Source of the DNA: Pirellulales bacterium
GTDB taxonomy: Bacteria > Planctomycetota > Planctomycetia > Pirellulales > Thermoguttaceae
Direction: 5' to 3'
Assembly: GCA_016935315.1 (NCBI GenBank)
Contig: JAFGRD010000141.1
Coordinates: 12,616 to 76,615 of the forward strand
Length of the DNA: 64,000 bases
Shown: positions 1 through 64,000 of the stretch, piece by piece
Layout of the letters: each line of letters opens with the position of its first letter
Numbering within the stretch: the stretch's first letter is position 1
Made by a program: the position numbers and the translations under genes
The notes under the pieces: model-generated
The model's database searches: none
What the model saw: the letters and a program-made list of their open reading frames with translations, nothing else
Told to the model about the DNA's origin: nothing

Positions 1-2225
1 CCAAACTCCCCCCGAACGTAGAAATAGATGCGGCTGTCGTCGCGGCTCCACAGGGTGTGGTTGATGAAGAGGTCGCGGCCCTTGGTGTCCATCGTGCGCG
101 CCAGGTCGGCGAAGGAGACGAGCAGGCGCTTCTCGCCGGTGGCCATGTCCACGAGGAACACGCCGTCGTTGGCGGGCGCCGCCTCGGCCGAATTCCAGTC
201 GAAGGCGCCGGGATAGCCCGTAACCGGGCGAAGCCGCGCCAAACGTCCATAATTGACCCCGAGGAAATAACCGCCGCACTGGGCGACGCCGGAGTTGCCC
301 AAGGGCGTGTCGTCGAATCGGTATTCGCGGACACGCTTGCGGGCAACGACGTCGTAAACAACGGTGAAGATCTTGTGCGTCTCGGGGTCGCGGTCATTGA
401 AGATCAACTCCCGCGAGGCGGCCGCGGGATTCCAGTAGAACATCGTGCCCTGCTGAGAATTCCACGCACGCGACTCGTCGACCTTTTCGATGCGGTTGCC
501 GTTTTGCGTGTCGATGAGAACGACATCGGCCGGCTCGGCGGGATTCGGCATGCGGTCTTGAAATGAAGTACGCAGGGCGACGATGTAACGGCAATCCCCG
601 CTCCACGGGATGTTCTGCACGTGGCCGATGTAGCCGAAGAAGTGGTGGCTGGGGCCGTGCGTAAGCTGGCGGATTTGCACATGGAACTCGGCTGCCGCGG
701 CGGGAGGCCGACAGAACCGGGCTCCCGTTGGTCGCCCTCGCGCATTGACTGTGCAAGCGTCCATGGAGCCCTGCGCACGTTGCAGGCTGAGGGTTTTTGA
801 AAGGCGTTTGACCACGTCCGGGTGCCGTGCGGAGACGTCCTCGGTTTCGCCGAGGTCGTTTTGAAGGTTGTACAGTTGCGGTTTGAACTGATTCGCTCTG
901 GGGCCTTGATTTCCAGGGGGCTTCCTTCCGGGCCGTGCGAGTGGCACACCCTCGATCCATTTCCACGGCCCACTGCGGATGGCGTAAACGCCGTTGGCAC
1001 TCTGAAACAGCAGGTCTGTGCGCACCGGCTGGTCCGGCGTGCCGATGAAGGTGGACAAGACATTGACGCTGTCCGGCGCGGTGGTGGTGCGGTCGAGATG
1101 GGTTTCCCCGACTGCGGCCGCCACCGTCGCAAAGATGTCCACCACGCCGATCATCTGGTCGCTGGTGCTGCCGGCGGGGATTCTGTCGGGCCACCGCGCG
1201 ATGAACGGCACACGGAAACCGCCGTCCCACACGTCGTGTTTTCCGCCACGCAGCGCGCCGTTGATCTTCAGCCCGGCGTCCATGGCCTGCTTCTGCGTGT
1301 TGCTCTTGCTGCGCTCGGCGACCACGCCGCCGTTGTCGCTGGTGAAGATGACCAGCGTGTTCTCGACAGCCTCGATGTTCTCCAGCGCGCCCAGGATGCG
1401 GCCGACGCTGAGATCGAGGTCATGGATGAAATCACCGTAGGGGCCGGCTGGACTGGTGCCGCTGGTCCGTGCCGACGGCGTGACAAGTTCATGCACCGCC
1501 ACCGGAGCAAAGTAGAGAAAGAACGGCGCACTTTGCCCCTGCTGCTTCTCCAGCCACGCCACGGCGCGATCGGTCAGCTGTTCCATTGTCTTCGGGTCGT
1601 CGCGCTCGGGTGCATCGAGGCCGAGCTTGCCGGGGGACGGCGTGAGTTTATCCGACCGCAGGCCGAAGACCTTGTGATTCTCGACGAACACGCGCGTGAT
1701 GTCGTTGTGGTTTTGCGGCACGGCGAACTGATAGTCGAAACCGAGTTCCAACGGGCCTGGCTTCAGTTCCTTGGTATAATCCACGCGGCTTTCCGTCCCG
1801 TATCCGAGGTGCCACTTGCCCACCATCGCCGTGGCGTAGCCATGTTTCCCAAGCAGCGAGGCAATCGTCGGGCGGCTGGTCTCGATCAGCAGCGGGTCCA
1901 TTGTGTTCGCCACGCCGCCGTGATTCAGCCGGGTCCGCCAGCAGTAGCGGCCGGTCAACAGGGCATAACGCGTCGGCGTGCAGACCGACGACGGCGTGCT
2001 GGCGTCCGTGAACCGGCGGCCTTCGCGGGCAAGGCGGTCAAGGTTCGGCGTGCGGATGAGCCCCGGGGCCGCGCCGTAACAGCCGGCGCTGCCGTAGCCG
2101 TAGTCGTCGCTGAGGATGATCACAATGTTGGGCTTGGACGAGTCCGCAGTGGCAGGCGATGTCGCAGATCCGGCCCACACCGCGACGATCGCGAGACAAC
2201 TGGCGATTCGTAGAACGGTCTTCAT
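1..2225 (-). CDS. Sulfatase (N-terminal, formylglycine-dependent) continuing in frame, with no stop, through a repeat-element copy into a C-terminal beta-propeller region (TolB-like or oligogalacturonide-lyase-like). Partial: runs off the window start.
   Basis: Minus-strand ATG at 2225 overlaps the upstream stop (ATGA). Translation gives MKTVLRIASCLAIVAVWAGSATSPATADSSKPNIVIILSDDYGYGSAGCYG...SSVCTPTRYALLTGRY, i.e. a signal peptide and the CxPxR sulfatase signature. The frame is open for 741 codons to position 1. It is absent from the ORF track because no stop occurs inside the window. The C-terminal region reads ...LTHGPSHHFFGYIGHVQNIPWSGDCRYIVAL...LVDMATGEKRLLVSF.... Confidence 0.7.
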   Translation of the reverse strand, partial: MKTVLRIASCLAIVAVWAGSATSPATADSSKPNIVIILSDDYGYGSAGCYGAAPGLIRTPNLDRLAREGRRFTDASTPSSVCTPTRYALLTGRYCWRTRLNHGGVANTMDPLLIETSRPTIASLLGKHGYATAMVGKWHLGYGTESRVDYTKELKPGPLELGFDYQFAVPQNHNDITRVFVENHKVFGLRSDKLTPSPGKLGLDAPERDDPKTMEQLTDRAVAWLEKQQGQSAPFFLYFAPVAVHELVTPSARTSGTSPAGPYGDFIHDLDLSVGRILGALENIEAVENTLVIFTSDNGGVVAERSKSNTQKQAMDAGLKINGALRGGKHDVWDGGFRVPFIARWPDRIPAGSTSDQMIGVVDIFATVAAAVGETHLDRTTTAPDSVNVLSTFIGTPDQPVRTDLLFQSANGVYAIRSGPWKWIEGVPLARPGRKPPGNQGPRANQFKPQLYNLQNDLGETEDVSARHPDVVKRLSKTLSLQRAQGSMDACTVNARGRPTGARFCRPPAAAAEFHVQIRQLTHGPSHHFFGYIGHVQNIPWSGDCRYIVALRTSFQDRMPNPAEPADVVLIDTQNGNRIEKVDESRAWNSQQGTMFYWNPAAASRELIFNDRDPETHKIFTVVYDVVARKRVREYRFDDTPLGNSGVAQCGGYFLGVNYGRLARLRPVTGYPGAFDWNSAEAAPANDGVFLVDMATGEKRLLVSFADLARTMDTKGRDLFINHTLWSRDDSRIYFYVRGEF
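671..763 (-). mobile_element. MITE/REP-like interspersed element, copy A. Its 3' half has diverged. It lies in frame inside the sulfatase/propeller ORF.
   Basis: The plus strand carries the reverse complement of TTGACGCTTGCACAGTCAATGCGCGAGGGCGACCAACGGGAGCCCG...CCTCCCG shared with the copies at 5681, 29346, 31107, 35988, 46409 and 54424. A single base change makes ATGGACGC in place of ATTGACGC. Confidence 0.75.
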
Positions 2226-2514
2226 TTGGCTGCTTTCCTTTTGCGGAGTTTTTTCTTCGACTGCACTTTCTGAAGGCGGTGCCAGTGTTTCTCCGGGCGT
2301 TTTTCATCCCCGAGGCCCGCCCGGCCGTCGAGAATGTCGCCCGGCGACCGCAACCGGCCGTCTGCAGACAATCCATCAAGCGTCCGAAGTCGCGTCCACG
2401 TGATTGCACCATCGGTACTCGCGTGCTGCATGATCGTGAACATCCGGTTTGTTCGGCAAGTGCGTCACCGATACGCTCTGCACCGGAAACGCTAGACCAA
2501 GTGGCGCTGTCCCA

Positions 2515-5511
2515 TTACTTCTCGTCCGGCAGAACCGCCGAGAGTGGCGCGTCGCTAAGTGTGCTGCATGGCGGCATCACGAAGCCCGGCATGTCGGCTC
2601 GGGGCCGGTCTCTGAGCAAGTTCTGTACCGGTACGAACACCGAGAGGAGCTTCTGATAGTCGTCGTCGCCTTTGTCGGCGAAGACGGCCTTGCCGCACGC
2701 CTCGGTGCCACCGGCCGACTTGGCAAGCGGGGCTAACATGAAGTTGTTTCTCTCGGGCTTGAGCATCCGCGTGTAGAACTTTCGGGGCACGCCATTCTCG
2801 TGGCACTCGACACAACGGCCGGAGGCGATTTCGTTGAGAGTCGCATCGAGATCCTCGGGCATCATTCGCCGGCTGCCGAGGTGGCGTTTGTGGTTCGAGG
2901 ACGAGGTGCCGTAGTAGGGCACGTTCAAATCGAGCCAGTTGTAGACGCGGCGGCGATCGGCGTCGGGCACGTTGACCCGGGGCTTGCCGTCTTGGTCCGG
3001 ATGCCCGGTGCGAATGATGTCGGCCAGCAGGCTCGCGGGCGAACCCCAGCGGCGCGGGGCGATCTCCAGCACGTTATGCCCGGAGCCATTGATCGTCCAG
3101 ATCCACTCGGCATAAGGGCTCATGCCGCGCACGGCGTCGCCGCCCGGCCCAACCGGGCTGCCGTGGTGGATCCAGCCGTTCTCGGATTGTGTGCCGGTTC
3201 GTGCCAGAACGTCGTACGAGACGTTGAAGAAGTCCGTCTTATCGCCGGTCAGATCGACGCCGTTGGGCTGGGTGCGCTCGTTGTGGCACTCGATACAATT
3301 CCGGTCCAGCACCGGTTGTACCACGGCGGGGTAGCTGAACCCGACAACCCCCCACTCGGGCGGAATCAGTTCCTGGGGAGTGCCACGCATCCCCGCCCGA
3401 CTGGCGGGGCGCGACACGGCCGCGTTGCGGTCGGCGTGGCAACCGACGCAGCCCTGCACTTCGCCCGGCATCATGTGCGTGAAGCTTCTCATCCGCTGCA
3501 GGGCCCGGCCCTCGGCATCAAGCGCCATGAAATAGATCGGGACCTCGGCGGGGACCTTGAAAGCGGCGGCCCCGTTCTCGTCCACGTCGGCGAAGCCCCA
3601 GAGCTTCTTTGGTGCGTAAGTCGCTCCACACGAGACGACAGGAAACTGGAATCCGAACACCGCGACATTCCGCATGCGTTTCCCGTCGGGTGTCAGGTTG
3701 TTTTGCGGCGAGTGCGTGCTCTTCTCAAGTTCTTGCACCACGGCAATCTGCTTGATCTCGCCCCGCTTCACGTGCGGTTCGAGCCCGTGGTAAACGTCCC
3801 GCATGAAGACCGTGGCCCAGGCCCCCGAAACGCTGCCGTCCTCGGGCAGCACGGCCAACCGATCCATCGTGGCGCCGGCAACCACCGGGGGCGGCGGCGT
3901 CTTGCGAATCGGCTGCGCGCTGTAATAGCCCATGCCGTCTTGCGGAAACAAGAGCGTAATGGCGGTGGTGTCGAAGCCGCGCAGTTGAACGGCTCCGTTG
4001 TTGGCCACGAGGAACTTGTTGTTCCCCACGGCGAACGGTTTTTCGTACGGACCGCGTAGCCCGTTGCCGTAGACCCCGGAAATCCCATAGAGTTCGATCT
4101 CGGGTGTCAGGTTGGTTATGGCCTCCTTGGAGTTGGCACCCTTGGTCGGATCGATCAGGACGATTCCACCCCGACACGGCCCGTTGTGGTTGGTCGCCGT
4201 GGCGACGATCTTGTTCGTCCCGGGAACCGGCTGGGCGTCCATGAACGTACCAGGCGCCAAGACGCGATTGCCAAAGAACCCCGACAGGCCCGTGCCGTCG
4301 GGGTTGATCGCCCAAAGGCTCTGGATGGGGCAGGCGGCCCGATCGACGTATTCCCAGCGGGTAAAGACGATGCGGCCGTCGTTTAGGACCGACGGCGTGA
4401 AGTCCATCAGGTAATTGGCCGAGAGCCGTTTCTGGTCGGTCCCGTCGGCCTTCATGCGATAAACGACCGGCGAGGTGACGACGTAACAATAGGCGTAGGC
4501 GGGTTTGCGGTCGGAGATAAACGCGATGCCGCCATCCGGCAACCAACACGGATCGAGGTTGTTAAACGTGCCTCGCGTCAGTTGCTTCAGGCCGGTGCCG
4601 TCGATGTTGATCGTGAAGACGTGGTAGTTGCTGGCTTCGTCCGCGTAGCGCGAGATGTCTTCGATATGGGCGACCGGGTTGGAACCGACGTGCCCGCCTC
4701 GTCGCATGGCAAAAACCACTTCCTTGCCGTCGTACGACAGATCGGCTGTGGTGATCATGCCTTCGCCGGCGTCGAAGATGCACTTCAACTGGCCGCCGGA
4801 TTCGTTGGGCGAAAAGACGTACAACCCTCCACCGGGGCGAAACCCCTCGACGTGGTAGACGTAAACGTGCGAGATGTCCAGTGGCTTGCGCTTCACCAGC
4901 AGGATGTCCGTGAATCCCAACTTGCCGTCGAGCAATTCGCGCCGCAGCGCCCGAGCCTCGAGCGTCTTCTCCTGCGGCGGAATCCGCATCGCGGCCAACT
5001 GCTTCTCCGTCACCGGCGAGGCGAACACGGCAATCTCCGCTGCTCCCGGGTTCGGCGAGGTGGGATGCGAGGAGAGGAATTCAATGCGAATCTTGGTGAC
5101 CTGCCGTTTCGGGAAATCGATCCTCTGCGGTCCTCGCCGATGCTCCAGGGCGCCCCGCACGGTCGGTTTCTCTTCGTCGTTCAGGTAGACCTCGTAGTCC
5201 TTGAAGGACTCCAGTAACGCGCTGGTCCGGCGGGCGTAGTAGATGATCTGGGCCGCCTCGACCGGTTTGTCCCATTCAAGTGTGAACCACCCCGTCTGCG
5301 TCGCCTTGACCGCCCAGTCGTCGTCCTGAAGGAACTCCGACGGGACGGCGCCGCCGATAGCCATTTCCGCACGAAACTCATTGCTGAACTCGCTGCTGGC
5401 CGAAACCGTCGCCCTAGGCGCCAGGTTGATCGGCTCTGCGGCGTGAATTGCCGTTGTCGCGAGCACGACGATGGCACCATAGAGCGCGCGTGCCGTCCGC
5501 GTCTCGGTCAT
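2515..5511 (-). CDS. Secreted multidomain protein: F5/8-type-C (discoidin)-like N-terminal region, PD40/TolB-like beta-propeller, and a C-terminal c-type cytochrome region with three CxxCH motifs.
   Basis: ORF 2515..5661; the likely start is the internal ATG at 5511 (MTETRTARALYGAIVVLATTAIHAAEP, a signal peptide). NPDGTG-type PD40 repeats are present. Haem motifs: GCVGCHAD, NCIECHNE, RCVECHEN. Confidence 0.8.
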   Translation of the reverse strand: MTETRTARALYGAIVVLATTAIHAAEPINLAPRATVSASSEFSNEFRAEMAIGGAVPSEFLQDDDWAVKATQTGWFTLEWDKPVEAAQIIYYARRTSALLESFKDYEVYLNDEEKPTVRGALEHRRGPQRIDFPKRQVTKIRIEFLSSHPTSPNPGAAEIAVFASPVTEKQLAAMRIPPQEKTLEARALRRELLDGKLGFTDILLVKRKPLDISHVYVYHVEGFRPGGGLYVFSPNESGGQLKCIFDAGEGMITTADLSYDGKEVVFAMRRGGHVGSNPVAHIEDISRYADEASNYHVFTINIDGTGLKQLTRGTFNNLDPCWLPDGGIAFISDRKPAYAYCYVVTSPVVYRMKADGTDQKRLSANYLMDFTPSVLNDGRIVFTRWEYVDRAACPIQSLWAINPDGTGLSGFFGNRVLAPGTFMDAQPVPGTNKIVATATNHNGPCRGGIVLIDPTKGANSKEAITNLTPEIELYGISGVYGNGLRGPYEKPFAVGNNKFLVANNGAVQLRGFDTTAITLLFPQDGMGYYSAQPIRKTPPPPVVAGATMDRLAVLPEDGSVSGAWATVFMRDVYHGLEPHVKRGEIKQIAVVQELEKSTHSPQNNLTPDGKRMRNVAVFGFQFPVVSCGATYAPKKLWGFADVDENGAAAFKVPAEVPIYFMALDAEGRALQRMRSFTHMMPGEVQGCVGCHADRNAAVSRPASRAGMRGTPQELIPPEWGVVGFSYPAVVQPVLDRNCIECHNERTQPNGVDLTGDKTDFFNVSYDVLARTGTQSENGWIHHGSPVGPGGDAVRGMSPYAEWIWTINGSGHNVLEIAPRRWGSPASLLADIIRTGHPDQDGKPRVNVPDADRRRVYNWLDLNVPYYGTSSSNHKRHLGSRRMMPEDLDATLNEIASGRCVECHENGVPRKFYTRMLKPERNNFMLAPLAKSAGGTEACGKAVFADKGDDDYQKLLSVFVPVQNLLRDRPRADMPGFVMPPCSTLSDAPLSAVLPDEK

Positions 5512-5680
5512 TTGTTCGGCTCCCGTCACCATGAAGTTGTGTTGCGGCAGGAAACGGCGGTAGCTACGCTTTGTGCGACACACCCTCCGCACTTGCAGGC
5601 GGCAAGACGCACCCATTCCGCCTCTTCCGTTCCGCTCAAGAACCGCGCACACGCGGAACATGACCTTCAGTATAGTCGTT

Positions 5681-5730
5681 TATTGACGCTTGCACAATCA
5701 ATGCGCGAGGGCGATCACTTGAACGTCAAT
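5681..5730 (+). mobile_element. Truncated copy B of the MITE-like element (5' half only).
   Basis: tattgacgcttgcacaatcaatgcgcgagggcgatcac matches the 5' TIR and first hairpin of the element; the 3' half is missing. Confidence 0.6.
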
Positions 5731-5979
5731 CTGATGCCACCAGTCGTCACCGTAGTCGAACCAATAGCCGAAGGGCTGGTCGACCTCGAAGATAACGTGG
5801 TGCCGATCTCCAAGCGTCTGATCGCTGCGGATCTGGATCGTCCGGCTGGTCTCCTTGCCGGCGAACTTCTGCGGCACCGGCCCGCCGATTCGAGACACCT
5901 CAAACGTGTACAGCCGGGTCTCTGTTGTCCAGCCGGCTCGCTGCGGATCGAAGACCGCCGCTGCCTCGCATTCGTCATC
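5698..5979 (-). pseudogene. Remnant of a plasmid pRiA4b ORF-3-like (PRiA4_ORF3) domain protein. Only the C-terminal part is present and there is no ATG.
   Basis: The frame opens immediately after the methyltransferase stop. It reads ...RLYTFEVSRIGGPVPQKFAGKETSRTIQIRSDQTLGDRHHVIFEVDQPFGYWFDYGDDWWHQIDVQVIALAH. The YxFDYGDDWxHxI block is the family's conserved motif. The first start is GTG at 5898. The stop codon lies inside repeat copy B. Confidence 0.4.
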
Positions 5980-6703
5980 TCATTTTCCGCGAGATGCACA
6001 TTCCCCAGCGCGACGCATCCACAAAAGCCGTCTCCAGGCTCGGATTCGATGTGATTGCCTGGAAGTAGTCGTGCATCATGTGAGCTTGGCCCGAGGAATC
6101 GTGGGCGATAATCAGCCCGCCGGTACGTACCAGCGGCAAGAGTCTGTCGAGATAGTCCGTGAAGCCTTCCTTCTCGGCGTCGAGCAGCAGCAGGTCGATC
6201 GGGCCGGCCAATTTCTTGATGGTCTGGTGTGCGTCTCCCTCGACCAACGTCACCAGGTCTTCGACCTCCGCGCGCTTGAAGTTATCCTTGGCCAAGGCGA
6301 TTCGCGTCGGATTGATCTCATGACTCGTGAGCGTGCCGCCCGTGGACCGCAACGCCAAGGCGAACCACATTGCTGAATAGCCGTTGGCTGTGCCGACTTC
6401 CACGACCTGCTTTGCCCCCAGAGTCTCGGTTAGCATCCTCATCAGCCGGCCATCCTCCGGCAGAATGTTGCCCATCCCGCGCGACTGATTCGCGTACATG
6501 CCTTCCATGACGGCAATGATCTTCTCTTCGGCTGCATCCCTGGGCTTTGGATGGCGCGAAAGGAATTGGCGCGACACTTCCTCCGCCGTCGGGTGCCTCG
6601 CTTGCGCCGTCTTCGCAGGGGCTTGGGCCAGAAGCGACGGAACAAGAAGTCCGAAGGTAACAAGCGTTCCGGTTCCACATGACAACCATCGTGGTACTTG
6701 CAT
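5975..6703 (-). CDS. Class I SAM-dependent O-methyltransferase (caffeoyl-CoA OMT-like, family 3) with a signal peptide.
   Basis: MQVPRWLSCGTGTLVTFGLLVPSLLAQA signal; VVEVGTANGYSAMWFALAL SAM-binding motif; LLLLDAEKEGF...LLPLVRTGGLIIAHD typical of OMT family 3. Confidence 0.8.
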   Translation of the reverse strand: MQVPRWLSCGTGTLVTFGLLVPSLLAQAPAKTAQARHPTAEEVSRQFLSRHPKPRDAAEEKIIAVMEGMYANQSRGMGNILPEDGRLMRMLTETLGAKQVVEVGTANGYSAMWFALALRSTGGTLTSHEINPTRIALAKDNFKRAEVEDLVTLVEGDAHQTIKKLAGPIDLLLLDAEKEGFTDYLDRLLPLVRTGGLIIAHDSSGQAHMMHDYFQAITSNPSLETAFVDASRWGMCISRKMR

Positions 6704-6858
6704 GATTTGCTCCTGTGTTCAAGAATCGATAGCCTCCATCGACGAAGGCACACGACGACGCCTTGGCCCGTAAGACCGCACGCCATCGAGTGTCTACCCA
6801 GCGCCGACAACGCGTCCTTCGTCATTCGCCACTCGCCGTTTCTCCTGGGTCCGCAGCC

Positions 6859-7050
6859 TCACTCGCTGCGGCCCTCAATGATGTCTATGAGCTCGAAGGG
6901 CTGGTCGTAGCCGTTGATCTCCTCTGTATCGACCTCCAGGAAATCGACCAGTGCCTCCTGTTGCTCGTCGTCAAGAAGCTGCAAAACGTTGGCCAAGGTC
7001 GGTGGGTCGAAAATGGAGAATCTCTGCTTCTCTCGGTCGGTATTGGGCAT
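6859..7050 (-). CDS. Hypothetical small acidic protein (63 aa).
   Basis: ORF MPNTDREKQRFSIFDPPTLANVLQLLDDEQQEALVDFLEVDTEEINGYDQPFELIDIIEGRSE. No homology recognised. It lies in a lower-GC stretch. Confidence 0.3.
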   Translation of the reverse strand: MPNTDREKQRFSIFDPPTLANVLQLLDDEQQEALVDFLEVDTEEINGYDQPFELIDIIEGRSE

Positions 7051-7257
7051 GATATGCCCCGGCTACACGAACGACCCGTTGTGCGGTTGGCAATCGTCGT
7101 AAGAACCTGGAGCCCGCCTCTCGCATACACCACACTAATACCACAGCCGCCGCCAATCTGCAACCAGGGCCGGCTGACGATTGACAGGAATCGGTAACCA
7201 AGGGTGATCCAACTCGAATCGGTGCCTCGCATTGGTGTTCGGCCGACCTTCCTAGCC

Positions 7258-7611
7258 TTACGGGATTCGGAAGGCGCGGGCCGGCCCTCTCGCTGTATCA
7301 TGTCCGTTGACGTCTGCTCGTTGCCAACTTGGGGACAGGGCGGCCTGGTTTGGCTCGGCGCAAAGCATCTCAGCATTGTCATCAGGCCAACCCATTGCCA
7401 AGGCAGTAAGCTCAGCGGCGAACGCGCTTTGGCCCTCACGGATCGCGCGCGGCAGCGGATCGCCAAAGGCGTTAACCGCGAGTGCGAAGTGATCCCGAAG
7501 ATTGGGCGTCAGAAGAAGGTCAACGCCTAGTTGCAGGCTTTCTGGATGGATCACGGCTACCCGAGAGCATGTCGATTGCCGGGCGGGCAGCCTTGCTGTT
7601 GCGGGGGCCAA
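7258..7611 (-). CDS. Hypothetical protein, possibly a gene fragment. Third-codon positions are atypical for this genome.
   Basis: ...PNLRDHFALAVNAFGDPLPRAIREGQSAFAAELTALAMGWPDDNAEMLCAEP.... Many A/T-ending codons. A CCTTCC...GGAAGG hairpin follows the stop. Confidence 0.2.
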   Translation of the reverse strand: MAPATARLPARQSTCSRVAVIHPESLQLGVDLLLTPNLRDHFALAVNAFGDPLPRAIREGQSAFAAELTALAMGWPDDNAEMLCAEPNQAALSPSWQRADVNGHDTARGPARAFRIP

Positions 7612-7632
7612 CGTGTACAGTGGCCTTGGACA

Positions 7633-7902
7633 TCACTGGATCCTCCTTGTTCTCTCGATGGCCGGAGACTCGCCATTGGTGACAACGATTCGTGCGGCCG
7701 GAAGCCGGGCGGGCTGGGACTGTTGGCCGGGAGCCGGCACAACCGGCTCACCATCAGCCAATAGGGGCCCGAACCCCGAAATGATCCTGCCGCCTCTCTG
7801 TACCAGCCCCAGGATCTGCCGCCGGACCGTCTCTGGCAGTGTTGCCCACACCTCGATGACAGCCCGCAGATCGGCCTCGATCCGGCCCGCTTTGTGCGCC
7901 AA
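7633..7902 (-). CDS. Hypothetical small protein (89 aa), followed by an overlapping 37-aa ORF (TGATG).
   Basis: MAHKAGRIEADLRAVIEVWATLPETVRRQILGLVQRGG... reads as a natural protein. The codon usage is AT-richer than the surrounding genes. Confidence 0.3.
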   Translation of the reverse strand: MAHKAGRIEADLRAVIEVWATLPETVRRQILGLVQRGGRIISGFGPLLADGEPVVPAPGQQSQPARLPAARIVVTNGESPAIERTRRIQ

Positions 7903-8098
7903 CTGTGCCGGATTCTGCGCCGCCCGTTTCAGAAGGTGCTGTTTTTCCCGAGGCTTTCCGGCTTTCTTCGAGTCCTGCCTCGGCTACCGAGCGGGTCGGA
8001 ACGTGGAGCATTCTCGTGGGTCGAGGGGCGCCGCCTGATCCTGCAACGCAAAACTCGCATACCCTTGATGACAGACTTTTTCCGGGAGATCTAGCCAG

Positions 8099-9097
8099 AT
8101 GAGTCAGCACTTTCAGGTGTTAATCGCCGATTTTCTCAACGACGAGCTCGAGCCGGAGCGGCGTGTGCTTGAGGGTGTGGCCGACGTGGCGGCGCTGGGG
8201 GCCCGGAGCGAGGACGCCCTTCTCGGCCGTATCGACCGGGCCGACGCGATCATTCTCTACCACGAGGTGTCGCTCTCACGCAGGTCGATCGAGCGTCTGA
8301 AACGCTGCAAGCTGATCGTTCGCGGCGGCGTGGGAGTCGACAACGTCGACGGCCCGTTCGCCCGGACGCAAGGAATCCCTGTGGCCAACGTGCCCGACTA
8401 TGGGTCGGAAGAGGTGGCCGATTCGGCAATCGCCTTGGCGCTCTCGTTGGCGAGGGGGCTTCACTACGTCAACTCGCGCCTCAGGGCGGGGCAGGGGAAC
8501 TGGTCGTATCGGCAGGTCGTTCCGCTCGCCCGGTTGCGGGGGAGCACGTTCGGTGTCGTCGGCTTGGGACGCATCGGCACAGCCGTGGCCCTGCGGGCGA
8601 AGGCCTTGGGAATGGACGTGGCTTTCTACGACCCCTACAAGCCCGACGGCTACGACAAGGCCTTGGGAATCCGTCGCGTCGAGACGTTGGCCGAACTGCT
8701 GGACCGGTCGCTGATCGTCAGCCTGCACTGCCCGCTCACCGACGAGACGCGGCACTTGATCGACGCCGCGGCGATTGCCCGAATGCGCCGGGGCTCGTAC
8801 CTGGTCAACACGGCCCGGGGTGGCGTGGTCGACGTGGCGGCGCTGCCGGAGGCCTTGGCGTCGGGGCATCTGGGCGGCGCGGGCATCGACGTGCTGGAGC
8901 ACGAGCCCCCGCCCCAGGATCACCCGCTGCTGGTCGCCTGGCGAGACCCGAACCATCCGGCCCACCACCGGTTGATCCTCAACCCACACGTGGCCTTCTA
9001 CAGCGAAGCGGGACTGATGGACATCCGCTTGAAGACGGCCGAGGCCTGCCGGCGGGCGCTGGTCGGCTTGCCGCTGAGGAACGTGGTCAACGATTGA
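8099..9097 (+). CDS. D-isomer-specific 2-hydroxyacid dehydrogenase (CtBP/PGDH-like, NAD-binding).
   Basis: GVVGLGRIGTAVALRAKALGMDV Rossmann motif; ...LVNTARGGVVD...; the catalytic H/E/R pattern is typical of the D-2-HADH family. Confidence 0.85.
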   Translation: MSQHFQVLIADFLNDELEPERRVLEGVADVAALGARSEDALLGRIDRADAIILYHEVSLSRRSIERLKRCKLIVRGGVGVDNVDGPFARTQGIPVANVPDYGSEEVADSAIALALSLARGLHYVNSRLRAGQGNWSYRQVVPLARLRGSTFGVVGLGRIGTAVALRAKALGMDVAFYDPYKPDGYDKALGIRRVETLAELLDRSLIVSLHCPLTDETRHLIDAAAIARMRRGSYLVNTARGGVVDVAALPEALASGHLGGAGIDVLEHEPPPQDHPLLVAWRDPNHPAHHRLILNPHVAFYSEAGLMDIRLKTAEACRRALVGLPLRNVVND

Positions 9098-9121
9098 TGC
9101 CCAACTTCCATGGGCGAGCCG

Positions 9122-9349
9122 CTACGCCCAATCGAGACCGGTTTCCCTCTTGATCCGCTCTTCGAAGTTGCCGAGCAGCCCGCCGATAACGTCCCAGCTT
9201 GCGGCCCGGCGGATCTCGATGTCGCCTTGGCGATTGACCCGTACCACGCTGTCGTCGGCCAGTCCCACGCTGGCCAGGTCTTCCGCGGTCAGTTCGTTGT
9301 CGCTGACCACCCGCCGCAGGGTCTTGCCCGACATCTCGATGAATCTCAT
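9122..9349 (-). CDS. Hypothetical small protein (start uncertain; the longer ORF runs to 9397).
   Basis: MRFIEMSGKTLRRVVSDNELTAEDLASVGLADDSVVRVNRQGDIEIRRAASWDVIGGLLGNFEERIKRETGLDWA. Same strand as, and immediately downstream of, ksgA. Confidence 0.35.
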   Translation of the reverse strand: MRFIEMSGKTLRRVVSDNELTAEDLASVGLADDSVVRVNRQGDIEIRRAASWDVIGGLLGNFEERIKRETGLDWA

Positions 9350-9428
9350 GATCTTTTGCCCACCGCGGTGGGTTCCTCCGGGACGCGTCTCCGCCAACCC
9401 CCATTGTAGTCACCGATCGGCAACGGGG

Positions 9429-10337
9429 TCAATCGCCTAGCTGGGCCCGGACGACCTCGCACAACTCCAGCATCTTTTCGACGTCAAGCTGCTCGGCTCG
9501 AGCCGTCGGCTCCAGGGCTGCTTGGACAAGAATCGCGTCGACCTCCGGCTTGCCCAGCCGCTTTTTGAAGGCGCTGAGTAACTCGCTGCGGAGGAATTTG
9601 CGGCGGTGGAAGAACATCGAGCGGACGAAGGTGTGGAAGAAGGAGCGGTCCGGGATGCGGCCGCTGAGGACCTCGTCGAACGTGATGCGGAGAATTGCCG
9701 AGGAGACCTTCGGCCGGGGCCAGAAAACGGTCGGCGGCAGAATCCGCACCGTTTCCACCCGACACTGGCTCTGGACCCAGATACTCAGCGCCCCGTAGTC
9801 TCTGCATCGCGGCGGGGCCGCGATCCGGTCGGCCAGCTCCTTCTGGATAGTCACGGTCATGCAGTGGGGAGGGCGATCCAAGGCCAGCAGATTGGTCAGG
9901 ATTGGCGTGGCCACGTTGTAGGGCAGGTTGGCCACCAGCTTCAGCCGCCGGTTGGGGGCGACGTCGAGCTGCCGGGCGATCGCCTCGAGGAGTTCGGAAT
10001 TCAACCGGTTCTTATTCTTCAGCGCATCCAACTCGAGCATCATCACGTTGTCGAGCTGGAACAGCTCTTCGCCGGCCAACTGGAACAACCGGTGGTCGAT
10101 TTCCACGGTGACCACGACGGCGGCCTTTTGGGCCATGAGCGCCGTCAACGATCCGGTGCCGGTACCCACTTCCAGCACCACGTCGTCTGCACCCAGCTCG
10201 GCGGCGTCCAGCAGCACACGTTGAAGATTCAGGTCGATCAGGAAGTTCTGCCCGAAACGCGTATGGGGCCGGATGCCCGACTCCTCGAAGCGCCGCATCA
10301 GGAATGAGAGCGTCTGGTTGGTCGAGGAACCGGTCAT
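9429..10337 (-). CDS. rsmA: 16S rRNA (adenine1518/1519-N6)-dimethyltransferase RsmA/KsgA.
   Basis: FGQNFLIDLNLQRVLLDAAELGADDVVLEVGTGTGSLTALMAQKAAVVVTVEIDHRL...ANLPYNVATPILTNLL. Start taken at the internal ATG 10337 (MTGSSTNQTLSFLMRRFEESGIRPHTRFGQNFL). Confidence 0.9.
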   Translation of the reverse strand: MTGSSTNQTLSFLMRRFEESGIRPHTRFGQNFLIDLNLQRVLLDAAELGADDVVLEVGTGTGSLTALMAQKAAVVVTVEIDHRLFQLAGEELFQLDNVMMLELDALKNKNRLNSELLEAIARQLDVAPNRRLKLVANLPYNVATPILTNLLALDRPPHCMTVTIQKELADRIAAPPRCRDYGALSIWVQSQCRVETVRILPPTVFWPRPKVSSAILRITFDEVLSGRIPDRSFFHTFVRSMFFHRRKFLRSELLSAFKKRLGKPEVDAILVQAALEPTARAEQLDVEKMLELCEVVRAQLGD

Positions 10338-10366
10338 GGCAGCAGCGGTGTGGGAGGCCTTGTGGT

Positions 10367-10966
10367 TTAACCCCAGTTTTCCGCTTCCGCCAGCCGCTGG
10401 ACGTATTTTGCCAGCATATCGGTTTCCAGATTCACCGTGTCGCCGACCTTCAGCGGCCCCAGGGTCGTCACGGCGAGCGTGTAGGGGATCAGCGCCACGC
10501 TGAACCGGTCGGGCTCGCTGTCGACAATCGTCAGGCTCACTCCGTCCACGGCAATCGAGGCCTTGGAGGCCATCTGCGCGGCCAGTTCGCGGGGGACCGA
10601 GAACCAGAAATTGGACCACTCGCCCATGTCCTCGCGTTTCAGCAGCTTGCCGGTGCCGTCGATGTGGCCGCTGACAAAGTGGCCCCCAAGCCGGTCGCCC
10701 ACCGCCAACGCCCGCTCCAGGTTCACCGGACTTTCCGGCCGAAGCTCGCCGAGATTCGTCCGCTTCAGCGTCTCCGGACCGGCCTCGAAATGCATGGTCT
10801 GGTCGTCGGTCTCGACGACGGTCAGACAGCAGCCGTTGACCGAGATGCTGTCGGCGACGGCCGTCTCGCGGGCGATCTTCGGCTCGCGGATGATCAACCG
10901 GCAGCCGGGCGGCTCATTGCGGAGTTCCGCGACGCGGCCCAACGCTTCCACGATTCCAGAAAACAT
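10367..10966 (-). CDS. ribE: Riboflavin synthase alpha subunit.
   Basis: MFSGIVEALGRVAEL...SISVNGCCLTV...HFVSGHIDGTG...SIAVDGVSLTIV. The two lumazine-binding repeats are present. Confidence 0.9.
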   Translation of the reverse strand: MFSGIVEALGRVAELRNEPPGCRLIIREPKIARETAVADSISVNGCCLTVVETDDQTMHFEAGPETLKRTNLGELRPESPVNLERALAVGDRLGGHFVSGHIDGTGKLLKREDMGEWSNFWFSVPRELAAQMASKASIAVDGVSLTIVDSEPDRFSVALIPYTLAVTTLGPLKVGDTVNLETDMLAKYVQRLAEAENWG

Positions 10967-11010
10967 GGCTTCTGCCTCTTACTTCCTTAGGGCCTTTCTA
11001 ACGATCTGTT

Positions 11011-11826
11011 TTAGAACAGCGGATCTTCCTGATGCCGCCGCTGGATCACCTTGGCCCAACCCAGACGCACCGGGCCGCAGAGTGCGAAAACGCAGCAGAT
11101 GATCGGCACCGAGTATCCGCGAATGACCATCACCGCCACCAACGCAAACACCACACCCACCACGTGCCCGAAGCTGCGCTGTCCGCGGAAGATCTGGTTG
11201 ACCACGTGCGGATAGGGAATCCGGGAAACCATCAACAGGGCCACCATCACGGCAAAACAGGGCAAGGCCGTTTGCAGCACAACCTCGATCTGATGCGCGT
11301 ATCGCAACGGCATTTCCGCGTTGCGCAGCGTGTGGAACATGATGCCAAAGCCGGCGATGGCGGCGGCGGCAGCCGGAGCGGGCAAGCCGCTGAACGAAAG
11401 ATGCTCGTCTTCGTCGCTGGTCTCCACGGTAAATCGGGCCAGCCGCAACGCCGCACATGCCGCGAACGCCGCGGCAATCACCCACACCGCTTCCTTGTGC
11501 AGGTACGTGAACCGCGGGCACATCTTCACCAGCAGAAAGCCCGGAGCGACGCCAAAGGTCACCAGATCGCAGAGACTGTCGAGCTGGGCGCCGAAATCGC
11601 TGGCCGTGCCCGAGAGCCGGGCAACGTAGCCGTCCAACGCGTCGAAGACCATGGCCAGGAAGATCAACCATCCGCTGAGCATCACGTTCTCGATGTCCAC
11701 CAGATTCATCAGTGCTGAATCGGGCTTGTCGACCCGGGCCGCCACCACGATGGCGAAAAACCCGCAAACCAGGTTCCCCAGCGTGAGCATGGTCGGAAAA
11801 ACGGCGATCGTTCGAGCCGGCCGCAT
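11011..11826 (-). CDS. pssA: CDP-diacylglycerol--serine O-phosphatidyltransferase (CDP-alcohol phosphatidyltransferase family).
   Basis: Multi-TM protein with DALDGYVARLSGTASDFGAQLDSLCD (the D-x2-DG-x2-AR...G-x3-D-x3-D motif). Confidence 0.85.
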   Translation of the reverse strand: MRPARTIAVFPTMLTLGNLVCGFFAIVVAARVDKPDSALMNLVDIENVMLSGWLIFLAMVFDALDGYVARLSGTASDFGAQLDSLCDLVTFGVAPGFLLVKMCPRFTYLHKEAVWVIAAAFAACAALRLARFTVETSDEDEHLSFSGLPAPAAAAAIAGFGIMFHTLRNAEMPLRYAHQIEVVLQTALPCFAVMVALLMVSRIPYPHVVNQIFRGQRSFGHVVGVVFALVAVMVIRGYSVPIICCVFALCGPVRLGWAKVIQRRHQEDPLF

Positions 11827-11842
11827 AGGTTGTGTCTTCCGA

Positions 11843-12844
11843 TCAGGATCCTTGATAACTGGCCATTGTCGTGGCTCCCGCTCTGACGCGCTGCCCCAGC
11901 TTCACCTCGATCTTCAGATCGGCGGTCTCGGGCAGAATCAACTCGGTACGGGAACCCAGTTTAATCATGCCGAACTTGTGCCCCCGGACAACCACCTCGC
12001 CGGGCCGTAGGTTACAGACGATCCGTCGCGCAATGGCGCCGGAAATCTGCCGGACCACCAGCTTCCGGTGCGGCGGGGCCTCTTCTTCCAGGCCGATCCA
12101 CGTGTTCTCGTTCCGCAGCGCGCTCTGCGGGTTCAGCGCGTTGAGAAACTCCCCGGGCGAGTAGCGCAAGCCGATCACCCGCGACCGGGACGGAGCCCGA
12201 TTCAGATGCACGTTGAAGATCGACAGGAAGATCCCGATGCGCACGGCCGGCCCGCCGATGAATTCGTCGTGCTCCAGGCGGGTGATCTCGGCGATCTTCC
12301 CGTCGGCCGGCGAAACCAGCAGGCCCGGCCCCTGCGGCACCCGCCGGGGCGGATCGCGGAAGAAATAGACGATCAGCCCCAGCACGATCCCGGGGACTAC
12401 CGCCAGATACGACCACGGGGCTGGAAGCAGCCACGCCGGCAACACGGTCAGCCCCAGCAACGGCCAACCCATCAACTGCAGCTCGGCCAGCCCCCATCGG
12501 GCAAAGGGCAATCGCTCGCGCCAACGGAACGGATCGCAATCCTCGTCCCACCCACAAGAACATCGGTTTCGGCAGTACTTCAGATCGCGGGGATCGAGGA
12601 CTTCGTGGGGCGCGGCCTCCGGTTCACCCCGGCGCAGTTCGGCCATCCGTCGCACGTAGCCCGGCCGAAACCGCTTCAGCCACCATCGTCGCCACCTACC
12701 CCAGGCAAGCTCGATCCGATAGCAGACCCCGCCGCCGGGCTGGACGCTGACAAACCCCTCCGGAAGGGGTCGTGGTTGGGATCTACTCTGGGAGGCCTCG
12801 GCAGTGCTCATGGTCGGGGTCAAAAGTCTGGCGGCGGCTGGCAA
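11843..12844 (-). CDS. psd: Phosphatidylserine decarboxylase-related proenzyme (archaeal-type, Asd-like) with an N-terminal Cys-rich or membrane extension.
   Basis: C-terminal ...VVRGHKFGMIKLGSRTELILPE... (GS[S/T] self-cleavage region). Adjacent to, and co-oriented with, pssA. Confidence 0.75.
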   Translation of the reverse strand: MPAAARLLTPTMSTAEASQSRSQPRPLPEGFVSVQPGGGVCYRIELAWGRWRRWWLKRFRPGYVRRMAELRRGEPEAAPHEVLDPRDLKYCRNRCSCGWDEDCDPFRWRERLPFARWGLAELQLMGWPLLGLTVLPAWLLPAPWSYLAVVPGIVLGLIVYFFRDPPRRVPQGPGLLVSPADGKIAEITRLEHDEFIGGPAVRIGIFLSIFNVHLNRAPSRSRVIGLRYSPGEFLNALNPQSALRNENTWIGLEEEAPPHRKLVVRQISGAIARRIVCNLRPGEVVVRGHKFGMIKLGSRTELILPETADLKIEVKLGQRVRAGATTMASYQGS

Positions 12845-12876
12845 ACCTTCAATTTAGCTCGTCCGGCTCGAATTGA

Positions 12877-14451
<1,575 letters not shown>

Positions 14452-14587
14452 GTGTTTCGCGGAGACCACGCAAGTCTCGGACCGAGGGTAGGCCCCGGCC
14501 GCCCTCGGCCCTGCTTGGGCAGGCCTCGCCTCGGCCGAGCCGAGAGAGAGCCGCAGAACATCCTGAAGAACCCTTTGCTGTGCCGCT

Positions 14588-15142
14588 TTGCGGAGTCGCT
14601 TTCCAATGACCACGCTCCTGGAAACCCCCATGCCCATCATCCTCTTCGGCATCGTCGCCGAAGCCGTGTTGGGTATTCTCCTGCTACGCACCGGGCGCGG
14701 CGTGCTGCTGGCCGCGATGCTCGGCGTGCTGGTGCTGGTGCTGGCCGGCGTGGGACTGGAATGGCTGGTGGTGACCGAGACCGAACGCATCGAGCAGACG
14801 CTCTTCGAGGCCGCCGCCGCCGTCGAGGCAAACCGGCAAGAGGACGTGCTGCGGTTGATCGACCCAGCGAACACGGAAAGCCAAAGGCTCATCCGTTGGG
14901 CCCTTGGGCGGTTCACCTTCACCAAGGCCAAGATCACGCACCTGGAAGTCAAGAACATCAATCGCCTGACCAGCCCGCCCACGGCCGAGGTGGAACTGGT
15001 CGGGTCAGTCTCCGTCCGGGGCGGCCCAAGCGACATCCCCTACGAGAGCCGCCCGATCAAGTTCGACGTCAAGCTGCGGCGGCAGCAGGATCGTTGGGTG
15101 ATTTCCGGGCACGTCTGGCACGACGCCCCGGGCATTCGCTGA
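14588..15142 (+). CDS. Hypothetical membrane-anchored protein.
   Basis: N-terminal TM helix PIILFGIVAEAVLGILLL plus a second TM; no homology recognised. Confidence 0.5.
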   Translation: MRSRFPMTTLLETPMPIILFGIVAEAVLGILLLRTGRGVLLAAMLGVLVLVLAGVGLEWLVVTETERIEQTLFEAAAAVEANRQEDVLRLIDPANTESQRLIRWALGRFTFTKAKITHLEVKNINRLTSPPTAEVELVGSVSVRGGPSDIPYESRPIKFDVKLRRQQDRWVISGHVWHDAPGIR

Positions 15143-15147
15143 CGCTC

Positions 15148-15816
15148 TCAGGGCTCCGCTGTCTGCGCCGGCGACGGATCGCCGGGCGGTCCTTGGGGCG
15201 CCTGGCCGGAGAAGCCGTGCGGCGAGTAGCCGGGAGCCTGTTGCGGCGGACGCGTGACACCCGGCGGCCGGCTCGGCAGCGGCGAGGACTCGGGATAGGG
15301 CGGATAGCCGGGCCGGCTTCCAGGGCCATTTCCGGGTGGATAGGATGGCGGCAGATATCCGGGGCCCCACGGGTAATAGGGCGGAAAGGGAAGCTGCCCC
15401 AGGCCGTACGGGTTCGACCACGACTGGAACGGCATCGTCCACGGTCCTTGCGGATTTCCCCAAGGGCCGTAGGGCGTGGCCCCCGCGCGGTACGGATAGA
15501 GCCATTCGCCATAGGGCCGGATCGAGTCGCCCGCTCCCCACGTCTGCACCACGTGCAGATGATCGGCACCGCTTCCCTTGGCGCGAATCGTCGAGCGGAC
15601 GTGGCGGTAGCCGCTTTGCATATACGTCGGGTCGGAGGGGGCGTACGCCGGGGCCTTGGCGGCGAATTGGTCCACCCGGGCGCCGGTCGCCGGATCGTGG
15701 CTGTAGGTCGAGCGCTGGAAGATCCAACTGGCCGCGGGCGAGGCCCCGCCGGTCTCCGCCCGGGCGGTCAAGGCCGCCGCCAAGATGGCGATCGCAAGTG
15801 CAAGCTGCCGTTTCAT
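15148..15816 (-). CDS. Secreted Pro/Gly/Tyr/Trp-rich low-complexity protein.
   Basis: Internal ATG at 15816 gives the signal peptide MKRQLALAIAILAAALTARA. The C-terminus is PYGPWGNPQGPW...PYYPWGPGYLPPSYPPGNGPGSRPGYPPYP. Confidence 0.55.
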   Translation of the reverse strand: MKRQLALAIAILAAALTARAETGGASPAASWIFQRSTYSHDPATGARVDQFAAKAPAYAPSDPTYMQSGYRHVRSTIRAKGSGADHLHVVQTWGAGDSIRPYGEWLYPYRAGATPYGPWGNPQGPWTMPFQSWSNPYGLGQLPFPPYYPWGPGYLPPSYPPGNGPGSRPGYPPYPESSPLPSRPPGVTRPPQQAPGYSPHGFSGQAPQGPPGDPSPAQTAEP

Positions 15817-15955
15817 GGGGAGTTCAATCTGCTGCCGGCAAGGCCGCCACGCCGCCGAATCGCGACGCGGTGCAGCGTTGCCTGATTCACGATGCGCACA
15901 ATCCGTCCCAACTGCTCCTTTCCACAGCCCCAATGCTGACCGCCCAGCGTCGGTC

Positions 15956-16600
15956 CTACTGGGCCGATTCCACCATCAGCACTCCCTTTTCCGGATCGTA
16001 GACGTACCGGTCGTCTTGTCGGAAGAGTTCGGGAAGCCTGATGGAGTTGGCCTCGATGACTTTTTCCATGAACTCTTCGTGCGATTTCGGCCCCCGGCCG
16101 TGCTCGGCCTTGAACATCTTCAGGCTGTCCTCGACCTGCAGCATCACGATCCGATCCTTCACGGTGAAATAGGTCGAGATGGGCTGGGTGATGATTCCTC
16201 CGCCGTAACCGCGCCCCTTCCGCCCGACGTTGTCACCCACCACGGCCTCTCTACGCTCGCCCTGGTCGGCCGGCGCCGCGGCCGGCTTGGCCCCGCCCGG
16301 CTCCTGGGTCTTGGACGGCGGAGGGGGAGGCGGCGGTGGCGGAACTCCTTGCTTGTCGGCCTGCGAATTTCCGTCGGCAGTCGCTGGCGGTGGCGGTGGC
16401 GGCGCCTTGCCGCCCATGCCGTTGTCCGTCTGCATTTCGACCGGGGCCAATCCCGCCACGCCGTCGGCGACGTTTCGCCGAGGCTTGTTGGGATCGAACG
16501 GGTCGTTCTCGCCGCAACCGGCCAGCGTCACGCCAGCCAGCAACGCGGCGCTCAAGAGGGTCTCCACTGTCCATCGCATGATTCGCCCCTCCTTACTCAA
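15956..16600 (-). CDS. Proline-rich lipoprotein.
   Basis: Lipobox LLAGVTLAGCGE; two poly-Pro tracts (PPPPPPP, PPPPPPPPPP); its start overlaps the surE stop (translational coupling). Confidence 0.6.
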   Translation of the reverse strand: MSKEGRIMRWTVETLLSAALLAGVTLAGCGENDPFDPNKPRRNVADGVAGLAPVEMQTDNGMGGKAPPPPPPATADGNSQADKQGVPPPPPPPPPSKTQEPGGAKPAAAPADQGERREAVVGDNVGRKGRGYGGGIITQPISTYFTVKDRIVMLQVEDSLKMFKAEHGRGPKSHEEFMEKVIEANSIRLPELFRQDDRYVYDPEKGVLMVESAQ

Positions 16601-17496
16601 TCCTGATGAGATGACTCCGGATCGCCCGCGAGGCAGTCGTCCTGGTCGCTGGGAACCACCTGCTGCATCCGCCGTTGGGTCCTCACGACCGTCCCCCGCG
16701 CTCGATCATCCTCCGAATCGTCTTCCGACTGCAAACCGCCAAGGTCAAACTGCCATGGCTGCATGGCCGCCAGGACCGGTGTTCGGGTCATATTGTAATC
16801 CAACGGCGTCAGCGTCACGTGGCCCTTGGCCAAGGCCGACAGGTCGGTTTCGTGTCCTTCGGTCGCCACCGGCGGGGCGCCGGTGATCCAATAGTATTCA
16901 CGCCCCCAGGGATCAATCCGTTTCTCGTACCGATCGCCGTAACGGGTCACGTCCATCGGCACCACGCTCACCGCCGGCGTCTCGCCCAGTGCCGTGGTGG
17001 GAATGTTCATGTTGTACAGTTGCGGTTCGGGTCCCTTCCGGTCGAGGATTTGTTCGATGATTCTGCGGACCAGCCGGGCGGCCTTGTCGAAGCGGGCGTG
17101 CTCGTCGAACTGCAGCGACACGGCCACGCTGGTGACGCCGAAGAACGCGCCCTCGATCGCCGCCGCCACCGTGCCCGAGTACAGCACGTTGATGCCGGCG
17201 TTCAGCCCGCCGTTGATGCCGCTGACGATCAGGTCCGGCTGCCGGGGACACAACTCGGTGATGCCGATTTTCACGCAGTCGGCCGGACTTCCTTCGACCG
17301 CCCAGCCCCAACGCGTCTCACCTTGGTACACCTCTTTGACAATCAGGGGGGTGAGGTACGTGATCGAGTGGCCCACACCACTCTGCTCGGTGGCGGGCGC
17401 CACGACACAGACCTCACCGAGCCGTCGCAATTCTCGCTCGATGGCCGCCAGCCCGGGGGCGTACACGCCATCGTCGTTTGTCAGCAGAATCAGCAT
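16597..17496 (-). CDS. surE: 5'/3'-nucleotidase SurE with an acidic C-terminal extension.
   Basis: MLILLTNDDGVYAPGLAA...GSPADCVKIG...DLIVSGINGGLNAG...SGTVAAAIEGAF. Start at the internal ATG 17496. Confidence 0.9.
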   Translation of the reverse strand: MLILLTNDDGVYAPGLAAIERELRRLGEVCVVAPATEQSGVGHSITYLTPLIVKEVYQGETRWGWAVEGSPADCVKIGITELCPRQPDLIVSGINGGLNAGINVLYSGTVAAAIEGAFFGVTSVAVSLQFDEHARFDKAARLVRRIIEQILDRKGPEPQLYNMNIPTTALGETPAVSVVPMDVTRYGDRYEKRIDPWGREYYWITGAPPVATEGHETDLSALAKGHVTLTPLDYNMTRTPVLAAMQPWQFDLGGLQSEDDSEDDRARGTVVRTQRRMQQVVPSDQDDCLAGDPESSHQD

Positions 17497-17919
17497 AAGA
17501 GATGGTGGATCGCAAAAACGGTTCCTTCCGCCGTGCATTATAGTCGAAGCTGCCAACCACCGCAACGATCTGTGATGCAAACTTTTGCGACAAAATGGGT
17601 TGCGAGAATTCCAGACGGCCTCCGCTGCATTACTCCCCGGTTTCTCGCCCGGAGAGGCATACCTCCGGGTGTTGGCTTTTCGCCACGTCCAGGCCACGGC
17701 CGTGTTGATCGGAGGCACCGTCGGCCTTACAGGCGACCGCTGACATTCAGCGAGCCACGAGGCCTGCCCGCGCCCAAGACCGGCCATCAACAGCCCCCAG
17801 CCCCCTCTGCGGAGTAGTAAACGTCCCACCCACAACGCCGCCCTTGCACCACATGCCAAGTACTGGTGGGACTGGCGGCCCGTTCCTATAATCCAAGGTT
17901 TCCCTCAGGGAGGATCTCG

Positions 17920-19470
17920 ATGAGCAAGATCGCCGATGAGAAGGTGCTGGTACTGGATTTCGGCTCCCAGTATGCGCAACTGATCGCACGCCGCGTCCGG
18001 CAGCAGCACGTCTATTGCGAGATCGTCCGCCACGACCTTACGGCCGAGCGGATCCGCGAGTTGGCCCCGATGGGTTTGATTCTCTCCGGCGGTCCGTCCA
18101 GCGTTTACCAGGAAGGGGCGCCGAAGTGCGACCCCGGGATCTTCGACCTCGGGCTGCCTGTGCTGGGGATCTGTTACGGCATGCAATTGGCCTGCGAGGC
18201 GATGGGCGGCGAAGTGGAAAACACCCCCGCCCGCGAGTATGGCCGGGCCCAATGCCGGATCACCCGCCCGGACCGCCTCTTTGCCGACCTGCCTGAGCAG
18301 ACGCAGGTCTGGATGAGTCACGGCGATCGGGTGTCCCGGGTCTCCGAGGATTTCCTCCCGTTGGCCGCCACCGACTCCTGTCCGTTCGCCGCGGTCAAGC
18401 ACCGCCGGGTGCCCGTCTATGGTCTGCAATTCCATCCCGAAGTGACCCACACGCCGCTAGGCACGAGGATTCTGGGCAATTTCCTGCAGTCGATCTGCCG
18501 GTGTTCCCGCACCTGGAAGCTGGGCGATTTCGCTCGCGAAACAATCGAGGCCGTGCGGCAGCGGGTGGGCAGCGGTCGCGTGATTTGCGGGCTTTCCGGC
18601 GGGGTCGATTCGTCGGTTGTCGCGGCGTTGCTCGCGCAGGCCATCGGCGAGCAGCTTTCCTGCATCCTGGTCGACAACGGGCTGCTGCGCAAGGGCGAAA
18701 CGGAATCGGTCATCGGCGAGTTCACCAACCACTTTCAGACCGATCTGCACGTGATCCACGCCGAGGCCAAGTTCTTGGATGCGCTGGCCGGAGTGATTGA
18801 TCCCCAGGAGAAGCGGCGCCGCATCGGTCATGCGTTCATCGAGTGTTTTTCCGAAGAGGCCGCGCGGATCAAGGGGGCCCGATTTCTGGCCCAGGGAACG
18901 CTCTACCCCGACGTGATCGAAAGCGGCGGCTCGATCGACGGCCCGGCGGCGACGATCAAGCTGCACCACAACGTCGGCGGGCTGCCCAAGGACCTGGACT
19001 TCGAGCTGATCGAACCGCTGCGCGACCTGTTCAAGGACGAGGTCCGCAGCCTCGGCCTCCAGTTGGGACTGCCGGAAGACATCGTCTGGCGCCACCCGTT
19101 CCCCGGTCCGGGGCTGGCCGTGCGGTGCCTGGGCGAGGTGACCAGAGAGCGGCTGGCCAAGCTCCGCGAGGCGGACGCCCTGGTCGTCGAGGAGATCAAG
19201 GCGGCCGGGTTGTATCGGAAGACGGCCCAGTCGTTCGCCGTGCTACTGCCGGTGCAGAGCGTCGGCGTGATGGGCGACGCGAGGACCTACGAAGACGTGG
19301 TCGCCGTCCGGTCAATCGACACCGAGGACTTCATGACGGCCGATTGGAGCCAATTGCCCCACGAGTTGCTCGGCCGCATCGCCACGCGGATGATCAACGA
19401 GGTGCCCGGCGTGAACCGAGTCGTCTACGACATCAGCTCCAAGCCGCCGGCGACAATCGAGTGGGAGTAG
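17920..19470 (+). CDS. guaA: GMP synthase (glutamine-hydrolysing).
   Basis: [27 protein letters not shown]...GICYGMQL...SGGVDSSV...; full GATase plus ATP-PPase. Confidence 0.97.
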
Positions 19471-19505
19471 GTCTTTTCGTCTGCCGCCCCCCTGCTTGAC
19501 ACAAG

Positions 19506-19535
19506 GTCTCGCCCTGCGGTAAAATGGCGACGATC
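19506..19535 (+). promoter_or_regulatory. Sigma70-like promoter: TTGACA, 18-nt spacer, TAAAAT. Located upstream of the vWA gene.
   Basis: cTTGACAcaaggtctcgccctgcggTAAAATgg. A near-consensus -35/-10 is rare in this GC-rich sequence. It lies about 85 bp upstream of the 19621 start. Confidence 0.45.
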
Positions 19536-19620
19536 ACCGTGGCTGCCGTCGTGGGCCCGTCGGGGCCCTCCTCTCGGGCGAGGTAGCGTTTGCAGAAGCC
19601 GCTAACCGTCGCGGTCCGCC

Positions 19621-20886
19621 ATGTTGCCAGCAGCAGCGCCCAACGCGATGTGTGACGCCCCGACCGCCGCGCCGCCGAGAGCGCCCCGACACGAAGTCGC
19701 CGATTGGCGCGATCATCTTCGCCGCTGTCGTCGGGAACCCCTTTGGACCGGCTGGAGCATTTCGGCCGTGCTCCATTTGGCATTGGTGTTGGTTCTAGCC
19801 GCCTTGTTGATGCCGATGCACCTCGGCGAGTTCGGATTGCTGGAATTCCAAACGGAGCTTCAGCCGGAGCAAGCACCGTTGGAGACGTTCAGCATGGCGG
19901 CCGAGGAAGGAGACGACCCGTTGGTCTCGGACCTGGACGAGGCCATTCTGGAGCTCGCCGACCAAACGCTCTTGGCGGTCGCCGAACCGGGCGCCGGCGG
20001 AAGGCGGGGGACCGGCTCCAACGGATCGCAGGAGGCATCGGCCGGTCGGCGCGGCCAGGGCCGGGGACGCTCGGGAGGCCACGCCGAGTTCTTCGGCACC
20101 GTCGCCCCGGGCGACCGGTTCGTCTATGTGCTGGATATCTCCGGCAGCATGAACAACGGCGCCCGAGGCAGGCCGATCAAGGGCTGTCGCTTCCAGCGGG
20201 CGTGCGCCGAGCTGCTCGAATCGATCGATCAACTCCGGGAGGATCAGTACTTCTACGTGGTCCTTTTCTCGTTCAAGACCTTGCGGATGTTTGACGATGA
20301 TTCGCCGCTGCCGCAATTGGCTCCGGCCACCTACGAGAACAAGCAGAGGCTCAAAGACTGGCTCGCGGACGTCGTGCTGGGCGGCGGAACCGATCCCCGA
20401 GAGGCCTTGCGGCTGGGATTGCAGCTGGAACCCAGTGCGATCTTCCTGCTTTCCGATGGCGAGTTCAACGGACAGAAGGAGCCCAGCCGCAACGGCGTAT
20501 TCACGGGGAACCAGGACGTGTTTGAAGTCGTCCAGCAGAACAATGCCGCCCGGATGCCGATCCACACCTTCGCCTACGAAGACCCCCAAGGTTGTGACAA
20601 CATGTACGATCTCTCGACGCAGACTGACGGGCTGTACCGCTTCATTCCGCGAGGGGCCGGCAGCACCTCGGGAACGCGCCGCGACCGCGCGACCGGACGG
20701 GCGACTCCAATCGTGTTGCGGACGTCGCCCGAGGAGCGGGCGGAGTCCCTGTACCGCCTGGCCCGAGTTCTGGAAACCAGCGGCCATCGCCAAGAGGCGA
20801 TCGCGCGATACGAGAAGATTCTCCGGGATTATCCCAATACCGACGCGGCCGACGAAGCACGCCAACGGATCGAGCGCCGCGAATGA
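19621..20886 (+). CDS. von Willebrand factor A (vWA) domain protein with an N-terminal TM anchor and a C-terminal TPR-like tail.
   Basis: TM WSISAVLHLALVLVLAALLM; MIDAS motif VYVLDISGSM...; ...IFLLSDGEF.... Confidence 0.75.
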   Translation: MLPAAAPNAMCDAPTAAPPRAPRHEVADWRDHLRRCRREPLWTGWSISAVLHLALVLVLAALLMPMHLGEFGLLEFQTELQPEQAPLETFSMAAEEGDDPLVSDLDEAILELADQTLLAVAEPGAGGRRGTGSNGSQEASAGRRGQGRGRSGGHAEFFGTVAPGDRFVYVLDISGSMNNGARGRPIKGCRFQRACAELLESIDQLREDQYFYVVLFSFKTLRMFDDDSPLPQLAPATYENKQRLKDWLADVVLGGGTDPREALRLGLQLEPSAIFLLSDGEFNGQKEPSRNGVFTGNQDVFEVVQQNNAARMPIHTFAYEDPQGCDNMYDLSTQTDGLYRFIPRGAGSTSGTRRDRATGRATPIVLRTSPEERAESLYRLARVLETSGHRQEAIARYEKILRDYPNTDAADEARQRIERRE

Positions 20887-20953
20887 CGCGCGAGGGGCCC
20901 AGCGCGCAGTGACCCGGCTGGCCGGCTCATCGGCAAAGGTATCGACGGTATCG

Positions 20954-21838
20954 ATGGCCGCAGACAACAGCGACAACATCCTGACGACGGCTTCGTCGCG
21001 CGGCGTGCTCTACCTCCTGCTGGCGGTCCACGTGCTGGTGGATCTCGTCCTGGTACTCGTTCCCTGGCAATTTACGCACCGGCTGACGACCGTGGTGGTC
21101 GCCTTTCCGATGAGCCAAAACGGCCTGGTGGCACTCGGGGCGGCCGGAGGCAGGGTATCGGCTTGGCTGCGGTTTGTGGTGGCCGTGGTGGGGTTTTCGG
21201 GAACCAGCCTGGTGGCGATCGCCGTGATCCCCGATATCAACATCCATAGCCGCGAAGCCGCGGGCTGGGCTGCCGCGTTTGCCAGCCAGTCGGTGCTGAT
21301 CCTCCTGGTCGTTCCGCTCTGCCGATCGTTGCGGCGCCGGATTCACCGGCCCAATCGCGGCACGGTCGGCGCCCGGCGCCTGCAATTCGGCATCGGGATC
21401 ATGTTGCTCTGGACGGCCCTGATTGCCGCAGTACTCGGGCTGGGCAAGACCAGCTTTCAGCAGTTCGGCTGGACCGAGAACGTAGTCCAGTGGGAATTCT
21501 TCGCCTGCATGCCCCTGATCGGCACCTGCAACGCGGTCTACGCGCTGGTGGTCTTCTTCTCGCTGGCCGGCGGTCGGTGGTTGCCGGGGCGGGTGGCCGC
21601 GGCAGTCGCAGCCAATGGGTTGCTCGCCTATTTCCAGCCGTCCATGCTGCAATGGGTCTCCGCACGGCCGGGGCTCTCGGTAACCGAAGCTGTGGTCATG
21701 GCCGGATCGCAAACGGCCTATCTGTACGGGGCACTGTTGCCGTTGTATCTCGTGTGGCCCGGGAGGCGAACAGGGGGCCCCGGCGGGCGAGCTGCCACCG
21801 AGCACGACACCGAGCAGCCCGCGTCCGCAACTCGATGA
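20954..21838 (+). CDS. Hypothetical polytopic membrane protein.
   Basis: At least six hydrophobic helices. Start at ATG 20954 (MAADNSDNILTT...). The upstream part of ORF 20291..21838 overlaps the vWA gene and is rejected. Confidence 0.55.
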   Translation: MAADNSDNILTTASSRGVLYLLLAVHVLVDLVLVLVPWQFTHRLTTVVVAFPMSQNGLVALGAAGGRVSAWLRFVVAVVGFSGTSLVAIAVIPDINIHSREAAGWAAAFASQSVLILLVVPLCRSLRRRIHRPNRGTVGARRLQFGIGIMLLWTALIAAVLGLGKTSFQQFGWTENVVQWEFFACMPLIGTCNAVYALVVFFSLAGGRWLPGRVAAAVAANGLLAYFQPSMLQWVSARPGLSVTEAVVMAGSQTAYLYGALLPLYLVWPGRRTGGPGGRAATEHDTEQPASATR

Positions 21839-21904
21839 GCCCGAGAAGAGAGGCTCCCCGAAACGTGAGTCGCGTTGGACGGCAAGGCACAGTGCCGGGA
21901 ACCC

Positions 21905-21955
21905 CGGGTGTCTGGTGTGCCCGGGTGTCTGGTATGCCCGCGTGTCTGGTATGAT
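21905..21955 (+). repeat. Three tandem 17-bp direct repeats upstream of xseB.
   Basis: cccgggtgtctggtgtg / cccgggtgtctggtatg / cccgcgtgtctggtatg, then atggtct. The last unit overlaps a TATGAT -10-like hexamer. About 75 bp upstream of the xseB ATG. Confidence 0.7.
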
Positions 21956-22030
21956 GGTCTCGTGCGGGCGGCGGCTTGTGTGTGCTGATTCCGTCTCCCC
22001 CGAGCCCGGCAAACTGACGGAGACCGACCA

Positions 22031-22426
22031 TTGGCCAAGAAAGCACCGAAAGAGAAAGCTCCAGACCAGCCGACTTTTGAAGAGGCCCTCGCCAGACTGG
22101 AGGGGATCGTCTACCTTCTGGAGGATGGTGACATCGGGCTCAACGAGTCCCTGACCCGATACGAGGAGGGCGTACGGATTCTCAGGCAGGCGTACGAGTT
22201 GCTACAGCACGTCGAACGGCGGATCGAGTTGCTCAGCGGTGTGGACGCGGATGGCAACCCCATCGTCCGGCCCTTTGCGACCGACAATGCGGAATTGCCG
22301 GACCAACCGCCCCGGCCCCCGCTCCGGTCGGGACTTCCCCCCAGAGACATCGAGGGTTCCCAGGAAGGACGGAAAGATCGGCAGCCCGGGAATAACGGCG
22401 TGGACTCGCCCGGGGGGCTATTATAG
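22031..22426 (+). CDS. xseB: Exodeoxyribonuclease VII small subunit with a Pro-rich C-terminal tail.
   Basis: TFEEALARLEGIVYLLEDGDIGLNESLTRYEEGVRILRQAYELLQHVERRIELL. Classic XseB. Confidence 0.85.
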   Translation: MAKKAPKEKAPDQPTFEEALARLEGIVYLLEDGDIGLNESLTRYEEGVRILRQAYELLQHVERRIELLSGVDADGNPIVRPFATDNAELPDQPPRPPLRSGLPPRDIEGSQEGRKDRQPGNNGVDSPGGLL

Positions 22427-22511
22427 AATAGGTTTTCGGTTCATCGACCAAGCTGGGCAGAGTGGCAAAACCCCTTGAACCTGAACACCTTCTGCGAATC
22501 GCCAAGCCGGC

Positions 22512-23429
22512 GTGCCCATGGTAGAAACCTCTTCGCCCCCGTTCACCGAGCACACCGAGCAACTCCGGCGGGATATCGACACAGCACTGGAGGCATGCGT
22601 CAGGCAGCCCGACGGATGCCCGTCGCATCTCGCCCAGGCCATCGCCTACAGCCTGCTGGCCCGCGGCAAACGTCTCCGGCCGCTGCTGGTGCTGATGGCC
22701 GCCGAGGCGTGTGGCGGAACGGCCAAAGCGGCCATGCCCGCTGCTTGTGCCGTGGAAATGGTCCACGCCTATTCGCTGGTCCATGACGATTTGCCGGCGA
22801 TGGACGATGACGATCTGCGACGGGGTCGGCCGACCTGCCACAAGGCCTTCGGCGAGGCGACGGCGATTCTGGCTGGCGACGCTCTGTTGACGATGGCGTT
22901 CGAGACGATGGCCACCGGCGTGCATCCGCCACAGGTGGCGGCCCAGTGTTGTGCTGCACTTGCGAGGGCAGCAGGACCTGCTAACATGGTGGGAGGCCAG
23001 GCCGACGATATTGCCGCACAAGAAGGTCCGTCGCGGGGCGGCCGGCAGACGCTGGCGGCGCTGGAGTCGATCCACAACCGGAAAACCGGGGCCATGATCC
23101 GCGTATCGCTCGAACTGGGAGCGTTGGTCGCCGGCGCCGATCGTGTCCAGCAGGATGCTCTGGACCGGTATGGACGGCGACTCGGCCTGGCGTTCCAGAT
23201 TACCGACGATCTGCTCGACGTGTGCAGCCACGAGGCCACCGCCGGAAAGCGGGTGGGCAAAGACGCGGAGCGCGGGAAACTCACCTTTCCCGGTCTGATG
23301 GGCGTCGATCCAAGCACCCGTCGAGTCGAACAGTTGATCCAAGAAGCGTGCGAGGCGTTGAACCCCTTGGCCACACCCACCGACCATCTGGAAACGCTCG
23401 CCCGATACGTCCTCGAAAGGAATCGATAA
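22512..23429 (+). CDS. ispA: Polyprenyl diphosphate synthase (farnesyl/geranylgeranyl diphosphate synthase).
   Basis: First and second Asp-rich motifs: LVHDDLPAMDDDDLRRGRPT and FQITDDLLD. Confidence 0.9.
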   Translation: MPMVETSSPPFTEHTEQLRRDIDTALEACVRQPDGCPSHLAQAIAYSLLARGKRLRPLLVLMAAEACGGTAKAAMPAACAVEMVHAYSLVHDDLPAMDDDDLRRGRPTCHKAFGEATAILAGDALLTMAFETMATGVHPPQVAAQCCAALARAAGPANMVGGQADDIAAQEGPSRGGRQTLAALESIHNRKTGAMIRVSLELGALVAGADRVQQDALDRYGRRLGLAFQITDDLLDVCSHEATAGKRVGKDAERGKLTFPGLMGVDPSTRRVEQLIQEACEALNPLATPTDHLETLARYVLERNR

Positions 23430-25348
23430 TGGACGCATTGCTTTCGACCATTCACTCGCCTCGCGACTTGCGAACCCTCTCGGCCGGACAACTGAAGCAG
23501 TTGGCCGGCGAGATGCGCGAGGCCCTTTGCCGGTTGGCGGGCAGAAGGACCGCTCATTTTGCGTCGAACCTGGGCGTGATCGAGTTGACCTTGGCCCTGC
23601 ACACCACCTTCGATTTCAGCCGCGACCGCCTGATCTGGGACACCGGCCACCAAGTCTATCCGCACAAAATGATCACCGGCCGGTATGACGAGTTCACCAC
23701 GATGCGGACCAAGGGCGGCCTGATGGGCTATCCCAATCCGGCCGAAAGCGAGTACGACCTGTTCATGACCGGGCACGCGGGGTGCAGCGTGGCCACGGCG
23801 CTGGGGCTGAAATGCGGCGACGACCTGCTCCGGCCCGACGACCCCCGGCAGGTGGTGGCCGTGGTCGGCGACGGCGCATTCGTCTCGGGCGTCGTGTTCG
23901 AGGCCATGAACAACGCCGGCGGGCTGAAGAAGAATATGACCGTCGTGCTCAACGACAACAAAATGTCGATCTGCCCCCGCGTGGGCGGATTGGCCGATTC
24001 GCTCGACGGGCTGCGCATGGCCCCGTTTTACACGGGCCTGAAGGTCGAGGTCCAGAGGCTGCTGAACAAACTCCCCGTGATCGGCGACCCGGTCGAACGC
24101 TTCCTCACCCAGGTGAAGGACGCCGTGAAAGCCGGTCTGCTGGGCGGCATGCTCTTCGAGGATCTGGGTTTCCGCTACATCGGACCGGTCGACGGGCACA
24201 ATATCGCCCAGTTGCAGAAGTACCTGACGATGGTGCAGAAATTCGACGGCCCGGTGCTTCTGCACGTGGTCTCGGAGAAAGGCCACGGCTTTCAGCCCGC
24301 CGCCGAAGATCCCGCTTCGTTCCACGCCCCGGCGCCCTTCTCGCACGCCAACGGGTCGGTCGTCTCGTTCAAGATCAGCTCCTCGCGGCCGTATACACAG
24401 GTCGTCCGCGACGAGATCCTTAAGCAGATGCGATCGGATCGGCGCGTGGTGGCCATTACGGCAGCCATGTGCCAGGGAAACATGCTGGAGCCGGTGCGCG
24501 ACGCGTTTCCCGACCGCTTTTTCGACGTGGGCATTTGCGAGTCGCACGCGGTGGCCTTTGCGGCCGGACTGGCCAAGGCCGGCTTGCGACCGATCGTCGA
24601 CATCTATAGCACGTTCCTGCAGCGGAGCTACGATCAGATCTTCCAGGAAGTGGCCCTGCAAAACCTGCCGGTTACGATGCTGCTGGATCGGGCCGGGTTG
24701 GTCGGGCCCGACGGACCGACCCACCACGGCGTCTTCGACCTGACCTACCTGCGGCCGCTTCCCAACGTGGTGGTCATGGCCCCGGGCGACGAGCTGGACG
24801 TGGCGCCGATGCTCGAGCTGGCGATGGCACACGACGGCCCGACCGCCATCCGCTATCCCAAAACCCACGCCGAGACGGTCCCACGCGATCCGGCCCCCGT
24901 AAAGCTGGGAGTCGCCGAGGTGGTGCGGACCGGCGGCGACGGAATGATCGTCGCTTGCGGCGGCGTGCTCAGCGCCTGCATGGAAGCGGCGGAACGGTTG
25001 ACCGACGACGGTCTGGAAATCGGCGTGATCAACGCCCGGTTCGTCAAGCCGCTCGATAAGGCCACCTTGCTCGGGGCGATTCGACAGCACCCGTTCGTGG
25101 TCACGGTGGAAGAGGGTGCCTTGATGGGCGGGTTCGGCAGCGCGGTGTTGGAGGCCGCCTGCGACGCCGGCGTGGACGCCAGCCGGCTGCGCCGCCTCGG
25201 GATCCCCGACCGGTTCATCGAGCACGCCAGCCGCAAGGAACTGCTGGCCGACTTGGGACTTGACGGCCAGGGTATCGCCGCCACCTGCCGCCAATTGGTC
25301 GCGGAATTGCCGCGAAACGAGGGAGTGGATCGGTTGCAGGCGAGCTAA
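23429..25348 (+). CDS. dxs: 1-deoxy-D-xylulose-5-phosphate synthase.
   Basis: MDALLSTIHSPRDLR...HFASNLGVIELTLALH...WDTGHQVYPHKMITGR...GHAGCSVATALG.... Start overlaps the ispA stop (TAATG). The xseB-ispA-dxs order matches the E. coli operon. Confidence 0.95.
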   Translation: MDALLSTIHSPRDLRTLSAGQLKQLAGEMREALCRLAGRRTAHFASNLGVIELTLALHTTFDFSRDRLIWDTGHQVYPHKMITGRYDEFTTMRTKGGLMGYPNPAESEYDLFMTGHAGCSVATALGLKCGDDLLRPDDPRQVVAVVGDGAFVSGVVFEAMNNAGGLKKNMTVVLNDNKMSICPRVGGLADSLDGLRMAPFYTGLKVEVQRLLNKLPVIGDPVERFLTQVKDAVKAGLLGGMLFEDLGFRYIGPVDGHNIAQLQKYLTMVQKFDGPVLLHVVSEKGHGFQPAAEDPASFHAPAPFSHANGSVVSFKISSSRPYTQVVRDEILKQMRSDRRVVAITAAMCQGNMLEPVRDAFPDRFFDVGICESHAVAFAAGLAKAGLRPIVDIYSTFLQRSYDQIFQEVALQNLPVTMLLDRAGLVGPDGPTHHGVFDLTYLRPLPNVVVMAPGDELDVAPMLELAMAHDGPTAIRYPKTHAETVPRDPAPVKLGVAEVVRTGGDGMIVACGGVLSACMEAAERLTDDGLEIGVINARFVKPLDKATLLGAIRQHPFVVTVEEGALMGGFGSAVLEAACDAGVDASRLRRLGIPDRFIEHASRKELLADLGLDGQGIAATCRQLVAELPRNEGVDRLQAS

Positions 25349-25373
25349 ACGAGGTTGCGTAATCCTCGGCGAC

Positions 25374-26255
25374 ATGAGCGAGAAACCTCAGGACGATCCG
25401 GCCGGCGCGACGTTGCGCGCCATCCTGCTCGGTTCCGGCGACCGGCCCGATGTGCTGGCCGCCGCCGAGCAACTGCGACCGCTGGTCGAGCGCTACGCCC
25501 GCATCGTCGTCTCCGATTTCGACTTCTCCGAGGATCTCTCGGCCATTCAGGCGGATCTGGCGATCGTGTTTGGGGGCGACGGGTCGATTCTCCGGGCAGC
25601 CCATCAGATGGGAAGCCGTCAACTGCCCGTGATTGCAGTGAACCTGGGAAAGCTGGGGTTCCTGGCGGATCTGAATCCCGCAGAACTGGGCCACGTGCTG
25701 CGAGATTTCCGGGCGGGAGAGTTGCCGGTGATCGAGCACCTGATGTTCGAGTGCTGCGTGTTGCGTCAGGGTCAGGTCCACTGCCGCCAACTCGGACTCA
25801 ATGAAGTAGCCGTCCAGGCCGGCCCGCCGTTTGCCATCATGGGCGTCGATCTTTACGTTGACTCGGAGCTGGTAACTACCTATAGTTGCGACGGTCTGAT
25901 TGTCAGCACGCCGGTGGGTTCCACGGCACACAGCCTTTCGGCGGGCGGACCGATCCTGCGGAAGGCCTTGCAGGCGTTCGTCATTTTGCCGATCAGCCCC
26001 CACACGTTGACCAATCGCCCGGTGGTCGATTCGGCCGATCGCGTGTACGAGTTGGTGGTCGCGAGGCCCAACGCCGGCACTTCGGTGGTGGTCGATGGTC
26101 GAGTGACCTGTGCGCTGAAGCCGGGCGACCGCGTCCGCGTGGAGAAGGCCGCCGCCCGTTTCAAGCTGGTGGCTGCGCCCGGCCACAGCTACTACCGCAC
26201 GTTGCGCGAGAAGCTCGGTTGGGGCGGGCGGCTGCAACGGAACGACGGATCGTAG
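25374..26255 (+). CDS. nadK: NAD(+) kinase.
   Basis: ...ADLAIVFGGDGSILRAAHQM...NLGKLGFLAD...YSCDGLIVSTPVGSTAHSLSAGGPIL. Confidence 0.9.
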   Translation: MSEKPQDDPAGATLRAILLGSGDRPDVLAAAEQLRPLVERYARIVVSDFDFSEDLSAIQADLAIVFGGDGSILRAAHQMGSRQLPVIAVNLGKLGFLADLNPAELGHVLRDFRAGELPVIEHLMFECCVLRQGQVHCRQLGLNEVAVQAGPPFAIMGVDLYVDSELVTTYSCDGLIVSTPVGSTAHSLSAGGPILRKALQAFVILPISPHTLTNRPVVDSADRVYELVVARPNAGTSVVVDGRVTCALKPGDRVRVEKAAARFKLVAAPGHSYYRTLREKLGWGGRLQRNDGS

Positions 26256-26295
26256 CCGCCGCAATTTCTCCGAACAAACTCGAAAGGAAGCGAGT

Positions 26296-27171
26296 ATGAG
26301 AAAAGCCGTTTCTTGCCTGTTGGCTGGGCTGAGCATTTGGGCAGCCGGTGCTGCAACCCGGGCCGACGACGCCTCGACGTATACGCTCCGCTATCGGTTC
26401 CATCCCGGCGAGACGCTTCGCTGGGCCGTGGAGCACCGCTCGATGATCGACACGACGGTCTCGGGCAGCTCGCAGACGGCCGAGACGTTCAGCAGGTCGC
26501 TCAAGGCGTGGCGCGTGCAAGACGTGCAGCCCGACGGTTCGGCGACCTTCGTCCATTCCGTCGAAAGCGTCGAGATGCGTCAGAAGCTGGCCGGCTGCGA
26601 GGAGGTCCGCTACAACAGCCGCACCGATCCGCAGCCGCCGGTCGGATTTCGGCAGGTCGCCCGGTCGGTCGGCGTGCCGTTGTCCACGGTCACCCTGGAC
26701 GCCCGCGGCAACATCCTCCGCCGCACTCGAGAGCAAGTCAAGGCCGCCGCCAGCGAAGGCCAGATTACCGTGCCCTTGCCCCAGCAGCCCGTCCCCGTCG
26801 GCTACACCTGGTCCTTCCCCCACGAAATCGACGTGAAGACCAACACCGGACTGATTCGCAAGGTAAAGGCGAGGCAGACGTTCACGCTGCAGAGCGTCAA
26901 GACGGGCGTGGCCACCATCGGCGTGGCGACGCAGATCCTCACGCCGGTGGATGATCCGGCAATCGAGTCCCAACTGATCGAACGGGCGTCTTCCGGAACG
27001 GTGCGGTTTGACATCGACGCCGGCCGGGTCATCGCCCAGCAGATGGACCTCGACAAGCGCCTGGTGGGATATCCCAACCCGGCCAGCAGCATCCACTATC
27101 TCACCCGGTTCACCGAAAAGCTGCTGCCGGCCGAGGTCGAAACGGCAAGCCGCTCGGAAGAGTTGCGTTAG
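26296..27171 (+). CDS. Secreted hypothetical protein.
   Basis: Signal peptide MRKAVSCLLAGLSIWAAGAATRA; no homology recognised. Confidence 0.55.
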   Translation: MRKAVSCLLAGLSIWAAGAATRADDASTYTLRYRFHPGETLRWAVEHRSMIDTTVSGSSQTAETFSRSLKAWRVQDVQPDGSATFVHSVESVEMRQKLAGCEEVRYNSRTDPQPPVGFRQVARSVGVPLSTVTLDARGNILRRTREQVKAAASEGQITVPLPQQPVPVGYTWSFPHEIDVKTNTGLIRKVKARQTFTLQSVKTGVATIGVATQILTPVDDPAIESQLIERASSGTVRFDIDAGRVIAQQMDLDKRLVGYPNPASSIHYLTRFTEKLLPAEVETASRSEELR

Positions 27172-27329
27172 GCTGCGCCGGTTGGCCTGGTCCAATCGCG
27201 ACGATCCTCCGTCCTGCAAGCGATGCACCTGTTGGGTAGTCTGCGTCGGCAGCTTTCGACGGTGGCAAGCCGGGCGGCCGGCGTTGCCGATGCTTGTCGA
27301 CGGCCCCAGGGATCTCAGAGGAACCTGCC

Positions 27330-27983
27330 ATGTTCTCGAAGCTTCTGTCCGGCAAGATGGCACTGCGGGCGTTGATCCTCGCAGCCGCAATCGGCGGCCC
27401 GATCGCCTATTTCTCGCCCCCCGAGTCCTGGAAAGACCTTGCCACCAGGTGGTTTGCCTCCGGGAGCAAGGCCATTGCGGGCGACGCCGGCGCGACGGCT
27501 TCCGACGCCGAACAGCCCGTCGACCCCGGAACCCCGACGGGAGTAGAAGGGCCCCGAGTGCAGGATCTCGCCGAAGTCCTGCGGTTCGACGTGACCTCCG
27601 ACTGGATCTTGCGGCGATGGCCTCGCGTATCCACGGGCCTGGCCCATCTGCGATATCAGGGCTATCGCGTGCCGCTGGTGACGGGCACGCAGGCAACCGA
27701 CCTGGCCGGATCGCTGACCTACTACTTCGATCCGCAGCAGAAAGTACAGCGGATCACGTTCTACGGAACGACCGGCGACGCGCGCCAACTGGTCAATCTG
27801 CTGACGACCCGCTATCGGTTCACGCACCGGCTGGCCAACGACCCGGGGCTGGCGCTCTACGAGGCCAAGTCAGCCAGCGGCCGTCCGAGCGGCGTCTTGT
27901 CGGTCACCTCGGCCGGGATCATCAAGGCGAGCGATCCCCACCGGAAATTTGAGGTCGAGCTGGTGATCGAGCGGCCGTCGTAG
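27330..27983 (+). CDS. Hypothetical secreted or membrane-anchored protein.
   Basis: ATG at 27330 gives MFSKLLSGKMALRALILAAAIGGPIAYFS, a hydrophobic N-terminus. Confidence 0.5.
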   Translation: MFSKLLSGKMALRALILAAAIGGPIAYFSPPESWKDLATRWFASGSKAIAGDAGATASDAEQPVDPGTPTGVEGPRVQDLAEVLRFDVTSDWILRRWPRVSTGLAHLRYQGYRVPLVTGTQATDLAGSLTYYFDPQQKVQRITFYGTTGDARQLVNLLTTRYRFTHRLANDPGLALYEAKSASGRPSGVLSVTSAGIIKASDPHRKFEVELVIERPS

Positions 27984-28022
27984 CCGGCAAGCCGGCCCGG
28001 TCTTCCGCGGGCGGTCTGAGGA

Positions 28023-28985
28023 CTACCCGCCGTCGCCTTTCGCCTTCCCTTTGCCCTCGACGGCAGGCGGTTCGTATTCGAACTCCTTCCACACCATGGG
28101 GCGCCGCAGGTAGGGTTCGATCCGCAACACGACTTCGCCGCTCTGGAAGATCCGTACCGTGCCGTTGGTCTGGCTAACGGTAACGGCCACCGCATTGGTC
28201 GCCCGGCTGACGGCGGCGGCGGCCCAGTGGCGGGCCCCCAGCCCTTTCGAGAGCGTTACCTCGGCGGCCGAGCAGTCCAGGTATCGACAGGCCGCTTCCA
28301 CCGTGCCGTCGGCCGAGACGATGATCGCCCCATCCATCTGGGCGATCTCCTTAACGCCCTCCCGCACCCGGACGTCAGCCAGGGTCCGTTCCTTGCGGTT
28401 GTAGCCCTTAACCGGGTCGAAACCGGCTGGACGGCTGCAGGCCAGGACCTTTCGGGCGTCGCCGACGACGAACAGCGTGCCGACCGGCTTGCCCTCGCGA
28501 CCCTCGCGGCCGATCTCCACGGCCAGATCGACCACCATCTTCAGCGTATCCAGGGGCACGCGGGTCTCCAACTGCCGCAGATCGCGCCCGGTGAGCCGGT
28601 TGAGGTGTTCGTCGAGGCTGATCAGGCTGACCGAATCGAGTGAATCGGCGTCGAACCCGCTGTAAAGGGCCACCACGCACGCGCCCGGGGCCAAGAGATC
28701 GTCGGCCACCGCCTCCAGCACCGACTGGGTCAGCCGCTCGTAGATGGGGCTGCCCGGCATGTCGATCTCGACCGTCTCCAATCCGGCTTGCCTGGCGCCT
28801 TCGAGCTCGTCGGCCGCGCCGCCGGATACCAGCACTTTTTCGTCGCCACTGAGCTTCTTCAACCGCTGCCAATCGGCCGGCCCCTCCAGCAGCAAGAGAA
28901 TCACGTCGGCCCCGGCCGATTCCGTCAACCCGACCGCCAGATTGAAGAGGGTCTTGAATTGTTCGGTGAATCGTAACGGCTGCAT
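28023..28985 (-). CDS. Diadenylate cyclase (DisA_N / DAC domain; makes c-di-AMP) with an N-terminal regulatory domain.
   Basis: DAC core ...IAQMDGAIIVSADGTVEAACRYL...LGARHWAAAAVSRATNAVAVTVSQTNGTVRIF (DGA[IV]I and GxRHRAA-like motifs). Start at the internal ATG 28985. Confidence 0.75.
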   Translation of the reverse strand: MQPLRFTEQFKTLFNLAVGLTESAGADVILLLLEGPADWQRLKKLSGDEKVLVSGGAADELEGARQAGLETVEIDMPGSPIYERLTQSVLEAVADDLLAPGACVVALYSGFDADSLDSVSLISLDEHLNRLTGRDLRQLETRVPLDTLKMVVDLAVEIGREGREGKPVGTLFVVGDARKVLACSRPAGFDPVKGYNRKERTLADVRVREGVKEIAQMDGAIIVSADGTVEAACRYLDCSAAEVTLSKGLGARHWAAAAVSRATNAVAVTVSQTNGTVRIFQSGEVVLRIEPYLRRPMVWKEFEYEPPAVEGKGKAKGDGG

Positions 28986-29345
28986 CCGCGTTCGGCCTGT
29001 CGGTTGCCGGGTGTCCTCTTCAGGTTGATGGTGGCGGGGTTGAATGCCAGAACCGCGATGCAGTTTGTGCCAGCGCTTTCCCGCCGAGGCCGTGCGAGCA
29101 GCCCCCGATCCGTCTGAATGTGCTCGCGCGGCACTCACGCCGGAACCACCCCCTTCGGCAACGCGTCTGCCCCACTCGCGTAACAACCCACATATCCACT
29201 GTATATTACGGTTTTTTCCGTGCCAGAGCAACGCTAAATAACGCTGCGCGATGGTGGGAACTGGCCGGTTTCCGGGAGCCGCCTCCCGGAGGGTGGCAGC
29301 GGCGCTGGAGATTTCCCGAATCGTGCAGGCCTGTCCATTGGCGTT

Positions 29346-29449
29346 TGTACGGTCAATGCGCGAGGGCGACCAACGGGGGCCCGATTCTTCCGGGCCCCCG
29401 TTGGTCGGCCTTGATCATTCCCGATGCAGACATCAATAGAACATTTGTC
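29346..29449 (+). mobile_element. MITE-like element copy C, full length, closest to consensus.
   Basis: cattggcgtttgtacggtcaatgcgcgagggcgaccaacgggggcccgattcttccgggcccccgttggtcggccttgatcattcccgatgcagacatcaatag. The TCA of the 3' TIR, read on the other strand, is the TGA stop of the HEAT gene. Confidence 0.85.
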
Positions 29450-30137
29450 GCAGACGTTCGGCGATCGAAAGCGACCTGGCCGGCTCGGGCGTCTCGCCCC
29501 CAACATACTGTTGCCAGCGATTCACGTCGTTGCCGAGATCCTTGCCTGTGATCTGACGCAGGGATTTCATCGCCCGAACCTGCATCGCCGGATCCTCATC
29601 GCCGAGGACCTCCCCCAAGGCCGCCACGGCGGACGGGTCTTTCGACCGGCCCAGCGCTCGGGCGGCGGCCAACCGCACGTCGATATCGACGTCGCCACCC
29701 AGAGTTCTGCCCAACAGGGCGGCCGACTGCGGACCGTCACGTTTCCCCCACGCCTCGCAGGCGGTCATCCGTACCTCCGGGTCCAGGTCCTCCAGCGCGG
29801 CGCGCAGCACGTCCTCGGCCTGTTGGCAGCGATACGCGCCCAGAGTGCGGACAATCTCCGCCCGGATCAAAGGGTCGCCCTCGTTCTCGAATCCTTGGGC
29901 CAGCCGGGCTGCGACTTGTTGTTGCGAAGCAGAATCGCCGCTCGATCCCTTCTTCGCCAACTCCTTCAACTCGGCAATTCTTTCGCATGGAGCTTGCACC
30001 CCCTTTACCATGGGCTTCTTAGAGCTACCAAATAGACCCCAAGAGGGTGCCATGTCCATTTCGGCGCAACCCGCCAGCCAAAAGGCCAACAGCCAACCGA
30101 GCCAACCCCAACGCCGTGATCCGTTCGCGCTGTCCAT
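29433..30137 (-). CDS. HEAT-repeat (PBS-lyase-type) lipoprotein.
   Basis: Lipobox LAFWLAGCAE. Repeated ...EVRMTACEAWGK..., ...VDIDVRLAAARALGR..., ...DEDPAMQVRAMKSL... HEAT-like units. Confidence 0.65.
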   Translation of the reverse strand: MDSANGSRRWGWLGWLLAFWLAGCAEMDMAPSWGLFGSSKKPMVKGVQAPCERIAELKELAKKGSSGDSASQQQVAARLAQGFENEGDPLIRAEIVRTLGAYRCQQAEDVLRAALEDLDPEVRMTACEAWGKRDGPQSAALLGRTLGGDVDIDVRLAAARALGRSKDPSAVAALGEVLGDEDPAMQVRAMKSLRQITGKDLGNDVNRWQQYVGGETPEPARSLSIAERLRQMFY

Positions 30138-30538
30138 AGATGGTCTTTGCCTTGCAGTGGCCCGCGGGCGGAGTGCATCGCACAGATGAGAGGCGAGACT
30201 ATAGCAGGGGTGCCCTTCAATGCCAAGATGAGTCGTGGCAAGCGGCAGAAGGTCTGTACACGTTTCATAAAGCTACACAAACGGCGCAGATCAGGAAATA
30301 ATCTCGGCCCGTTGATCGACGATTTGCGGCCTCAGGCGGCAATAGCCGCAGCCCGCCGACGAATAGCCATTGGCGGAAGCCGGCGGCCGGCGGAAGCCTG
30401 CCCGAGGGGCGGAGGCTCTCACGACGCCCGGCCAGAGGCGTCCCCAGCCGCCCGTATCCCACGCCGTCGGCTTCCGCCCTCGTCCATCTCTGGCTATGAT
30501 GCACGAAACGACCCCACCGCCCTAACAGGGAGGCCCAG

Positions 30539-31048
30539 ATGCCCGAGCCACGAGACCATACCGAGGATCGTAACTGGATCGAAACCATCTTGCGGTATAT
30601 TCCCGGTTTTCGGGGCTACCTCGAGAAGGAATACCGCCGCGAAAGCGACGACCTGCAGCGGGACTGGCTGGCCGATCGCCTGCAGCGGTCGAAACGGGCG
30701 ATCGACGATTTGAGCCGGCCGTTGGCCGACGCGGGGCAGATCGACCTGTTGCCCCAGGTCGACCGGTTGCGTGGAAGGCTCGACAAGCTGATTGGGCGCA
30801 TCCGCGGCGCGATGCAAGGCTACAGCGGCTTTTTCGACCTGGTCCGGGTCCGCGAGGACCTGTTGGACCGCGTCTACGAGCACGACGTGGCGTTGATGAG
30901 GCAAGTCGACACCTTGGCCGAGGCCATCGAAGACCTGCCCAATCAGCAGGAACAACTCGTCGGCGCGCTCTCCGAACTGCTCCGCCAGACCGACGACCTG
31001 GACGACGCGTGGGACCAGCGTGAAGACATGCTCAAGGGGCTTCAATAG
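30539..31048 (+). CDS. Hypothetical coiled-coil protein.
   Basis: 169 aa, charged, with heptad-like pattern; directly upstream of the SPFH gene. Confidence 0.5.
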   Translation: MPEPRDHTEDRNWIETILRYIPGFRGYLEKEYRRESDDLQRDWLADRLQRSKRAIDDLSRPLADAGQIDLLPQVDRLRGRLDKLIGRIRGAMQGYSGFFDLVRVREDLLDRVYEHDVALMRQVDTLAEAIEDLPNQQEQLVGALSELLRQTDDLDDAWDQREDMLKGLQ

Positions 31049-31106
31049 ATGGACTCGCACGATTCAGGCAGTTTCCAACTCCGCCGCCATCGTTCCGAAG
31101 GCGGCT

Positions 31107-31213
31107 TTATTGACGCTTGCACACTCAATGCGCGAGGGCGACTAACTTGGAGCCCGACTTGTCCGGCCTCCCATTGGTCGGCCTGGGTTATTCACAATGC
31201 GAACATCAGTAAG
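31107..31213 (+). mobile_element. MITE-like element copy D.
   Basis: ttattgacgcttgcacactcaatgcgcgagggcgactaacttggagcccgacttgtccggcctcccattggtcggcctgggttattcacaatgcgaacatcagtaag. Intergenic, between 31048 and 31305. Confidence 0.8.
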
Positions 31214-31304
31214 GCACAGGATCCCTCTCAGAATCACGCGACCCCATTTGGCTGGCGCATCCCATCGGTAATTCAATTCTCCAAGCAGACCAAAGGACCC
31301 CATC

Positions 31305-32696
31305 ATGGCCATCCGTTTGGAAGTCATCAAGTTTTTCGATGAGACGAACCGGTCGATCGTCCATCGCGAGCCGCCACAGGGCTCGGCCGACATCAAGCTC
31401 GGCGCCCAGTTGATCGTCCAGGAGAACCAGGAGGCGATCTTCTTCCGCGACGGCAAGGCGATGGACTCCTTCAGCCCCGGCCGGCATACGCTGACCACCC
31501 AGAACGTCCCGATCCTCACGCGCCTGCTGACGATCCCCTGGCAGGAATCTCCCTTCCAGGCCCAGGTCTACTTCATCGGGAAGCAGACGTTTCTCGACCA
31601 GAAATGGGGCACCCGGCAGCCGATCACCTTCCGCGACGCCGAGTTTGGCATGGTGCGGCTGCGGAGTTTCGGCAAATACTCCTTCCGCGTGATCGACAGC
31701 CCGCTGCTGTTGAACACGCTGGTGGGGACACAGGGCAAATACACTACCGATGAAATCAGCTCGTACCTGAAGGACCTGATCGTCTCCCGGCTGACCGACC
31801 TGCTGGGCACGTTGGGGACCAGCCTGCTGGACTTGCCGGCGAAGTACGACGAAGTGGCCGCCGGGACCCGGGCCAAAGTAAGCGAGGAGTTCGGCAAGTA
31901 CGGCCTCGAGCTGGTCGACTTCTTCATCAACGCGATCACCCCGCCCGAGGAAGTGCAAAAGGCCATCGACGCCCGAAGCGCCATGGGGGCGGTGGGCGAT
32001 CTGAACGCTTTCATGAAGTTCCAGGCCGCCAACAGCATGGCCAAGCTGGCCGAGCAGGGCGGCGGCGGGGCAGGGGCCGGCATGGGGGCCGGTGCCATGG
32101 GTATGGGTATGGGGGCCGGCTTCGGCATGATGATGCCCGGCATGATCCAACAGGCCATGGCCGGAGGCGCACATCCCGCCCCCGGCGCTCCCCGACCCGC
32201 GACCCCGGCGCCCGGCGCGGCCGCGGTCGCGGGCGCTGCGGCCGGCGCCGCTGCCGCGGGCCCCGACTTCGCCAACCTGGCCCCCGTCACCACCGACCCG
32301 AAAGCCATGGTCCGCTCCGTGGCCGGCGCGGCCGGCCACGCGATTGCCGAATCGGGCGACACCCTGCAGATTACAGTCCCCATCGGCGAACTGCGAAAAC
32401 AGCTGGTCACCGTCGAGTTCGGCAAGACCGACAAATCGGGCCATTCGATGGTCAACTACTGGTCGATCTGTGGTCCGGTGACCGAGCAAAACGCCATGAA
32501 CCTGTTGCGCTACAACACCGAGATGGTCCACGGTGCCTTCGCCGCCAGGAATATCGGCGGCACCGAGATGCTGGTCATCCAGGCCAACCAAATGGCCGAA
32601 ATGCTCGACCCTCTGGAAGTCAGCCGCGTGCTCTCGGCGGTCGCCTGGCAGGCCGACCAAGTGGAGCAGAAGCTGGTCGGCAGCGACGAGTACTGA
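31305..32696 (+). CDS. SPFH/band-7 domain protein fused through a Gly/Ala/Met-rich linker to a C-terminal YbjN-like (T3SS-chaperone-fold) domain.
   Basis: N-terminus [51 protein letters not shown] (COG4260-type SPFH). Linker [30 protein letters not shown]-terminus ...[47 protein letters not shown].... Confidence 0.65.
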
Positions 32697-32697
32697 C

Positions 32698-33042
32698 ATG
32701 GACGAGACGAACCCTTATCGGTCGCCGAGGTACGGCGGTTACGCGTCCGCCGGCGACCGTTTTGATCGCACACCGGCAGAGCGCGCGGGGGGATACCGTC
32801 CGGCGATCTGCTGGGCGGTCGTGCAACAGGCCGTGATCCTGGGTTTTACCGGCCTGCTGCTGGACGGTGGGGCCACGTTTCGGCTATTCCTGTTGCCCGC
32901 CATCGGGTTCTGGCCGATCGTCTTGATGTTTGTGCTCCGGCGTCCCGAGTCGCCCACCCGCACGGATCTCGACTTCGTGAAGTTGGGCTATTGGCTGATC
33001 GCGGCACCGCTGGTGTTCGTGCGGGTGCTGGGCATCGCCTGA
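32698..33042 (+). CDS. Small membrane protein (114 aa), translationally coupled to the SPFH gene.
   Basis: MDETNPYRSPRYGGY..., three TM helices; the start abuts the upstream stop. Confidence 0.5.
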   Translation: MDETNPYRSPRYGGYASAGDRFDRTPAERAGGYRPAICWAVVQQAVILGFTGLLLDGGATFRLFLLPAIGFWPIVLMFVLRRPESPTRTDLDFVKLGYWLIAAPLVFVRVLGIA

Positions 33043-33124
33043 TTGGCCCCTCGGACGCGGTTTCCTTTCGGAACCAAGGACCTGACAGCAGACAAGTTGA
33101 GCACCTTTCCCGATCCGAAGCCCT

Positions 33125-34639
33125 GTGGATACGCGGACACTGACGCTGCTGCTGAACACCCTGCTGCTCTGCGGGGCCGCCTGCGGGATCAGCCTGCCGC
33201 TGGGGACCGCGCTGGCTTGGCTGCTGGTGCGGACCGACCTTCCGGGCCGCCGCGTCGGGCTGATTCTGCTGGGCCTGATGCTCTTCGTGCCGCTCTATTT
33301 GCAGACGGCCGCCTGGCAGGCCGGCTTCGGCATTCAGGGGTGGTACACGCTGGTGGCCGACGCCCCGGCCTGGCTCGACGGCTTCCGGGGAGCCGTCTGG
33401 GTCCACGCCATGGCGGCCGTGCCCTGGGTCGTGCTGATCGTGGGCGTCGGGCTGTGGCTGGTCGAGCCCGAGTTGGAGGAACAGACGCTGCTGGACGGCT
33501 CTTCGCGTCAGGTTTTCCTGCGGGTGACGCTTCGCGGCGCGGCGCCGGCCGTGGGCGTGGCCGCGCTCTGGGTGGCGATCGTCGCGGCCGGGGAAATGAC
33601 AGTCACCGACCTGTTCATGGTGCGAACCTACGCCGAGGAACTCTACACCCAGTTCGCCATCGGACCGGACGTGGACGCCGCGCCGCTGGGGGTTTGGCCC
33701 GGCGTCGTGCTGACCGTGCTGCTGGTCGCAGCCGGCCTGACGGTCTGCTCGGAACTGGCCCCGCGCAACCGTCCGCTCACTCTCCGCCGCCGTTGGGTGT
33801 TCCCGCTGGGACCCTGGAAGATTCCGGCGGCCGTTCTTGCGGCCGCGGTTCTGGCGTTGCTGGTGGGCCTGCCGCTGCTGAACCTCTGCTACAAGGCCGG
33901 CGTGCAGGTCACGCAGCTCGATGTCGAACGGGTGCGGACCTTCTCACCGGGCAAATGCTTCTCAATCGTGATCACCAGCCCCTGGCAGTACCGGCGGGAG
34001 CTCGGCTGGTCGCTGGCCATCGGCACGTTGGCGGCCACGGCCGCAGTCGGGGCGGCGACCCCCCTGGCCTGGTTCGCCCGAAGCGGGAAGCGCCGCGGCG
34101 TGCCCGTGTTAGTGGTTATGGCCGTTTGTCTGGCGCTGCCCGGGCCGCTGGTCGCCTTGGGGTTGATCCGGCTGCTGAATCGGCCGGAGTTTCCGCTACT
34201 GGTCTTTCTCTACGACCGATCGGTTTTGGCCCCTTGGCTAGCGCTTCTGGTGCGCAGCCTTCCACTGGCCACACTGGTGATGTGGCACGCGCTGAGGACC
34301 GTGCCCGAAGAGATGCTCGATAGCGCGGCCGTCGACGGGGCCGGCCCGCTGGGACGGCTGTGCCGGGTCGCGCTGCCGTGTCGCCTCTCGGCGGTGGCGC
34401 TGGCCTGGGTCGTGGCGTTGGCGGTTGCCCTGGGCGACCTGGCCGCCAGTATCCTGGTCGTTCCGCCCGGGGTGACGACGCTGTCGATCCAGATCTTCGA
34501 CCTGCTGCACTCGGGCGTGGAGGACCAGGTTGCCGGCATCTCGTTGGCCCTGGTCGTTCTGTTTGCCGTCTCGGCCGCCGTGGCAGCAGGCCTGGTGCGT
34601 CGCCTGAGCCGGCAGCCGCACCCCGCGATAAAGGGATGA
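33125..34639 (+). CDS. ABC transporter permease with two MetI-like domains (iron(III)/thiamine-type, FbpB/ThiP-like).
   Basis: About 12 TM helices. Each half carries an EAA-like loop (...DGSSRQVFLRVTLRGAAPA..., ...DSAAVDGAGPLGRLCRVALP...). Confidence 0.7.
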   Translation: MDTRTLTLLLNTLLLCGAACGISLPLGTALAWLLVRTDLPGRRVGLILLGLMLFVPLYLQTAAWQAGFGIQGWYTLVADAPAWLDGFRGAVWVHAMAAVPWVVLIVGVGLWLVEPELEEQTLLDGSSRQVFLRVTLRGAAPAVGVAALWVAIVAAGEMTVTDLFMVRTYAEELYTQFAIGPDVDAAPLGVWPGVVLTVLLVAAGLTVCSELAPRNRPLTLRRRWVFPLGPWKIPAAVLAAAVLALLVGLPLLNLCYKAGVQVTQLDVERVRTFSPGKCFSIVITSPWQYRRELGWSLAIGTLAATAAVGAATPLAWFARSGKRRGVPVLVVMAVCLALPGPLVALGLIRLLNRPEFPLLVFLYDRSVLAPWLALLVRSLPLATLVMWHALRTVPEEMLDSAAVDGAGPLGRLCRVALPCRLSAVALAWVVALAVALGDLAASILVVPPGVTTLSIQIFDLLHSGVEDQVAGISLALVVLFAVSAAVAAGLVRRLSRQPHPAIKG

Positions 34640-34693
34640 CGCCATGCTATAATCAAAGCATACAGCCAGTCGCGGCCTTGTGAAGGAGAAACG

Positions 34694-35851
34694 ATGCCGA
34701 CGGAGCAAACCCGCGTCTACAGCCTGCTGATTCTCATCGCATTGTGCTCGGCTGTGGCCGGTCCGGCCTCGGCCCTGGACCACGTGACGTTGCGCCGCGA
34801 TGGCCGGGAGATCCAGGTCGATGGACGGCTGCTGGTCACTGCCCAGGACGGAGGGTTGCTGATGCTGGCCGCCGACGGCGTGCTCTGGGCCGTCCCACCG
34901 GAAGAGCAGATCCACCACACGGCCGACGACACGCCGTTTGAGCCGCTTTCGCCCGAGGCCATGGCCGAGCGGCTGCTGGACGAGTTGCCCGACGGGTTCG
35001 ACGTCCACCACACGGCCCACTATGTGATCGGTCACGACACTTCGCGGGTCTACGCGCAGTGGTGCGGGGCGTTGTTCGAGCGGCTGTATCGGGGATTCAC
35101 CAACTACTGGAGCCGCAGAGGATTCAAGCTCCACGAGCCCGAGTTTCCCCTGGTGGCCATCGTGTTTGCCGACCGCAACGCCTACGCGAAGTTCTCGCAA
35201 CCGGAATTGGGCGACGCGGCCGGTTCAATCATCGGTTACTTCAGTCTCCGCACCAACCGAATGACGATGTACGACCTGACGGGCATCGAGACGTTGAACC
35301 GCTACGGCACCGCCCGCGGCACGACCGCCCAAATCAGCCAGATCCTCGCTCAGCCCGACGCCCAGCGAACCGTTGCGACCGTGGTGCACGAGGCCACGCA
35401 CCAGATTGCGTTCAACTGCGGGCTGCACACGCGCTACAGCGATTGTCCGGTGTGGTTCAGCGAAGGGATCGCCGTCTATTTCGAGACGCCCGACCTGGGG
35501 AGCACCAAGGGCTGGCGGAGCATCGGCACGGTGAACGGACCGCGGCTGCTGCGTTTTCACCAGTACCTTGCCGGCCGGCCGGCGAACTCGCTGGAGACGC
35601 TGATCGCCGACGACAAGCGGTTCCGCGACCCCGACCAGGCCCAGGACGCCTACGCCGAGGCCTGGGCACTGACCTACTTCCTCATCCGGCAGCGCCCCTC
35701 GCAGTACGTAGCCTATCTTGAGCTGCTCTCGCAGAAGAAACCGTTACTCAACGACGGTCCGCAGGGCCGGCTGAAGGAGTTCCAGAAGACCTTCGGCGAC
35801 TGGAGGAAGCTGGACGCCGAGTTCCTGCGGTACATGACGCGGGTCCGCTGA
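34694..35851 (+). CDS. DUF1570-family secreted protein (putative HExxH metallopeptidase-like).
   Basis: Signal peptide; VVHEATHQIAFN HExxH motif; the architecture is common in Planctomycetes. Confidence 0.6.
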   Translation: MPTEQTRVYSLLILIALCSAVAGPASALDHVTLRRDGREIQVDGRLLVTAQDGGLLMLAADGVLWAVPPEEQIHHTADDTPFEPLSPEAMAERLLDELPDGFDVHHTAHYVIGHDTSRVYAQWCGALFERLYRGFTNYWSRRGFKLHEPEFPLVAIVFADRNAYAKFSQPELGDAAGSIIGYFSLRTNRMTMYDLTGIETLNRYGTARGTTAQISQILAQPDAQRTVATVVHEATHQIAFNCGLHTRYSDCPVWFSEGIAVYFETPDLGSTKGWRSIGTVNGPRLLRFHQYLAGRPANSLETLIADDKRFRDPDQAQDAYAEAWALTYFLIRQRPSQYVAYLELLSQKKPLLNDGPQGRLKEFQKTFGDWRKLDAEFLRYMTRVR

Positions 35852-35987
35852 TCCCGCACCCCGGCCGCTTGCTCCCCCAGCGGGCTTCGGCTATGCTGTA
35901 CAGGACGGCTTCAGGGTCGCGACCGACGGCGCCCGCACCGGGCGGGACCCCGTGACGCGTGTTGAAGACGCCTCCCGCAATCGGTGC

Positions 35988-36091
35988 CTGATTGGCGTTT
36001 GCACAGTCGATGCGCGAGGGTGACCAACAAGAGCCCGATTCTTCCGGCCTCCCGTTGGTCGGCCTTGATCACCAGCACTGCAGACATCAAT
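35988..36091 (+). mobile_element. MITE-like element copy E.
   Basis: gattggcgtttgcacagtcgatgcgcgagggtgaccaacaagagcccgattcttccggcctcccgttggtcggccttgatcaccagcactgcagacatcaatag. Intergenic, between 35851 and 36227. Confidence 0.8.
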
Positions 36092-36226
36092 AGCGCCTAT
36101 CCCGGAACGTTCTCCCCTAGCCCTGCTTGCGGGGAAAGGAACCGGGGGGAGGGGTTTTGGAACAGGCTCTTTCGCCACCGCCACCAAAAGCACACTCCCA
36201 CCTGCCCCAGTTTCAAGGAGCCCACC

Positions 36227-37552
36227 ATGTCGCAGAACGATCCCTCGCAAGCTTCCTCGCAGTCTTCCCGACGCCAGTTCCTCAAGGCCTCGACGGCGGT
36301 GGCCGCCGGTGCGCTGGCCGGCGGTCTGGCGATCGGCCGCAGCGCCCACGCCGCAGGCGACGACACGCTGAAAGTCGGCCTGGTCGGCTGTGGCGGTCGC
36401 GGAACCGGTGCGGCGGTCAACGCGTTGAGCGCCGACAAGAACTGCAAGCTGACGGCCATGGCCGATGCCTTCGAGGACCGGCTGCAAGGCAGTCTCAACA
36501 GCCTGAGGAATTCCGCGGTCGGCGCCCAGGTGGCGGTGGCCGACGAACAGTGTTTTGTGGGATTCGACGCCTACCAGAAGCTGATCGACAGCGGCGTCGA
36601 CGTGGTGTTGCTCTGCACGACGCCTCACTTCCGCCCGAGGCAACTGAAGGCCTGCATCGACGCCGGCAAGCACGTCTTCTGCGAGAAGCCCGTCGCGGTC
36701 GACGCCCCCGGCATCCGCAGCATCCTCGCCTCCAGCGAAGCGGCCAAGCAGAAGAACCTGTGCATCGTATCCGGGTTGTGCTGGCGCTACCACTACGGCG
36801 TTCGCGAGACGATGCAACGGGTCCTCGACGGCGCCATCGGCGACATCCTGGCCATGCAGGAAACCTACTTGACCGGTGCGCTCTGGACCCGCCCGCGCCG
36901 GCCGGAACAGACCGAAATGGAGTACCAGATGCGCAACTGGTACAACTACACCTGGCTCTCCGGCGACCACAACGTCGAGCAGCACGTCCACAGCCTGGAC
37001 AAGGCCTCGTGGGCCATGGGCGACCAGCCGCCCGTGAGGGCCTGGGGCCTGGGCGGACGCCAGGCACGCGACCGGGATCCCCAATACGGCACGATCTTCG
37101 ACCATCACGCCGTGGTCTACGAGTACGCCAACGGCGTGAAGTTCTCCGCGTTCTGCCGCCAACAGCGGGAATGCTACAACGACACGTCCGATCAGTTCGT
37201 CGGAACCAAGGGCCGGGCCGACATCCTCAAGCACCGCATCGATGGGGAAAACGAGTGGCGCTTCCGCGGCAACGGCGGCAACATGTACGACATCGAGCAC
37301 CACGAGCTGTTCGCGGCGATCCGTTCCGGCAAGCCGATCAACAACGGTCGCTACATGGCCGTCAGCACGATGCTGGCGATTCTCGGCCGCATGGTCACCT
37401 ACACCGGCCAGACGATCACCTGGGACGCGGCGATCAATTCCAAGGAAGACCTCTCGCCCTCCAGCTACGCCTGGGACGCCGATCCGCCGACGCTGCCCGA
37501 CGAGCAGGGACATTACGAAGTCGCCGTGCCGGGTGTGACGACGTTCGTGTAG
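36227..37552 (+). CDS. Gfo/Idh/MocA-family NAD(P)-dependent oxidoreductase with a Tat signal.
   Basis: SRRQFLKASTAVAAGALAG twin-arginine motif; KVGLVGCGGRG Rossmann motif; ...EKPVAVD... catalytic region. Confidence 0.85.
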   Translation: MSQNDPSQASSQSSRRQFLKASTAVAAGALAGGLAIGRSAHAAGDDTLKVGLVGCGGRGTGAAVNALSADKNCKLTAMADAFEDRLQGSLNSLRNSAVGAQVAVADEQCFVGFDAYQKLIDSGVDVVLLCTTPHFRPRQLKACIDAGKHVFCEKPVAVDAPGIRSILASSEAAKQKNLCIVSGLCWRYHYGVRETMQRVLDGAIGDILAMQETYLTGALWTRPRRPEQTEMEYQMRNWYNYTWLSGDHNVEQHVHSLDKASWAMGDQPPVRAWGLGGRQARDRDPQYGTIFDHHAVVYEYANGVKFSAFCRQQRECYNDTSDQFVGTKGRADILKHRIDGENEWRFRGNGGNMYDIEHHELFAAIRSGKPINNGRYMAVSTMLAILGRMVTYTGQTITWDAAINSKEDLSPSSYAWDADPPTLPDEQGHYEVAVPGVTTFV

Positions 37553-37646
37553 ACGACGTTCGACACAAGGGAAACGTTATGGGTAGCAAGGCGTCTGCGC
37601 CGCCTTTACGCCCATAAGAATGCCCAAACTGTTCTTCTGCGAGTAC

Positions 37647-38060
37647 CTAGGGAGTCATCGCGGCGTCGAGCATGCCGGTCAAACCGCTCTTCGACGTGGA
37701 GCCGACGATTCGATCGACAACCTGACCGTCCTTAAAGACAAGGAACGTGGGAATGGAAGCGATGCCGTACCGATCGGCGATCGACGGATTCTGGTCCACG
37801 TCCAACTGGCCCACGACGGCCCGGCCTTCGTAGTCGCCGGCCACATCGGCCACCACCGGCGCCATCGTCTGGCACGGCCCGCACCAGGTGGCGTAGAAGT
37901 CGACCAGCACCGGCTGGTCGCTGTCGAGCACCTCGGTCTGGAAGTTGGCGTCGGTCAACACGAAGTGGGCGGCGGCCGTCCCGCCGACCTGCCCCGCCGG
38001 GCCGCCACAACCGGCCAGCAGCAAGAGAACCACACAGGTTGCGATGAGCCTGCCTTGCAC
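37647..38060 (-). CDS. Thioredoxin, lipoprotein-anchored.
   Basis: GTG start gives MQGRLIATCVVLLLLAGCGG (lipobox); WCGPCQ active site; ...IPTFLVFKDG.... Confidence 0.8.
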   Translation of the reverse strand: MQGRLIATCVVLLLLAGCGGPAGQVGGTAAAHFVLTDANFQTEVLDSDQPVLVDFYATWCGPCQTMAPVVADVAGDYEGRAVVGQLDVDQNPSIADRYGIASIPTFLVFKDGQVVDRIVGSTSKSGLTGMLDAAMTP

Positions 38061-38203
38061 GGCTTGGATTCTCCTGGAAGCGAATACTGACTTCAACCAA
38101 GGTTCCCGTCGAAGAAAGCCCCCCCGAAAGGAAGCCTCGGAATTATACGCCGGCCCCACACGGGGGCAAGTCGATTCAACGCCTGTCGGTGGGAAACGCC
38201 CGT

Positions 38204-39655
38204 CTATCCGGCCCGCAACTGCCGCTCGACCTGCCGGATCGCTTCATCCACGTCCAACGTGCCCGCGGCCAATCGGAGCGGTTGCCCGCCGGCCATCCAG
38301 CCGTCGACCCGCTTCTGGGCCGAAATCACGGTGCTGTGGCTGCGGCGCCCGAAGAACCGACCGATCTCGCTCAGCGCGGCCCGCGTGTGCTTCCGGGCGA
38401 GCCACATCGCCAACATCCGCGGATGGCTGACCCGCTTCGCCTTGCCGCCCGTCTGCAAACTGGCCGGCTCCAGCCCGAACACGTCGCAAACCGCCTTCTC
38501 GATATCCGGCAGCCGCACCGGGCGGGCGCTCTGGCGGATCATTTCGGCCAGCGCCTCCTCGGCCAGCGAAACCGTGATCGGGCGGCCCAGGGCTTCGCTG
38601 GTCGCCTGGAGGCGGCACAACGCCCCGGCCAGCTCCCGGGCGTGATTCGTCAAACGCGAGGCGACGAAATTTCGCACGTCCTCCGACAGGCTCATCTCTC
38701 GCCGCTGGGCCATCTGGCCGACAATTTGCAGCCGGGTCTCGTAGTCGGGCGGTTCGATCCGGCAAACCATGCCGCTTTGCAGTCGCGTGACCAACTCGGG
38801 CCCGAGCTCGACCAGTTCGGCGGGCGGGCGATCGGACGCAAACACCAATTGCCGCCCGTCGCGAAGCAACGCTTCGGCCGTGTGCAACAGTTCGACCTGC
38901 GTGGCCCGTTTGCCCGCAAGGAACTGGAGATCGTCGAGAATCAACAAGCCCACGCCCCGGCAGCGGCGACGAAACATCGGCAGCCCGCTGCCGCGGAGGG
39001 CCTCGAGAAACTCGGTCGTGAACTGCTCGGCCGAGAGATAGATCGCCGAGGTTTGACGGTGCAAACGTCGCGACGCCGTGAAAACGCCCTCCAGCAAATG
39101 GGTCTTGCCGACGCTGGTGGGGCCATAGATCAACAGCGGGTTCATCTCCCCCGGCCGCCGCGCCACCATGGCGGCCGAAGCAGCCGCCAAGGCGTTGCTC
39201 GGCCCCGACACGAACGAGTTGAGCGTGGCAAACTTGCGCCGCGACGTGCCGTTGACGGCCGCCGGCGAGGAGGATTGCGCCGGGCGTTGCTGCGGCCCGA
39301 TGCGCTGGGCGCCCGCACGCGGCTTGGCCGTTCCGTTCGACCCGTTCTTGGCGGCCGTGGGACCTGGAGCACTAGCCAAGGTGGCATCGATGCGAAACTC
39401 CAACTCGACGCTGGCTCCCAGCGTGTCGAGACACGCCTGCTGGATCTGCTGGCGGAAGTTCGCGCGGATCCAGTCGAGAAAGAAGCGGTTTGGTACGCCG
39501 ATGCGCAGCACATCACCGCCGAAATCGAGCCGCGTGCTGGCGCCGAACCAGAGTTCGAATCGCTCCTTGCCGACCCTTTCGGCCAATGCGTCACGCATTG
39601 CCGAAACGACTTCCATATCGTCCGTGGTCACGTCCGATCCATCCCCGGCGCGCAC
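38204..39655 (-). CDS. dnaA: Chromosomal replication initiator protein DnaA.
   Basis: ...LLIYGPTSVGKTHLLEG... Walker A; ...LLILDDLQFLAGK... Walker B; C-terminal DNA-binding ...RMLAMWLARKHTRAALSEIGRFFGRRSHSTVISAQKRV.... Start may be GTG 39655 or ATG 39616. Confidence 0.93.
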   Translation of the reverse strand: MRAGDGSDVTTDDMEVVSAMRDALAERVGKERFELWFGASTRLDFGGDVLRIGVPNRFFLDWIRANFRQQIQQACLDTLGASVELEFRIDATLASAPGPTAAKNGSNGTAKPRAGAQRIGPQQRPAQSSSPAAVNGTSRRKFATLNSFVSGPSNALAAASAAMVARRPGEMNPLLIYGPTSVGKTHLLEGVFTASRRLHRQTSAIYLSAEQFTTEFLEALRGSGLPMFRRRCRGVGLLILDDLQFLAGKRATQVELLHTAEALLRDGRQLVFASDRPPAELVELGPELVTRLQSGMVCRIEPPDYETRLQIVGQMAQRREMSLSEDVRNFVASRLTNHARELAGALCRLQATSEALGRPITVSLAEEALAEMIRQSARPVRLPDIEKAVCDVFGLEPASLQTGGKAKRVSHPRMLAMWLARKHTRAALSEIGRFFGRRSHSTVISAQKRVDGWMAGGQPLRLAAGTLDVDEAIRQVERQLRAG

Positions 39656-39995
39656 CTTCCCCGCCAGTATCTGCCGTCTTGGTCAAATCTTGTCGGCTCC
39701 GGAAGAGTCCGCAGCCCTATGGCGAAAAAGGGACGCCTGCTTCGACGGCCGACGCCGCCTTGGTCCTTGGTTGTGTCACCCGGTTAGACCTGATTTTAGC
39801 GTTGCTGGCTGTGCTGTCAAACCGGGTCCCGGCCGGGCGTGAAAGATTTCTCGATTCCGGCGGCAACGCCTGTGGAATCATCGGAAAATCTCACGCACCC
39901 GGCCGCGGCAACGCAGTGGATTCCCCGCCGACGCTACCGACCTGAAGTGGAAAAACTGTTCAGATTCGGTTGGGCGATCTGCCGACGCCGCACGC

Positions 39996-40928
39996 CTAAC
40001 TGGAACGACCAAACACCTTTAGATAGACGCCGCGCCGTTCCCACGCCCGAAACCCGACGGCCGCGTACATCCGAGTCGCCGGCTCGTTCTCGGCGTCAAC
40101 CGCCAACACCAGCCGCCGCCGCCCCGCCTGACGGGTGAGCCATTGGGCATGCCGGGCGATGTCCAGCCCCCAACCGTGACCTCGATGCGCCGCCGCCACG
40201 CCCATATAAACCAGCTCCCAGTTGTCGTGTTCCGCATGGTCGGCCAACAGCAAACAGCCCACGTCCTCGTCCGCGTGGCGGGCAATCAACCAGCGGGCGG
40301 GGTCAAACTGTCCAGTGGCCCGATAGCCGGCCAACACGTCTTCGGTTTCGCGCACACCATCGAGCTCCGGACAGTCGCGAGTCTGTTCATAGGTGGCCTC
40401 TACCATGCGAGCCAGCCGCTGGTGATTGGCCACACTGTAGGCCTCGAACTGAAGCGGTGATGTCGGCAAATGCGAAGGGAACTGGTCTTCTGCGCAGGCC
40501 AGGTAAAGCAGGTCGGTCAGGCGGTCGAATCCCCCGGCACGCAACAACCCGTCGTCCGCATGGCGCTCCGACGGCAAATGAACCTGCGCCACGCAGACAC
40601 GGTGGTTGGCCAGCCAGTCGGCCGCGGCGTCCAGAAGCTGCCTCGCAATCGTGGCCGCCTCGTCGGGCACAACTCGTGGGACCCAGACCGTGGCCGTCCG
40701 CCCAGGCTGCAACTGTGCAAGCACCGCCCCCACCAGTCGTCCGGACTGATAGGCCCCCAACAACCCCTGCCGCGAGAGTTCGCCGGAGGCAACCGCCGCC
40801 AGCCACGCCGCAACCTGCTGCTGCCGTTGGGCAACCGGCAACCTGGAGCACACCAATGCGAAGGCGTCGGCGCGTCGGTCGGCAGAAACGGCACGAATCT
40901 CCGTAGGCTGATCGTCGGTCACACTCAT
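39996..40928 (-). CDS. Tandem GNAT-family N-acetyltransferase (mycothiol-synthase-like, two acyl-CoA acyltransferase domains).
   Basis: ...LVYMGVAAAHRGHGWGLDIARHA... and ...RMYAAVGFR... GNAT motifs. Confidence 0.65.
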   Translation of the reverse strand: MSVTDDQPTEIRAVSADRRADAFALVCSRLPVAQRQQQVAAWLAAVASGELSRQGLLGAYQSGRLVGAVLAQLQPGRTATVWVPRVVPDEAATIARQLLDAAADWLANHRVCVAQVHLPSERHADDGLLRAGGFDRLTDLLYLACAEDQFPSHLPTSPLQFEAYSVANHQRLARMVEATYEQTRDCPELDGVRETEDVLAGYRATGQFDPARWLIARHADEDVGCLLLADHAEHDNWELVYMGVAAAHRGHGWGLDIARHAQWLTRQAGRRRLVLAVDAENEPATRMYAAVGFRAWERRGVYLKVFGRSS

Positions 40929-40995
40929 AAGACAGAAGATACACCAATTGCGAAGAACCGGTTAGGTCGATTTGTCACCGCCCGGGGGGCAACGG

Positions 40996-42180
40996 CTATC
41001 GTGCGAGACGCGGGGTGAATTCGGCCCTGATCTGCCGCGTGGCGGCAAAGTCGATTCGGCCGGCGTCCAGATCGGGCAGGCCCTGGTGCTGGAAGATGAC
41101 GCGGTGCGTTTCTGCCGAGACGTTTTCGATCGTGCAGGGCGTGGTGCAGGGTGTTCCGTCGGGTCGCAGTTGCCGTACGCCGTCCAGCAGAATCGTGGCC
41201 TCGTACGGCTCGGTGATGAAATTGACCTGCACCCGCGGCGGATTGCCGGGCCAGAAGCAGACGGCGGCCAACGCGGCCGCGGCGGCCAACGCTGCGATCG
41301 AAACCGCGATCCAGCGCCGCCGGCCATGGCTTTCCGCCGCCGGCTTGCGGGGCTCCGCAATCTCGCGGAGCATCGCGTCGGCATCGGCGAATCGCTGCTG
41401 GGGATCCGGCTGGCAGGCCCCCAGGGCCAATCGCACCAGCAGGCACAGGGTCGGGTCGGCCGCTACGTCGGCGGCCCTCTCGCCCAGCCGCGGAAAACTG
41501 TCGGCCGGCAGCCCCGTAACCATCTCGTAAATGGCCAATCCGGCCGCGTACACGTCGGCCCGGGCGTCCATCCGCCCGTCGGGAGGCATGTATTTTTGGG
41601 TACCCACGCGGGAAATCTGCGGATTGGCCTCGGTCAGCAGGCCGAAGTCGGCCAGCTTCAATTGCCCGTCGACAAACAGGCAGTTGGCCGGCTTCACGTC
41701 GCGGTGGACCATGCCGGCCTCGTGCAGCGATGCCAGGCCGGCCAACAATTGGCGGGCACAGCGGAGGCAGTCATTGACGGGCAAGGGACCGTCGCCCAAG
41801 CGGTTCAGCAGAGTGGCCGCTCGATAATCGGCGTCGGGCGACGCCGGCCTTCCGGTCGCATCGTCGGCCAGATCCATCACGTAAAACAGATGCTCGGCCG
41901 TTTGGCCCACGTGGTGAATGGTCAGCAGATTCGCGTGTTGGCGGCGGAGGTTGGCTTCCAGCCGCGTGATCGACGTGATTTCCCGTCCGGCCGGATCGGT
42001 GGTGCCCCGGCGGCGCAGCGAGATCACCTTCACGGCGCGCAGATGCCCCGTGGTCCGATTCGTGGCCAGCCAAACCCGACCGAACCCCCCCTGTCCGATC
42101 GGCCGAATCAACTCGAAGTCGGGCACTTCCGGAACGGTCTCGTCGTCGTCCAGCCGGAATGGTACTGTGGGATCGCACAC
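40996..42180 (-). CDS. Ser/Thr protein kinase with a C-terminal TM helix and an extracytoplasmic PEGA domain.
   Basis: GTG start right after the sigma gene. IGQGGFGRVWLA; HRDVKPANCL; DFGL; TM WIAVSIAALAAAAALAAVCFW; C-terminal ...ATILLDGVRQLRPDGTPCTTPCTIENVSAETHRVIF.... Confidence 0.8.
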   Translation of the reverse strand: MCDPTVPFRLDDDETVPEVPDFELIRPIGQGGFGRVWLATNRTTGHLRAVKVISLRRRGTTDPAGREITSITRLEANLRRQHANLLTIHHVGQTAEHLFYVMDLADDATGRPASPDADYRAATLLNRLGDGPLPVNDCLRCARQLLAGLASLHEAGMVHRDVKPANCLFVDGQLKLADFGLLTEANPQISRVGTQKYMPPDGRMDARADVYAAGLAIYEMVTGLPADSFPRLGERAADVAADPTLCLLVRLALGACQPDPQQRFADADAMLREIAEPRKPAAESHGRRRWIAVSIAALAAAAALAAVCFWPGNPPRVQVNFITEPYEATILLDGVRQLRPDGTPCTTPCTIENVSAETHRVIFQHQGLPDLDAGRIDFAATRQIRAEFTPRLAR

Positions 42181-42191
42181 GGGGCGGAGTC

Positions 42192-42884
42192 CTAGCGTGA
42201 ACGCATGGTTTTCTCGATTCGGGTGGCGACCGACCGCTGAACGGCGGCCGAGGGCTGCAACCGCACGGCCTGTTTGACGCGTTGGTCGAGCCGCCCTTCG
42301 TCGGCGTAGCTTCCGCCGAGCTCCTGCAGCCGCCGAAGCACGCGCCGCCGCGCCTTGTAGGCCGCGTTGCGCGAGAGCCCTGTGATCCTGGCGACCTCGA
42401 AGCCCGACAGCTCGTGGAGCGTCAGCAGCTCGAACGCCAAATACGCTTCGGGACTCGTCTCGCGGCGGACGACGTCCAGCAGCGACATCAGCAAAACGCT
42501 CTCGAAGGCCTGTTCCCAGGCAGCTTCGGGCGCGGGATCGTCGGCAGGCGGCTCGGGCGGCCGATCGTCGCTGTTGCCGCCGCGCGGCCGCACCCGTTCC
42601 GACGGCCGGCGGCGATACTCGGCCACCTTGTTGCGGACCACCATGCCCAGCCAATCGCGAAAACGGCCCCGCTGCGGGTCGTAGCGAAACACGTCGCGGT
42701 GCTCGAAGATCCGGAGCATCACGTCTTGAACCACCTCCTCGGCGGTGTGGTCCGAGCAGCCGCGGTGCCGGGCATAGGCATGAATCAGCGGCCAATAGCG
42801 GTGGAAAAACTCGTCCCACGCCAGCGCGTCGGCTCCGTCGCGGAGTCGTTGAATCAGGGTCACCCTCGTTTTGCCGCTCATCAC
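42192..42884 (-). CDS. ECF-type RNA polymerase sigma factor (sigma-70 family, region 2 + region 4).
   Basis: ...DEFFHRYWPLIHAYARHRGCSDHTAEEVVQDVMLRIFE... region 2; ...LLTLHELSGFEVARITGLSRNAAYKARRRVLRRL... region 4. Immediately upstream of the kinase, like the ECF-STK pairs of Planctomycetes. Confidence 0.8.
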   Translation of the reverse strand: MMSGKTRVTLIQRLRDGADALAWDEFFHRYWPLIHAYARHRGCSDHTAEEVVQDVMLRIFEHRDVFRYDPQRGRFRDWLGMVVRNKVAEYRRRPSERVRPRGGNSDDRPPEPPADDPAPEAAWEQAFESVLLMSLLDVVRRETSPEAYLAFELLTLHELSGFEVARITGLSRNAAYKARRRVLRRLQELGGSYADEGRLDQRVKQAVRLQPSAAVQRSVATRIEKTMRSR

Positions 42885-43009
42885 GTCGGGATTCTACCGC
42901 AGATCGGATGGTTTTCAAGAAAGCCGGGCCGATTTTCCCGCTTCGGCGCATATCTCTATCGGCGGCGGACGGTCCGCCGCACCATCGCAACGGAGTAGCC
43001 GCCTCTCAA

Positions 43010-43065
43010 ACAACTACGCAGACGCCGGCAACTACGCAGACGCCGGCAACTACGCAGACGCCGCC
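43010..43065 (+). repeat. Three tandem 18-bp direct repeats in the divergent promoter region.
   Basis: caactacgcagacgccgg repeated three times. Lies between the sigma factor (minus) and the 43282 gene (plus). Confidence 0.75.
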
Positions 43066-43281
43066 TCTCCTTCCATGGTAAACTGAAACGTCACCGCCTG
43101 ATAGCCGCTTCGCCTCGCGCACAACGATCTTGGAGCCCGTCGGAAACAAGACGGGCGCGCGGGAAAGATAGCGGCGCGATGCGACCGTGCCGGGAAACCC
43201 CCGTCGCGGCGGCCGGACGATGCATCGCCGGCCGGCGTACCGCATCAGGCGGGCAGAAAACAGACAGCAAAGGTTAAAACG

Positions 43282-46200
43282 ATGAAAGCCGCCTTCTGGT
43301 CGTGGGTCCTCTGGTGCGCCGTCGCTCCCCAGGTGCAAACATCCCAGACGCCCGAAACCCTGCTCTATATCCGCACCACGCCCTCCGGGGCCGAAATCTC
43401 CCTGGACGGCAAGCCGCTGGGCACGTCCGACGGGCTGTTTCCAGTCAAGCCGGGAACCTACAAGATCGTCGTCGACTTGCAGGACCACCAGCCCAAGCAG
43501 CAAAGCATCACTCTCCGCGACGGGCAAATCACGCGGATCGAGTTGGAATTGCAGGCCACAGCCGGACGGCGCCGCGCGACGGCGCGCCCGCTGATTCCAC
43601 GGCCTGCCTTCGGCCGCTTCGACGTTCGCCTCGAGCTGCGGGTCGCCCCGGCAGCGCCCGGATGCGAGTTCGCCACACTTGCCAAGGAACACGTCGCCCG
43701 GTACCGGAAGGACCTCCAAACAAAGGGGCCGCTTGCCGGCCGCGTGCCCGAGGCGCTTTACGCCTGGTTCGAGCTGCGGGTCGAGCCGTCGCCGGAACTG
43801 ATCACCGCCGAGTATCAGGGGGCGACCTACGTCCTGCTGTCGAACCGCCCCGACGAGGTCATGCTGGCCTCGCGCGACGGTGCCGACGCCTGGGGACTGA
43901 CGTCGGTCGACGTGACGGCCGACGGTCGCGGAGCGCCGGCCATCGGCGCAGAGATGGACGAGGCCGGCGCGAGGCTTCTGGCGGCCTTGAGCGGGTCGCA
44001 CCTCGGCCAGCGCGTGGCGATACTGCTGTGCGACCAGGTACTGGCAGCGCCGGTCGTCCGCGGCAAGATCTCCGAGAGGATTGCGATCACCGGACAGTTC
44101 GAGCGCCGCGAGGTCGAAGAGCTGGTCGCGGCGTTGAGGGCCAGCCTGGCCCGGCCCGGCGCCGGTGCGCCGACCGCCACAGTCGAGAGCCGCGTGTTGG
44201 CCGACGCCTGTGCCCAAATGTTGGGCGACTTTGTCGCTGCGCGGAAGCAGGCCGGCGGCAAGATCCCCGACGATTGGGATTCTCCGCAGTTCGTTCCCCG
44301 AACGATCGAGCAGTGTAAGCGGCAGTATCCCGGCCCGTTTGCCGTGACGCCGGAAGAGGAACGCCGGTTCACCGCGGGCGAGTTTGATGACGCGGCTGCT
44401 TCGCGACGCGCCGGCGAGGCCATCCAATCGTTGACCAAGGACAAGGTCGAGTTGCCCGCCGGAGCCCAGTACCTCATCGACGAATTCCAGACGGGAAGGC
44501 TCCAAGGGGCCCGGCTGGAACTGGCCGCGCGGTTACTTGCGGCACAGCTCCAGGACACCGCTCAAATGCAGCACCGCTCTGTCCAGACGGCCCTCAAGCT
44601 CCTTGAGACCTCCTTGGCGTGCTATCAGCTCGACCTGGGAGTGTATCCGACGACTGACGAGGGCTTGGCCGCGCTGACCAGCAAGCCGGCCACCGCCGGG
44701 ACCCAAGAGAAATGGCAAGGTCCCTATGCCAGCGAGTTGCCCCGAGATCCTTGGGGCCACGACTATCGATACCGCCGGCCCGGCAAGCACCAGCCGGATT
44801 CGTTCGACCTCTGGTCGGTCGGCCCGGACGGCCTCGACGGCACGGCGGACGACGTGGGCAATTGGCCCGAGCACGACGATGCCGCGGACGACAACCGGCC
44901 GGCCGACCCGAACCGCCGCCCGCGATACTTCGTGCGTCTGGTGTTGGGCGACGACACCATGACCTTGGAAGGTGCCACGACCACGTGGGAGGAGTTGCCC
45001 GAGTTGCTGGAGCGAGTCCCCAACCGCGGACAGACCGTGTTGGAGATTGCGGTCGCGGCGGAGAAGCCAAGCGACAAGCAGCGTGCCGACGCGATGCGTC
45101 GGGCCAGCGGCCTGGCCCGGCGTTTCGGGTTTGAATACCCCAGTATCGTCGGTGTGCATCCCCTGGGGTCAAGGGGGGCGCCGCCCCAGACCGACTCCCC
45201 CAAAGCGGCCCCAGCGCCGGAGACGTCGGACGGAGCGGCCAAGGAGGTCTTGCGGCGCTACAGCCAGGCCGTTTGGGCCGAGGCATTGCCCCGGCTCGAA
45301 TCCGCGTCGGGGCCCGAGGCCACGGAGATGATCCAACAGGTCGCCATGGAGGCGGCGCAGCGCCACATTCTACCGCAGAAAGACCTCGTTGCCCGATACG
45401 CCCTGAGTCGAATGCCCGACGCCGAGCCGGTCGATGCTTCGCAATGGACGGAGAAAGTGGTGTTCCGCCCCGAGGACGATGCGGCCGATTCCCCGCGGCA
45501 ACCGACGGCCTTCTGGCATCCGATCGTGGTGGCAGCCGGACTGCAGCAACAGGTGATGGTCAAGGACATGTCGGCGAAGCGTTTCGGCACGTTTGCCATG
45601 TCGCGCTTCTACGCCCCTGCGCCGACCACCGTCTTGGATCGCAACCTGGACCATCCGGTGATCGCGACGGCCTTCGGCGACCAGTTGCTGGTGGCTCATC
45701 TGCGCCGGGCCGACGACGGTCTTTACCACGGCGAGCAGGTCCGCTGGCTGACAAAGCGGCCCGCGGCCACGCAGGATTACTTCCTGCTGCCGGTCGGCGC
45801 CACGCCGGCGCAGCGGCTCGTTCACACCTTCAGCAAGATCGTCTGGAACGACTTGCTGCCACGGTTGGCCGGGCAGGAGCCGGAAGTCCTCGCAAAGGAA
45901 TTGGGGAGGTTTTCCCGTCGCTTTTTCGTCAAACACCACGAGCTGCTGAAGGCCGAAGGCGAGCGGCTCCTGGCCGAATTGCCGAAGTCGGAACCCATCG
46001 ACTTCTCGCAATGGACATCCCGCTTCCCGGAAACCACCGACGAAATGTCTGAGGCGATGCGGCACGCGATGGCCTCGGAGCGGGCTGATATCGGTATCGG
46101 CGATGTGCACCTGTGCTTCAACCCGGTCCAGATGGCGGCCATGATGCAGCAAACCACGCTGGCCAGGCTGGCCGGCCCGGGAATGCTCGGGCTGCGTTCG

Positions 46201-46410
46201 ATGGTGCGGGCGGCGGCCGTGTATCCCTTGGACGCGATCCTCGACGGCGATCCCCAACGGCCCGCCATTGCCACACGGATGGGCGACGAGCTGTCCATCG
46301 TCCGCTTGCGTCGCCAGCCCAACGGTGCCTACGAATTCGACCGGATTGAGTGGCTGGTCCGTGCGAAGGCCGATTCGAAAGCGACTAAGGCGGCGCCCCG
46401 TCGCAAGTGA
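43282..46410 (+). CDS. Large secreted chimeric protein: N-terminal PEGA domain, SecD-P1-head-like domain, internal GspG (T2SS pseudopilin)-like domain, ExbD/TolR-like domain, and a C-terminal region of unknown function.
   Basis: PEGA: LLYIRTTPSGAEISLDGKPLGTSDGLFPVKPGTYKIVV. SecD-like: ...QRVAILLCDQVLAAPVVRGKISERIAITGQFERREVEELVAALRA. GspG-like: ...YQLDLGVYPTTDEGLAALTSKP...WQGPYASELPRDPWGHDYRYRRPGKHQPDSFDLWSVGPDGLDGTADDVGNW. ExbD-like: ...YFVRLVLGDDTMTLEGATTTWEELPELLERVPNRGQTVLEIA.... Confidence 0.7.
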   Translation: MKAAFWSWVLWCAVAPQVQTSQTPETLLYIRTTPSGAEISLDGKPLGTSDGLFPVKPGTYKIVVDLQDHQPKQQSITLRDGQITRIELELQATAGRRRATARPLIPRPAFGRFDVRLELRVAPAAPGCEFATLAKEHVARYRKDLQTKGPLAGRVPEALYAWFELRVEPSPELITAEYQGATYVLLSNRPDEVMLASRDGADAWGLTSVDVTADGRGAPAIGAEMDEAGARLLAALSGSHLGQRVAILLCDQVLAAPVVRGKISERIAITGQFERREVEELVAALRASLARPGAGAPTATVESRVLADACAQMLGDFVAARKQAGGKIPDDWDSPQFVPRTIEQCKRQYPGPFAVTPEEERRFTAGEFDDAAASRRAGEAIQSLTKDKVELPAGAQYLIDEFQTGRLQGARLELAARLLAAQLQDTAQMQHRSVQTALKLLETSLACYQLDLGVYPTTDEGLAALTSKPATAGTQEKWQGPYASELPRDPWGHDYRYRRPGKHQPDSFDLWSVGPDGLDGTADDVGNWPEHDDAADDNRPADPNRRPRYFVRLVLGDDTMTLEGATTTWEELPELLERVPNRGQTVLEIAVAAEKPSDKQRADAMRRASGLARRFGFEYPSIVGVHPLGSRGAPPQTDSPKAAPAPETSDGAAKEVLRRYSQAVWAEALPRLESASGPEATEMIQQVAMEAAQRHILPQKDLVARYALSRMPDAEPVDASQWTEKVVFRPEDDAADSPRQPTAFWHPIVVAAGLQQQVMVKDMSAKRFGTFAMSRFYAPAPTTVLDRNLDHPVIATAFGDQLLVAHLRRADDGLYHGEQVRWLTKRPAATQDYFLLPVGATPAQRLVHTFSKIVWNDLLPRLAGQEPEVLAKELGRFSRRFFVKHHELLKAEGERLLAELPKSEPIDFSQWTSRFPETTDEMSEAMRHAMASERADIGIGDVHLCFNPVQMAAMMQQTTLARLAGPGMLGLRSMVRAAAVYPLDAILDGDPQRPAIATRMGDELSIVRLRRQPNGAYEFDRIEWLVRAKADSKATKAAPRRK

Positions 46411-46509
46411 TGTCCGCATTGCGAATGATCCAGGCCGGCCCACGGGAGGCCGGGAAAGTCGGGCTCCCGTGGGTCGCCGTCGCGCATTGACGGTGCCCAC
46501 GTCAATAAG
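46409..46509 (-). mobile_element. MITE-like element copy F (reverse orientation).
   Basis: The plus strand carries gtgatgtccgcattgcgaatgatccaggccggcccacgggaggccgggaaagtcgggctcccgtgggtcgccgtcgcgcattgacggtgcccacgtcaataag. The TGA stop of the 43282..46410 gene lies inside the element terminus. The element sits between convergent genes. Confidence 0.8.
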
Positions 46510-46516
46510 ATGCCGG

Positions 46517-48160
46517 CTACGGCTGTTGCTTGATGGCAATCAAGTGACTTCGCGTGGCGATGTAGAGCACGTCGTCGACCACCACGCCGGCACTGTAGAT
46601 CGAATCGCCCACGCTGTTCTCGGCCAGCAGCTTCATTTGGGGCGAGAGCTCGAAGACCGCCACGTCGCCGTCCTCGTCGCCGATGTAGACCTTCCCGTCA
46701 ACGACCAGCGGCGAGCCCCACATGGTCGCCAGCATGTCATAGGTCCAGTGGACCTTGCCGGTCCTGGCGTCCAGACAGTGGAACAACCCGGCCAGGTCGG
46801 CGATCACCAGCAAGTTGTCCCGGATTGCCGCCATGCCCAACGTGCGGTGCATCGTCTCCTCGAAATCAAACCGGCCGTCGCCGTTGGCGTCGTGGCCCGT
46901 GTAGTGCCAGATGGCCGCCGATTTGGGGTTCGGCCGGACTACGTCGCCGGCCTCCTTGTCGGCCGCCAGAATCCGCCGCGGCGGGATCGGCTTGCCATCT
47001 TCGTCAAAGACGAGCTCCGGGCTGACGTCGCCCCGCTTGGTGGGGTCGATGCACCAAAGGTGCCCTTGCCCTTCGCCGTGCTCGGGATCCTGACCGGTGG
47101 CGATGTACACCTTGCCCTCGCAGACCACCGGCGTGGCGATCAGGTTGCTCCGGTCGCCCGCTCCGGCTTCCCTCCACTTCGACTCCTTGGGATTGCAGTC
47201 GAACTTCCAGAGCAGTTCCGGCTTGCCGGTGTCGGTTCGCTCGGCGCGGAAGCTGTAGAGCCAGCCGTCGCCGCCGGGGAAAATCGCCTGGGGTACGTCG
47301 CCGAGGACGGCAAACGCCGGCGAGCCCCACTGCCCGTGCAAGAGGTTGCGGCCCGGCGAGTTGTCGGCCCAAACCAGCTCGCCGGTCTTCTTGTCCAGCG
47401 CGATAAAGCTGGGGGCGTCCGGGGCCGGGATCCTCTTGTGCGACTCGTCTACGCCGTTGGACGTATTGACCAGCAGCAGGTCGCCCGCCGCCGTGACCGA
47501 GCAACTGGCCATGTTGTGTTGCACGCTGCCGAGCTGCCTCATCATGTCGAACAGCCAGACGACATCGGCCTCGTTGTGGGCGTTGTTCGGTTCGGAGGTG
47601 TACGGCCCGTCGTTCTCGCCGTCGTAGAACCCGTCGGCGTCCAGACAGGCCACCTCGCCGCGGTTGGTCACCACCCAGAGCCGCTCGTCCTCGACCACCG
47701 GGGAACAGCAGATACCCTGGTCGGGCCAATCGACCGCACGCCCGGCCTCGAGCTTCTCGCGGGAAAGCTGCCAACCGAACCGCCCGTCGCGCTGGCGGAA
47801 ACAGAGCAGACAGCCCAGATCAACGTCGCTGGGATATCGCGGCAGGTATCCGGCACCGTTGTTGGTAGCGCAATAAACGCGGCCGCCGGCGATCACGGGG
47901 CTGCCGTAGCTCTGCGAGCCGAGCTGGGCGACCCACAGAATGTTCTTCGCCCCTTCGGGCAGCCATTTCCCGGTCCGGTAGTCGAAATCGCCGACATTCC
48001 ACTCCACCGGAATGTCCTTTCCGTCGGGCGTGTTGTTGCGTGCGGGTGATCCGCCCCATTGGGGCCAGTCGGCGGCTCGCCCCAAACAGGTACAACCGAG
48101 CAAAACCGTCAACAACAGGGCGCGAACCATCCACTCGGATCGGGGAGCAATACGTTTCAT
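46517..48160 (-). CDS. PQQ-repeat beta-propeller protein (BamB/PQQ-enzyme-repeat-like), secreted.
   Basis: Signal MKRIAPRSEWMVRALLLTVLLGCTCLGRAADWPQWGG. Repeated ...G.VY.....G.L.A.DA.TG...W blades. Confidence 0.7.
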   Translation of the reverse strand: MKRIAPRSEWMVRALLLTVLLGCTCLGRAADWPQWGGSPARNNTPDGKDIPVEWNVGDFDYRTGKWLPEGAKNILWVAQLGSQSYGSPVIAGGRVYCATNNGAGYLPRYPSDVDLGCLLCFRQRDGRFGWQLSREKLEAGRAVDWPDQGICCSPVVEDERLWVVTNRGEVACLDADGFYDGENDGPYTSEPNNAHNEADVVWLFDMMRQLGSVQHNMASCSVTAAGDLLLVNTSNGVDESHKRIPAPDAPSFIALDKKTGELVWADNSPGRNLLHGQWGSPAFAVLGDVPQAIFPGGDGWLYSFRAERTDTGKPELLWKFDCNPKESKWREAGAGDRSNLIATPVVCEGKVYIATGQDPEHGEGQGHLWCIDPTKRGDVSPELVFDEDGKPIPPRRILAADKEAGDVVRPNPKSAAIWHYTGHDANGDGRFDFEETMHRTLGMAAIRDNLLVIADLAGLFHCLDARTGKVHWTYDMLATMWGSPLVVDGKVYIGDEDGDVAVFELSPQMKLLAENSVGDSIYSAGVVVDDVLYIATRSHLIAIKQQP

Positions 48161-48215
48161 TATGTCTCGTTCCTGGGTCGTCTTGTTCTGGAGGTAGAAA
48201 GCCAACGGCGGGCTG

Positions 48216-48581
48216 CTACTGGTGCACGATTACTTCGTCCTGCGGGTCGAACTTCGGCAGGACGACAATCAGCACGGTCATGCGACCGACGGCACGGTGC
48301 CGAACGCCGGGGGGAATGTAGATGCACGTGCCGGGGCGAATCGGCACCAACTCGTCGTCGAGTTGCATCTTGGCCTCCGGCGTGCACTGAAGCACATAGT
48401 ACGTCTCGCTAAGCCGCCGGTGGTAGTGCAATTGGGCGTCGGTGCTGATTTCGGTCCGATGGATCGTTCCCGGAAACTCCGCCACGTCGGCCAGCGCCCG
48501 CCGGGCGGTGCCGCAAGGGCAGGAAACGCCGGGGAGCCGGTCAAAGTCGACGATCCGATAGCGTCGGGGGCCGCAGTCCAT
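48216..48581 (-). CDS. Cupin-domain protein.
   Basis: ...GTIHRTEISTDAQLHYHRRLSETYYVLQCTPEAKMQLDDELVPIRPGTCIYIPPGVRHRA..., a two-His cupin motif. Confidence 0.6.
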   Translation of the reverse strand: MDCGPRRYRIVDFDRLPGVSCPCGTARRALADVAEFPGTIHRTEISTDAQLHYHRRLSETYYVLQCTPEAKMQLDDELVPIRPGTCIYIPPGVRHRAVGRMTVLIVVLPKFDPQDEVIVHQ

Positions 48582-49202
48582 CCGGGAGGTCCTTGAGGCG
48601 AGTATGCACGTCCGGCCATCTTAACAGATTGTGCCGCCGGTGGCCACAACGGGCCACTTGGACAAGGTAGGGATCGCCGGTAGGTTCCGTGGGTGCAGCC
48701 ATGGGCTGTTAACCTTGGCAGGGTCTGCCGATTACTGCAACCTACACGGCCTCAAGCAGGCTGCGGGACCGCCGGATAATCGGCAAACCTTCGCTGCCTT
48801 ACGCGCGCGCAAATGTTTGCGCATCAAGAGCGGTAAACCTTTTGCTGAAAATGGTTTCCGTACACTCAAGCGCCCTTCCCGGGCCGACCGATATCGTATG
48901 CTGACCCTTAGCGAATACCGCGTGCCTCGGTGGCACGCTCCCTAGGGCGCGTCAGGTAACCGGATCGGCATTAATCGAGTCAAGGAATGGCTCGACGGTC
49001 CTGGCGCAGTACACCGTGCGAACTGCGGGCACCGACCCACCCTGCCCGCCCGCAGCCAAAGACCCCGCCTTGGCCGGTTCTTGCCCATGGGAGAACCCGC
49101 GGGCGCCGCGCCCTGACAACGCGTTGATCGGGCGTTCGGGAATCTGGCTGCGGCAGCGAGAGTCGCGTTGACCGCAGTTGATTGTAAAGGAGTTGTTGCT
49201 CA

Positions 49203-50012
49203 ATGAAAGGGAAGACCATTTTTGGGGCGCTCCTGGTGAGCGTCGCCCTATGCAGCCAGGGGTTCGGTTTCGAGCTTCTGGACCGGATGCTAGGGCTGAA
49301 CTGCGGTGGCTGCGGCAGTTGTGCTACCTGCTGCGAGCCCGCATGCTGCGAGGCGCCGAAGTGCTGCGCGCCGGAACCCGCTTGCTGCGAAGAGCCTGCT
49401 TGCTGCGAGCCCTCGTGTTGCGATCCGTGCTGCAAGCCGAAGTGCGACCTGTTCGGCGGACTTAAGGGACTGCTCGCCTGCAAGAGTTGCTGCGATCCGT
49501 GCTGCCAACCGAGTTGTTGCGAGCAACCCACGTGCTGTGCAGAGCCTGCTTGCTGCGAGGAACCGGCTTGCTGTGAGAAGCCGGCCTGCTGCGACCCGTG
49601 CTGCAAGCCGAAGCTCAGGGACCTGCTGGGTATCTGCAAGCCGAAATGCTGCCAGCCCACGTGCTGTGCAGAGCCGGCTTGCTGCGAGGAACCGGCTTGC
49701 TGTGAGAAGCCGGCCTGCTGCGACCCGTGCTGCAAGCCGAAGTGCAACCTGCTGGGGCTGCTCGACGGCCTGTTCTGCTGCAAGAAGAAGTGCTGCCAGC
49801 CCGCTTGCTGTGAACCGGCCTGCTGCGAGGCGGCATGCACCTCGTGCAGCGGCTGCGGCGGCGGTACGGTTGAGCAAGCCGCGCCTGCGGCGGCCCCCGC
49901 GGCCGGCGAAGAGGCCCCCGTGCCCGATCCCCCGGCTCCGCCCGATCAGTCGGCTTCGGTGAGGCCCAGCCGCAGCATCCTGCAGGCTAGCCGCATCATC
50001 GTCCGGCGCTAA
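49203..50012 (+). CDS. Secreted ultra-cysteine-rich repeat protein (about 70 Cys; CCxPxCC / CC[EKQD]P[AST]CC repeats; keratin-associated-protein-like).
   Basis: Signal [20 protein letters not shown]. Then ...[39 protein letters not shown]... repeated three times. C-terminal Ala/Pro-rich tail. An AGGAG Shine-Dalgarno precedes the ATG. An internal 120-bp near-perfect tandem duplication spans about 49535-49745. Confidence 0.7.
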
Positions 50013-50233
50013 ACCCCGCCGGCATTGTGGAAACGCAAGACGGGCCTGTCCATCCTCATGGGACGGACAGGCCCGTTGTCTTTTCTTGCCTGTGGCTTTT
50101 CTCGCGTCCGGTGTCGGCCCCTGGACAAATCGGCCGTCATCCGGCATCATCACGAGTTCAGGGATTCGCAATGGGACGAGTTCTCCCCTCGTTGCCGTTG
50201 CCATCTCCACCCCAAACGCGAGACGCCCCTCCC

Positions 50234-51283
50234 ATGACCGCCCCGCCCCCGCCGTGGCATGACGGCCCGCTGATGAAGGCCACCCGCCGCGAGCCGGCCG
50301 ATCGCGTGCCGATCTGGCTGATGCGCCAGGCCGGCCGCTACCTGGCCGAGTATCGAGAACTCCGCCGGCAGACCGGCTTCCTCGAGCTGTGCAAGAACCC
50401 GGACCTCTGTGCCGAGGTGATGCTGACGACCGTCGAGCGATTGGGGGTCGACGCGGCGATCATCTTCTCCGATCTGCTGTTGATCCTGGAGCCGCTGGGG
50501 CTCGATCTGGAATACACCCCGGGCGGAGGCCCCGTGTTGCACAACCCCGTTTGCGAGCCGCGCGACGTCGACCGGCTCGGCGAATTGGAGAATATCGAGC
50601 CGTTGGACTACGTGGTGCAAACGGTCCGCAAGACCCGGGCGGGCCTGGCGCCGGAGTTGCCGGTGATCGGTTTTGCCGGCGCCCCGTTCACCTTGGCCGC
50701 CTATGCCGTCGAGGGAGGCTCCAGCCGCCACTACCGGCGGGTCAAGTCGCTGATGTATCGCGACGCCGGCGCGTGGCACGCGTTGATGGGGCGGCTGTGC
50801 AGGGCGATTACCCTTTATCTAAACGCCCAGATCGACGCGGGTGCCCAGGTCGTGCAGCTTTTCGACAGTTGGGTCGGCTGCCTGGGCGTGGATGACTATC
50901 GCCGCTACGTGCTGCCGCATACGCGGTCGATCTTTGAGGGCCTCCGGTCCGGCGTGCCGGCGATCCACTTCGGCACCGGCAACCCGGCCCTGCTGCCGCT
51001 GCAGCGCGAGGCGGGCGGCGATGTGATCGGCGTCGATTGGCGCATTCGGCTCGACGACGCCTGGGACGCGATTGGCCCCGACCGGGCGATTCAAGGAAAC
51101 CTCGACCCGGTCGTGCTGCTGGGCCAGCCGGCCGAGATCCGTCGCCGGGCCAAGGAGCTTCTCGACCAGGCGGCCGGACGGCCTGGCCACATCTTTAACC
51201 TCGGCCACGGCGTGCTGCCGCAGACACCAGTCGAAAACGTCATTGCCCTGATCGACGCCGTGCACGAAATGGGAAGTCGCTAG
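50234..51283 (+). CDS. hemE: Uroporphyrinogen decarboxylase.
   Basis: ...[21 protein letters not shown]...; full URO-D fold. Confidence 0.93.
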
Positions 51284-51317
51284 CCGGGCGAAGCAACGGA
51301 GATTCTGCCGGCGGCGG

Positions 51318-52121
51318 TCAGAGTCTCACGCGTCGTCGCCAGATCAGCCGGTAGCCCGCCAGGCGAACTGCCCACAACGATGCCGTGATCCAGACCACCT
51401 GGGCAATACAGAACACGGAGAGGGCGTACATCTCGCCGGAGCCAAGTGCCAGGAACATCAACGCGACGGCGACCACCGCGGCCGCCGCCCAACCCGCGTA
51501 TCGCGCCCGCGACCAGCGGGTGCCCAACGTGATCCAGATCGCCCCCAGGCCGATCAGTGCGTTGCCGCCGAGGATCGCTGCCAGCACGCCGAGGGCTTCA
51601 ACGCTGGAGATGAGATCGCCAATCGCGTCGGAGGGCAGGTAGTGGAGCGATCCCAGCACGATTGCGGTTGCCGCCGTCCAAGAGAGCAGGCTTCGCAGCG
51701 AGAACTGCTCCCAGCGCCCTTCGACCGGCGACTCCCGGGTGGCGCCCTCGGTGGCATCGCCTGTCAGCTCCGCGCCGAGAAACCGCACGGTCATCAGCAG
51801 GATGCTTCCCAGACACGTAGCCACAAAAAGCAGGAACGTCAAAGCCAAGGAGCCGGGTCCTGGCCGTTGCAGACTGGCCGATAGCCGGACCCAGGCTACC
51901 AGCCCAACCACGGCGACCACCAGCCGCCACGGATTCGCTCTTCCTCCCAGCGAGGCCCAAACGGCCAGCAGGATTCCGTGAGCGGGAAAGACGGCAAGTA
52001 ACGAGTAATGAATCCACTCCGCCTGTCCGTGAATCCGCTCGATCACACAAAGACAGCACAGCAGCTGGGCCGCCACGTTGACCGCGACCATGCATCCGAT
52101 CGGCACCCAGCGTCGCTGCAT
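51318..52121 (-). CDS. Hypothetical polytopic membrane protein (start uncertain; the ORF runs to 52307).
   Basis: About 7 TM helices. Start chosen at MQRRWVPIGCMVAVNVAA.... No homology recognised. Confidence 0.45.
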   Translation of the reverse strand: MQRRWVPIGCMVAVNVAAQLLCCLCVIERIHGQAEWIHYSLLAVFPAHGILLAVWASLGGRANPWRLVVAVVGLVAWVRLSASLQRPGPGSLALTFLLFVATCLGSILLMTVRFLGAELTGDATEGATRESPVEGRWEQFSLRSLLSWTAATAIVLGSLHYLPSDAIGDLISSVEALGVLAAILGGNALIGLGAIWITLGTRWSRARYAGWAAAAVVAVALMFLALGSGEMYALSVFCIAQVVWITASLWAVRLAGYRLIWRRRVRL

Positions 52122-52358
52122 CTGCTGCGCTTTCTTCGTTCTCTCGCGAGACAGACCTCGATCCAAGCCCATTGGATTATGCCCGGTCGATCTGCTATGA
52201 TCAAGGGCCTGCGGTTTTCTGCCCGGAAGCCGAGAGCAAGCATTGGCGGTGGAACCGGGAACAGACGCGTCGTCGCGGGAGTCGCCAGACTCCAACGTGG
52301 TCGCCAAAGCACTGCGAAGGACGACGACCGCAGGAAAACCGGCTTGCCCAGGAGCCCT

Positions 52359-54428
52359 ATGATGCCACGCAGTAGCCTGCTTCCTCTCCTGCTTTCGGCC
52401 ATCCTCTCAGCCGCGGCGTTCTCTCGCCCGAGTGCCGTTGCCGACGACGCGCGCGAATCCGGGGCGTTTACGCTCCATACCCGCAGCCGGCCGGAGATGA
52501 ACAAGGGAACGTTCCATTTCCCGCTGGTCTACCAGACCGTGCAGTGGGACCCGCGGAAGACGGCCGTGGTGATCTGCGACATGTGGGACCAGCACTGGTG
52601 CAAGTCGGCGACCGCGCGGGTGGCCGAGATGGCGCCGCGGATGAACGCTCTGATCTCGGTGGCTCGCGAGCAGGGCGCGCTGATCGTCCATTGCCCCAGC
52701 GGCACGCTCGATTTCTACAAGGACACGCCCGGCCGAAAGCTGGCCCGGCAGGCCCCTGCGGTCGAGCCGAGGGTGCCGCTGCAGGGCTGGTGCTCCCTGG
52801 ATGTGCAGCGCGAGGGCCAGCGTCTGCCGATCGACGATTCCGACGGCGGCTGCCCCTGCCAACCGCCGTGCCCCGGCGGACACCCGTGGACCCGTCAGAT
52901 CGCAACGATCGAGATCAAGCCGGGCGACGCGATCACCGACAACGCCGAGGCTTATTACCTGATGCAGCAGCGCGGCATCGAGAACGTGATCGTGATGGGC
53001 GTGCATACCAACATGTGCGTGCTGGGCCGGCCGTTCTCCATCCGCCAGATGGTCTACCAGGGCAAGAACGTCGTGCTGGTCCGCGACCTGACCGACAGTA
53101 TGTACAACCCCCGCCGCGAACCGTTCGTCAGCCACTTCCGCGGCACGGAGATGGTCGTCGAGCACATCGAGAAGTACTGGTGCCCCACGATCACCAGCAG
53201 CGATTTCCTGGGCGGGCCGGCCTTCCGGTTCCGCGAGGACACGCGGGCGCACGTCGTCTTGCTGGCCAACGAGGACGAGTATGGGGCCAGGCAGACGCTG
53301 CCGGATTTCGCCCAACTGCTGCGAGACTGCTTCGGCTATCGCTGCACGGTGATCCAGGGATACGCCCCGCACGATCTGTCGGGCATCGAGGCCCTCGAAT
53401 CGGCCGACGTGGCGGTGCTGTTCGTGCGTCGCCGGGCCTTGCCGCAGCAGCAAATGGCCGTGCTGCGGAAGTACCTGGAGGCCGGCAAGCCGCTGGTGGC
53501 GCTGCGGACCGCGTGCCACGCCTTCGACGTCCGCGGCGACGCCCCGGCCGGCTCGCAGCAATGGCCGGCGTTCGACCGCGAGGTGCTCGGCTGCAACTAC
53601 CGTGGGCACGGCCCGAACCAGTTGGGCACCGACGTGGCGTTGGTGCCGGAGATGGCCGATCACCCGATTCTCTCCGGCGTCAAGCCGGCGCAGTGGCACA
53701 GCCCCGGCTCGATCTACCTGGTCAGGCCGGTCGACGAGGAGGCCGAGGTGCTGGCGGTCGGCACGGCGTTGAATCTGACCGAGCCGATCGCTTGGGCCCG
53801 CCGCTACCGGGGCGGCCGCGTATTCTACACGTCGCTGGGACACCGCAGCGACTTCATGCAGCCGCAGTTTCGGGTGCTGTTGATCAACGCCGTGCACTGG
53901 GCGATGGGCCGGCCGGTGCCGCCGCTACCGGGCGACGCCTCGCCCGACTTCTCCGCCGGGTGGCACACCCTGGCCGTGCCCGGCACCTGGGACGCCCGCT
54001 CCGGCGGTTACCTGATCGGCTACGACGGCTACGCCTGGTACCGTTGCCTGGTCACCGTGCCCGAGGCCTGGCGCGACAACGACCTCACACTTTCGGTGCC
54101 CGAGGTGGATAATTGCCACGAGGTGTTTTTCAACGGCTTGAAGGTCGGTTCCGCCGGCTCGATGCCGCCGGACTACGTCAACGGGCTCGGCAGCGAGAAG
54201 CCTTGCACGGTGCCGGCGTCGCGCGTGCGTTCTGGGCAAAAGAACCTCGTGGCACTGCGCGTCTACGACCACGACGGCCGTGGCGGCTTCAAAGGCAAGG
54301 CCCCGAGTCTCGGCTTCGGCCAGCAGGTCATTTCCCTGGAAGGCAAGTGGCAATTTCGCACGGGCGACGACGCGAGGTGGGCGCAGCCCGACGAAGAGAC
54401 ACCGCCCGCGGAGGCATTTTCCTATTGA
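52359..54428 (+). CDS. Secreted three-domain protein: isochorismatase-like cysteine hydrolase, ThuA-like (class-I glutamine-amidotransferase fold), and a GH2-type sugar-binding beta-sandwich.
   Basis: Signal MMPRSSLLPLLLSAILSAAAFS. AVVICDMWDQHW...VIVMGVHTNMCVLG (isochorismatase). ...GGRVFYTSLGHRSDF... (ThuA). ...LTLSVPEVDNCHEVFFNGLKVGS... (GH2 N-terminal-like). Confidence 0.7.
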   Translation: MMPRSSLLPLLLSAILSAAAFSRPSAVADDARESGAFTLHTRSRPEMNKGTFHFPLVYQTVQWDPRKTAVVICDMWDQHWCKSATARVAEMAPRMNALISVAREQGALIVHCPSGTLDFYKDTPGRKLARQAPAVEPRVPLQGWCSLDVQREGQRLPIDDSDGGCPCQPPCPGGHPWTRQIATIEIKPGDAITDNAEAYYLMQQRGIENVIVMGVHTNMCVLGRPFSIRQMVYQGKNVVLVRDLTDSMYNPRREPFVSHFRGTEMVVEHIEKYWCPTITSSDFLGGPAFRFREDTRAHVVLLANEDEYGARQTLPDFAQLLRDCFGYRCTVIQGYAPHDLSGIEALESADVAVLFVRRRALPQQQMAVLRKYLEAGKPLVALRTACHAFDVRGDAPAGSQQWPAFDREVLGCNYRGHGPNQLGTDVALVPEMADHPILSGVKPAQWHSPGSIYLVRPVDEEAEVLAVGTALNLTEPIAWARRYRGGRVFYTSLGHRSDFMQPQFRVLLINAVHWAMGRPVPPLPGDASPDFSAGWHTLAVPGTWDARSGGYLIGYDGYAWYRCLVTVPEAWRDNDLTLSVPEVDNCHEVFFNGLKVGSAGSMPPDYVNGLGSEKPCTVPASRVRSGQKNLVALRVYDHDGRGGFKGKAPSLGFGQQVISLEGKWQFRTGDDARWAQPDEETPPAEAFSY

Positions 54429-54526
54429 CGCTTGCACACTCAATGCGCGAGGGCGGCCAATGCGAGCCCGACTTGTCCGGCCTCCCGTTGGTCGGCCTGG
54501 GTCATTCACAATGCAAGCATCAATAG
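54424..54526 (+). mobile_element. MITE-like element copy G.
   Basis: tattgacgcttgcacactcaatgcgcgagggcggccaatgcgagcccgacttgtccggcctcccgttggtcggcctgggtcattcacaatgcaagcatcaatag. The TGA within the 5' TIR is the stop of the upstream gene. The element sits between convergent genes. Confidence 0.85.
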
Positions 54527-54615
54527 GCGACCCACCACCGCGTAGCCAGCGACCGGGTAGCGAGCCGGCGGCGTCCCGGCGCACATGGCGAGTCGCCGAG
54601 TTCCGCCCGGTGCGG

Positions 54616-55734
54616 CTACTGAATCCACCCACCGCCGACCACGCGCTGGCCCCGGTAACACACGGCCGCCTGTCCGGGAGCCACGCCGTAACAGGGCTCG
54701 GCAAACCTGACGCGAAACCGGCCGCCCGGCAGGGGCTCGACTGTCGCTTCCGCCGGGCGGCTGCGATAGCGAATCTTCACCCGGCACGGCAGCGGTCCGG
54801 CCGGCTCGTCGATCAGCCAGTTGGCTTCGGCCGCGGTCAGTTCCGTCCGGGCCAGCTCGTCGTGGGTGCCGACCACAACGCGACGCGTCGTCGGCTCGAT
54901 CCGCACGACGTAGCGCGGCTCGCCAAAGGCAATGCCCAGGCCTTTCCGCTGACCGATCGTGAAACGTTCATAGCCGTCGTGGCGGCCCACCACGGTCCCG
55001 TCCGTGGCGACGATCTTGCCGGAGGTCTGCCGGGGATCGCGATGCTCGCGGACGAACCGTGCATGATCCTGGTCGGGCACGAAGCAGATCTCCTGGCTGT
55101 CGCGCTTCTCGGCCACTTTCAAACCCAACCGGCCGGCGATTCGGCGGATCTCCGCCTTGTGGTGGTCGCCGATGGGAAACATCAACCGCGGTAGCAAATG
55201 CCGCTCGATGCCGAACAGCACGTACGACTGGTCCTTCGACGCGTCCAGCCCCTGGCAGAGGGCAATCTCATCGGTGCACAAGGCCCCGGGTTCGCCCGGC
55301 GGCACGGAAACCAGCCGGGCGTAATGGCCGGTGGCCACGAATTCGGCCCCCACGCTGTCGGCGTACTCGAACAGCTTGCCGAACTTCAGCCACGTGTTGC
55401 AAACGATGCACGGATTGGGCGTGCGCCCGGCCGTGTAGGTCTCGACGAAGTACTCGACGATCCGGCCGAACTCCCGCTCGAAGTTCAGCACGTAGCAGGG
55501 CACGCCCAGCCGCTCGGCCACCCGGCGGGCGTCGGCCGCGTCGGCCTCGCTGCAACAGCCCTGCTTGTGTCGGGCCGCCTCGCCGCCGGGCAGCGTGCAG
55601 GCCGGCTGAAGCGCTTGCCCGTGCCGCATGAACAGCCCTACAATTTCATGACCGGACTCGCGCAGCAGCCAGGCGGCCACGCTGCTATCGACTCCGCCGG
55701 ACATCGCCAGGACGACACGTGCCACGAACCTCAC
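54616..55734 (-). CDS. mnmA: tRNA-specific 2-thiouridylase MnmA.
   Basis: ...[19 protein letters not shown]... PP-loop; ...CIVCN...; C-terminal ...GQAAVCYRGQRVVGGGWI. GTG start at 55734 preceded by AAGGTGAGG; alternative ATG at 55704. Confidence 0.9.
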   Translation of the reverse strand: MRFVARVVLAMSGGVDSSVAAWLLRESGHEIVGLFMRHGQALQPACTLPGGEAARHKQGCCSEADAADARRVAERLGVPCYVLNFEREFGRIVEYFVETYTAGRTPNPCIVCNTWLKFGKLFEYADSVGAEFVATGHYARLVSVPPGEPGALCTDEIALCQGLDASKDQSYVLFGIERHLLPRLMFPIGDHHKAEIRRIAGRLGLKVAEKRDSQEICFVPDQDHARFVREHRDPRQTSGKIVATDGTVVGRHDGYERFTIGQRKGLGIAFGEPRYVVRIEPTTRRVVVGTHDELARTELTAAEANWLIDEPAGPLPCRVKIRYRSRPAEATVEPLPGGRFRVRFAEPCYGVAPGQAAVCYRGQRVVGGGWIQ

Positions 55735-55804
55735 CTTTTCTGAATCGCGGGATAGGATATAATAGAAGGTTTGCGTTGTTCCACCCCACCGTTGGAGGAA
55801 TGCC

Positions 55805-56903
55805 ATGGACAGAGAACTCATCGACCGGGCCGAAGTGATCCAGCAGCGGATCCTCCAGCTAAGGGACTCCCTTTGACTACCCCGCCAAGTTGGTGCGGGC
55901 GCAGGCCATCGAAAAAAACATGGCATCCGCCGGCTTCTGGGACAACCAAGAGAAGGCGCAGCAGACCGTCGCCGAGCTGAAAGGCCTTAAGTCACTCATT
56001 AGGCCGCTGGAGGACCTCACCGGAGCGTGCGAGGACCTCTCGGCCATGGTCGAGATGGCCGCCGAGGACGCCGGTTTTGCGGCGGAGGTGCCCCACGAGT
56101 TGAAGCGGCTCGAAGCGGCCACCGAAGAGCTGGAAACCAAGGCCCTGCTCAGCGGCCCGCTGGACGCCAACGCGGCCATTCTGACGATCAACGCCCGCGA
56201 CGGCGGCACCGATGCCAACGATTGGGCGGAGATGCTGCTGCGGATGTACGTGAGTTGGGCGCAGAAGAGCGACTACGATACGGAGTTGCTCGACCGCCAG
56301 GACAACGAGGAGGCCGGCATCAACAGCGCGTCGATCGCGGTCCGCGGGCCGATGGCCTACGGCTACCTCAAGGGCGAGACCGGCACGCACCGGCTGATCC
56401 GTATCAGCCCCTTCAACGCCGAAGGCAAGCGCCAGACCAGCTTCGCCTCGGTCGACGTGACGCCGGAAGTCAACGACACGATCGACATCGAGATCGACTG
56501 GGAGCGGGACGTTCGCGAAGACACGTTTCGGGCCAGCGGCGCCGGCGGCCAGCACGTCAACAAGACATCCAGCGCCATCCGTCTGACCCACGTGCCCACC
56601 AGCACGGTCGTGCAATGCCAGAACGAGCGGAGCCAGCACAAGAACCGGGCGACAGCGCGGAAAATGCTCTTGGCCCAACTGGCCCGGCGGGAGGAACAGC
56701 GCCGCGAGGCCGAGCAGGCCGCCCGCTACGGCCAGAAACCCAAGGTCGGCTTCGGCTCACAGATCCGCAGCTACTTCCTCCACCCCGACCAGCGCGTCAA
56801 GGACGCCCGAACCGGCTACTTGATGGGCAATTTCCATAGCGTGCTCGACGGAAACATCCAGGGGTTTCTGGATGCCTACCTGCACTCGCGAGCGGAGAAG
56901 TAG
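55805..56903 (+). CDS. prfB: Peptide chain release factor 2 with programmed +1 ribosomal frameshift.
   Basis: Frame 0 gives MDRELIDRAEVIQQRILQLRDSL then stop at CTT TGA C (55871-55877). The +1 frame continues DYPAKLVRAQAIEKN...GGQHVNKTSSAIRLTHVPT... (GGQ motif), ending at 56903. An AGGGAC Shine-Dalgarno-like element lies just upstream of the shift site, as in canonical prfB. Confidence 0.9.
55871..55877 (+). other. prfB +1 frameshift site, CTT TGA C.
   Basis: In-frame UGA after the CUU slippery codon, followed by C; internal SD-like AGGGAC about 3 nt upstream. Confidence 0.85.
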
Positions 56904-56968
56904 CGGGCCGCGCTCCGAGCAGAGGGAAACGACGGCAATCCCGATGGCTTCTGTGCGGTTTGGGCAGG

Positions 56969-58750
56969 TTACTCTGACTTCCGACGCAGCGCAAAGGCCG
57001 TGTAGTGAAGGCCGGTCTCGTCGTCAATGACCAGCGCCCCGCCGGGGGCAAGGTATTGGCGCAACACCTCGAACGGCGGCAGCGGGTTCTCGTTCAAGGC
57101 CGTGTTGACCGATCGAAAGAACGGGTTGTTCTCGGCCTGTTGCTGCAGATTCTGTCGGGTCCGCTCCGCGTTGACCAGATCGTAGAGGAACCGCATGATC
57201 TCCTCCGGGCGATCGAAACTGATCATGGCCGCCTCCCGGCTACCGCAGACTCGGCGGATTTTGCTGGCGATCAGCTTGTAGTCCAACTCGTCGGCCAAGG
57301 ACTCGGTCCCGTCGGCCCACGTGGTAACGGCCTTCTGATAGAGGGCCTGGCTGTTGCCCACCAGCAGGTAATCGTCCAACACGCCGAAGCACGGCAGCGG
57401 CGGGCGCTCTTCCGGCGGCCGCTCCTCCAGTTGCGGCACGCGGACCCGGTAATACTGCTTCCCGGCAAACGACTCCTTGGCCAGCGGCGCCCTTTCCAGC
57501 TTGGCAAGCTTCTCCAGGGCCGCCTCCAGCGCCGCAGGGTCCTTCAACTTGAACCCCAGCATGGAACGTTGGCTCTGGATGCCGATCGGGCGCTCGATCC
57601 AAACGACCAGGCTCACACGACCCTCGAGCGACTTGATGACTTCCGCTTCCAGATCGATGCCCGTCGGCCCGAGAATGCGGCGCTGCAGCGCCTTGGCCAG
57701 CGCCCCTTCGCCCCGGAACCCGTCGTACACCGTCGCCAGGCTGGAATAGGTCTTCTCGACGTTCCAGTGCAGGGTCATGTAGCTGGCCGTGTCGATCGGA
57801 ACCCAGCGCTCGGGCGTCACGTCGCCCGACTCGAACGCAATCATCTTGAGGATGCCCGCCCGAGGATTGTCCAGGAGCAAATGGGCGTGCATCACCGAGT
57901 CGAACTGCGGCGTGTCGAAGGTCATGCTTCCGCCGACGCCCAACAACCCGTCGAGCCCCAACACGGGCAACAGCGCCAGCGCCACCCGGGCACTGGCGTT
58001 CTGCTGGCTGACCGCGTGGACGATGCCGATCGGGTCGACGTACCAGAACGCATGGGGCCGCTCGTTCTTGGCGCCGCGACAGCGCTGCATGATGGCGGCG
58101 AAATTCGGATTGTCGACCAGTGTCTTCCCTTCGCCGCCGTTCCACGCGGAGAGAATCTGCTTCAGCACGTTGGGATCCGAGCCGAGCACGATCGTGTTGT
58201 CCTTCTCGAAATAGACTCCCTTCCGGCCCCGGGGACCCAGGCCTTCGTAGATCACCAGCTTCGTGCCCGCGACGGTCTCCTCCTTCTTGGAACTCGCCTG
58301 CCGCTCGAGCTCGACCGTGGCCCGCTCCAGCAGTTTCCGGGCGTTGGAGAGTTGGTTGCCGGCGTCCAAGAGGGCCACCACCGCCGGGTCGCCCTCTTCC
58401 GGCAAGACCAGCGCTACGGTCAACTCGCCCTGGGGAATCGCCAGGATCTCCGGCAGCGACAGTCCAATTTCGTCCTTCAACTGCGAAGTGGCTTCCAGCA
58501 CCGAACCGTACAATTGACCAATCAGTGGTTTCAGTTGCGGGTCCTGCCCCATCCGCCCCACCGACGTGTTCATGAATCGCTCGGCCAACTCCGGGGCGCT
58601 GGGCACCGAGATGACGGCCAGGGTCTTCGTGGGAAGCAGCCGGGGTGCGGACGGCCGCTGGGCCCACACGGCCGGTGTCGAACCGGCCAGACAAAGCAGC
58701 ACGGCGAACAGGGCGAGACATCCAGAGACGGGTCTTCGAGGCAGGACCAT
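56969..58750 (-). CDS. Secreted hypothetical protein (593 aa).
   Basis: Internal ATG at 58750 gives the signal MVLPRRPVSGCLALFAVLLCLAGSTPAVWAQ. The upstream part of the long ORF overlaps the 58983 gene and is rejected. Confidence 0.55.
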   Translation of the reverse strand: MVLPRRPVSGCLALFAVLLCLAGSTPAVWAQRPSAPRLLPTKTLAVISVPSAPELAERFMNTSVGRMGQDPQLKPLIGQLYGSVLEATSQLKDEIGLSLPEILAIPQGELTVALVLPEEGDPAVVALLDAGNQLSNARKLLERATVELERQASSKKEETVAGTKLVIYEGLGPRGRKGVYFEKDNTIVLGSDPNVLKQILSAWNGGEGKTLVDNPNFAAIMQRCRGAKNERPHAFWYVDPIGIVHAVSQQNASARVALALLPVLGLDGLLGVGGSMTFDTPQFDSVMHAHLLLDNPRAGILKMIAFESGDVTPERWVPIDTASYMTLHWNVEKTYSSLATVYDGFRGEGALAKALQRRILGPTGIDLEAEVIKSLEGRVSLVVWIERPIGIQSQRSMLGFKLKDPAALEAALEKLAKLERAPLAKESFAGKQYYRVRVPQLEERPPEERPPLPCFGVLDDYLLVGNSQALYQKAVTTWADGTESLADELDYKLIASKIRRVCGSREAAMISFDRPEEIMRFLYDLVNAERTRQNLQQQAENNPFFRSVNTALNENPLPPFEVLRQYLAPGGALVIDDETGLHYTAFALRRKSE

Positions 58751-58982
58751 GGCAGGACTCCTGTCAGAAAAAAAGTCTTGGTTTTGGGCGTGCTGCGTTA
58801 TCCGCAGCCTCGATGCTATTCGCCGGCAGGCCGCACTTCTTTTTGCCGACGGACAGCGATCTGACCGCCGATCGGCCAGAGATCCGGAGATTGCCTTTTG
58901 CGGCCGGTTCCGACAAACTAGACTATTACACAATACACGATGGCAGCCGGTTTGGATACCACTGCGAAAGGGGGGAGGAACG

Positions 58983-60071
58983 ATGCCGATCGAGACTCGC
59001 TGTGGAAAGTGTGGTGGAAGGTTTCGCGTGGCCGACAAGTATGCCGGCAAGCGGATCAAATGCCCCAAGTGCCAGCAGGGAACGATCGAGGTCCCGGCCA
59101 CGGCGGAATCGAAACCCGCGCCCCCCGGCGAGCCGGCCAAGGCGTCCATGACTCCCCAGCGGCCCATGGCCGCCGAGAAGCCGTCTTCACCTGCACCGCC
59201 CACGACACCGTCCGTGCCCTCCGCGCCGTCCGTGGTGCCCTCCGCGCCGTCGGAGCCTTCCGCGCCGTTGGTGGCCGCCGCACCGCCCACGTCCTCTCCG
59301 TCGTCCGTGGGCTCGCCGTCGAAATGGTATCTCCAGACCGAAGAGGGCGACCAGTACGGGCCCGTTTCCCGGGAAGAGCTGGACGAGTGGCTCGGCGAAG
59401 GACGCATCGACGCTTCCTGCCAACTGCTCCGGGAAGACTGGAGCCAGTGGAAGTGGGCCGAAGATGTCTTTGCCGAGTTGGGCGGGGCGGCCGCCGAACC
59501 GCAACAGGCGGCTGCGGCCCAAGGGCAACCGTTTGCAGGCATCGGCAAGACCACGCCGCAGGAAAGCGAACCTGGCCCCTATGCCTCTCCCCAGGTCTCC
59601 ACCGGCGACGCGACGCCCGTCGGAGGAGGTCCAGCAGGAGGGCTCGGCGTTCGCGGGCGTCGGGCGCTGAGCGAAACGAAGCCGTGGGTGGTCTTTCTGG
59701 CCATCCTCGGGTTTGTGATTGGCGGGATCGGGGTGCTTACCGGTCTGCTCTTTTTGGCGGCAAGTGCAGTCGGTGCAGGCCTGCCCGGTATCCTCATAGG
59801 GCTCTGTGCGTTCGTCGGGCCGGTCATCACGCTGGTGCTGGCCTACTACCTTTTCTCATACGGCCAGCGCATTGCCGCCTATCTGCGGACCGATCGGCCC
59901 GCCGACCTCGAGGCCGCCCTGACGGCGCAGAAGTCGTTCTGGAAACTGGCGGGCCTCGTAACGGCGGTCTACCTGGGCTTCTGCGTGCTGGTGATGGTGG
60001 CCGTGATGGCTCTGGGCGGTCTGGGGGCCATCCTTCTACAGAATGCCGCCGGTGGGCCACCGGGGCCATAG
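58983..60071 (+). CDS. Zinc-ribbon + Pro/Ser-rich linker + DUF4339 (GYF-like) domain + C-terminal four-TM domain protein.
   Basis: CGKCGGRF...CPKCQQG zinc ribbon. PTTPSVPSAPSVVPSAPSEPSAP repeats. ...WYLQTEEGDQYGPVSREELDEWLGEGRIDASCQLLREDWSQWKWAEDVF (DUF4339). GGGGAGGAAC Shine-Dalgarno before the ATG. Confidence 0.6.
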   Translation: MPIETRCGKCGGRFRVADKYAGKRIKCPKCQQGTIEVPATAESKPAPPGEPAKASMTPQRPMAAEKPSSPAPPTTPSVPSAPSVVPSAPSEPSAPLVAAAPPTSSPSSVGSPSKWYLQTEEGDQYGPVSREELDEWLGEGRIDASCQLLREDWSQWKWAEDVFAELGGAAAEPQQAAAAQGQPFAGIGKTTPQESEPGPYASPQVSTGDATPVGGGPAGGLGVRGRRALSETKPWVVFLAILGFVIGGIGVLTGLLFLAASAVGAGLPGILIGLCAFVGPVITLVLAYYLFSYGQRIAAYLRTDRPADLEAALTAQKSFWKLAGLVTAVYLGFCVLVMVAVMALGGLGAILLQNAAGGPPGP

Positions 60072-60345
60072 CCCGGTGCGACCGCGCTTGCCCGCCTTGC
60101 ACGACTCCCCCAGGCGTTAAAACCGGGCCGCCGACTCGCGGAAGCCCTCTGATTCCGTGAGTCGATCGGTCGAAAACGGCCGAATTCAAATTATAGTGAG
60201 TTTTTAGCAGACTCTGTCCCGGGTGGCAGCTTGCGCGAACCACGTGACCCGCAGCACCCGTATCCACCTATAGGGTGATGGCGGCATTGGCGGCAGGTGT
60301 CCTATAATTGACCTCGATGGGCAAATCAGATCTCGAAGCACGACT

Positions 60346-63300
60346 ATGGTAAAGCATCGCTCTTGCCGAGGCCGGCAACCTTCACTCGGCCTCCTTCGGT
60401 CCCCCGGCTCGCAACGTCTTTTCCGCAACGCCCGATTTGAACCGCTCGAGGAGCGTCGTCTGCTGGCGGCCCCGCAGTTGGTCGTGGAGCAGGACGTAGT
60501 CCTGTACGCCGGCGCCGCCTTGCACATCACGTTGGATGGCTTCGACGCCGACGGCGACGCCCTGACCTACTCGGTCGTGAGCGACAACCCGGACCTGACC
60601 GCCACGATCCCCCAGGGCAACCAGAGCCTGCGGCTTTCGGTGCAGGACCACGGCGACATGGTGTTCGAGCTGTTCGAGGACCGTGTGCCCCACACCACGG
60701 CGCGGATCATCGAGCTGGTCGATTCCGGGTATTACGACGGCAAGACCTTCCACCGGATCATCGACGATTTCATGATCCAGGGCGGCAGCTCCGACGGCCA
60801 AGGCTACGAAGGCTCGGGCGTGACGTTCGACGACGAGTTCCACCTCGACCTGCAGCACACCAACGCCGGCGTGCTGTCGATGGCCAACAGCGGCCCCGAC
60901 ACCAACGACGCCCAATTCTTCATTACCGACGCGGCCACGCGCTGGCTGGATTTCGAGCACACGATCTTCGGCCACCTGACCGACGGGGACGACGTGCGGC
61001 AGGCGATCACCCAGGTGCCGACCACCGACAACACGCCCGACACGCCGGTAGTGATCGACTCGGCCGAGGTTTTCACCGACACCGAGAACGCCGTGCTGAT
61101 GCTCTCGGCGCCCGAGGGAACCTTCGACCAGGCCACTGTCACGGTGACGGTCAGCGACGGCCAGAACACGGTCCAGCGCCATCTCCAGGTTTCCATTCTG
61201 CCCGACACGTTCAACACCGACTACGGCAACAGCGAGCCCTTCTTGCTGCCGATCGAGGACATCCACACGACGGTCGATACACCGATTACGGTCAACTTGC
61301 CCGCGGCCGACGCCGAGGGCGATCCGATCTTCTACCGGGGCACGCCGAGCCCCTGGGACCCCGAGGTGGCGATCGAGGTTTCCCAGAGCACCGGGGTGGC
61401 CACGATCACGCCCAGCGGCGGCCTGGTGGGCGTGTACGAGGTCTACATCGAGGTCTTCGCCAGCGCCGACGACCTGGCCTCCGATCTGGCGTCCGACTCG
61501 CAAGTGGTGCCCGTGATGATCCACCCGGCCGCGCCTACCGGCCTCGAGCTGCTCGCCAGCTCCGATACCGGCCCCAAGTACCCCAACGAAACCGACGGGA
61601 TCACCAATCCGGCGAACACCGACGCAGAGGCCCTGAAGTTCCGCGTCTACGGCGTCCTGGAGGATGCGGTGGTAACGCTCTACGCCAACGGCGCGGCGAT
61701 CGGCGAGGGAACCGTCACGGGCGACGCCGTTCCCGCCGACTCGATCGTGATTACCGCAAGCGGGGCCGCCGATCTGGCCGACGGACTCTACTCGATCACG
61801 GCCGTCCAGACCTTGTCCGATCAGGCGGTCGACGTCGGCAATCGCAACGATACCGTCGACTTGGCCAGCGAGGCCTCCGGCGCGATCCAGATCACGCTCG
61901 ACACGGTCGCGCCGCAGTTCCTTTCCGATCCGGTCGAAACGGCCCAGTTGGGCATGCCATACGTCTACGACGTGCAGACGTCCGAAGAGGCCGGCGGCCG
62001 CGTGACCTATAGCCTGACGGGGTCTCCATCGCCGACCGGCATGCAGATCAACGCGACCACGGGCAGGATCACGTGGACGCCGCAGTCCGGCCAGGGCCCC
62101 TCGCAGACGATCACCGTGCTGGCCGTCGATGCGGCCGGAAACGAGGCCCGGCAAGAGCTGACGATCCAGGTCAAGAGTGCCCCCATCTTCGATCCGATCG
62201 GCAACCAAACGGTCCAGGAGGGCTCGTGGCTGGCCTTCACCGTCTCGGCGACCGATCCGGCCGATCCCACCGCGGTGCTGCAATACGGCGTCGCGCCGCC
62301 CGCTCCCGAAGGTTCCTGGATCGACCCGGCCACGGGTGTTTTCCAATGGAAGCCCGCCGAAGCACAGGGCCCCGGCACCTACCCGGTCACGTTGCAGGTC
62401 ACCAACCCCGACACCGACACCCAGACGACCAAGACGATCCAGATCACCGTGGAGGAAGTCAACACGGCGCCGGTTCTCGATCCGATCGCCGATCGCGAAG
62501 TCTCCGAAGGGGAATTGCTGCAGTTCACGGTCGGCGTCACCGATCCGGACGTTCCCGAGAATCAGCTTACGTTCAGCCTGCACGGCAACGTACCTGCCGG
62601 CGCGGTGATCGATCCGGCCACCGGCCGTTTCACCTTCACACCCAGTGAGTTGCAGGGCGGTGAGAGTTACAGCCTGATGGTCCGAGTGACCGATGCGGCC
62701 GACTCGGGCGACCCGAACTCGTTCGACGAGCAAACCTTCGCGATCACCGTCAAGGAAGTCGACCACCCGCCGGTCTTCGACGCCATCGGCAAACAGTTCC
62801 TCGCTCCCGGCGACGAGCTGCGTCTGGAAATTCGGGCGTTCGATCCCGACGTGCCGACCCATCCGGTCGTGCTCAGCCTCGATCCCGGTGCTCCGGAAGG
62901 GGCGGCCCTCGATCCGCAGACCAACGTGCTGACCTGGCATGTGCCCGAAGACATCGCCATGGGCAACTTCCGGCTGGTCGTCCACGCCACGGAACTGATC
63001 GACGGCCAACCGGGGCTGTCCAGCGAGACGGCGATCGAGGTGTCGGTGTTCGACGCCCGGGCGGTGGCCGTGGTCGAGGACCTGTTCACTCCCGCAACAG
63101 CGGCCCGCTCGACGCCCTCGGCGACCGACGTCCTGCTGGCCTCCTTGGACGCGCCGGTCGAGCGGCCGGCGGAGACACCCCGGCCCAACGTCGCCTCGCC
63201 GACCGGTTCGGCCGACATCCTGGGCGAGGGCGAGCTGTTCGGCGTCCACATCGGTCCCTGGACCGGTCTGGGCGGAGGTCTGCGGCAGCCGCAGGAAAAT

Positions 63301-63441
63301 CAGGACGGCGGCAACTCGGACAGAAACGAGAAGGCCAACGACCGGCAGAACGACGAGAGGGGGGGACAGTCTCATCGCCGGGCGCCCGCCGCCAACGATG
63401 CCGTGCTGGCGTCGCTTGTGCCCTCGCGGGGACGACAGTGA
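60346..63441 (+). CDS. Large secreted protein: N-terminal FEPLEERRLLAA motif, cyclophilin-type peptidyl-prolyl isomerase domain, multiple cadherin-like/Ig-like repeats, and an acidic C-terminal tail.
   Basis: ...RFEPLEERRLLAAPQ.... Cyclophilin ...FHRIIDDFMIQGG...GVLSMANSGPDTNDAQFFIT.... Repeated ...VTDPD... / ...ATDPADP... cadherin-like units. Confidence 0.7.
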   Translation: MVKHRSCRGRQPSLGLLRSPGSQRLFRNARFEPLEERRLLAAPQLVVEQDVVLYAGAALHITLDGFDADGDALTYSVVSDNPDLTATIPQGNQSLRLSVQDHGDMVFELFEDRVPHTTARIIELVDSGYYDGKTFHRIIDDFMIQGGSSDGQGYEGSGVTFDDEFHLDLQHTNAGVLSMANSGPDTNDAQFFITDAATRWLDFEHTIFGHLTDGDDVRQAITQVPTTDNTPDTPVVIDSAEVFTDTENAVLMLSAPEGTFDQATVTVTVSDGQNTVQRHLQVSILPDTFNTDYGNSEPFLLPIEDIHTTVDTPITVNLPAADAEGDPIFYRGTPSPWDPEVAIEVSQSTGVATITPSGGLVGVYEVYIEVFASADDLASDLASDSQVVPVMIHPAAPTGLELLASSDTGPKYPNETDGITNPANTDAEALKFRVYGVLEDAVVTLYANGAAIGEGTVTGDAVPADSIVITASGAADLADGLYSITAVQTLSDQAVDVGNRNDTVDLASEASGAIQITLDTVAPQFLSDPVETAQLGMPYVYDVQTSEEAGGRVTYSLTGSPSPTGMQINATTGRITWTPQSGQGPSQTITVLAVDAAGNEARQELTIQVKSAPIFDPIGNQTVQEGSWLAFTVSATDPADPTAVLQYGVAPPAPEGSWIDPATGVFQWKPAEAQGPGTYPVTLQVTNPDTDTQTTKTIQITVEEVNTAPVLDPIADREVSEGELLQFTVGVTDPDVPENQLTFSLHGNVPAGAVIDPATGRFTFTPSELQGGESYSLMVRVTDAADSGDPNSFDEQTFAITVKEVDHPPVFDAIGKQFLAPGDELRLEIRAFDPDVPTHPVVLSLDPGAPEGAALDPQTNVLTWHVPEDIAMGNFRLVVHATELIDGQPGLSSETAIEVSVFDARAVAVVEDLFTPATAARSTPSATDVLLASLDAPVERPAETPRPNVASPTGSADILGEGELFGVHIGPWTGLGGGLRQPQENQDGGNSDRNEKANDRQNDERGGQSHRRAPAANDAVLASLVPSRGRQ

Positions 63442-63446
63442 ACAGT

Positions 63447-63471
63447 AGCCAGGCGTCTGCGACGCCTGGCT
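63447..63471. terminator. Perfect 11-bp-stem hairpin between convergent genes, a candidate bidirectional intrinsic terminator.
   Basis: AGCCAGGCGTC tgc GACGCCTGGCT. It starts 5 bp after the 63441 stop and lies before the hslU stop at 63508. No U-tract follows. Confidence 0.5.
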
Positions 63472-63507
63472 GCCCGGGAGAATGCCCGGCTTGTTCTTCC
63501 GCAAGTC

Positions 63508-64000
63508 CTAAAGGATGAACTTGCTGAGATCTTCGTCCTGCGACACCTCGGCCAGGCGTTGGCGGACGTAGGCCGCGTTGATCTGGACGCGTCCCGTTTT
63601 CATCTCCGGGGCCTCGAAGCTCAACTCCTCCAACATCCGCTCCATGATCGTATAGAGCCGCCGGGCCCCAATGTTCTGGGTCGTCTGGTTCACCCGGAAG
63701 GCAAAGTCCGCCAGCGATTCCACGGCGTCGTCCTCGAACACCAGCTCCACGCCTTCGGTCCGCAACAGGGCCTGATACTGCTTGGTCAGCGCCCCCTTCG
63801 GTTCCGTGAGTATCCGCACGAAGTCGTCCTTGGTCAGGTCGTTGAGCTCGACGCGGATGGGGAACCGGCCCTGGAGCTCGGGCATCAGGTCGCTGGGCTT
63901 GGCGCGGTGGAACGCCCCGGCGGCGATGAACAGAATGTGGTCCGTCTTGACGAACCCGTATCGCGTCTGCACCGTGGTCCCTTCGACAATCGGCAGCAGA
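63508..64000 (-). CDS. hslU: ATP-dependent protease ATPase subunit HslU, C-terminal part. The gene continues beyond the window end.
   Basis: ...[19 protein letters not shown]...[21 protein letters not shown].... The frame is open to position 64000. Confidence 0.85.

Follow-up and report, generated by a model that had tools for sequence, protein, structure and literature searches.

A review of MITEs (PMC10969869) describes in-frame fusions between MITE open reading frames (ORFs) and those of the genome as not unusual, and as frequent for Rickettsia palindromic elements (RPEs). Fusions of adjacent genes are likewise well documented, so the principle behind the locus described here, in which remnants of a repeat element and of two neighbouring genes share one frame, is not new. 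The locus lies at one end of a 64,000-nt stretch of DNA (the window) from an uncultured planctomycete. MAGs of Thermoguttaceae and Pirellulaceae are the nearest relatives found, and the best hit in a set of 185,579 species representatives stands at 88%. We put at roughly 0.6 the probability that window 1–2225 (minus strand) holds the 5′ portion of a chimeric gene, specific to this lineage, that arose by insertion plus deletion.

The fused ORF (window 1–2225, minus strand; codons at 3–2225) begins at ATG 2225 and runs for 741 codons with no stop down to position 3. Translation thereby confirms the open frame proposed in an initial sequence-only reading, whose quoted peptides are also correct. 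Homologue lengths suggest that about 175 further codons lie past the window edge. Both halves have strong homologues (E = 3e-291 for the sulfatase half, E = 4e-134 for the propeller half), and the frame is therefore no chance product of GC-rich sequence. A promoter and terminator scan of window 1–2600 gave nothing above background. An independent 4.9-kb Logan contig from SRR13394437 is 100% identical to window 1928–6864; it is the one place where the neighbouring 1048-aa protein was found, and it ends 99 codons into the sulfatase, short of the junction.

The upstream half is a formylglycine-type (S1) sulfatase. Sequence inspection and alignment with orthologue N termini suggest a Sec-type signal peptide at residues 1–27 (window 2145–2225, minus strand), MKTVLRIASCLAIVAVWAGSATSPATA, ending ...ATA ahead of D; it is the sole export signal remaining in the fused frame. 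The sulfatase domain (residues 28–486; 768–2144, minus strand) is defined by orthologues and by Pfam PF00884, which matches residues 32–373 (E = 9e-50; 170 bits against a cut-off of 25). The formylglycine motif noted earlier along with the signal peptide is present as C82-T-P-T-R86 (1968–1982, minus strand), and all five residues are invariant across 12 aligned sulfatases. Identity is 88% to the orthologue P0001 (on JGI contig L002) and 85% to that in the Thermoguttaceae MAG L004. Homology does not end near position 790, as first thought, but reaches G486 at window 768. Beyond it the orthologue C terminus, QGFSRP and stop, is not kept: FSRP, the last four ancestral residues, and the stop are gone. 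Orthologous sulfatases among the matches listed are 483–495 aa long and end in ...QGFSRP or a close variant. The upstream half thus shares with S1 formylglycine-dependent sulfatases a full PF00884 domain, the C-x-P-x-R motif, a signal peptide and 85–88% identity to stand-alone orthologues, but differs from them in that the conserved FSRP and stop are replaced and the protein runs on into a second domain.

That second domain comprises the first 229 residues of a mature PL22-like seven-bladed beta-propeller (EFHVQIRQLTHGP...; 3–689, minus strand) with neither a start codon nor a signal peptide of its own. Its best structural neighbour is oligogalacturonate lyase (PDB 3c5m, 3pe7), and the seven-bladed fold is closest to PL22 structures, at only 14% sequence identity. 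The region had been called TolB-like or oligogalacturonide-lyase-like; the beta-propeller fold and the nearest structure bear this out, whereas a sequence-level match to PL22 does not appear. Pfam returned no family match (faint sub-threshold WD40-type matches only, at E ≤ 1), NCBIfam gave none, and profile searches of PDB sequences with the propeller did not retrieve the PL22 chains. The family itself is large, with 974 matches and no Pfam family, and its invariant residues are H238, H286, E288 (GGHPEW) and R378/D380. Relatives among those listed are all stand-alone proteins of ~400–417 aa, and 12 of the 12 aligned carry their own signal peptide; enterobacterial Ogl is cytoplasmic. Two members are fused elsewhere, one to a 3-keto-disaccharide hydrolase (P0364) and one to a beta-lactamase-like domain (P0362). 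None of the longer family members checked has an N-terminal sulfatase, and apart from these two their remainder holds no recognisable domain.

Between the halves lies copy A (704–766, minus strand), a half copy of a palindromic repeat of ~105 nt recognized by alignment with other copies. Its 63 nt run from the left terminus through the left arm and the loop and stop 10 nt into the right arm; over 62 nt it is 93–95% identical to copies on metagenome contigs L087, L089 and L093 and 90–92% identical to those on L085 and L090. The 93-bp element copy reported earlier shrinks accordingly, as only these 63 nt match the repeat. Its right-hand third was considered as a degenerate right arm, a reading rejected because L002 and L004 match this third in their native signal-peptide codons. 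None of the frames through copy A contains a stop, and codons 487–508 (window 702–767), which contain it, form a stop-free linker in frame with the host ORF that reads SMDACTVNARGRPTGARFCRPP, with two cysteines and an odd composition. The predicted protein does, as claimed, contain a repeat-derived peptide, of ~21 residues. After the linker comes AAAA (690–703, minus strand), which comparison with L002 and L004, at both the DNA and the protein level, identifies as a remnant of the propeller signal peptide, the former A-x-A cleavage region; below ~703 the window aligns with the end of the relatives' propeller signal peptide and the mature N terminus. At the deletion junction, element CCTCCCG faces native CTCTCCG, a microhomology of 3–5 nt.

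The frame also contains two conceivable internal starts. One is an in-frame ATG (762–764, minus strand) that arose where the element terminus mutated from TATTGA to CATGGA, and the peptide predicted from it would not be signal-peptide-like; the other is a GTG at residue 516 (678–680, minus strand), which would give a propeller lacking an export signal and has no convincing ribosome-binding site on inspection. A single polypeptide predicts the junction peptides AQGSMDACTVNAR and FCRPPAAAAEFHVQIR, and the unfused arrangement would be expected to read ...GGCTTTAGCCGCCCGTAG....

Relatives show what preceded the fusion. The genomes keeping the gene pair (L002/L003, L004 and L079) all hold it as two genes, which answers the question, left by the sequence-only reading, of whether orthologues have one gene or two. 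In L002 and L004 both genes are already in one frame, parted by a single TAG that is followed by GAATCC-ATG and a signal peptide ending ...AAAA ahead of DF(D/N)V(E/D)IRQLT; in the Opitutaceae locus L079 the same pair has a stop/start overlap, ATGA. L002 5963–7448 aligns with window 2260–778 and L002 7634–8333 with window 703–3, and the L004 breakpoints are equivalent. About 174 nt of ancestral sequence relative to L002, and 159 nt relative to L004, are missing from the window; the lost part takes in the start codon of the downstream gene and most of the signal peptide it encoded. The net length differences, 111 nt and 96 nt, are both multiples of 3. No copy of the element was found in L002, L004 or any of the 80 genome loci searched (~1.25 Mb in total), and the orthologous junction in L002 and L004 is an empty site for copy A, the one copy for which this comparison was made. 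The element thus did not simply come to lie between two intact genes: its remnant is at the junction, and about 159–174 nt of ancestral sequence is missing.

The element itself is ~105 nt long and non-coding, with terminal inverted repeats TATTGAYG...CRTCAATA and an imperfect hairpin of 37 pairs. The window holds 7 copies against 0.11 expected, a number reached in 0 of 100 shuffles, and about 8 more are present on JGI metagenome contigs. The six other window copies lie between genes or overlap just a stop codon, with boundaries beside C and E that are not firm. Copy B (5681–5718, plus strand), a left-arm fragment, is intergenic, upstream of gene 2515–5661 (minus strand) and 20 nt from its start; the remaining five are full length. 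Copy C (29334–29440, plus strand) is most probably intergenic: a 402-aa ORF (28023–29231, minus strand) ends before it, with a stop-to-stop frame open to 29414. Copy D (31103–31211, plus strand) lies between genes 30500–31048 and 31305–32696, and copy E (35975–36095, plus strand) downstream of gene 34694–35851; the start of the gene after copy E is not defined, its stop-to-stop frame being open from 35966. Copy F (46402–46522, minus strand) lies between convergent genes, and its terminal repeat holds the TGA stop of gene 43282–46410 (plus strand); the terminal TATTGA of copy G (54420–54526, plus strand) likewise supplies the TGA of gene 52008–54428 (plus strand). TA flanks most copies, though it may be part of the terminal repeat, and the native target GGCTT-TA-GCC fits. 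In the frame used by copy A, the consensus element meets a TGA within the right arm.

RNA-family searches of the whole window found nothing at gathering thresholds, and copy G gave only a meaningless miRNA match at E ≤ 1; a literature search for this repeat in Planctomycetes returned nothing specific. Within the left arm, an 18-nt core (TCAATGCGCGAGGGCGAC) is far better conserved than the partner arm, an asymmetry that hints at a sequence-specific role.

In the history that we propose, the ancestor carried the two-gene cassette seen in relatives: a secreted formylglycine sulfatase ending ...QGFSRP-TAG and, directly after it in the same frame, a secreted PL22-like beta-propeller with its own start and signal peptide. 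A MITE-like palindromic repeat of ~105 nt would have inserted at the TA of GGC-TT/TA/GCC, at sulfatase codons 487/488, where a full element would read FIDACTVNARGRPTGARFFRPPVGRP and go on to the right-arm TGA. Insertion alone does not suffice: because only half of the element is left, a deletion is needed too. This later loss of ~200 nt, presumably between the 3–5 nt of microhomology, would have begun where the right arm of the element begins and ended within the codons for the propeller's signal peptide. Lost with it would have been the TGA of the element, FSRP-TAG (by then displaced), the spacer, and the start codon and hydrophobic signal core of the propeller, with the frame preserved throughout. 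The suggestion that an insertion had removed the sulfatase stop and produced read-through thus holds in part: the stop is lost and the frame fused, but spacer, propeller start and most of the signal peptide were deleted as well. At its left terminus, copy A has three mismatches to the expected GGCTTTATTGAC, and that end may instead align as native TCCATG plus a truncated element; because of this we can only infer where the element inserted and in what order the events took place. The product would comprise a signal peptide, a 486-aa sulfatase, a 22-residue linker containing the remnant element codons, AAAA and the mature propeller. Most likely, a polypeptide of ~900 aa would be exported by way of the sulfatase signal peptide, so that the propeller would remain periplasmic despite its lost signal and two enzymes of one glycan-degradation step would form a single bifunctional protein.

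Two other accounts of the junction deserve consideration. An ancient, natural sulfatase–propeller fusion with a linker from a domesticated element, as the sequence-only reading had also suggested, draws on the conservation of the adjacent pair in at least three lineages, which makes a functional link plausible. It is nevertheless scarcely credible: the relatives examined all have two genes and lack the element at their junctions, and no sulfatase–propeller protein emerged from either large protein search. A search of 5.8 billion sequences gave a maximum coverage of 71%, and in an exhaustive search of 1.84 billion representatives with a junction-centred query the best stretches all fell within query 1–254 or 239–485. 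No protein match spanned a 191-aa junction query; P0245, which covers 87% of it, was set aside because the alignment runs through P0245's own signal peptide. The remnant, moreover, is still 93–95% identical to copies from other metagenomes, which indicates a recent event. Were the junction instead a minority variant or an error of sequencing or assembly, the true genome would carry two genes, either with a full element between them or with none, and the assembler or consensus would have lost ~200 nt. A repeat with 7 copies in 64 kb can confuse short-read assemblers, the junction is known from one assembly, the Logan contig stops before it, and a junction 30-mer had no match in JGI metagenome contigs. 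We still regard such an error as improbable. Both flanks are the correct syntenic neighbours, which excludes a chimeric join between loci at the repeat; the missing stretch is unique sequence bounded by just 3–5 nt of microhomology, which graph assemblers rarely skip; and the deletion keeps the frame. Nor can a simple indel bring back a stop, as a frameshift error in 660–800 might have done: all three minus-strand frames are open from 1153 to 406.

Given a real junction, the chimera may be functional or in decay. We consider it possible, though less likely than not, that it is expressed and works as a periplasmic bifunctional sulfatase/PL22-like enzyme with a half-MITE linker and with the sulfatase signal replacing the propeller's. 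A real but non-functional lesion, a pseudogene in the making at a locus bound to decay, its product absent, misfolded or degraded, seems to us rather unlikely. It would account for the destruction of the propeller's start and signal peptide and of the sulfatase stop, with in-frame continuity a 1-in-3 accident; because of that chance, frame retention is weak evidence for selection. It also accords with a fusion seen in this genome alone among the protein searches run, with a copy inside a coding frame as the exception among seven, with the loss of the conserved sulfatase FSRP and with the unusual linker, and a further lesion could lie in the last ~175 codons and stop beyond the window. Against decay, the visible halves show no sign of it: neither has a stop, a frameshift or a change at invariant residues, although a very recent event would still be compatible with this. 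Window-specific substitutions number 41 of 486 in the sulfatase and 19 of 229 in the propeller, where none falls at the 87 outgroup-invariant columns. Substitution rates are equal in both halves (dN/dS against L002 of 0.17 and 0.16), values that mostly reflect pre-fusion time and are blind to recent loss of function. The mature propeller N terminus is complete from the former cleavage site onward, and both families tolerate fusions elsewhere, the sulfatase clade with extra C-terminal domains in P0006 and P0113.

If real and functional, the chimera is a natural example of a small palindromic repeat and a microhomology deletion welding neighbouring genes into a multidomain enzyme and re-routing the export of the second domain; a repeat element would have been caught in the act of creating a new multidomain protein. 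It would also provide a Rosetta-stone tie between a widespread, secreted but uncharacterized propeller family and the breakdown of sulfated, probably uronate-containing, glycans. Adjacency to a sulfatase in three lineages, the 3-keto-disaccharide hydrolase fusion and the PL22-like fold together suggest that the family helps to break down sulfated glycans. Should the junction instead be an assembly artefact or a lesion of recent date, it is of no wider importance.

The element most resembles MITEs with TA target sites (IS630/Tc1-mariner-derived) in its length, lack of coding capacity, terminal inverted repeats and long imperfect hairpin, and in its many dispersed copies, the empty site in relatives and the TA at the inferred target. 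It differs in that the window yielded no parent transposase with matching ends and the TA may belong to the terminal repeat rather than to a duplication. With RPEs and the intragenic MITEs ERIC and BOX it shares the character of a short, palindromic, multicopy repeat that adds peptide in frame to a host protein. RPEs, however, insert whole into one gene that is otherwise intact, whereas here 63 of ~105 nt are left, ~160–175 nt of host sequence are lost and two different genes are joined; the six other copies are intergenic or overlap no more than a stop codon, the element sequence is unrelated and the host is a planctomycete. As in Rosetta-stone fusions of adjacent operon genes, functionally linked neighbours that are separate in relatives form one ORF, each half being homologous to a separate complete protein encoded by adjacent genes in L002/L003, L004 and L079. 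The present case departs from these in that the junction consists of repeat-element sequence and the downstream partner must use the upstream partner's signal peptide. The insertion/deletion fusion is a single instance of a route to fused genes that is already known.

From ATG 2225, the minus-strand frame continues to the edge of the window, 741 codons with no stop, as the sequence-only reading described; its residues 1–27 resemble a Sec signal peptide, the CTPTR motif that was claimed lies at residues 82–86, and Pfam Sulfatase spans residues 32–373 (E = 9e-50). Long open frames are common in the window because its G+C content is 65%. At its three codon positions, the fused frame has the G+C profile typical of real genes (0.62/0.48/0.79), and strong homologues exist both for the sulfatase half and for the downstream PL22-like seven-bladed beta-propeller half; the open frame is therefore real. 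Among the matches listed from a 5.8-billion-protein collection, the nearest sulfatases are 483–495 aa long and 70–88% identical, and coverage of the 741-aa query is at most 71% in all 120. Orthologous sulfatases in the alignment finish ...LQRxQGFSRP-stop; the window protein matches them through ...LQRAQG (G486, window 768–770) and departs beyond that. Extra domains also occur in the same sulfatase clade (P0005, P0006, P0113). The upstream neighbor (2515–5661, minus strand) encodes a 1048-aa protein with Pfam DUF7402 and HZS_alpha (hydrazine-synthase-alpha-like) domains and three CxxCH heme-binding motifs; an identical sequence was found only on the Logan contig of SRR13394437.

In relatives the two halves are separate genes. 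The best sulfatase match led to a 195-kb JGI contig (L002; L003 is its twin), on which the gene 3′ of the sulfatase is 88% identical to the window propeller, and a Thermoguttaceae MAG (L004), obtained from a scan with one genome per species, carries the same pair (sulfatase 85%, propeller 88% identical). The sulfatase in an Opitutaceae MAG (L079) is 46% identical, and its TGA and the propeller ATG share bases; this overlap (ATGA, within L079 9870–9900) suggests translational coupling of that pair. Across 80 fetched loci, a sulfatase lies directly upstream of the propeller only in the L002/L003, L004, and L079 lineages, always as two genes; the pair is thus a small conserved cassette, and it is present in two phyla. 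At the junction, L002 and L004 read ...GGC TTT AGC CGC CCG TAG GAATCC ATG..., then ~110 nt, then ATG-CAA-CTC... (MQLLST...AAAA|DF...). Both genes share one frame there, separated by a lone TAG followed by GAATCC-ATG (L002 7471–7593; L004 9851–9961), and the frame after the TAG remains open as far as the propeller; the gene caller placed the start of the L002 propeller ORF (442 aa) at the ATG of GAATCC-ATG. One stop-codon mutation at this TAG would also give a fusion.

DNA homology to L002 covers window 2260–778 (by eye to 767) and restarts at window 703 (L002 7634), with L004 breakpoints behaving alike. Between them, 63 nt (window 704–766) stand in place of 174 nt in L002 (7460–7633) or 159 nt in L004 (9840–9998), length differences of 111 and 96 nt that are each a multiple of three. 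These 63 nt correspond to part of a ~105-nt palindromic repeat, of which they cover the left terminus, the left arm, the loop, and the opening 10 nt of the right arm; they are 93–95% identical over 62 nt to metagenome copies on L087, L089, and L093. The earlier description of a 93-bp element copy therefore stands for 63 nt; the remainder is the native AAAA end of the propeller signal peptide and the mature N terminus. The sequence that was lost thus consists of the four C-terminal codons of the sulfatase, its stop codon, the spacer, and the start codon plus most of the signal peptide of the propeller. Frame and domains were thus read correctly, whereas how far the element extends and what kind of event occurred needed correction: the proposed element-made read-through holds in part, probably as an insertion plus a deletion.

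The simplest history is probably insertion followed by deletion, judging from the junction sequence. The native GGCTT-TA-GCC places a TA precisely at the present left end of the element, where GGCTTTATTGACGC is expected and the window has GGCTCCATGGACGC (three mismatches). Translated in the frame of the fused gene, the full consensus element would encode FIDACTVNARGRPTGARFFRPPVGRP, then TGA. Insertion in sulfatase codons 487/488 would first have given a sulfatase with an element-coded tail; a ~200-nt deletion, beginning where the right arm starts and reaching into the propeller signal-peptide codons, would then have removed the element TGA and everything up to ...AAAA, fusing the frames. A possible alternative alignment would retain native TCCATG, cut the element at its left end, and invoke two deletions, with the same product. 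For a genuine fusion formed by insertion and deletion as proposed, we put the probability at about 0.6.

An assembly artefact or minority variant is a distant alternative. Only one independent assembly turned up (Logan, SRR13394437); it matches the window at 100% identity over 4937 nt and stops short of the junction. Against an artefact, the absent stretch consists of unique sequence with only 3–5 nt of microhomology at its borders (CCTCCCG in the element, CTCTCCG in native DNA), and both flanks are the right syntenic neighbors, which excludes a chimeric join across the repeat. The suggestion that an indel error in 660–800 hides the sulfatase stop fails, as all three minus-strand frames are stop-free in 1153–406; nor would such an indel restore the propeller's lost start and signal peptide.

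The window holds six repeat copies besides the one in the fused frame, and further copies on JGI metagenome contigs of differing G+C content are 90–95% identical. The consensus, CCTTATTGACGCTTGCACAGTCAATGCGCGAGGGCGACCAACGGGAGCCCGGTTCTTCCGGCCTCCCGTTGGTCGGCCTTGATCATTCGCAATGCAnACATCAATAG, folds into a 37-pair imperfect hairpin with compensatory changes in six pairs, and its ends are inverted repeats (TATTGAYG...CRTCAATA). No Rfam family matches it, and its 22-nt core, allowing up to 4 mismatches, was not found in ~1.25 Mb of related genome loci. An 18-nt left-arm core, TCAATGCGCGAGGGCGAC, is nearly invariant and conserved far more than its partner arm; it occurs at window 731–748 (−), 5698–5715 (+), 29353–29370 (+), 31125–31142 (+), 36007–36024 (+), 46473–46490 (−), and 54440–54457 (+), and on L084, L085, L087–L090, L092, and L093. 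This difference between arms suggests that the core may have a sequence-specific role besides the hairpin, e.g., as a protein-binding site or RNA motif. The TGA stops of genes 43282–46410 (+) and 52008–54428 (+), at 46408–46410 and 54426–54428, fall within terminal inverted repeats (TATTGA / AGTGAT) of copies F and G, which therefore abut or supply gene ends. Gene 30500–31048 (+) terminates in TTCAATAG (31042–31048), 55 nt 5′ of copy D and resembling the repeat right terminus ATCAATAG; this may be a leftover of an older copy or coincidence. Separately, a 269-aa ORF (49203–50012, plus strand) has a signal peptide and ~25 Cys-Cys doublets in tandem repeats; one unit occurs three times. The ORF corresponds to DNA repeat families D3, D5, and D8.

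No other sulfatase–propeller fusion appeared among the matches listed for the full-length query of the 5.8-billion-protein collection, with a junction-centered query, or when 1.84 billion cluster representatives were scanned exhaustively with HMMER. The HMMER query held equal lengths of both halves, such that a fused relative with at least 40% identity in each should rank near the top; the best stretch was confined to one half in all of the best 150. The propeller family is fused to other domains, a 3-keto-disaccharide hydrolase in P0364 and a beta-lactamase-like domain in P0362. The former domain (PF06439, formerly DUF1080) also accompanies the sulfatase clade in P0005, which connects the two families a second time and independently.

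Neither half shows visible decay across the 741 codons. Window-specific substitutions affect 41 of 486 sulfatase residues and 19 of 229 propeller residues, with 0/87 at propeller columns invariant in 13 outgroups, and dN/dS is 0.17 and 0.16 against L002 and 0.15 and 0.13 against L004; these figures mostly record prefusion history and are no proof of present function. The linker spans ~26 residues (SMDACTVNARGRPTGARFCRPP plus AAAA), and the mature propeller retains its first beta-strand intact (modeled as DVEIRQL at pLDDT ~96). The sulfatase signal peptide is the sole remaining export signal, and a propeller started internally at ATG 764 or GTG 680 would lack the signal peptide that each aligned family member has; the propeller can therefore presumably reach its normal compartment only within the fusion. 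From these features we favor a bifunctional exported enzyme that would act on sulfated glycans. That the fusion is functional is a tentative proposition; its main rival, a recent nonfunctional lesion, we consider rather unlikely.

Fusion of adjacent genes through loss of a stop and spacer is well known. Palindromic repeats translated in frame within genes are equally familiar, and Rickettsia palindromic elements (RPEs), ERIC, and BOX elements are covered in a review of MITEs, small repeats with terminal inverted repeats (PMC10969869). The window fusion is a new instance of known principles, differing in that both processes are united at one locus, together with a swap of export signal.

What the first reader, a model, noticed from the sequence alone, without database searches (positions are those of the whole stretch)
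29346..29449. Family of ~105-bp MITE/REP-like elements with terminal inverted repeats and a long internal hairpin; at least 7 copies in 64 kb
The same element recurs at about 671-763 (-), 5681-5730 (+, truncated), 29346-29449 (+), 31107-31213 (+), 35988-36091 (+), 46409-46509 (-) and 54424-54526 (+). The termini read TATTGACG ... CATCAATA (an imperfect 8-bp TIR). Inside, a TTGAC-N-GTCAA mini-hairpin is followed by a larger stem-loop whose ~18-bp arms (e.g. GGCGACCAACGGGAG and CTCCCGTTGGTCGGCC) are complementary with 1-2 mismatches in several copies. There is no coding capacity. That is about one copy per 9 kb. Placement is non-random. Six of the seven copies sit within 0 to 140 bp 3' of a gene end. 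Two copies lie in convergent intergenic gaps (46.4 kb and 54.4 kb). This pattern fits a non-autonomous mobile element, or a structured RNA that also acts as a terminator or stability element. I do not recognise this consensus from described planctomycete repeats.
Basis: seen in the sequence. Interest (0 to 1): 0.8.

Follow-up and report, generated by a model that had tools for sequence, protein, structure and literature searches.

The report
New foldback MITE family in Pirellulales
The repeats are real copies of a small non-coding jumping-DNA element (a MITE) in an uncultured planctomycete; it lands on TA inside YTAR sites, which often means a gene's stop codon, and this is an ordinary kind of bacterial repeat, not a new type of system.

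Summary
The window has five full copies of about 103 bp and two truncated copies (nhmmer E 1e-30 to 1e-8; a 23-nt core pattern gives 7 hits against 0 in shuffles).

The element is not an 8-bp TIR plus separate hairpins. It is one end-to-end imperfect foldback of 36 pairs, -45 to -71 kcal/mol.

Across 12 full copies (5 here, 7 on unrelated metagenome contigs) the ends read Y-TA-TTGACG...CATCAA-TA-R. All 11 reconstructed empty sites are YTAR. This matches IS630/Tc1-mariner-type insertion with TA duplication.

In three of the five full window copies, the neighbouring gene's stop codon is the TGA of the terminal TAT-TGA. That means insertion into a TAA/TAG stop. A 68%-identical orthologue ends GCA TTT CCG TAG exactly where the window reconstructs to GCA TTT TCC TAG.

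TA is strongly depleted here, with only 69 YTAR sites in 64 kb, so the gene-end bias follows from target choice plus selection. Syntenic spacers in relatives lack the element.

I found no transposase gene, no Rfam match and no terminator T-run. The mobilising partner remains unknown.

Verdict: a new member of a known kind (RUP, Correia and ERIC-like MITEs), of modest interest.

The parts
29336..29438 (+). Full copy (103 nt, TA to TA). The left TA has decayed to CA. It lies between two minus-strand genes, downstream of the HEAT-repeat gene and 105 nt upstream of the DacZ/DAC gene.
   Evidence: nhmmer 106 bits. Folds at -70.9 kcal/mol, z -8.9. Flanks; gene families.
29433..29435 (-). TGA stop codon of the HEAT-repeat gene (29433..30137, minus strand). 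It lies inside the element's right terminus, which reads ...TTC TAT TGA on the minus strand.
   Evidence: Sequence. ORF. Pfam HEAT_2 at 5e-24. ORF-end test.
31108..31211 (+). Full copy (104 nt, with a 1-nt insertion). It sits between two plus-strand genes, 59 nt after a 169-aa ORF and 93 nt before the SPFH/Band7 gene.
   Evidence: nhmmer 101-109 bits. Alignments.
35990..36092 (+). Full copy (103 nt; the left TA has decayed to GA). It lies 138 nt after the DUF1570 gene and upstream of a TAT-signal GFO/IDH/MocA oxidoreductase gene.
   Evidence: nhmmer 106-109 bits. Pfam.
46405..46507 (-). Full copy (103 nt; the right terminus has decayed to CACTT). It fills the convergent gap between the PEGA/SecDF/GspG-like gene (+) and a PQQ beta-propeller gene (-), whose TAG stop lies 9 nt from the left end.
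   Evidence: nhmmer 99-103 bits. An independent Logan assembly contig is identical.
46408..46410 (+). TGA stop of the 1042-aa PEGA/GspG-like gene. It lies inside the element terminus.
   Evidence: The protein as annotated at NCBI (P0128, 1042 aa, 100% identity) ends here. ORF-end test.
54423..54525 (+). Full copy (103 nt, both TAs intact). It lies in the convergent gap between the isochorismatase/ThuA gene (+) and mnmA (-).
   Evidence: nhmmer 106-111 bits. Sequence. Folds at -56.4 kcal/mol.
54426..54428 (+). TGA stop of the isochorismatase/ThuA gene. It is supplied by the element (…GCA TTT TCC TAT TGA), and the displaced original TAG sits at 54524-54526.
   Evidence: Sequence. NCBI protein P0001 ends ...AFSY. 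The orthologue L029 ends GCA TTT CCG TAG.
701..765 (-). Truncated copy (left ~65 nt). It lies in frame between a sulfatase ORF and the next gene, so no stop codon separates the two.
   Evidence: nhmmer 52-57 bits. Sequence and translation. Third-position G+C stays high in the same reading frame across positions 1-2300.
5681..5717 (+). Truncated copy (left ~37 nt), 19 nt upstream of the ATG of the 1048-aa HZS_alpha/PD40 gene (minus strand).
   Evidence: nhmmer 30 bits. Sequence.

Best explanation
[quoted passage not shown] Each is a ~101-bp non-coding DNA transposon remnant plus a duplicated TA.

What is shown:
- The two halves of the element are inverted copies of each other, so the whole thing is a foldback.
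- Copies are bounded by TA on both sides.
- The base outside the TA is always a pyrimidine on the left and a purine on the right.

What is inferred:
- A DDE transposase of the IS630/Tc1-mariner type, encoded elsewhere in the genome, binds the terminal inverted repeats (TTGACGCTTGCAC...).
- It excises the element and pastes it into the TA of a YTAR site, duplicating the TA.

Why the copies sit at gene ends:
- In this 65% G+C genome TA is strongly depleted, and YTAR is rare outside stop-codon contexts and intergenic spacers.
- Tolerated insertions therefore pile up at gene 3' ends.
- When a TAA or TAG stop is hit, the terminus TA-TTGA gives the ORF one extra Tyr codon and an immediate TGA. The insertion is then nearly neutral.

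Age and possible RNA effect:
- Copies in this genome are old, at 76-89% pairwise identity, and some are truncated or have decayed termini.
- Any copy that is transcribed would form a long hairpin in either orientation. That may secondarily affect mRNA processing or stability, but this is speculation by analogy with NEMIS and ERIC.
For: Repeat family and copy census.

Foldback structure:
- Each full copy folds end to end, with z-scores of -3 to -9 on the canonical strand.
- The consensus structure has 36 pairs.

Orientation is well defined, at ~110 bits forward against ~30 bits reverse. Copies occur in both orientations and in both senses relative to flanking genes.

Termini and flanks:
- 12 of 12 full copies have a pyrimidine before the left TA, and 11 of 11 have a purine after the right TA.
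- The Y and R are complementary in only 5 of 11 copies, so they belong to the target and not to the TIR.
- No longer direct repeat flanks the copies.

Stop-codon insertions:
- Three annotated or Pfam-supported genes end at the TGA of the terminal TAT-TGA.
- For the 54.4-kb copy, removing the element and one TA gives GCA TTT TCC TAG.
- The 68%-identical orthologue on L029 reads GCA TTT CCG TAG at the aligned position and has no element there.

Absence at the syntenic spacer in relatives:
- The ThuA -> <- mnmA spacer is 51 nt in L025.
- It is occupied by HicAB in L026 and L027.
- There are no family members in 32 kb of these relatives.

Other organisms:
- Family members sit on 9 unrelated metagenome contigs from several samples with 56-65% G+C.
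- 3 of the 5 JGI hits lie at contig ends, as expected for a multi-copy repeat.

Target scarcity:
- The window has 889 TA against 1971 expected.
- It has 69 YTAR sites, 27 of them intergenic, against about 34 TAR stop codons.
- On those numbers, 3 of 5 insertions at stops is the expected outcome (P = 0.6), not an anomaly.

Known mechanism: IS630-family elements insert into TA with a 2-bp duplication, and IS630 prefers CTAG (PMC2170065 and its reference to Tenzen & Ohtsubo 1991).
Against: - I found no autonomous partner. None of about 46 window genes is a transposase, and no fetched contig carries an IS with these TIRs.
- Only one orthologous empty site is available. It comes from a 68%-identical relative, in a poorly conserved C-terminal tail where the protein alignment is ambiguous, although the DNA alignment is clear.
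- No within-population presence/absence polymorphism could be examined.
- Whether the TA is a duplication or the last two bases of the element is inferred, not shown.
- Arms of ~50 nt are longer than typical IS630 TIRs.
- An excess of compensatory changes (5 pairs against 1.1 in shuffles, 0/500) hints at a constraint on the hairpin that the transposase model alone does not require.
- Genome-wide copy number is unknown.
Confidence: 0.8

Rival explanations
1. REPIN or REP-type element: a hairpin-forming doublet of palindromic repeats, mobilised as single-stranded DNA by a RAYT (HUH/Y1) transposase and without target duplication.
For: - The element is a ~100-nt hairpin, like a REPIN.
- Paired columns are better conserved than unpaired ones (92% against 81%).
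- Compensatory changes exceed the shuffles.
- REP termini are known to supply stop codons to flanking ORFs (PMC3733652).
- Tagged REPs have been reported in Planctomycetes.
Against: - There is no GTAG or CGTC tag at a stem-loop end.
- The arms are not themselves GC-rich 20-40-nt palindromes.
- The symmetric TA flanks in a YTAR context and the reconstructed stop codon fit staggered-cut DDE insertion, not HUH insertion next to a fixed motif.
- No Y1_Tnp/RAYT gene is in the window.
Confidence: 0.07
2. Host-encoded structured RNA or regulatory motif (terminator, mRNA stabiliser or protein-binding site) kept at gene 3' ends by selection, and not mobile.
For: - All copies lie within 140 nt of a gene end.
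- The hairpin is very stable.
- There is a modest excess of covariation.
Against: - Orientation relative to transcription is mixed: sense at 31.1, 36.0 and 0.7 kb, antisense at 29.3 and 5.7 kb.
- There is no T-run and no terminator consensus hit at the copies.
- Rfam gives nothing. The best hit is 16.7 bits to a miRNA model whose gathering score is 105.
- The element is absent from syntenic spacers of relatives.
- Copies overlap and replace stop codons.
- Truncated and decayed copies exist.
- The gene-end bias is explained by YTAR scarcity.
Confidence: 0.06
3. PATE: a non-autonomous derivative of an IS200/IS605-family element, moved as single-stranded DNA by a Y1 transposase and inserted 3' of a short target such as TTGAT.
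For: - The termini contain TTGAC and TTGAT. From memory, these resemble the ISDra2 target pentanucleotide.
- The element is strongly hairpin-forming.
Against: - IS200/IS605 ends carry short subterminal hairpins, not end-to-end inverted repeats.
- Insertion is asymmetric, with the target on one side only, whereas here both flanks are symmetric (Y-TA ... TA-R).
- No TnpA or TnpB gene is in the window.
Confidence: 0.03

Closest known systems
RUP (repeat unit of pneumococcus), the 107-bp MITE of Streptococcus pneumoniae thought to be mobilised by IS630-Spn1
   Same: - About the same size (103 against 107 bp).
- Non-coding, with terminal inverted repeats.
- Insertion at TA dinucleotides.
- Many dispersed, mostly intergenic copies (PMC2229807).
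   Different: - No sequence similarity.
- The host phylum differs (Planctomycetota, 65% G+C).
- Here the whole element is a foldback.
- Three of its frames are open, whereas RUP has stops in all six.
- RUP's IS partner is identified by TIR similarity; here no partner is known.
Correia / NEMIS elements of Neisseria
   Same: - Small (~107-155 bp) with TIRs and a TA duplication.
- Frequently fused to the ends of ORFs.
- Transcripts fold into long hairpins (PMC2229807).
   Different: - The sequences are unrelated.
- Correia elements carry IHF sites and promoter elements and are RNase III substrates by experiment. None of this was tested or seen here.
ERIC / IRU elements of enterobacteria
   Same: - A ~127-bp imperfect palindrome.
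- Located in transcribed intergenic regions in either orientation.
- No coding capacity (from memory, and listed as a MITE in PMC3733652).
   Different: - The sequence and host clade are unrelated.
- From memory, ERIC insertions are also bracketed by TA, but this was not checked here.
- In this family YTAR flanks are found in 11 of 11 copies.
IS630 / Tc1-mariner insertion sequences (e.g. IS630, ISY100)
   Same: TA target with a 2-bp duplication, and a preference of IS630 for CTAG, which is a YTAR site (PMC2170065).
   Different: Those are autonomous elements of about 1.1 kb that encode a DDE transposase. This element has no gene, and its TIRs were not compared with any IS630-family member.
GTAG/CGTC-tagged REPs and REPINs
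   Same: - Palindromic and extragenic.
- Their ends often supply stop codons to flanking ORFs (PMC3733652).
- REPINs are ~100-nt hairpins.
   Different: - This element has no GTAG or CGTC tag.
- It has TA flanks.
- Its arms are not short GC-rich palindromes.
- No RAYT gene was seen.

Membership tests
Bacterial MITE | Small (<~300 bp) and without a gene of its own | tested here: met
   103-104 nt from TA to TA. No ORF of its own. The open frames are only read through from neighbouring genes.
Bacterial MITE | Terminal inverted repeats | tested here: met
   Left and right halves are complementary over ~50 nt (I9: 74%). The consensus has 36 pairs.
Bacterial MITE | Multiple dispersed copies in unrelated contexts and in both orientations | tested here: met
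   7 copies in 64 kb, plus copies on 9 unrelated metagenome contigs and a decayed relic on L029.
Bacterial MITE | Target-site duplication flanking each copy | tested here: inconclusive
   TA is intact at both ends in 8 of the 11 full copies with both flanks readable. One reconstructed site matches the stop codon of a 68%-identical orthologue. No exact empty site from a close relative or from reads was available, so duplication as opposed to 'TA is part of the element' is inferred.
Bacterial MITE | Presence/absence polymorphism between related genomes | tested here: met
   The ThuA/mnmA spacer carries the element only in the window. L025 has 51 nt there, L026 and L027 have HicAB, and L029 has 177 nt without it. 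The relatives are only 68-76% identical at protein level.
Bacterial MITE | A related autonomous IS with the same TIRs | not testable with these tools
   No transposase is in the window.
IS630/Tc1-mariner-derived MITE | Insertion into TA with 2-bp duplication, often in a palindromic NTAN/CTAG context | tested here: met
   All 11 reconstructed sites are YTAR (CTAG x2, TTAG x4, TTAA x3, CTAA x2). The family property is taken from PMC2170065.
IS630/Tc1-mariner-derived MITE | TIR sequence similarity to an IS630-family IS | not tested
   No IS reference library was available. blastn of the consensus against plasmids and phages gave nothing meaningful.
REP / REPIN (RAYT-mobilised) | 20-40-nt GC-rich palindrome tagged by GTAG or CGTC at one end | tested here: not met
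   The termini read TATTGACG / CATCAATA. There is no terminal tag. Definition taken from PMC3733652.
REP / REPIN (RAYT-mobilised) | Associated RAYT (Y1 transposase) gene flanked by the repeats | tested here: inconclusive
   None among the window genes. The genome-wide state is unknown.
Intrinsic terminator / described structured RNA | GC-rich hairpin followed by a U-run, or a match to an Rfam family | tested here: not met
   No terminator-like site at any copy in 28.9-36.5 kb. Rfam gives 0 matches at gathering threshold. The only sub-threshold hit is a 16.7-bit miRNA model.

The most novel reading that the evidence does not exclude
The family may be more than a passive parasite. Its termini (TA-TTGA on both strands) may have been shaped so that insertion into TAA/TAG stop codons is self-repairing. 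The foldback may also be kept under selection, given the excess of compensatory changes and the better-conserved paired columns, because transcribed copies act as 3'-end RNA stabilisers or processing sites in Pirellulales. That would make it a domesticated MITE, present at hundreds of copies per genome if the window's density holds.
Probability: 0.15. Interest if true: 0.45.

Novelty: new member of a known kind. Interest (0 to 1): 0.3.

Why it matters
**Annotation.** The element shifts stop codons by one codon. In one place it fuses two ORFs (sulfatase and its neighbour). It also breaks metagenome assemblies, with contigs ending in the element.

**Biology.** It documents a TA/YTAR-targeting MITE in an uncultured Pirellulales lineage, a phylum where small mobile repeats are barely described. 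It also gives a clean example of how target specificity plus TA depletion in a GC-rich genome produces an apparent 'gene-end' bias without any regulatory function.

**Practical use.** It could serve as a strain-typing marker or a handle for finding an active IS630-like transposase in planctomycetes.

It does not open a new class of system.

Tried and rejected
1. **Genome-contig scan** with a 23-nt degenerate core. These are chance matches: nhmmer aligns only the pattern itself, below 15 bits.
2. **Exact-protein look-ups** to fetch more of the source genome.
   - Three failed.
   - Two returned Logan contigs that lie inside the window.
3. **Autonomous partner.**
   - L017 has a left end followed by unrelated sequence, which turned out to be a truncated copy upstream of an ispB-like gene, not an IS.
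   - Pfam on about 46 window ORFs found no transposase or RAYT.
4. **Peptide trick.** A profile of the element's four open frames, searched against 5.8 billion proteins, gave only 4 significant hits. The family is therefore rare in public data or rarely falls inside called genes.
5. **Second stop-codon test** with homologues of the PEGA/GspG-like protein. There was no close orthologue (best 60% identity over 31% of the query), so the search gave no homologue close enough to use.
6. **Other sequence searches.** The viral-contig scan and the plasmid and phage blastn searches found nothing.
7. **Promoter or terminator role.** No consensus sites fall at the copies.
8. **oriC-linked repeat idea**, raised because dnaA is at 38.2-39.7 kb. 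I dropped it because there is no GC-skew switch and copies occur on unrelated contigs.
9. **Strand-specific RNA role.** The canonical strand folds better in some copies and worse in another, and the sense relative to genes is mixed.

Full report
**Observation**

The window (64 kb, 64.9% G+C) contains a real repeat family.
- The repeat finder grouped the claimed copies.
- A profile HMM built from the copies finds five full-length members at 99-111 bits. The TA-to-TA spans are 29336-29438(+), 31108-31211(+), 35990-36092(+), 46405-46507(-) and 54423-54525(+).
- It also finds two truncated members that keep only the left end: 701-765(-) with about 65 nt, and 5681-5717(+) with about 37 nt.
- A 23-nt degenerate core pattern hits exactly these seven sites and none in 100 shuffles.
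- Forward-strand scores are about 110 bits against about 30 for the reverse strand, so the element has a defined orientation.

**Anatomy**

In fact the two halves are inverted copies over about 50 nt (I9).
- Every full copy folds end to end into one long imperfect hairpin, at -45.6 to -70.9 kcal/mol on the canonical strand. In four of the five copies no dinucleotide shuffle folded as well; for the 31.1-kb copy one of 200 did.
- Seven further full copies came from other metagenomes. RNAalifold on the 12-sequence alignment A3 gives one 36-pair helix.
- 92.6% of cells are paired.
- Five pairs show changes on both sides, against 1.1 in shuffles (0/500).
- Paired columns are more conserved than unpaired ones (92% against 81%).
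- This is a modest signal that pairing is maintained. It does not distinguish an RNA or ssDNA hairpin constraint from the need for both ends to fit one transposase.
- Pairwise identity of the window copies is 76-89%, with a mean of 80%. Together with the two truncated copies and three decayed termini, this points to an old family in this genome.

**Source organism and distribution**

- Two window proteins are 100% identical to NCBI proteins of a 'MAG: Pirellulales bacterium' on a 111,288-bp contig.
- Two Logan contigs from SRR13394437 carry window proteins. One (L028) was checked and is 100% identical to window 43034-49577. The other (L030) was not aligned; its called genes match those around 2-7 kb.
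- The nearest homologues of the isochorismatase/ThuA protein are only 68-76% identical, so no close relative is available.
- A long-pattern scan of JGI metagenomes returned five contigs. All are true members (31-116 bits), and their flanks are unrelated to the window. Three of the five have the element at a contig end, the usual sign of a multi-copy repeat.
- Searching 5.8 billion proteins with a profile of the element's open reading frames returned four significant proteins. Their contigs each carry a copy; one has an intact copy next to a degenerate one.
- These contigs are 56-65% G+C and sulfatase-rich. I read them as related planctomycetes, but this is an inference.
- Rfam has no match. 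Plasmid, phage and viral collections have none either.

**Termini and target site**

In all 12 full copies the ends read TA-TTGAYG ... CRTCAA-TA, apart from point decay in three window copies and one metagenome copy (L024).
- The base outside the left TA is a pyrimidine in 12 of 12. It is also a pyrimidine in the four partial copies that retain a left end.
- The base outside the right TA is a purine in 11 of 11.
- Y and R are complementary in only 5 of 11 copies. They therefore behave as flanking target sequence and not as part of the inverted repeat.
- No longer direct repeat flanks any copy.
- Removing the element and one TA reconstructs YTAR in 11 of 11 cases: CTAG twice, TTAG four times, TTAA three times and CTAA twice.
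- This is the signature of IS630/Tc1-mariner elements. They insert into TA with a 2-bp duplication, and IS630 itself prefers CTAG (PMC2170065 and its citation of Tenzen & Ohtsubo 1991).

**Stop codons**

In three of the five full window copies, the flanking gene ends at the TGA inside the terminal TAT-TGA:
- The isochorismatase/ThuA gene has its stop at 54426-54428. The NCBI protein ends ...AFSY.
- The 1042-aa PEGA/GspG-like gene has its stop at 46408-46410. This is the NCBI-annotated end.
- The HEAT-repeat gene has its stop at 29433-29435 on the minus strand (Pfam 5e-24).

In each case the opposite end of the element supplies TA+R, so the pre-insertion sequences read TCC TAG, CGC TAA and TTC TAG.

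For the first gene I could test this prediction.
- The only homologue sharing the C-terminal domain is P0002 (68% identity). Its Logan contig is L029.
- L029 reads ...CCCGCCCGCCCGC ATTT CCG TAG. The window reads ...CCGCCCGCGGAGGC ATTT TCC TA[element TA]G.
- The orthologue's TAG therefore sits exactly where the reconstructed one does, and L029 has no element there.
- The protein-level alignment of this low-complexity tail is ambiguous, but the DNA alignment is clear.
- L029 does carry a badly decayed relic of the family (21 bits) 100 nt upstream of the same gene. The window has nothing at that position.

**Why the copies sit at gene ends**

- TA is strongly depleted here, at 889 observed against 1971 expected.
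- YTAR occurs only 69 times in 64 kb. Only 27 of these are intergenic and outside the elements, against roughly 34 TAA/TAG stop codons (the gene calls are approximate and based on third-position G+C content (GC3)).
- If only non-disruptive YTAR sites are tolerated, three or more of five insertions at stop codons has P = 0.6.
- With all intergenic TA dinucleotides as the pool, P = 0.03.
- The placement bias is therefore what a YTAR-targeting element under purifying selection would produce. No regulatory role is needed.
- The termini make a stop-codon hit nearly harmless, adding one Tyr codon and then TGA.

**Test of the 'conserved motif' alternative**

The convergent pair ThuA -> <- mnmA, followed by a release-factor gene, is syntenic in relatives.
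- In L025 the spacer is 51 nt.
- In L026 and L027 it holds a HicAB module.
- In L029 it is 177 nt. The short ORF fragment at the end of that contig does not resemble MnmA, so synteny there is unconfirmed.
- Only the window has the element, and 32 kb of these relatives contain no member.

Orientation relative to transcription is mixed. No promoter or terminator consensus falls on a copy, and no T-run follows the hairpin.

**What is missing**

- No transposase or RAYT gene is among about 46 window ORFs. These are mostly housekeeping genes, including dnaA, eno, guaA, dxs, mnmA and a release factor (PCRF/RF-1 domains).
- No fetched contig holds an IS with these ends. L017 turned out to be a truncated copy.
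- The single genome-contig scan was consumed by chance hits, so the genome-wide copy number and the partner are unknown.
- Extrapolating 7 copies per 64 kb would give hundreds per genome, but that is only an extrapolation.

**Comparison and verdict**

The element works like RUP (107 bp, TA target, IS630-Spn1), Correia/NEMIS (TA duplication, ORF fusions, transcript hairpins) and ERIC (a ~127-bp imperfect palindrome) (PMC2229807, PMC3733652).
- Repeat termini supplying stop codons is already known for GTAG REPs.
- The element shares no sequence with any of these families and lies in a phylum where MITEs are essentially undescribed.
- It fails the REP definition, having no GTAG/CGTC tag and having TA flanks.
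- It also fails the terminator/Rfam tests.

I file it as a new member of a known kind, a foldback MITE that is most likely IS630-mobilised. My confidence is about 0.8 for 'MITE' and lower, about 0.55, for the IS630-type partner. Interest is modest.

Noticed in passing
window 3-2303 (-), junction at 679-770: A sulfatase ORF has no stop codon. It reads in frame through the truncated element copy (...KRLSKTLSLQRAQGS-MDACTVNARGRPTGARFCRPP...) into the next gene, whose likely GTG start is at 681-679 (VQIRQLTHGPSHHFFGY...). Third-position G+C content (GC3) stays high in one frame across 1-2300. This could be a real fusion, a gene disabled by a deletion, or an assembly problem at a repeat.
   Followed up: partly
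window 37583-37653 and 63445-63515 (+): A second small repeat of about 71 nt, in 2 copies at 73% identity. It starts with GTAG followed by a GC-rich hairpin (GTAGCCAGGCGTCTGCGACGCCTGGCTGC), and each copy lies just after a gene end. It looks like a GTAG-tagged REP or a terminator region.
   Followed up: partly
window 49188-50012 (+): An ORF built of cysteine-rich tandem repeats (…[26 protein letters not shown]…-type units; repeat families D3, D5 and D13). It has no Pfam match. The Logan contig L028 ends inside it.
   Followed up: no
whole window: TA dinucleotides are strongly depleted (889 against 1971 expected), and YTAR occurs only 69 times. In my rough gene calls based on third-position G+C content, TAG is the commonest stop (about 25 of 49, against 18 TGA and 6 TAA). 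That is unusual for a 65% G+C genome, but it rests on crude calls.
   Followed up: partly
window 38204-39655 (-): dnaA lies in the middle of the window, next to a thioredoxin gene. There is no GC-skew switch across the window, so no origin is evident here.
   Followed up: partly
L026 11589-12045; L027 3159-3347: In relatives, the ThuA/mnmA convergent spacer that holds the MITE in the window is instead occupied by a HicA/HicB toxin-antitoxin pair. In L025 an IS110-family transposase sits just upstream of the ThuA gene. This spacer region appears to be a recurrent landing site for mobile DNA.
   Followed up: no
L022 1134-1187 and 1239-1344; L029 39-122: L022 has a degenerate half-copy about 50 nt from an intact copy, and a gene caller fused both into a 75-aa 'protein' (P0121). 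L029, the 68%-identical relative, has a heavily decayed relic upstream of the ThuA gene. Its fold is no better than shuffled sequence.
   Followed up: partly
window 5698-5979 (-): A short ORF with a sub-threshold match to PRiA4_ORF3 (25.6 bits against a cut-off of 26.6), covering only profile positions 40-108 of 173. It ends at a TGA inside the truncated element copy. It looks like a gene remnant clipped by the same deletion that truncated the element.
   Followed up: no
window 701-765, 5681-5717; L017 300-359: The three internally truncated copies all retain the left end and lack the right end. Only the L022 half-copy retains the right end. This could be chance or a bias in hairpin-associated deletion.
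   Followed up: no

Follow-up and report, generated by a model that had tools for sequence, protein, structure and literature searches.

The stretch of DNA analyzed here, 64,000 nucleotides in length and referred to as the window, contains what is probably one copy of a three-gene cassette widespread among planctomycetes, consisting of an ECF sigma factor gene, a Ser/Thr kinase gene and a divergently transcribed gene whose product is headed by a PEGA domain. The conserved control DNA of this cassette is an element of ~75 bp adjoining the sigma factor gene, and not the 18-bp tandem array found in the same spacer. For comparison we used 79 related loci in MAGs of Pirellulales, Thermoguttaceae, Phycisphaerae and Kuenenia; the closest relatives with enough flanking DNA showed 71–75% sigma factor identity. 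The kinase gene was located directly downstream of the sigma factor gene in 77 of the 79 loci, with gaps mostly of −28 to +50 nt, and a divergent gene encoding an N-terminal PEGA domain was detected upstream of the sigma factor gene in 71 (tblastn). In five of the eight loci where this gene was not matched, just 175–412 nt of contig were available upstream of the sigma factor gene, which is insufficient to judge. At least 14 assemblies each contributed two or three of the loci, and several genomes carried two or three cassettes, in one case (L014) two on a single contig. As described in an earlier note on this DNA, the sigma factor and kinase genes of the window are adjacent and co-directional, with 11 bp between the sigma factor stop and the kinase gene. 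Distance matrices of the sigma factors correlated with those of the kinase catalytic domains (r = 0.74) and of the kinase PEGA domains (r = 0.54). Pfam scans of the flanking ORFs revealed no anti-sigma domain; matches were obtained to GNAT, DnaA and a PQQ propeller, and the other neighboring ORFs had no match. The layout of an ECF/kinase pair lacking an anti-sigma factor, proposed in the note, is thus supported, and the results support the view that the two genes form a conserved, co-evolving unit.

The sigma factor (42192–42884, minus strand) was assigned from homologue alignments and from its scores against Pfam Sigma70_r2 (47 bits, cut-off 24) and TIGR02937 sigma70-ECF (70.6 bits, cut-off 42.9). 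Its ORF opens at a GTG (42884); the homologues and NCBI model P0001 begin at the ATG at 42881, giving a protein of 229 aa. In total, 785 homologues were found, the best 120 of which are 60–75% identical, and the DNA-binding regions are highly conserved in the alignments. An HMMER alignment placed HTAEE of the sigma factor on HDAED in region 2.2 of M. tuberculosis SigE. The TAEE motif replaces just one of the four DAED positions, the first, and keeps two acidic residues, so the sigma factor may bind core RNA polymerase without being phosphorylated. The replaced position, Thr46 (codon at 42744–42746, minus strand), is a Thr in 189 and a Ser in 4 of the 193 unique homologues, and is the candidate phospho-acceptor. 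Further conserved Ser/Thr residues are T5, T8, S43, and T225. Beyond region 4, a C-terminal extension of ~40 aa (42195–42314, minus strand) is kept in all aligned homologues and has two helices predicted by AF2 (residues 198–207 and 212–228, pLDDT ~72). The earlier note had suggested a phospho-site in this extension; the SigE alignment and the presence of Ser/Thr in 193/193 homologues give stronger support to Thr46 in region 2.2.

The kinase (40996–42180, minus strand) is a Hanks-type Ser/Thr kinase whose 394 aa agree exactly with NCBI model P0125. Pfam Pkinase matched residues 23–225 (41506–42114, minus strand; E 3.3e-32), and the G-loop (GQGGFG), the VAIK-type Lys (RAVKV) and the HRD (MVHRDVKPAN) and DFG (LADFG) motifs were all read from the translation, giving an intact catalytic core. 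A search yielded 770 homologues with E ≤ 1e-30, among which the best 120 were 59–74% identical. A hydrophobic stretch read by eye, WIAVSIAALAAAAALAAVCFW, preceded by GRRRW, represents a single putative transmembrane helix (approximately residues 290–310; 41251–41313, minus strand), and is followed by a PEGA-like beta-sandwich ectodomain (approximately residues 318–390; 41011–41229, minus strand). The catalytic domain and the single putative transmembrane helix described previously were recovered, whereas the PEGA domain ascribed to the kinase is supported only at the level of family, profile, and fold. PEGA was absent from the Pfam matches of the full-length kinase at E ≤ 0.1, and the isolated C-terminus scored 15.8 bits (E 0.013), under the cut-off of 20.8. 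The C-termini of orthologous kinases matched Pfam PEGA in 21 of 28 cases (best E 3.4e-8), and hhalign aligned the ectodomain to the PEGA heads of the divergent proteins with a probability of 92.6% (E 4.6e-7). The AF2 model of the ectodomain is all-beta (pLDDT 94.3), with the SusC NTE 9hfj and the transthyretin-like domain of carboxypeptidase D as top, though weak, Foldseek matches (E 0.08–0.4). A T-P-C motif (T35/P36/C37) is invariant in the domain.

The divergent gene (43282–46410, plus strand) encodes a multidomain protein of 1042 aa, characterized by Pfam and internal comparison and predicted to be secreted from a hydrophobic, signal peptide-like N-terminus read by eye. In agreement with the note, it starts with a PEGA domain (residues 27–92; 43360–43557; Pfam E 1.4e-9). 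Pfam also identified a SecDF_P1_head domain (residues 194–287; 43861–44142) and a T2SSG domain, similar to T2SS-G pseudopilins (residues 428–528; 44563–44865). These are followed by a ~95-aa module (44911–45198) that recurs in other loci (tblastn) and by two copies of a ~190-aa domain (45238–45774 and 45808–46380) sharing 27% identity (E 9e-20), indicative of an internal duplication; all of these domains lie on the plus strand. Pfam gave no match outside the PEGA, SecDF_P1_head and T2SSG domains. Among full-length divergent partners, Pfam PEGA matched 61 of 62. Beyond the PEGA head, partner length varies freely (106–1127 aa), as do the other domains, which include SecDF_P1_head (7), WD40 (6) and CarboxypepD_reg (7). 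The protein is probably functionally coupled to the sigma/kinase pair, and may act as an output or as a periplasmic partner. No motif facing the PEGA gene was conserved across the loci, and the gene is hence not marked as a direct target of the sigma factor. Of the self-contained regulon suggested in the note, the sigma/kinase pair and its conserved PEGA-headed partner are supported, and the operator array and the direct target gene are not.

Upstream of the sigma factor gene, we identified a conserved promoter element of ~75 nt (42891–42965, minus strand) by nhmmer, alignment and its sigma-70-type match. Read on the minus strand, its parts are a CTA-type block (approximately 42957–42960), block A, GATATGCGCC (42945–42954), block B, AAAATCGGCC (42927–42936), a −35 box TTGAAA (42913–42918), and a −10 box TAGAAT (42891–42896). 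The core, TTGAAA-N16-TAGAAT, matches the sigma-70-type promoter at 10 of 12 positions with a spacer of 16 nt. Iterated nhmmer searches located a single copy of the element in each of 54 loci and in the window, always on the sigma factor strand upstream of the sigma factor gene, with no match in the rest of the 953 kb searched. No RNA consensus structure was found for it. In seven loci exactly 7 nt separate the −10 box from the start codon, and in the window the in-frame GTG at 42884 is likewise located exactly 7 nt past the −10 box, a spacing which implies leaderless transcripts. The upstream blocks, TAT[A/T]TGCGC and AAATCnGnC across loci, are probably binding sites for a regulator, or for RNA polymerase containing the ECF sigma factor itself.

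ECF groups with associated kinases, and a phospho-switch at the DAED motif, have been described (PMC7826278, PMC8999054, PMC8103513). In the ECF43 pairs EcfP/PknT from Vibrio parahaemolyticus and EcfK/PknS from Xanthomonas citri, phosphorylation of a Thr in region 2.2 activates the sigma factor (PMC8999054, PMC13147305). The window pair resembles both in having an ECF gene adjoining the gene of a transmembrane Hanks kinase without an anti-sigma gene, and in the Ser/Thr within the DAED-equivalent motif of region 2.2. The motif of EcfP is STTA, with the phospho-Thr in third position, whereas TAEE of the window sigma factor has the first Asp replaced and two acidic residues kept; the invariant Ser/Thr at position 46 is consistent with a similar phospho-activation at another position of the motif. 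In contrast to these two pairs, which belong to a different phylum, the window sigma factor carries a conserved C-terminal extension, the kinase has a PEGA-like ectodomain, and the unit includes a conserved divergent PEGA-headed gene. Planctomycete ECFs with a neighboring Ser/Thr kinase and no anti-sigma factor make up groups ECF59–ECF62 (formerly ECFSTK1-4) and ECF217 (PMC7826278, PMC8999054), and the window sigma factor family almost certainly falls within one of these. We found no paper linking PEGA domains to ECF/kinase pairs in open-access PMC and bioRxiv. By analogy only, FecI/FecR/FecA is another ECF system linked to an envelope protein with a constant, dedicated N-terminal domain and a remainder serving another function; the window cassette differs in having no TonB-dependent transducer, FecR-type anti-sigma factor or STN domain, the transmitter being a kinase.

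In the mechanism we propose, the sigma-kinase operon would be read from the ~75-bp element as a leaderless or nearly leaderless mRNA, and a cue in the envelope would lead the kinase to phosphorylate the sigma factor. The likeliest site is Thr46, at the first Asp of DAED, the motif that binds the RNA polymerase beta' clamp in ECFs, and its phosphorylation would switch on holoenzyme formation as in EcfP/PknT. The divergent partner is apparently exported, with its PEGA domain first and a remainder differing between cassettes. A rival reading makes the PEGA-headed protein a periplasmic input instead of an output, its head docking on the kinase ectodomain and its body sensing the cue in the manner of FecA-FecR. 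The constant head and variable body of the partners, the homology between head and kinase ectodomain, the presence of multiple cassettes with different bodies in one genome and the lack of a sigma-type promoter motif facing the PEGA gene all speak for this role, as does the kinase ectodomain itself, which at ~80 aa and highly conserved is unlikely to sense diverse cues. However, distance matrices of the PEGA heads and kinase PEGA domains gave no signal of co-variation (r = 0.18, partial r ~0.1), and paralogous cassettes within a genome would require pairing specificity. We also know of no precedent for PEGA–PEGA heterodimerization, and on balance consider this role unlikely. Somewhat less doubtful, though still tentative, is the suggestion that the core, here read as TTCTTGA-N17-TAGAAT and taken alone or together with blocks A and B, serves the ECF itself instead of a housekeeping sigma factor, as an autoregulated promoter acting in positive feedback. 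Both hexamers are unusually strongly conserved across orders and paralogues, the element is found upstream of the sigma factor gene only, and most ECFs autoregulate (PMC7826278). The core nevertheless fits the sigma-70 consensus as noted above and lacks the AAC and CGT hallmarks of ECF promoters (PMC8103513), and a sigma factor gated by phosphorylation requires a basal supply independent of itself. It is rather improbable that the sigma factor is instead controlled by its C-terminal extension, through autoinhibition or partner binding, with the kinase acting on other substrates. [quoted passage not shown]

The spacer of the window is unusually long (400 bp) and holds the 18-bp array (43011–43064), consisting of 2.9 copies of CAACTACGCAGACGCCGG. 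The first two copies are perfect and the third ends in C for G; TRF reported 43011–43063 (period 18, 2.9 copies, 100% matches, score 106). The three perfect copies at 43010–43065 in the earlier note thus correspond to a real repeat with an imperfect third copy and coordinates shifted by one or two bases. Since the unit occurs nowhere else in the window, and three or more matches were seen in 0/100 shuffles, the array is a real duplication rather than a chance occurrence. The note regarded it as a direct-repeat operator, which on this model would be iteron-like, be bound by either a response regulator or the sigma factor, and act on both divergent promoters. Iterons and direct-repeat operators do share with it short tandem direct repeats in a divergent promoter region. 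Such arrays are also somewhat over-represented in equivalent spacers, where 6 of the 34 found in a survey of 953 kb occur in ~3% of the sequence. This enrichment largely disappears, however, when only non-coding DNA is counted, and the window alone contains five further arrays. None of the 71 related spacers contains the 18-bp array, and the note itself had named absence or variability in relatives among the findings that would speak against its model. The tandem arrays present in 6 of 72 equivalent spacers are unrelated in sequence, with periods of 16, 18, 22, 30, 31, and 33 bp. With the sigma factor's DNA-binding regions so highly conserved, its site should be conserved as well, and no DNA other than the element adjoining the sigma factor gene is conserved. 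Unlike iterons, the array also has a period corresponding to a non-integral number of helical turns and no cognate binding protein encoded nearby. Metagenomes contained 35 single-copy chance matches to the unit and no array. An operator function thus appears very improbable. The perfect copies and the imperfect direct repeat bracketing the array (42990–43007 and 43052–43069) point to recent slippage, and from its sequence we regard the array as a lineage-specific duplication outside the conserved system, which may still affect expression in its own strain. Between the promoter element and the array, a repeat search identified a perfect palindrome, GCGGCGGAC-G-GTCCGCCGC (42962–42980); GC hairpins at the equivalent place were weakly enriched among relatives (17 of 45, with ~11 expected).

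The three genes delimited in the earlier note were recovered by ORF and domain calls: an ECF sigma factor (42192-42884, minus strand, GTG start), a Hanks-type Ser/Thr kinase of 394 aa (40996-42180, minus strand) beginning 11 bp past the sigma stop, and a divergent gene (43282-46410, plus strand) encoding a 1042-aa protein with an N-terminal PEGA domain, here called the giant protein. A scan of species-representative genomes identified 333 relatives, and 79 loci from Pirellulales, Thermoguttaceae, Planctomycetaceae, Phycisphaerae and Kuenenia MAGs were compared. The kinase gene lies directly downstream of the sigma gene in 77 of the 79 loci, mostly with gaps of -28 to +50 nt, and an upstream divergent gene starting with a match to the N-terminal ~90 residues of the giant protein was found in 71; in five of the eight loci lacking this match the contig extends just 175-412 nt beyond sigma on that side. 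Because the arrangement is conserved across the fetched loci, the sigma-kinase-PEGA protein unit is a genuine recurrent module, as had been proposed from the window alone. At least 14 assemblies are represented two or three times among the 79 loci, in one case with two cassettes on a single contig. No anti-sigma domain was detected by Pfam in the scanned flanking ORFs, among them GNAT, DnaA and PQQ propeller proteins.

The sigma factor belongs to the ECF (group IV) branch of the sigma-70 family, with matches to Sigma70_r2 (47 bits, cut-off 24) and to TIGR02937 sigma70-ECF (70.6 bits, cut-off 42.9; residues 22-188), while Sigma70_r4_2 scored 15.2 bits, under its cut-off. In homologues and in the public gene model, translation begins one codon past the GTG, with the ATG at 42881, for a protein of 229 aa. 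Homology searches returned 785 matches, with identities of 60-75% among the best 120 of the 785, and the sigma profile aligned Mycobacterium tuberculosis SigE across residues 14-197. The region 2.2 motif reads TAEE and aligns on the HDAED of SigE. Among 193 unique homologues, position 46, the first of the motif, is occupied by Thr (189) or Ser (4), and the two Glu beside this invariant Ser/Thr are kept. Further conserved Ser/Thr residues are T5, T8, S43 and T225. The C-terminal extension is also conserved, and two helices are predicted in it with moderate confidence. Cys42 (codon 42756-42758) is likewise invariant, three residues ahead of His45-Thr46 in C-S-x-H-T-A-E-E.

The Pkinase domain of the kinase covers residues 23-225, with intact G-loop, Lys, HRD and DFG motifs, and is followed towards the C-terminus by one hydrophobic helix. 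The earlier note had assigned the C-terminal ~80 residues to PEGA, which holds for the family, the profile and the fold but not for the window's own sequence: a Pfam scan of the full-length kinase gave no PEGA at E <= 0.1, and the isolated ectodomain scored 15.8 bits with Pfam PEGA (PF08308), under the gathering threshold of 20.8. Among orthologous kinase C-termini, gathered with the full-length query since the 109-aa C-terminus alone retrieved only four fragments, 21 of 28 were matched by Pfam PEGA at E <= 1 (best E 3.4e-8), and profile-profile alignment of these C-termini with the PEGA heads of the divergent proteins gave a probability of 92.6%. The AF2 model of the ectodomain is a small beta-sandwich of transthyretin-like fold (pLDDT 94), whose nearest solved folds, both weak matches, are the SusC N-terminal extension and the transthyretin-like domain of carboxypeptidase D. 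The ectodomain is best called PEGA-like. Its single Cys stands in an invariant T-P-C motif (ectodomain at 41011-41229); this residue and sigma Cys42 could be redox or metal sites.

In the giant protein, PEGA was matched at residues 27-92 with 38.1 bits (gathering threshold 20.8), and SecDF P1-head and GspG pseudopilin-like domains were also identified by Pfam. Five segments lacking an earlier match (within residues ~101-193, ~287-426 and ~531-1042) gave no Pfam match when scanned. The C-terminal half is a tandem duplication of a ~190-aa domain without Pfam match (45238-45774 and 45808-46380; 27% identity, E 9e-20). The PEGA head is nearly constant among the partners, being detected by Pfam at the N-terminus of 61 of 62 full-length syntenic proteins, and the remainder varies from 106 to 1127 aa, with SecDF heads in seven of the 62, WD40 propellers in six and CarboxypepD_reg in seven. 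The partner protein of one related locus, L038, has a region similar to the duplicated ~190-aa domain. A module of ~95 aa without Pfam match (44911-45198, giant protein residues ~544-639) recurs, sometimes twice, in the PEGA-headed partners of L002, L007, L014, L036, L059, L066, L068 and L071, and by eye resembles the periplasmic domains of ExbD/TolR.

Directly upstream of the sigma gene we identified a conserved element of ~75 nt (42891-42965, minus strand) with the consensus CTA-N5-tAT(a/t)TGCGCc-N11-aAATCnGnC-N5-tTTCTTGa-N17-TAgAAT. Iterated nhmmer gave a single match in each of 54 loci and in the window, every time ahead of the sigma gene and on its strand, and no further match on either strand of the 953 kb; the upstream half alone showed the same distribution. 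A sigma-70-type promoter makes up the downstream half; the window has it as TTGAAA-16-TAGAAT, with 10 of 12 positions matching, and has no other such site in 42700-43400. Exactly 7 nt separate the -10 hexamer from the start codon in seven loci and, with the in-frame GTG at 42884, in the window too. Such spacing is expected of leaderless mRNAs, and a start of this kind is predicted. A second class of loci has leaders of 61-68 nt. Searches for a structured RNA leader gave no Rfam match and 0 RNAalifold pairs on 45 aligned elements, and the element is a DNA signal rather than RNA. An RNA hairpin was considered around the AAATC block, where single loci can form stems of 6-8 bp, and was rejected, since the registers differ between loci and no consensus pair was obtained with RNAalifold.

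On the PEGA side of the spacer, no motif conserved across loci was found in the orientation of the PEGA gene. A second copy of the element facing this gene was sought with nhmmer, speed filters off, and the whole element, as well as its A+B and C+D halves, matched only on the sigma side; the only k-mers enriched on the PEGA side came from the sigma element, read in reverse complement, and from the ribosome-binding site. By eye, sigma-70-like TTGAAx-N17-TACCCT sites face the PEGA gene in subsets of loci. A leader-like sequence, ACCCTG-N5-AGGGC-GGGGAATTC-N5-GCCCGAAAGGAG, precedes the gene in L001, L008, L010, L014 and L034; it would form two short hairpins before the ribosome-binding site, and is missing in the window.

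The same spacer holds the 18-bp tandem array that the earlier note had proposed as an operator in three perfect copies. The repeat is real (43011-43064, period 18), but amounts to 2.9 copies, two of them perfect and the third deviating at its last base. It was found in none of 71 related spacers at the orthologous position, and TRF on 72 sigma-PEGA spacers detected notable arrays in six, with periods of 16, 18, 22, 30, 31 and 33 bp and no common sequence. Given this absence and variability in relatives, the operator claim is rejected, and the array is no part of the conserved cassette; one false lead is thereby removed. The observation of the earlier note stands, and its interpretation is supported in part. 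With 34 notable arrays in the 953 kb of fetched DNA, six of them within the 64-kb window, the 18-bp array is one among many. The others in the window lie at 21903-21953 (17 bp x3.0), 49514-49594 (36 bp x2.2), 49662-49720 (18 bp x3.3), 59208-59285 (18 bp x4.2) and, within the sigma gene, 42517-42570 (27 bp x2.0), which shows short tandem duplications to be frequent in this genome. An imperfect 18-nt direct repeat (42990-43007 and 43052-43069) brackets the array, as slippage would leave. No array was found in metagenome contigs, where the 18-mer occurs as 35 isolated single copies, chance matches; the sole other contig from this organism (L115, a Logan assembly) stops within the array.

From the sequences, we favour an order of events in which the conserved promoter would drive constitutive synthesis of the sigma-kinase pair, the kinase would sense an envelope cue via, or beside, its PEGA-like ectodomain, and phosphorylation of T46 would complete an acidic patch required for core binding. 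This reading is limited by the two Glu remaining in TAEE and by the other conserved Ser/Thr residues; the conserved C-terminal extension of sigma could also add to, or replace, control through T46.

The PEGA-headed protein could be an output of the sigma factor, but no shared motif faces its gene despite the conserved DNA-binding regions of sigma, for which a conserved recognition site would be expected. Alternatively, it may act in the periplasm as a partner whose head docks on the kinase ectodomain, a reading that fits a constant head on a variable body but gains no support from co-variation: sigma co-evolves with the catalytic domain of the kinase (r = 0.74), whereas the PEGA head barely tracks either (r about 0.2), and a mirror-tree comparison of the head with the kinase PEGA domain gave no pairing signal (r = 0.18). 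We regard as rather improbable a plug-in sensory cassette in which the docked head is constant and a swappable body (pseudopilin-like, SecDF-head, WD40 and others) gives the signal. If true, the cassette would be the equivalent, built on a kinase, of cell-surface signalling by FecA/FecR, and planctomycetes would diversify envelope sensing by exchanging the third gene, with a single kinase-sigma transmitter and a single conserved promoter element retained throughout.

Control by T46 phosphorylation, the reading we prefer, has precedents. ECF43 sigma factors lack the acidic DAED motif in region 2.2 and are activated when a Thr there is phosphorylated by the neighbouring kinase (PMC8999054, PMC8103513, PMC13147305), and kinase-mediated control has been predicted for the planctomycetal groups ECF59-62 and ECF217 (PMC7826278). 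We expect this sigma factor to belong to one of these planctomycetal groups rather than to ECF43. The locus shares with the EcfP/PknT type a conserved adjacent Hanks-type Ser/Thr kinase gene and the lack of an anti-sigma domain (Pfam). Of the uncharged residues, phospho-acceptor included, that take the place of DAED in that type, TAEE has the invariant Ser/Thr at its first position but retains two Glu. The characterised ECF43 members differ from this sigma factor in motif and phylum. The sigma/kinase logic is already known, and this locus adds a member. We found no literature linking PEGA domains to ECF/kinase pairs in open-access PMC and bioRxiv; the PEGA-PEGA cassette, the Thr of TAEE and the promoter element may be undescribed details, for which novelty is not claimed. 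To our knowledge, only two proteobacterial pairs of kinase-gated ECF sigma factors have been studied, and the planctomycetal groups, the most numerous, are uncharacterised. The invariant Thr at the first DAED position offers a testable phospho-switch unlike that of EcfP, and both the ~75-bp promoter element with its predicted leaderless start and the third partner with constant PEGA head and variable body provide handles on these planctomycetal systems.

Two genes downstream of the kinase, past a GNAT acetyltransferase gene (39996-40928, minus strand), lies a gene for a DnaA homologue (38204-39655, minus strand; Bac_DnaA, DnaA_N and Bac_DnaA_C). The replication origin may be close by; no clear switch was seen in GC skew across 38-48 kb. 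Tandem arrays also occur between the sigma and kinase genes of L060 (8672-8887, 29 bp x7.4), L010 (8704-8757) and L012 (8688-8735), where they stretch the normally tight gap. A perfect palindrome, GCGGCGGAC-G-GTCCGCCGC, occupies 42962-42980 of the window, with the sigma promoter element on one side and the 18-bp array on the other. As a conserved feature this GC-rich palindrome was discarded, equivalent GC hairpins being weakly enriched (17 of 45 relatives, ~11 expected) and differing in sequence. A REP-like palindromic unit, GCGCGACC-N4-GGTCGCG followed by GCTTTATA, is present in the sigma-PEGA spacers of L005, L016, L018, L020, L022 and L038, and recurs intergenically, sometimes in tandem, in several Thermoguttaceae and Planctomycetaceae MAGs.

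Follow-up and report, generated by a model that had tools for sequence, protein, structure and literature searches.

Planctomycetal envelopes have long been described as unusually protein rich and cystine rich, and only some of the proteins behind this are known. Planctomycetal cell wall preparations have been reported to be proteinaceous and to include Cys-rich proteins (PMC8567305 and PMC12673574, citing König 1984, Liesack 1986, and Hieu 2008), and the YTV proteins are documented protein components of such preparations (PMC12673574, PMC8567305). The YTV-domain wall proteins of Rhodopirellula, Gemmata, and Tuwongella share their Cys richness, secretion, and restriction to planctomycetes with the protein described here, which is encoded in a 64-kb stretch of DNA from a Pirellulales bacterium (the window). 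Unlike them, the window protein is much smaller, is predicted to be disordered, and has no detectable homology to YTV proteins, and its family is found mainly in uncultured Pirellulales/Thermoguttaceae and has not been reported in any proteome. The window protein lacks the YTV motif because it contains no Tyr at all, and the motif is missing from the family consensus too. A literature search on Cys-rich planctomycete envelope proteins and bacterial Keratin_B2_2 proteins turned up the YTV proteins alone, with no mention of the present family.

In Chlamydia, a disulfide-cross-linked network of Cys-rich envelope proteins gives rigidity. The chlamydial proteins OmcA and OmcB (Chlam_OMP3 and Chlam_OMP6) come from the same PVC superphylum as the planctomycetes, and the analogy is one of mechanism only: neither Pfam profile matches the window protein at an E value of ≤10, OmcA is a lipoprotein whereas the window protein has no lipobox, and the sizes and repeat structures of OmcA and OmcB differ from those seen here.

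The preliminary description of this locus, made from the sequence, likened the protein to mammalian keratin-associated proteins (Keratin_B2 and Keratin_B2_2). The likeness in composition stands, in that both have CC-x-P-x pentapeptide-like repeats and are high in Cys and Pro, and a disulfide cross-linking role is presumed in both, but homology does not follow. Keratin_B2_2 (PF13885) scores only 9.4 bits against the window protein (E = 1.3; cutoff, 27 bits), precomputed PF13885 or PF01500 matches are found in only a few homologues, and CC-x-P-x is not conserved across the family, whose members carry from 1 to 34 CC doublets. Unlike keratin-associated proteins, the window protein is bacterial and probably Sec exported, and it carries amphipathic spacers as well as a conserved motif at its C terminus. 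By these comparisons the resemblance is one of convergent low-complexity composition, not of homology.

The Cys-rich gene and its product

The gene occupies positions 49203 to 50012 (+ strand) and encodes 269 amino acids plus a stop codon; the open reading frame exists as first described, and the reading quoted after the signal peptide-like N terminus matches. It has 266 homologues (best E = 2e-58) and shows a third-position substitution bias, so the earlier account of a probably secreted, extremely Cys-rich repeat protein proved genuine. The + frame is open, with the ATG in register, at all 80 related genomic loci, and differences between close relatives fall at codon positions 3, 1, and 2 in the ratio 242:68:56. 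This dominance of third-position changes argues that the + frame is coding, and by these measures the Cys-rich open reading frame is a real gene under purifying selection. The protein contains 61 cysteines (22.7%), rather than the roughly 70 estimated before, and 25 CC dipeptides; aromatic residues are almost absent.

A Sec signal peptide, read from the sequence, is predicted at 49203 to 49262 (+), with probable cleavage before FGFELL. Judged by eye, its n-region (MKGK), hydrophobic h-region, and CSQG/FG junction (the slash marks the cleavage point) agree with a type I signal peptide, defined by a basic n-region, an h-region of 10 to 15 residues, small residues at -3 and -1, and no twin-arginine. 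The signal peptide is kept by every family member, including all 80 genomic homologues, and appears as a helix at residues 2 to 18 in the AlphaFold2 (AF2) model. A lipobox was considered and rejected: the V-A-L-C before Cys17 puts Leu at -1, and several homologues have another residue in place of Cys17. The protein is probably secreted via Sec.

The Cys-rich region (residues 34 to 215; 49302 to 49847, +) comprises four C(C)-x2-4-C(C) blocks, one more than the "about three" repeats previously given, with amphipathic motifs between them. It is followed by an Ala/Pro-rich linker and a conserved C-terminal linear motif (49848 to 50009, +), in which P241, P244, and D248 are conserved columns; the hydrophobic spacers and Ala/Pro-rich tail are thus present as reported. 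The AF2 model, built on a 20-sequence alignment, has no globular fold (pLDDT, 50; pTM, 0.19). The pLDDT is below 50 across the whole Cys-rich region, and besides the signal peptide only the C-terminal part gains confidence, with a pLDDT of 84 at residues 241 to 250. The model predicts that the mature protein is disordered.

An intrinsic terminator lies at 50040 to 50087 (+), with a 16-bp G+C-rich stem (50040 to 50076) followed by the T-rich tail TGTCTTTTCTT. The locus is a self-contained monocistronic cassette consisting of a long structured 5′ leader (see below), the open reading frame, and the terminator, and this arrangement is shared by a group of Pirellulales-type Planctomycetota.

Tandem Repeats Finder (TRF) and a repeat finder located an in-frame tandem duplication within the gene (49524 to 49742, +), confirming a duplication noted earlier with a period of 129 bp in place of 120 bp. 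The two 90-nt cores (49524 to 49613 and 49653 to 49742) are identical at 88 of 90 positions, far beyond chance, and since both mismatches are synonymous third-position changes, the two 30-residue units are identical. The extra block is missing from the closest relative of the window protein (locus L013), and on this comparison the duplication is recent, as had been proposed.

Distribution and variation of the family

The family is small and unannotated, with 413 clusters among 1.84 billion representatives, and its members are found almost only in metagenome-assembled genomes (MAGs) of Pirellulales/Thermoguttaceae, several of them from anoxic or sulfidic sites, such as the Zodletone MAGs. Cultured model planctomycetes yielded no members. 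Two cultured relatives (Botrimarina and Blastopirellula), one of which carries the NCBI name "keratin-like protein," belong to a shorter subfamily without the C-terminal tail and without the leader, which gave no match in either even with filters off. Profile searches with the Cys-rich protein gave no significant match in Pfam or NCBIfam and no relative in the PDB.

Conserved across the family are the signal peptide, dense and regularly spaced Cys residues, amphipathic spacers of the DLFxGLKGLF type, and the Ala/Pro tail, which terminates in DPSAS…YQASRSxVRN (C-terminal consensus, APLPxAPxADPSAS…IYQASRSxVRN). The amphipathic spacers and the C-terminal motif are the best-conserved parts of the protein. 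Length stays near 263 residues while the number and pattern of Cys residues drift: the mature homologues contain 30 to 85 cysteines, which bears out the variable repeat number foreseen in the preliminary description, and neither the CC doublet nor Pro is family-wide, many members having single Cys residues in a C-x3-C pattern. The spacers between cysteines also vary (EPA, GAGNG, and others), with C-GAGNG-C spacers in clade 2. Even and odd Cys counts occur in 77 and 70 proteins, respectively (P = 0.62), and so there is no preference for even numbers.

The neighboring genes are not the same from one clade to the next, while the leader stays with the Cys-rich gene. Synteny with PQQ_2 propeller, cupin, and hemE genes is confined to closer relatives, and no conserved functional partner of the Cys-rich gene was found.

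A conserved structured RNA leader upstream of the Cys-rich gene

Riboswitches, CsrA-bound leaders such as that of Bacillus subtilis hag, and the 5′ untranslated regions (UTRs) of ompA and S-layer genes are the closest described counterparts of the region upstream of the Cys-rich gene. Like them, this region combines a cis location, strand specificity, and covarying helices; it also has invariant unpaired nucleotides, abuts the ribosome-binding site, and carries GGA both in a hairpin loop and in the Shine-Dalgarno sequence. At about 300 to 420 nt across loci it is unusually large for such a leader, and it was matched by none of the 4,227 families in Rfam 15, either at the gathering score or significantly at an E value of ≤10; the scores obtained were at chance level (livK, 16 bits against a cutoff of 65; Scr3202, 19 against 52). 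There was no gathering-level Rfam match anywhere in the 64-kb window.

The region had been taken for a lower-GC intergenic region. Its GC content is only marginally lower (61.8%, versus 64.9% for the window), and rather than intergenic it is a conserved structured leader, missed at the time. As delimited by nucleotide conservation in alignments A2 and A3, the leader (5′ UTR) extends from 48772 to 49202 (+), its 5′ boundary being the onset of conservation and not a mapped transcription start site. Its nucleotide identity is 70 to 83% to loci whose proteins are only 40 to 50% identical, and it is thus better conserved than the Cys-rich protein that it precedes. The z-score of its minimum free energy (MFE) is -2.39.

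The leader core (48890 to 49021, +; covariance model R1) contains the helices Pa (48905 to 48908 with 48944 to 48947), Pb (48920 to 48926 with 48932 to 48938), Pc (48949 to 48956 with 49000 to 49007), and Pd (48975 to 48981 with 48989 to 48995), all on the + strand, the last closed by the loop AAGGAAU at 48982 to 48988. In these helices 92% of alignment cells pair, versus at most 44.5% when the partners are slid. Thirteen core pairs show compensatory changes, and the observed values were reached in none of 500 shuffles, with the same outcome on alignment A5. The G-U pairs of the core are compatible with the + strand only, and at E < 0.01 model R1 found nothing in the window except the core itself (123 bits; E = 5e-35).

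A long-range helix, P5 (49021 to 49028 with 49172 to 49179, +), closes a variable insert and stops 6 nt short of the Shine-Dalgarno sequence. In short-form loci the insert measures about 25 nt. The helix covaries within and between clades (GAACUG/CAGUUC, GAACCG/CGGUUC, and GAAUUG/CAAUUC, with GUGGAUCAC/GUGAUCCAC in clade 2). The translation initiation region (49186 to 49205, +) consists of AAAGGAG at 49186 to 49192, a 10-nt spacer, and the ATG at 49203 to 49205 and is almost invariant across loci, with invariant columns in A2. Covariation shows a predicted fold of at least five helices, in which P5 loops out the variable insert and so places the invariant core, with its AAGGAAU loop, beside the Shine-Dalgarno sequence and start codon. 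Applied to the whole leader, RNAalifold yielded three helices only. In the 5′ domain (about 48785 to 48890), a hairpin (AAACC…GGUUU or AAAGC…GCUUU) can be seen in some loci and not in the GGAAAU subgroup.

Leader and gene are linked in 79 of 79 loci, with one copy per locus on the + strand upstream of the gene, and each of 96 loci found via the RNA alone has the Cys-rich gene downstream. With covariation-supported conserved structure and a strand and position fixed relative to one gene family, which define the generic class of cis-regulatory 5′ leaders, the element is, from its alignment, a previously undescribed structured RNA of this class.

Several specific mechanisms were examined and set aside. 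A leader peptide or attenuation was rejected: the AUG of the Pd loop varies among loci (GUG, CUG, UUG, or none), and its distance from the GGA is too short. Pairings of GAGCRG in the 5′ domain with UUGCUC in the initiation region, and of CUCAAGGG with CCCUU, were dropped when inspection of A2 and A3 revealed no covariation. A T-box or known metal riboswitch gave no Rfam signal, and no terminator/antiterminator or Shine-Dalgarno-sequestering alternative with covariation was found in the leader. The palindrome GCGCAAATGTTTGCGC (48807 to 48822, +), previously suggested as an operator, is present inside a conserved leader block with the consensus GCGGAAATCTTTGCGC. Of the 43 aligned loci just 1, that in the window, has it as a perfect dyad, most others having two to five arm mismatches, and hence it is not a conserved inverted-repeat operator.

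Possible functions of the Cys-rich protein

Our best reading, offered tentatively, is that the gene encodes an abundant, posttranscriptionally controlled, disulfide-cross-linked envelope protein. The leader would control how the mRNA of a highly expressed gene is translated, how stable it is, or both, and the product would be exported by Sec with removal of its signal peptide. The disordered chain of about 250 residues, with 30 to 85 cysteines, would be retained in the periplasm or envelope, where the DLFxGLKGLF-type motifs and the C-terminal peptide may dock it to the membrane or partner proteins and the dense thiols may oxidize into a heterogeneous, largely intermolecular disulfide network. 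On this reading the product would be a matrix protein that cross-links the protein-rich cell envelope of planctomycetes, acting much as high-sulfur keratin-associated proteins or chlamydial Cys-rich envelope proteins do while being homologous to neither. In support of this reading are the purifying selection on a real gene, the conserved signal peptide, the lack of a globular fold and of PDB, Pfam, or NCBIfam relatives, and the free drift of Cys residues while length, amphipathic spacers, and the C-terminal motif hold. The lack of an even-Cys preference speaks against a defined fold held by intramolecular disulfides and is consistent with cross-links between molecules. Abundant envelope proteins, OmpA and S-layer proteins among them, typically have mRNAs with a long conserved leader, a strong Shine-Dalgarno sequence, and a terminator of their own; that this lone gene has all three, and that its flanks change between clades while leader and gene stay linked, supports the same reading, as do the reports of proteinaceous walls with Cys-rich proteins. 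The reading is weakened by the absence of the family from cultured model planctomycetes, by the fact that the published Cys-rich wall proteins are YTV-domain proteins and this one has no YTV, and by the uncertainty of periplasmic disulfide formation at anoxic or sulfidic host sites. The missing parity bias and the pattern drift are just as compatible with a thiolate metal binder.

Such a binder is the main rival, which we hold to be somewhat doubtful from the sequence evidence. The protein would be a high-capacity periplasmic thiol buffer, like an exported, disordered metallothionein, that binds Cu(I), Zn, Cd, or Hg or scavenges oxidants or sulfide, and the leader would be bound by a regulator or be a riboswitch that responds to metals or redox state. 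Cys thiols are as dense a feature in the metallothioneins SmtA and BmtA and in Csp1, which is exported, and such a function would suit the Cys content of about 25% in the repeat region, the CC, C-x2-C, and C-x3-C spacings, the scarcity of aromatic residues (with no His, Trp, or Tyr in the window protein), and the freedom of the Cys count from parity. Apo-metallothioneins are disordered, as this protein is predicted by AF2 to be without ligand, and in its high conservation and its many invariant unpaired nucleotides the leader is reminiscent of a ligand-sensing RNA. Nevertheless, no SmtA/BmtA-type metallothionein profile matched in Pfam or NCBIfam at an E value of ≤10, in line with the earlier view that this is not a typical bacterial metallothionein, and neither SmtA, BmtA, nor Csp1 was recovered in Pfam, NCBIfam, or the PDB. 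Csp1 is a four-helix bundle, whereas AF2 finds no folded domain here, and the window protein differs from all three in lacking His and linked metal homeostasis genes. No metal riboswitch matched in Rfam, no metal resistance, efflux, or MerR/ArsR/CsoR-type genes recur beside the gene, and it is not obvious what the amphipathic spacers and docking-like C-terminal motif would do in a soluble metal sponge. Spacers rich in Glu and Pro, like those found here, are unusual for metallothioneins.

It is very improbable that the protein is a precursor of secreted or modified Cys-rich peptides, of a multicore RiPP-like or bufferin-like kind, with the hydrophobic motifs as recognition or cleavage sites between cores. 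Short conserved motifs do alternate in modular fashion with variable Cys-rich blocks, block number changes by duplication, and some copper-binding RiPP precursors carry Sec signal peptides, but no modifying enzyme, protease, or transporter is conserved beside the gene in any clade, only the leader staying linked as the flanks differ, and the conserved C-terminal tail would be left without explanation.

Finally, the notion that the Cys-rich frame is a by-product of GC-rich TGC repeats, a possibility raised in the preliminary description, with the true feature being noncoding or antisense, draws on long antisense open reading frames (48980 to 49840 and 49290 to 50210, -), an in-register antisense frame that in 78% of loci is open across 90% or more of the gene, and overlapping antisense genes sometimes annotated by gene callers (L204/L205), but it is effectively refuted: the complements of TGC, GAG, and CCG codons contain no stops, which accounts for the antisense openness, while at 100% of loci the + frame is uninterrupted, its Shine-Dalgarno sequence, ATG, signal peptide, and stop are conserved, substitutions pile up at its third position (position 1 of the in-register antisense frame), and leader and terminator are both oriented with the + strand.

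Conclusions

The family is a strong, testable candidate envelope protein in a large uncultured part of the Pirellulales, and it illustrates that repeat proteins of this kind expand through in-frame duplications of very recent date. With the leader, a phylum in which very few RNA motifs have been described gains a large structured RNA that is well supported, and since the linkage of the leader to a single gene family was complete at all loci examined, testing its function should be straightforward. A more ambitious proposal, and a distinctly unlikely one at present, is that the leader represents a new large class of regulatory RNA (a riboswitch or protein target) devoted to one gene family, which would encode a long-sought cystine- and proline-rich matrix protein stabilizing the Pirellulales envelope by disulfide cross-links. 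The family also shows the reach of convergence, being a bacterial secreted protein that reads like a mammalian hair matrix protein. If the envelope matrix and regulatory RNA reading is true, it would be a bacterial convergent counterpart of the keratin-associated proteins under riboregulation.

Identification of the Cys-rich gene

As the preliminary description had proposed, a secreted-type Cys-rich ORF is present at 49203-50012 (+). Its 269-amino-acid product contains 61 Cys residues (22.7%; the earlier count had been about 70), 25 Cys-Cys doublets and 34 Pro, but no His, Trp or Tyr, and the GC3 of the gene is 78.5%. Tandem Repeats Finder and a repeat finder both showed that the gene carries a tandem duplication with a period of 129 bp rather than 120 bp, and the 90-nt cores of the two units (49524-49613 and 49653-49742) match at 88 of 90 positions. 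Because both differences are synonymous third-position changes, amino acids 108-137 and 151-180 are identical 30-residue units, and the extra block is missing from L013, the locus of the nearest relative. The duplication is thus genuine, recent and in frame. The figure of three repeats is only approximate. Overall, the original observation was essentially right once its numbers are corrected, and its interpretation is partly supported.

When 5.8 billion protein clusters were searched, 266 matched the Cys-rich protein (best E=2e-58); any name they bear is “hypothetical protein”, and where a source is named it is a Planctomycetota, Pirellulales or Thermoguttaceae MAG. In a one-genome-per-species scan, relatives were found in 245 genomes, the best 80 of which are all MAGs, and in all 80 of these loci the ATG start is in register and the + frame of the gene is fully open. 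Differences between close relatives fall at codon positions 3:1:2 in the ratio 242:68:56, and entropy over the first 33 codons likewise follows the order 3 > 1 > 2 in both clades. On the + strand, 3' of the stop codon, a G+C-rich stem of 16 bp is followed by a T-rich tail. The Cys-rich ORF is a real gene, monocistronic and under purifying selection. The mechanical hemE ORF that follows runs from GTG 50027, with its URO-D domain starting at ATG 50234; since a sigma-70-like site (TGGACA-17-CATCAT, 50122-50150) stands past the terminator of the Cys-rich gene, hemE seems to be transcribed from a promoter of its own.

Two long antisense ORFs overlap the gene, 48980-49840 (-) and 49290-50210 (-), of 286 and 306 amino acids. 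They are a by-product of composition and arise because none of the complements of the TGC, GAG and CCG codons includes a stop. Only 78% of loci have an open antisense frame in register with the gene, and antisense position 1 corresponds to the variable sense position 3. Antisense genes of this kind are sometimes called in public annotations (e.g., L204 5707-6453, at the Botrimarina locus described below). That the Cys-rich ORF is itself an artefact, or the shadow of an antisense gene, is effectively excluded.

A small family of Cys-rich proteins

Family conservation was read from the protein alignment A1 and a census of 81 to 148 members. The conserved elements are a Sec-type signal peptide (MK.K…ALCSQG|FG), an 11-residue motif directly behind it, amphipathic spacers (one 10-residue spacer recurs identically 56 times family-wide), a total length close to 263 amino acids, and an Ala/Pro linker with a C-terminal peptide, which reads APLPxAPxADPSAS…IYQASRSxVRN in clade 1 and DASA…VAVSRTVxxK in clade 2. 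The number of Cys residues (30 to 85 per mature protein), the number of CC doublets (1 to 34) and the spacer residues (most commonly EPA; GAGNG in clade 2) are variable, and Cys counts show no parity bias (77 even, 70 odd, p=0.62). AlphaFold2 gave a pLDDT of 50 and a pTM of 0.19 for the window protein, with secondary structure limited to the signal peptide and residues 24-29 and confidence rising solely at the C-terminal motif.

Pfam yielded nothing significant with the Cys-rich protein (Keratin_B2_2, E=1.3), and neither NCBIfam nor PDB searches gave a match. Profile searching of 1.84 billion representatives with filters off identified only 413 proteins at E<=1e-3, of which 227 reach E<=1e-10 and 46 reach E<=1e-30, and no length among the best 150 of the 413 suggested a fused extra domain. 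A second search, with a clade-3 member as the query, found two proteins from cultured Pirellulales strains: a 179-residue protein of Botrimarina mediterranea (CP036349.1; L204 6001-6540), named “keratin-like protein” by NCBI, and a 160-residue hypothetical protein of Blastopirellula sp. J2-11 (CP097384.1; L206 6001-6483). Both have the family signal peptide, GLFxGLKGxF spacers and CCxEPxCC repeats and lack the Ala/Pro tail and C-terminal motif. This is a small, uncharacterized family of narrow phylogenetic range. The window protein reads like the high-sulfur keratin-associated proteins, as had been pointed out, but it fails the profile of those proteins, and its own family does not conserve the CC-x-P-x repeat, so the resemblance is convergent. 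Nor is it a YTV protein, a homologue of chlamydial OmcA/OmcB or a known metallothionein.

A structured RNA leader precedes the gene

The most important feature of the locus is one that the preliminary description missed: a large RNA leader, supported by covariation, whose occurrence is strictly tied to the gene family. Several public entries for family members (P0105, P0078 and P0020) are over-extended at the N terminus by 100 to 180 amino acids because gene-calling programs carried the reading frame through the conserved leader. Their spurious N-terminal peptides resemble translations of the DNA upstream of the window gene, and this likeness led to a nucleotide comparison of the upstream regions that revealed their conservation. 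About 330 nt (48771-49101) share 70 to 83% identity with loci at which the Cys-rich proteins are only 40 to 50% identical, and a leader core of 35 nt is present in 80 of 80 loci. The intergenic region upstream of the gene had been described as lower in GC, which holds by only a small margin (61.8% versus 64.9% for the window).

In nucleotide alignments A2 to A4, the leader consists of a conserved block from about 48772, a variable insert that is missing in about 16 loci, and an almost invariant initiation region, GUAAAGGAG-N10-AUG. Four helices, Pa, Pb, Pc and Pd, were defined, and their pairing was tested on 61 sequences: standard pairs occupy 92% of helix cells, whereas controls with slid partners reach no more than 44.5%, and 13 of the 26 pairs show compensatory changes, values reached by none of 500 shuffles. 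A model-based alignment of 79 sequences gave 90.9% pairing and 66 compensatory cells; a single Pc position shows U-G, U-A, G-C, A-U, C-G and G-U. G-U pairs are frequent and are compatible with the + strand only. A fifth, long-range helix, P5, pairs 49021-28 with 49172-79; it encloses the variable insert and stops 6 nt short of the Shine-Dalgarno sequence. Covariation of P5 is seen within clade 1 (GAACUG/CAGUUC, GAACCG/CGGUUC and GAAUUG/CAAUUC), and in clade 2 the site has a different complementary pair, GUGGAUCAC/GUGAUCCAC and variants. The fold of the window leader is more stable than those of its shuffled versions (z=-2.39). Rfam 15 gave chance-level matches only, also when the 451-nt leader was the sole query; no family reached its gathering score anywhere in window 1-64000, and the 64 kb hold no tRNA gene. 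The leader class is a cis-regulatory structured 5' leader outside every Rfam family.

Several smaller elements lie in this region. The palindrome GCGCAAATGTTTGCGC (48807-48822), previously suggested as an operator, lies in a conserved block and is a perfect dyad in 1 of 43 loci, the window alone; most loci have 2 to 5 mismatches in the arms, since conservation is confined to the 3' half, and a conserved inverted-repeat operator was rejected. Most loci have a -10-like TAnAAY hexamer (GATAAT at 48775-48780 in the window; A3 columns 4-9) at the 5' margin of the conserved block; no convincing -35 box was found for it, and a sigma-70 scan did not flag it. Within the variable insert, the hairpin GGUUCU-UGCCCAUGGG-AGAACC (49074-49097; A2 columns 575-600) is kept in most long-form leaders, the short forms lacking the insert that bears it; it was rejected as a terminator because no U-run follows. 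The Pd loop and 3' strand, AAGGAAUGGCUCGAC (48982-48996), resemble the initiation region AAGGAGUUGUUGCUCAAUG (49187-49205; GUGGCUCGAUG in clade 2) and could be a ribosome-binding-site mimic or decoy, or could offer the same RNA-binding factor a second site. No covariation was found in support of alternative pairing.

Leader and gene form a conserved unit

R1, a covariance model of the leader core, has one copy in the 64-kb window (48890-49021, +; 123 bits). Across 80 homologue loci (856 kb), it has exactly one copy, on the strand of the gene, in 78; upstream sequence is incomplete at the other two (L057 and L077). As a reverse test of linkage, a metagenome scan with the Pd hairpin sequence alone returned 120 loci, 105 of which have the extended leader motif. 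A family gene lies 60 to 219 nt downstream on the same strand in 94 of the 105 and was found on inspection in two more (L119 and L148); seven have no downstream sequence present, and two are weak matches, probably due to chance. Every evaluable instance of the motif (96/96) precedes a family gene. At the Botrimarina and Blastopirellula loci, where the upstream gaps are 400 to 440 nt, R1 found no leader even with search filters off.

The gene order PQQ_2 propeller, cupin, leader, gene, hemE is found only in the 11 to 16 closest loci, and the clade-2 neighbour genes are unrelated. Because the flanking genes are not constant, leader and gene constitute the conserved unit. In the window (46517-48581, -) and at several more distant loci (including L081 5866-7512 and L082 2686-7348), a PQQ_2 (BamB-like) beta-propeller gene with a signal peptide is transcribed divergently from the leader, often with a small Cupin_2 gene in between; this arrangement may reflect either inherited synteny or a functional link.

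Possible roles of the leader and the protein

The cassette is monocistronic, and its leader RNA is contiguous with the ribosome-binding site. The leader may be a riboswitch, a protein-binding site or a stabilizer, and would control translation and/or mRNA stability. P5 would keep the core beside the Shine-Dalgarno sequence at any insert length, and this positioning, together with the Pd loop AAGGAAU, a GGA/Shine-Dalgarno-like element of the core, suggests that a factor or fold couples the two.

The protein combines a signal peptide, predicted disorder and very high Cys content with conserved short amphipathic and C-terminal motifs. Once exported, it would form a disulfide-cross-linked envelope matrix, anchored through the amphipathic motifs and C-terminal peptide. 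We advance this reading tentatively; it is consistent with the free drift of Cys number and pattern and the lack of parity bias, the conservation of docking-like motifs, a gene layout like that of an abundant envelope-protein gene, and published descriptions of planctomycetal walls as proteinaceous and Cys-rich (PMC8567305, PMC12673574). Cys density, disorder and the lack of parity bias fit equally well with the main rival reading, an exported, disordered, metallothionein-like buffer for metal, sulfide or redox, which would suit the anoxic habitats of some hosts; however, neither linked metal-homeostasis genes nor known metal-sensing RNAs were found, and we regard such a buffer as rather unlikely. 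A RiPP-like precursor is very improbable because modifying genes are absent. Cys-rich envelope or thiol proteins and structured leaders are known kinds; this Cys-rich family and its leader have no described relatives.
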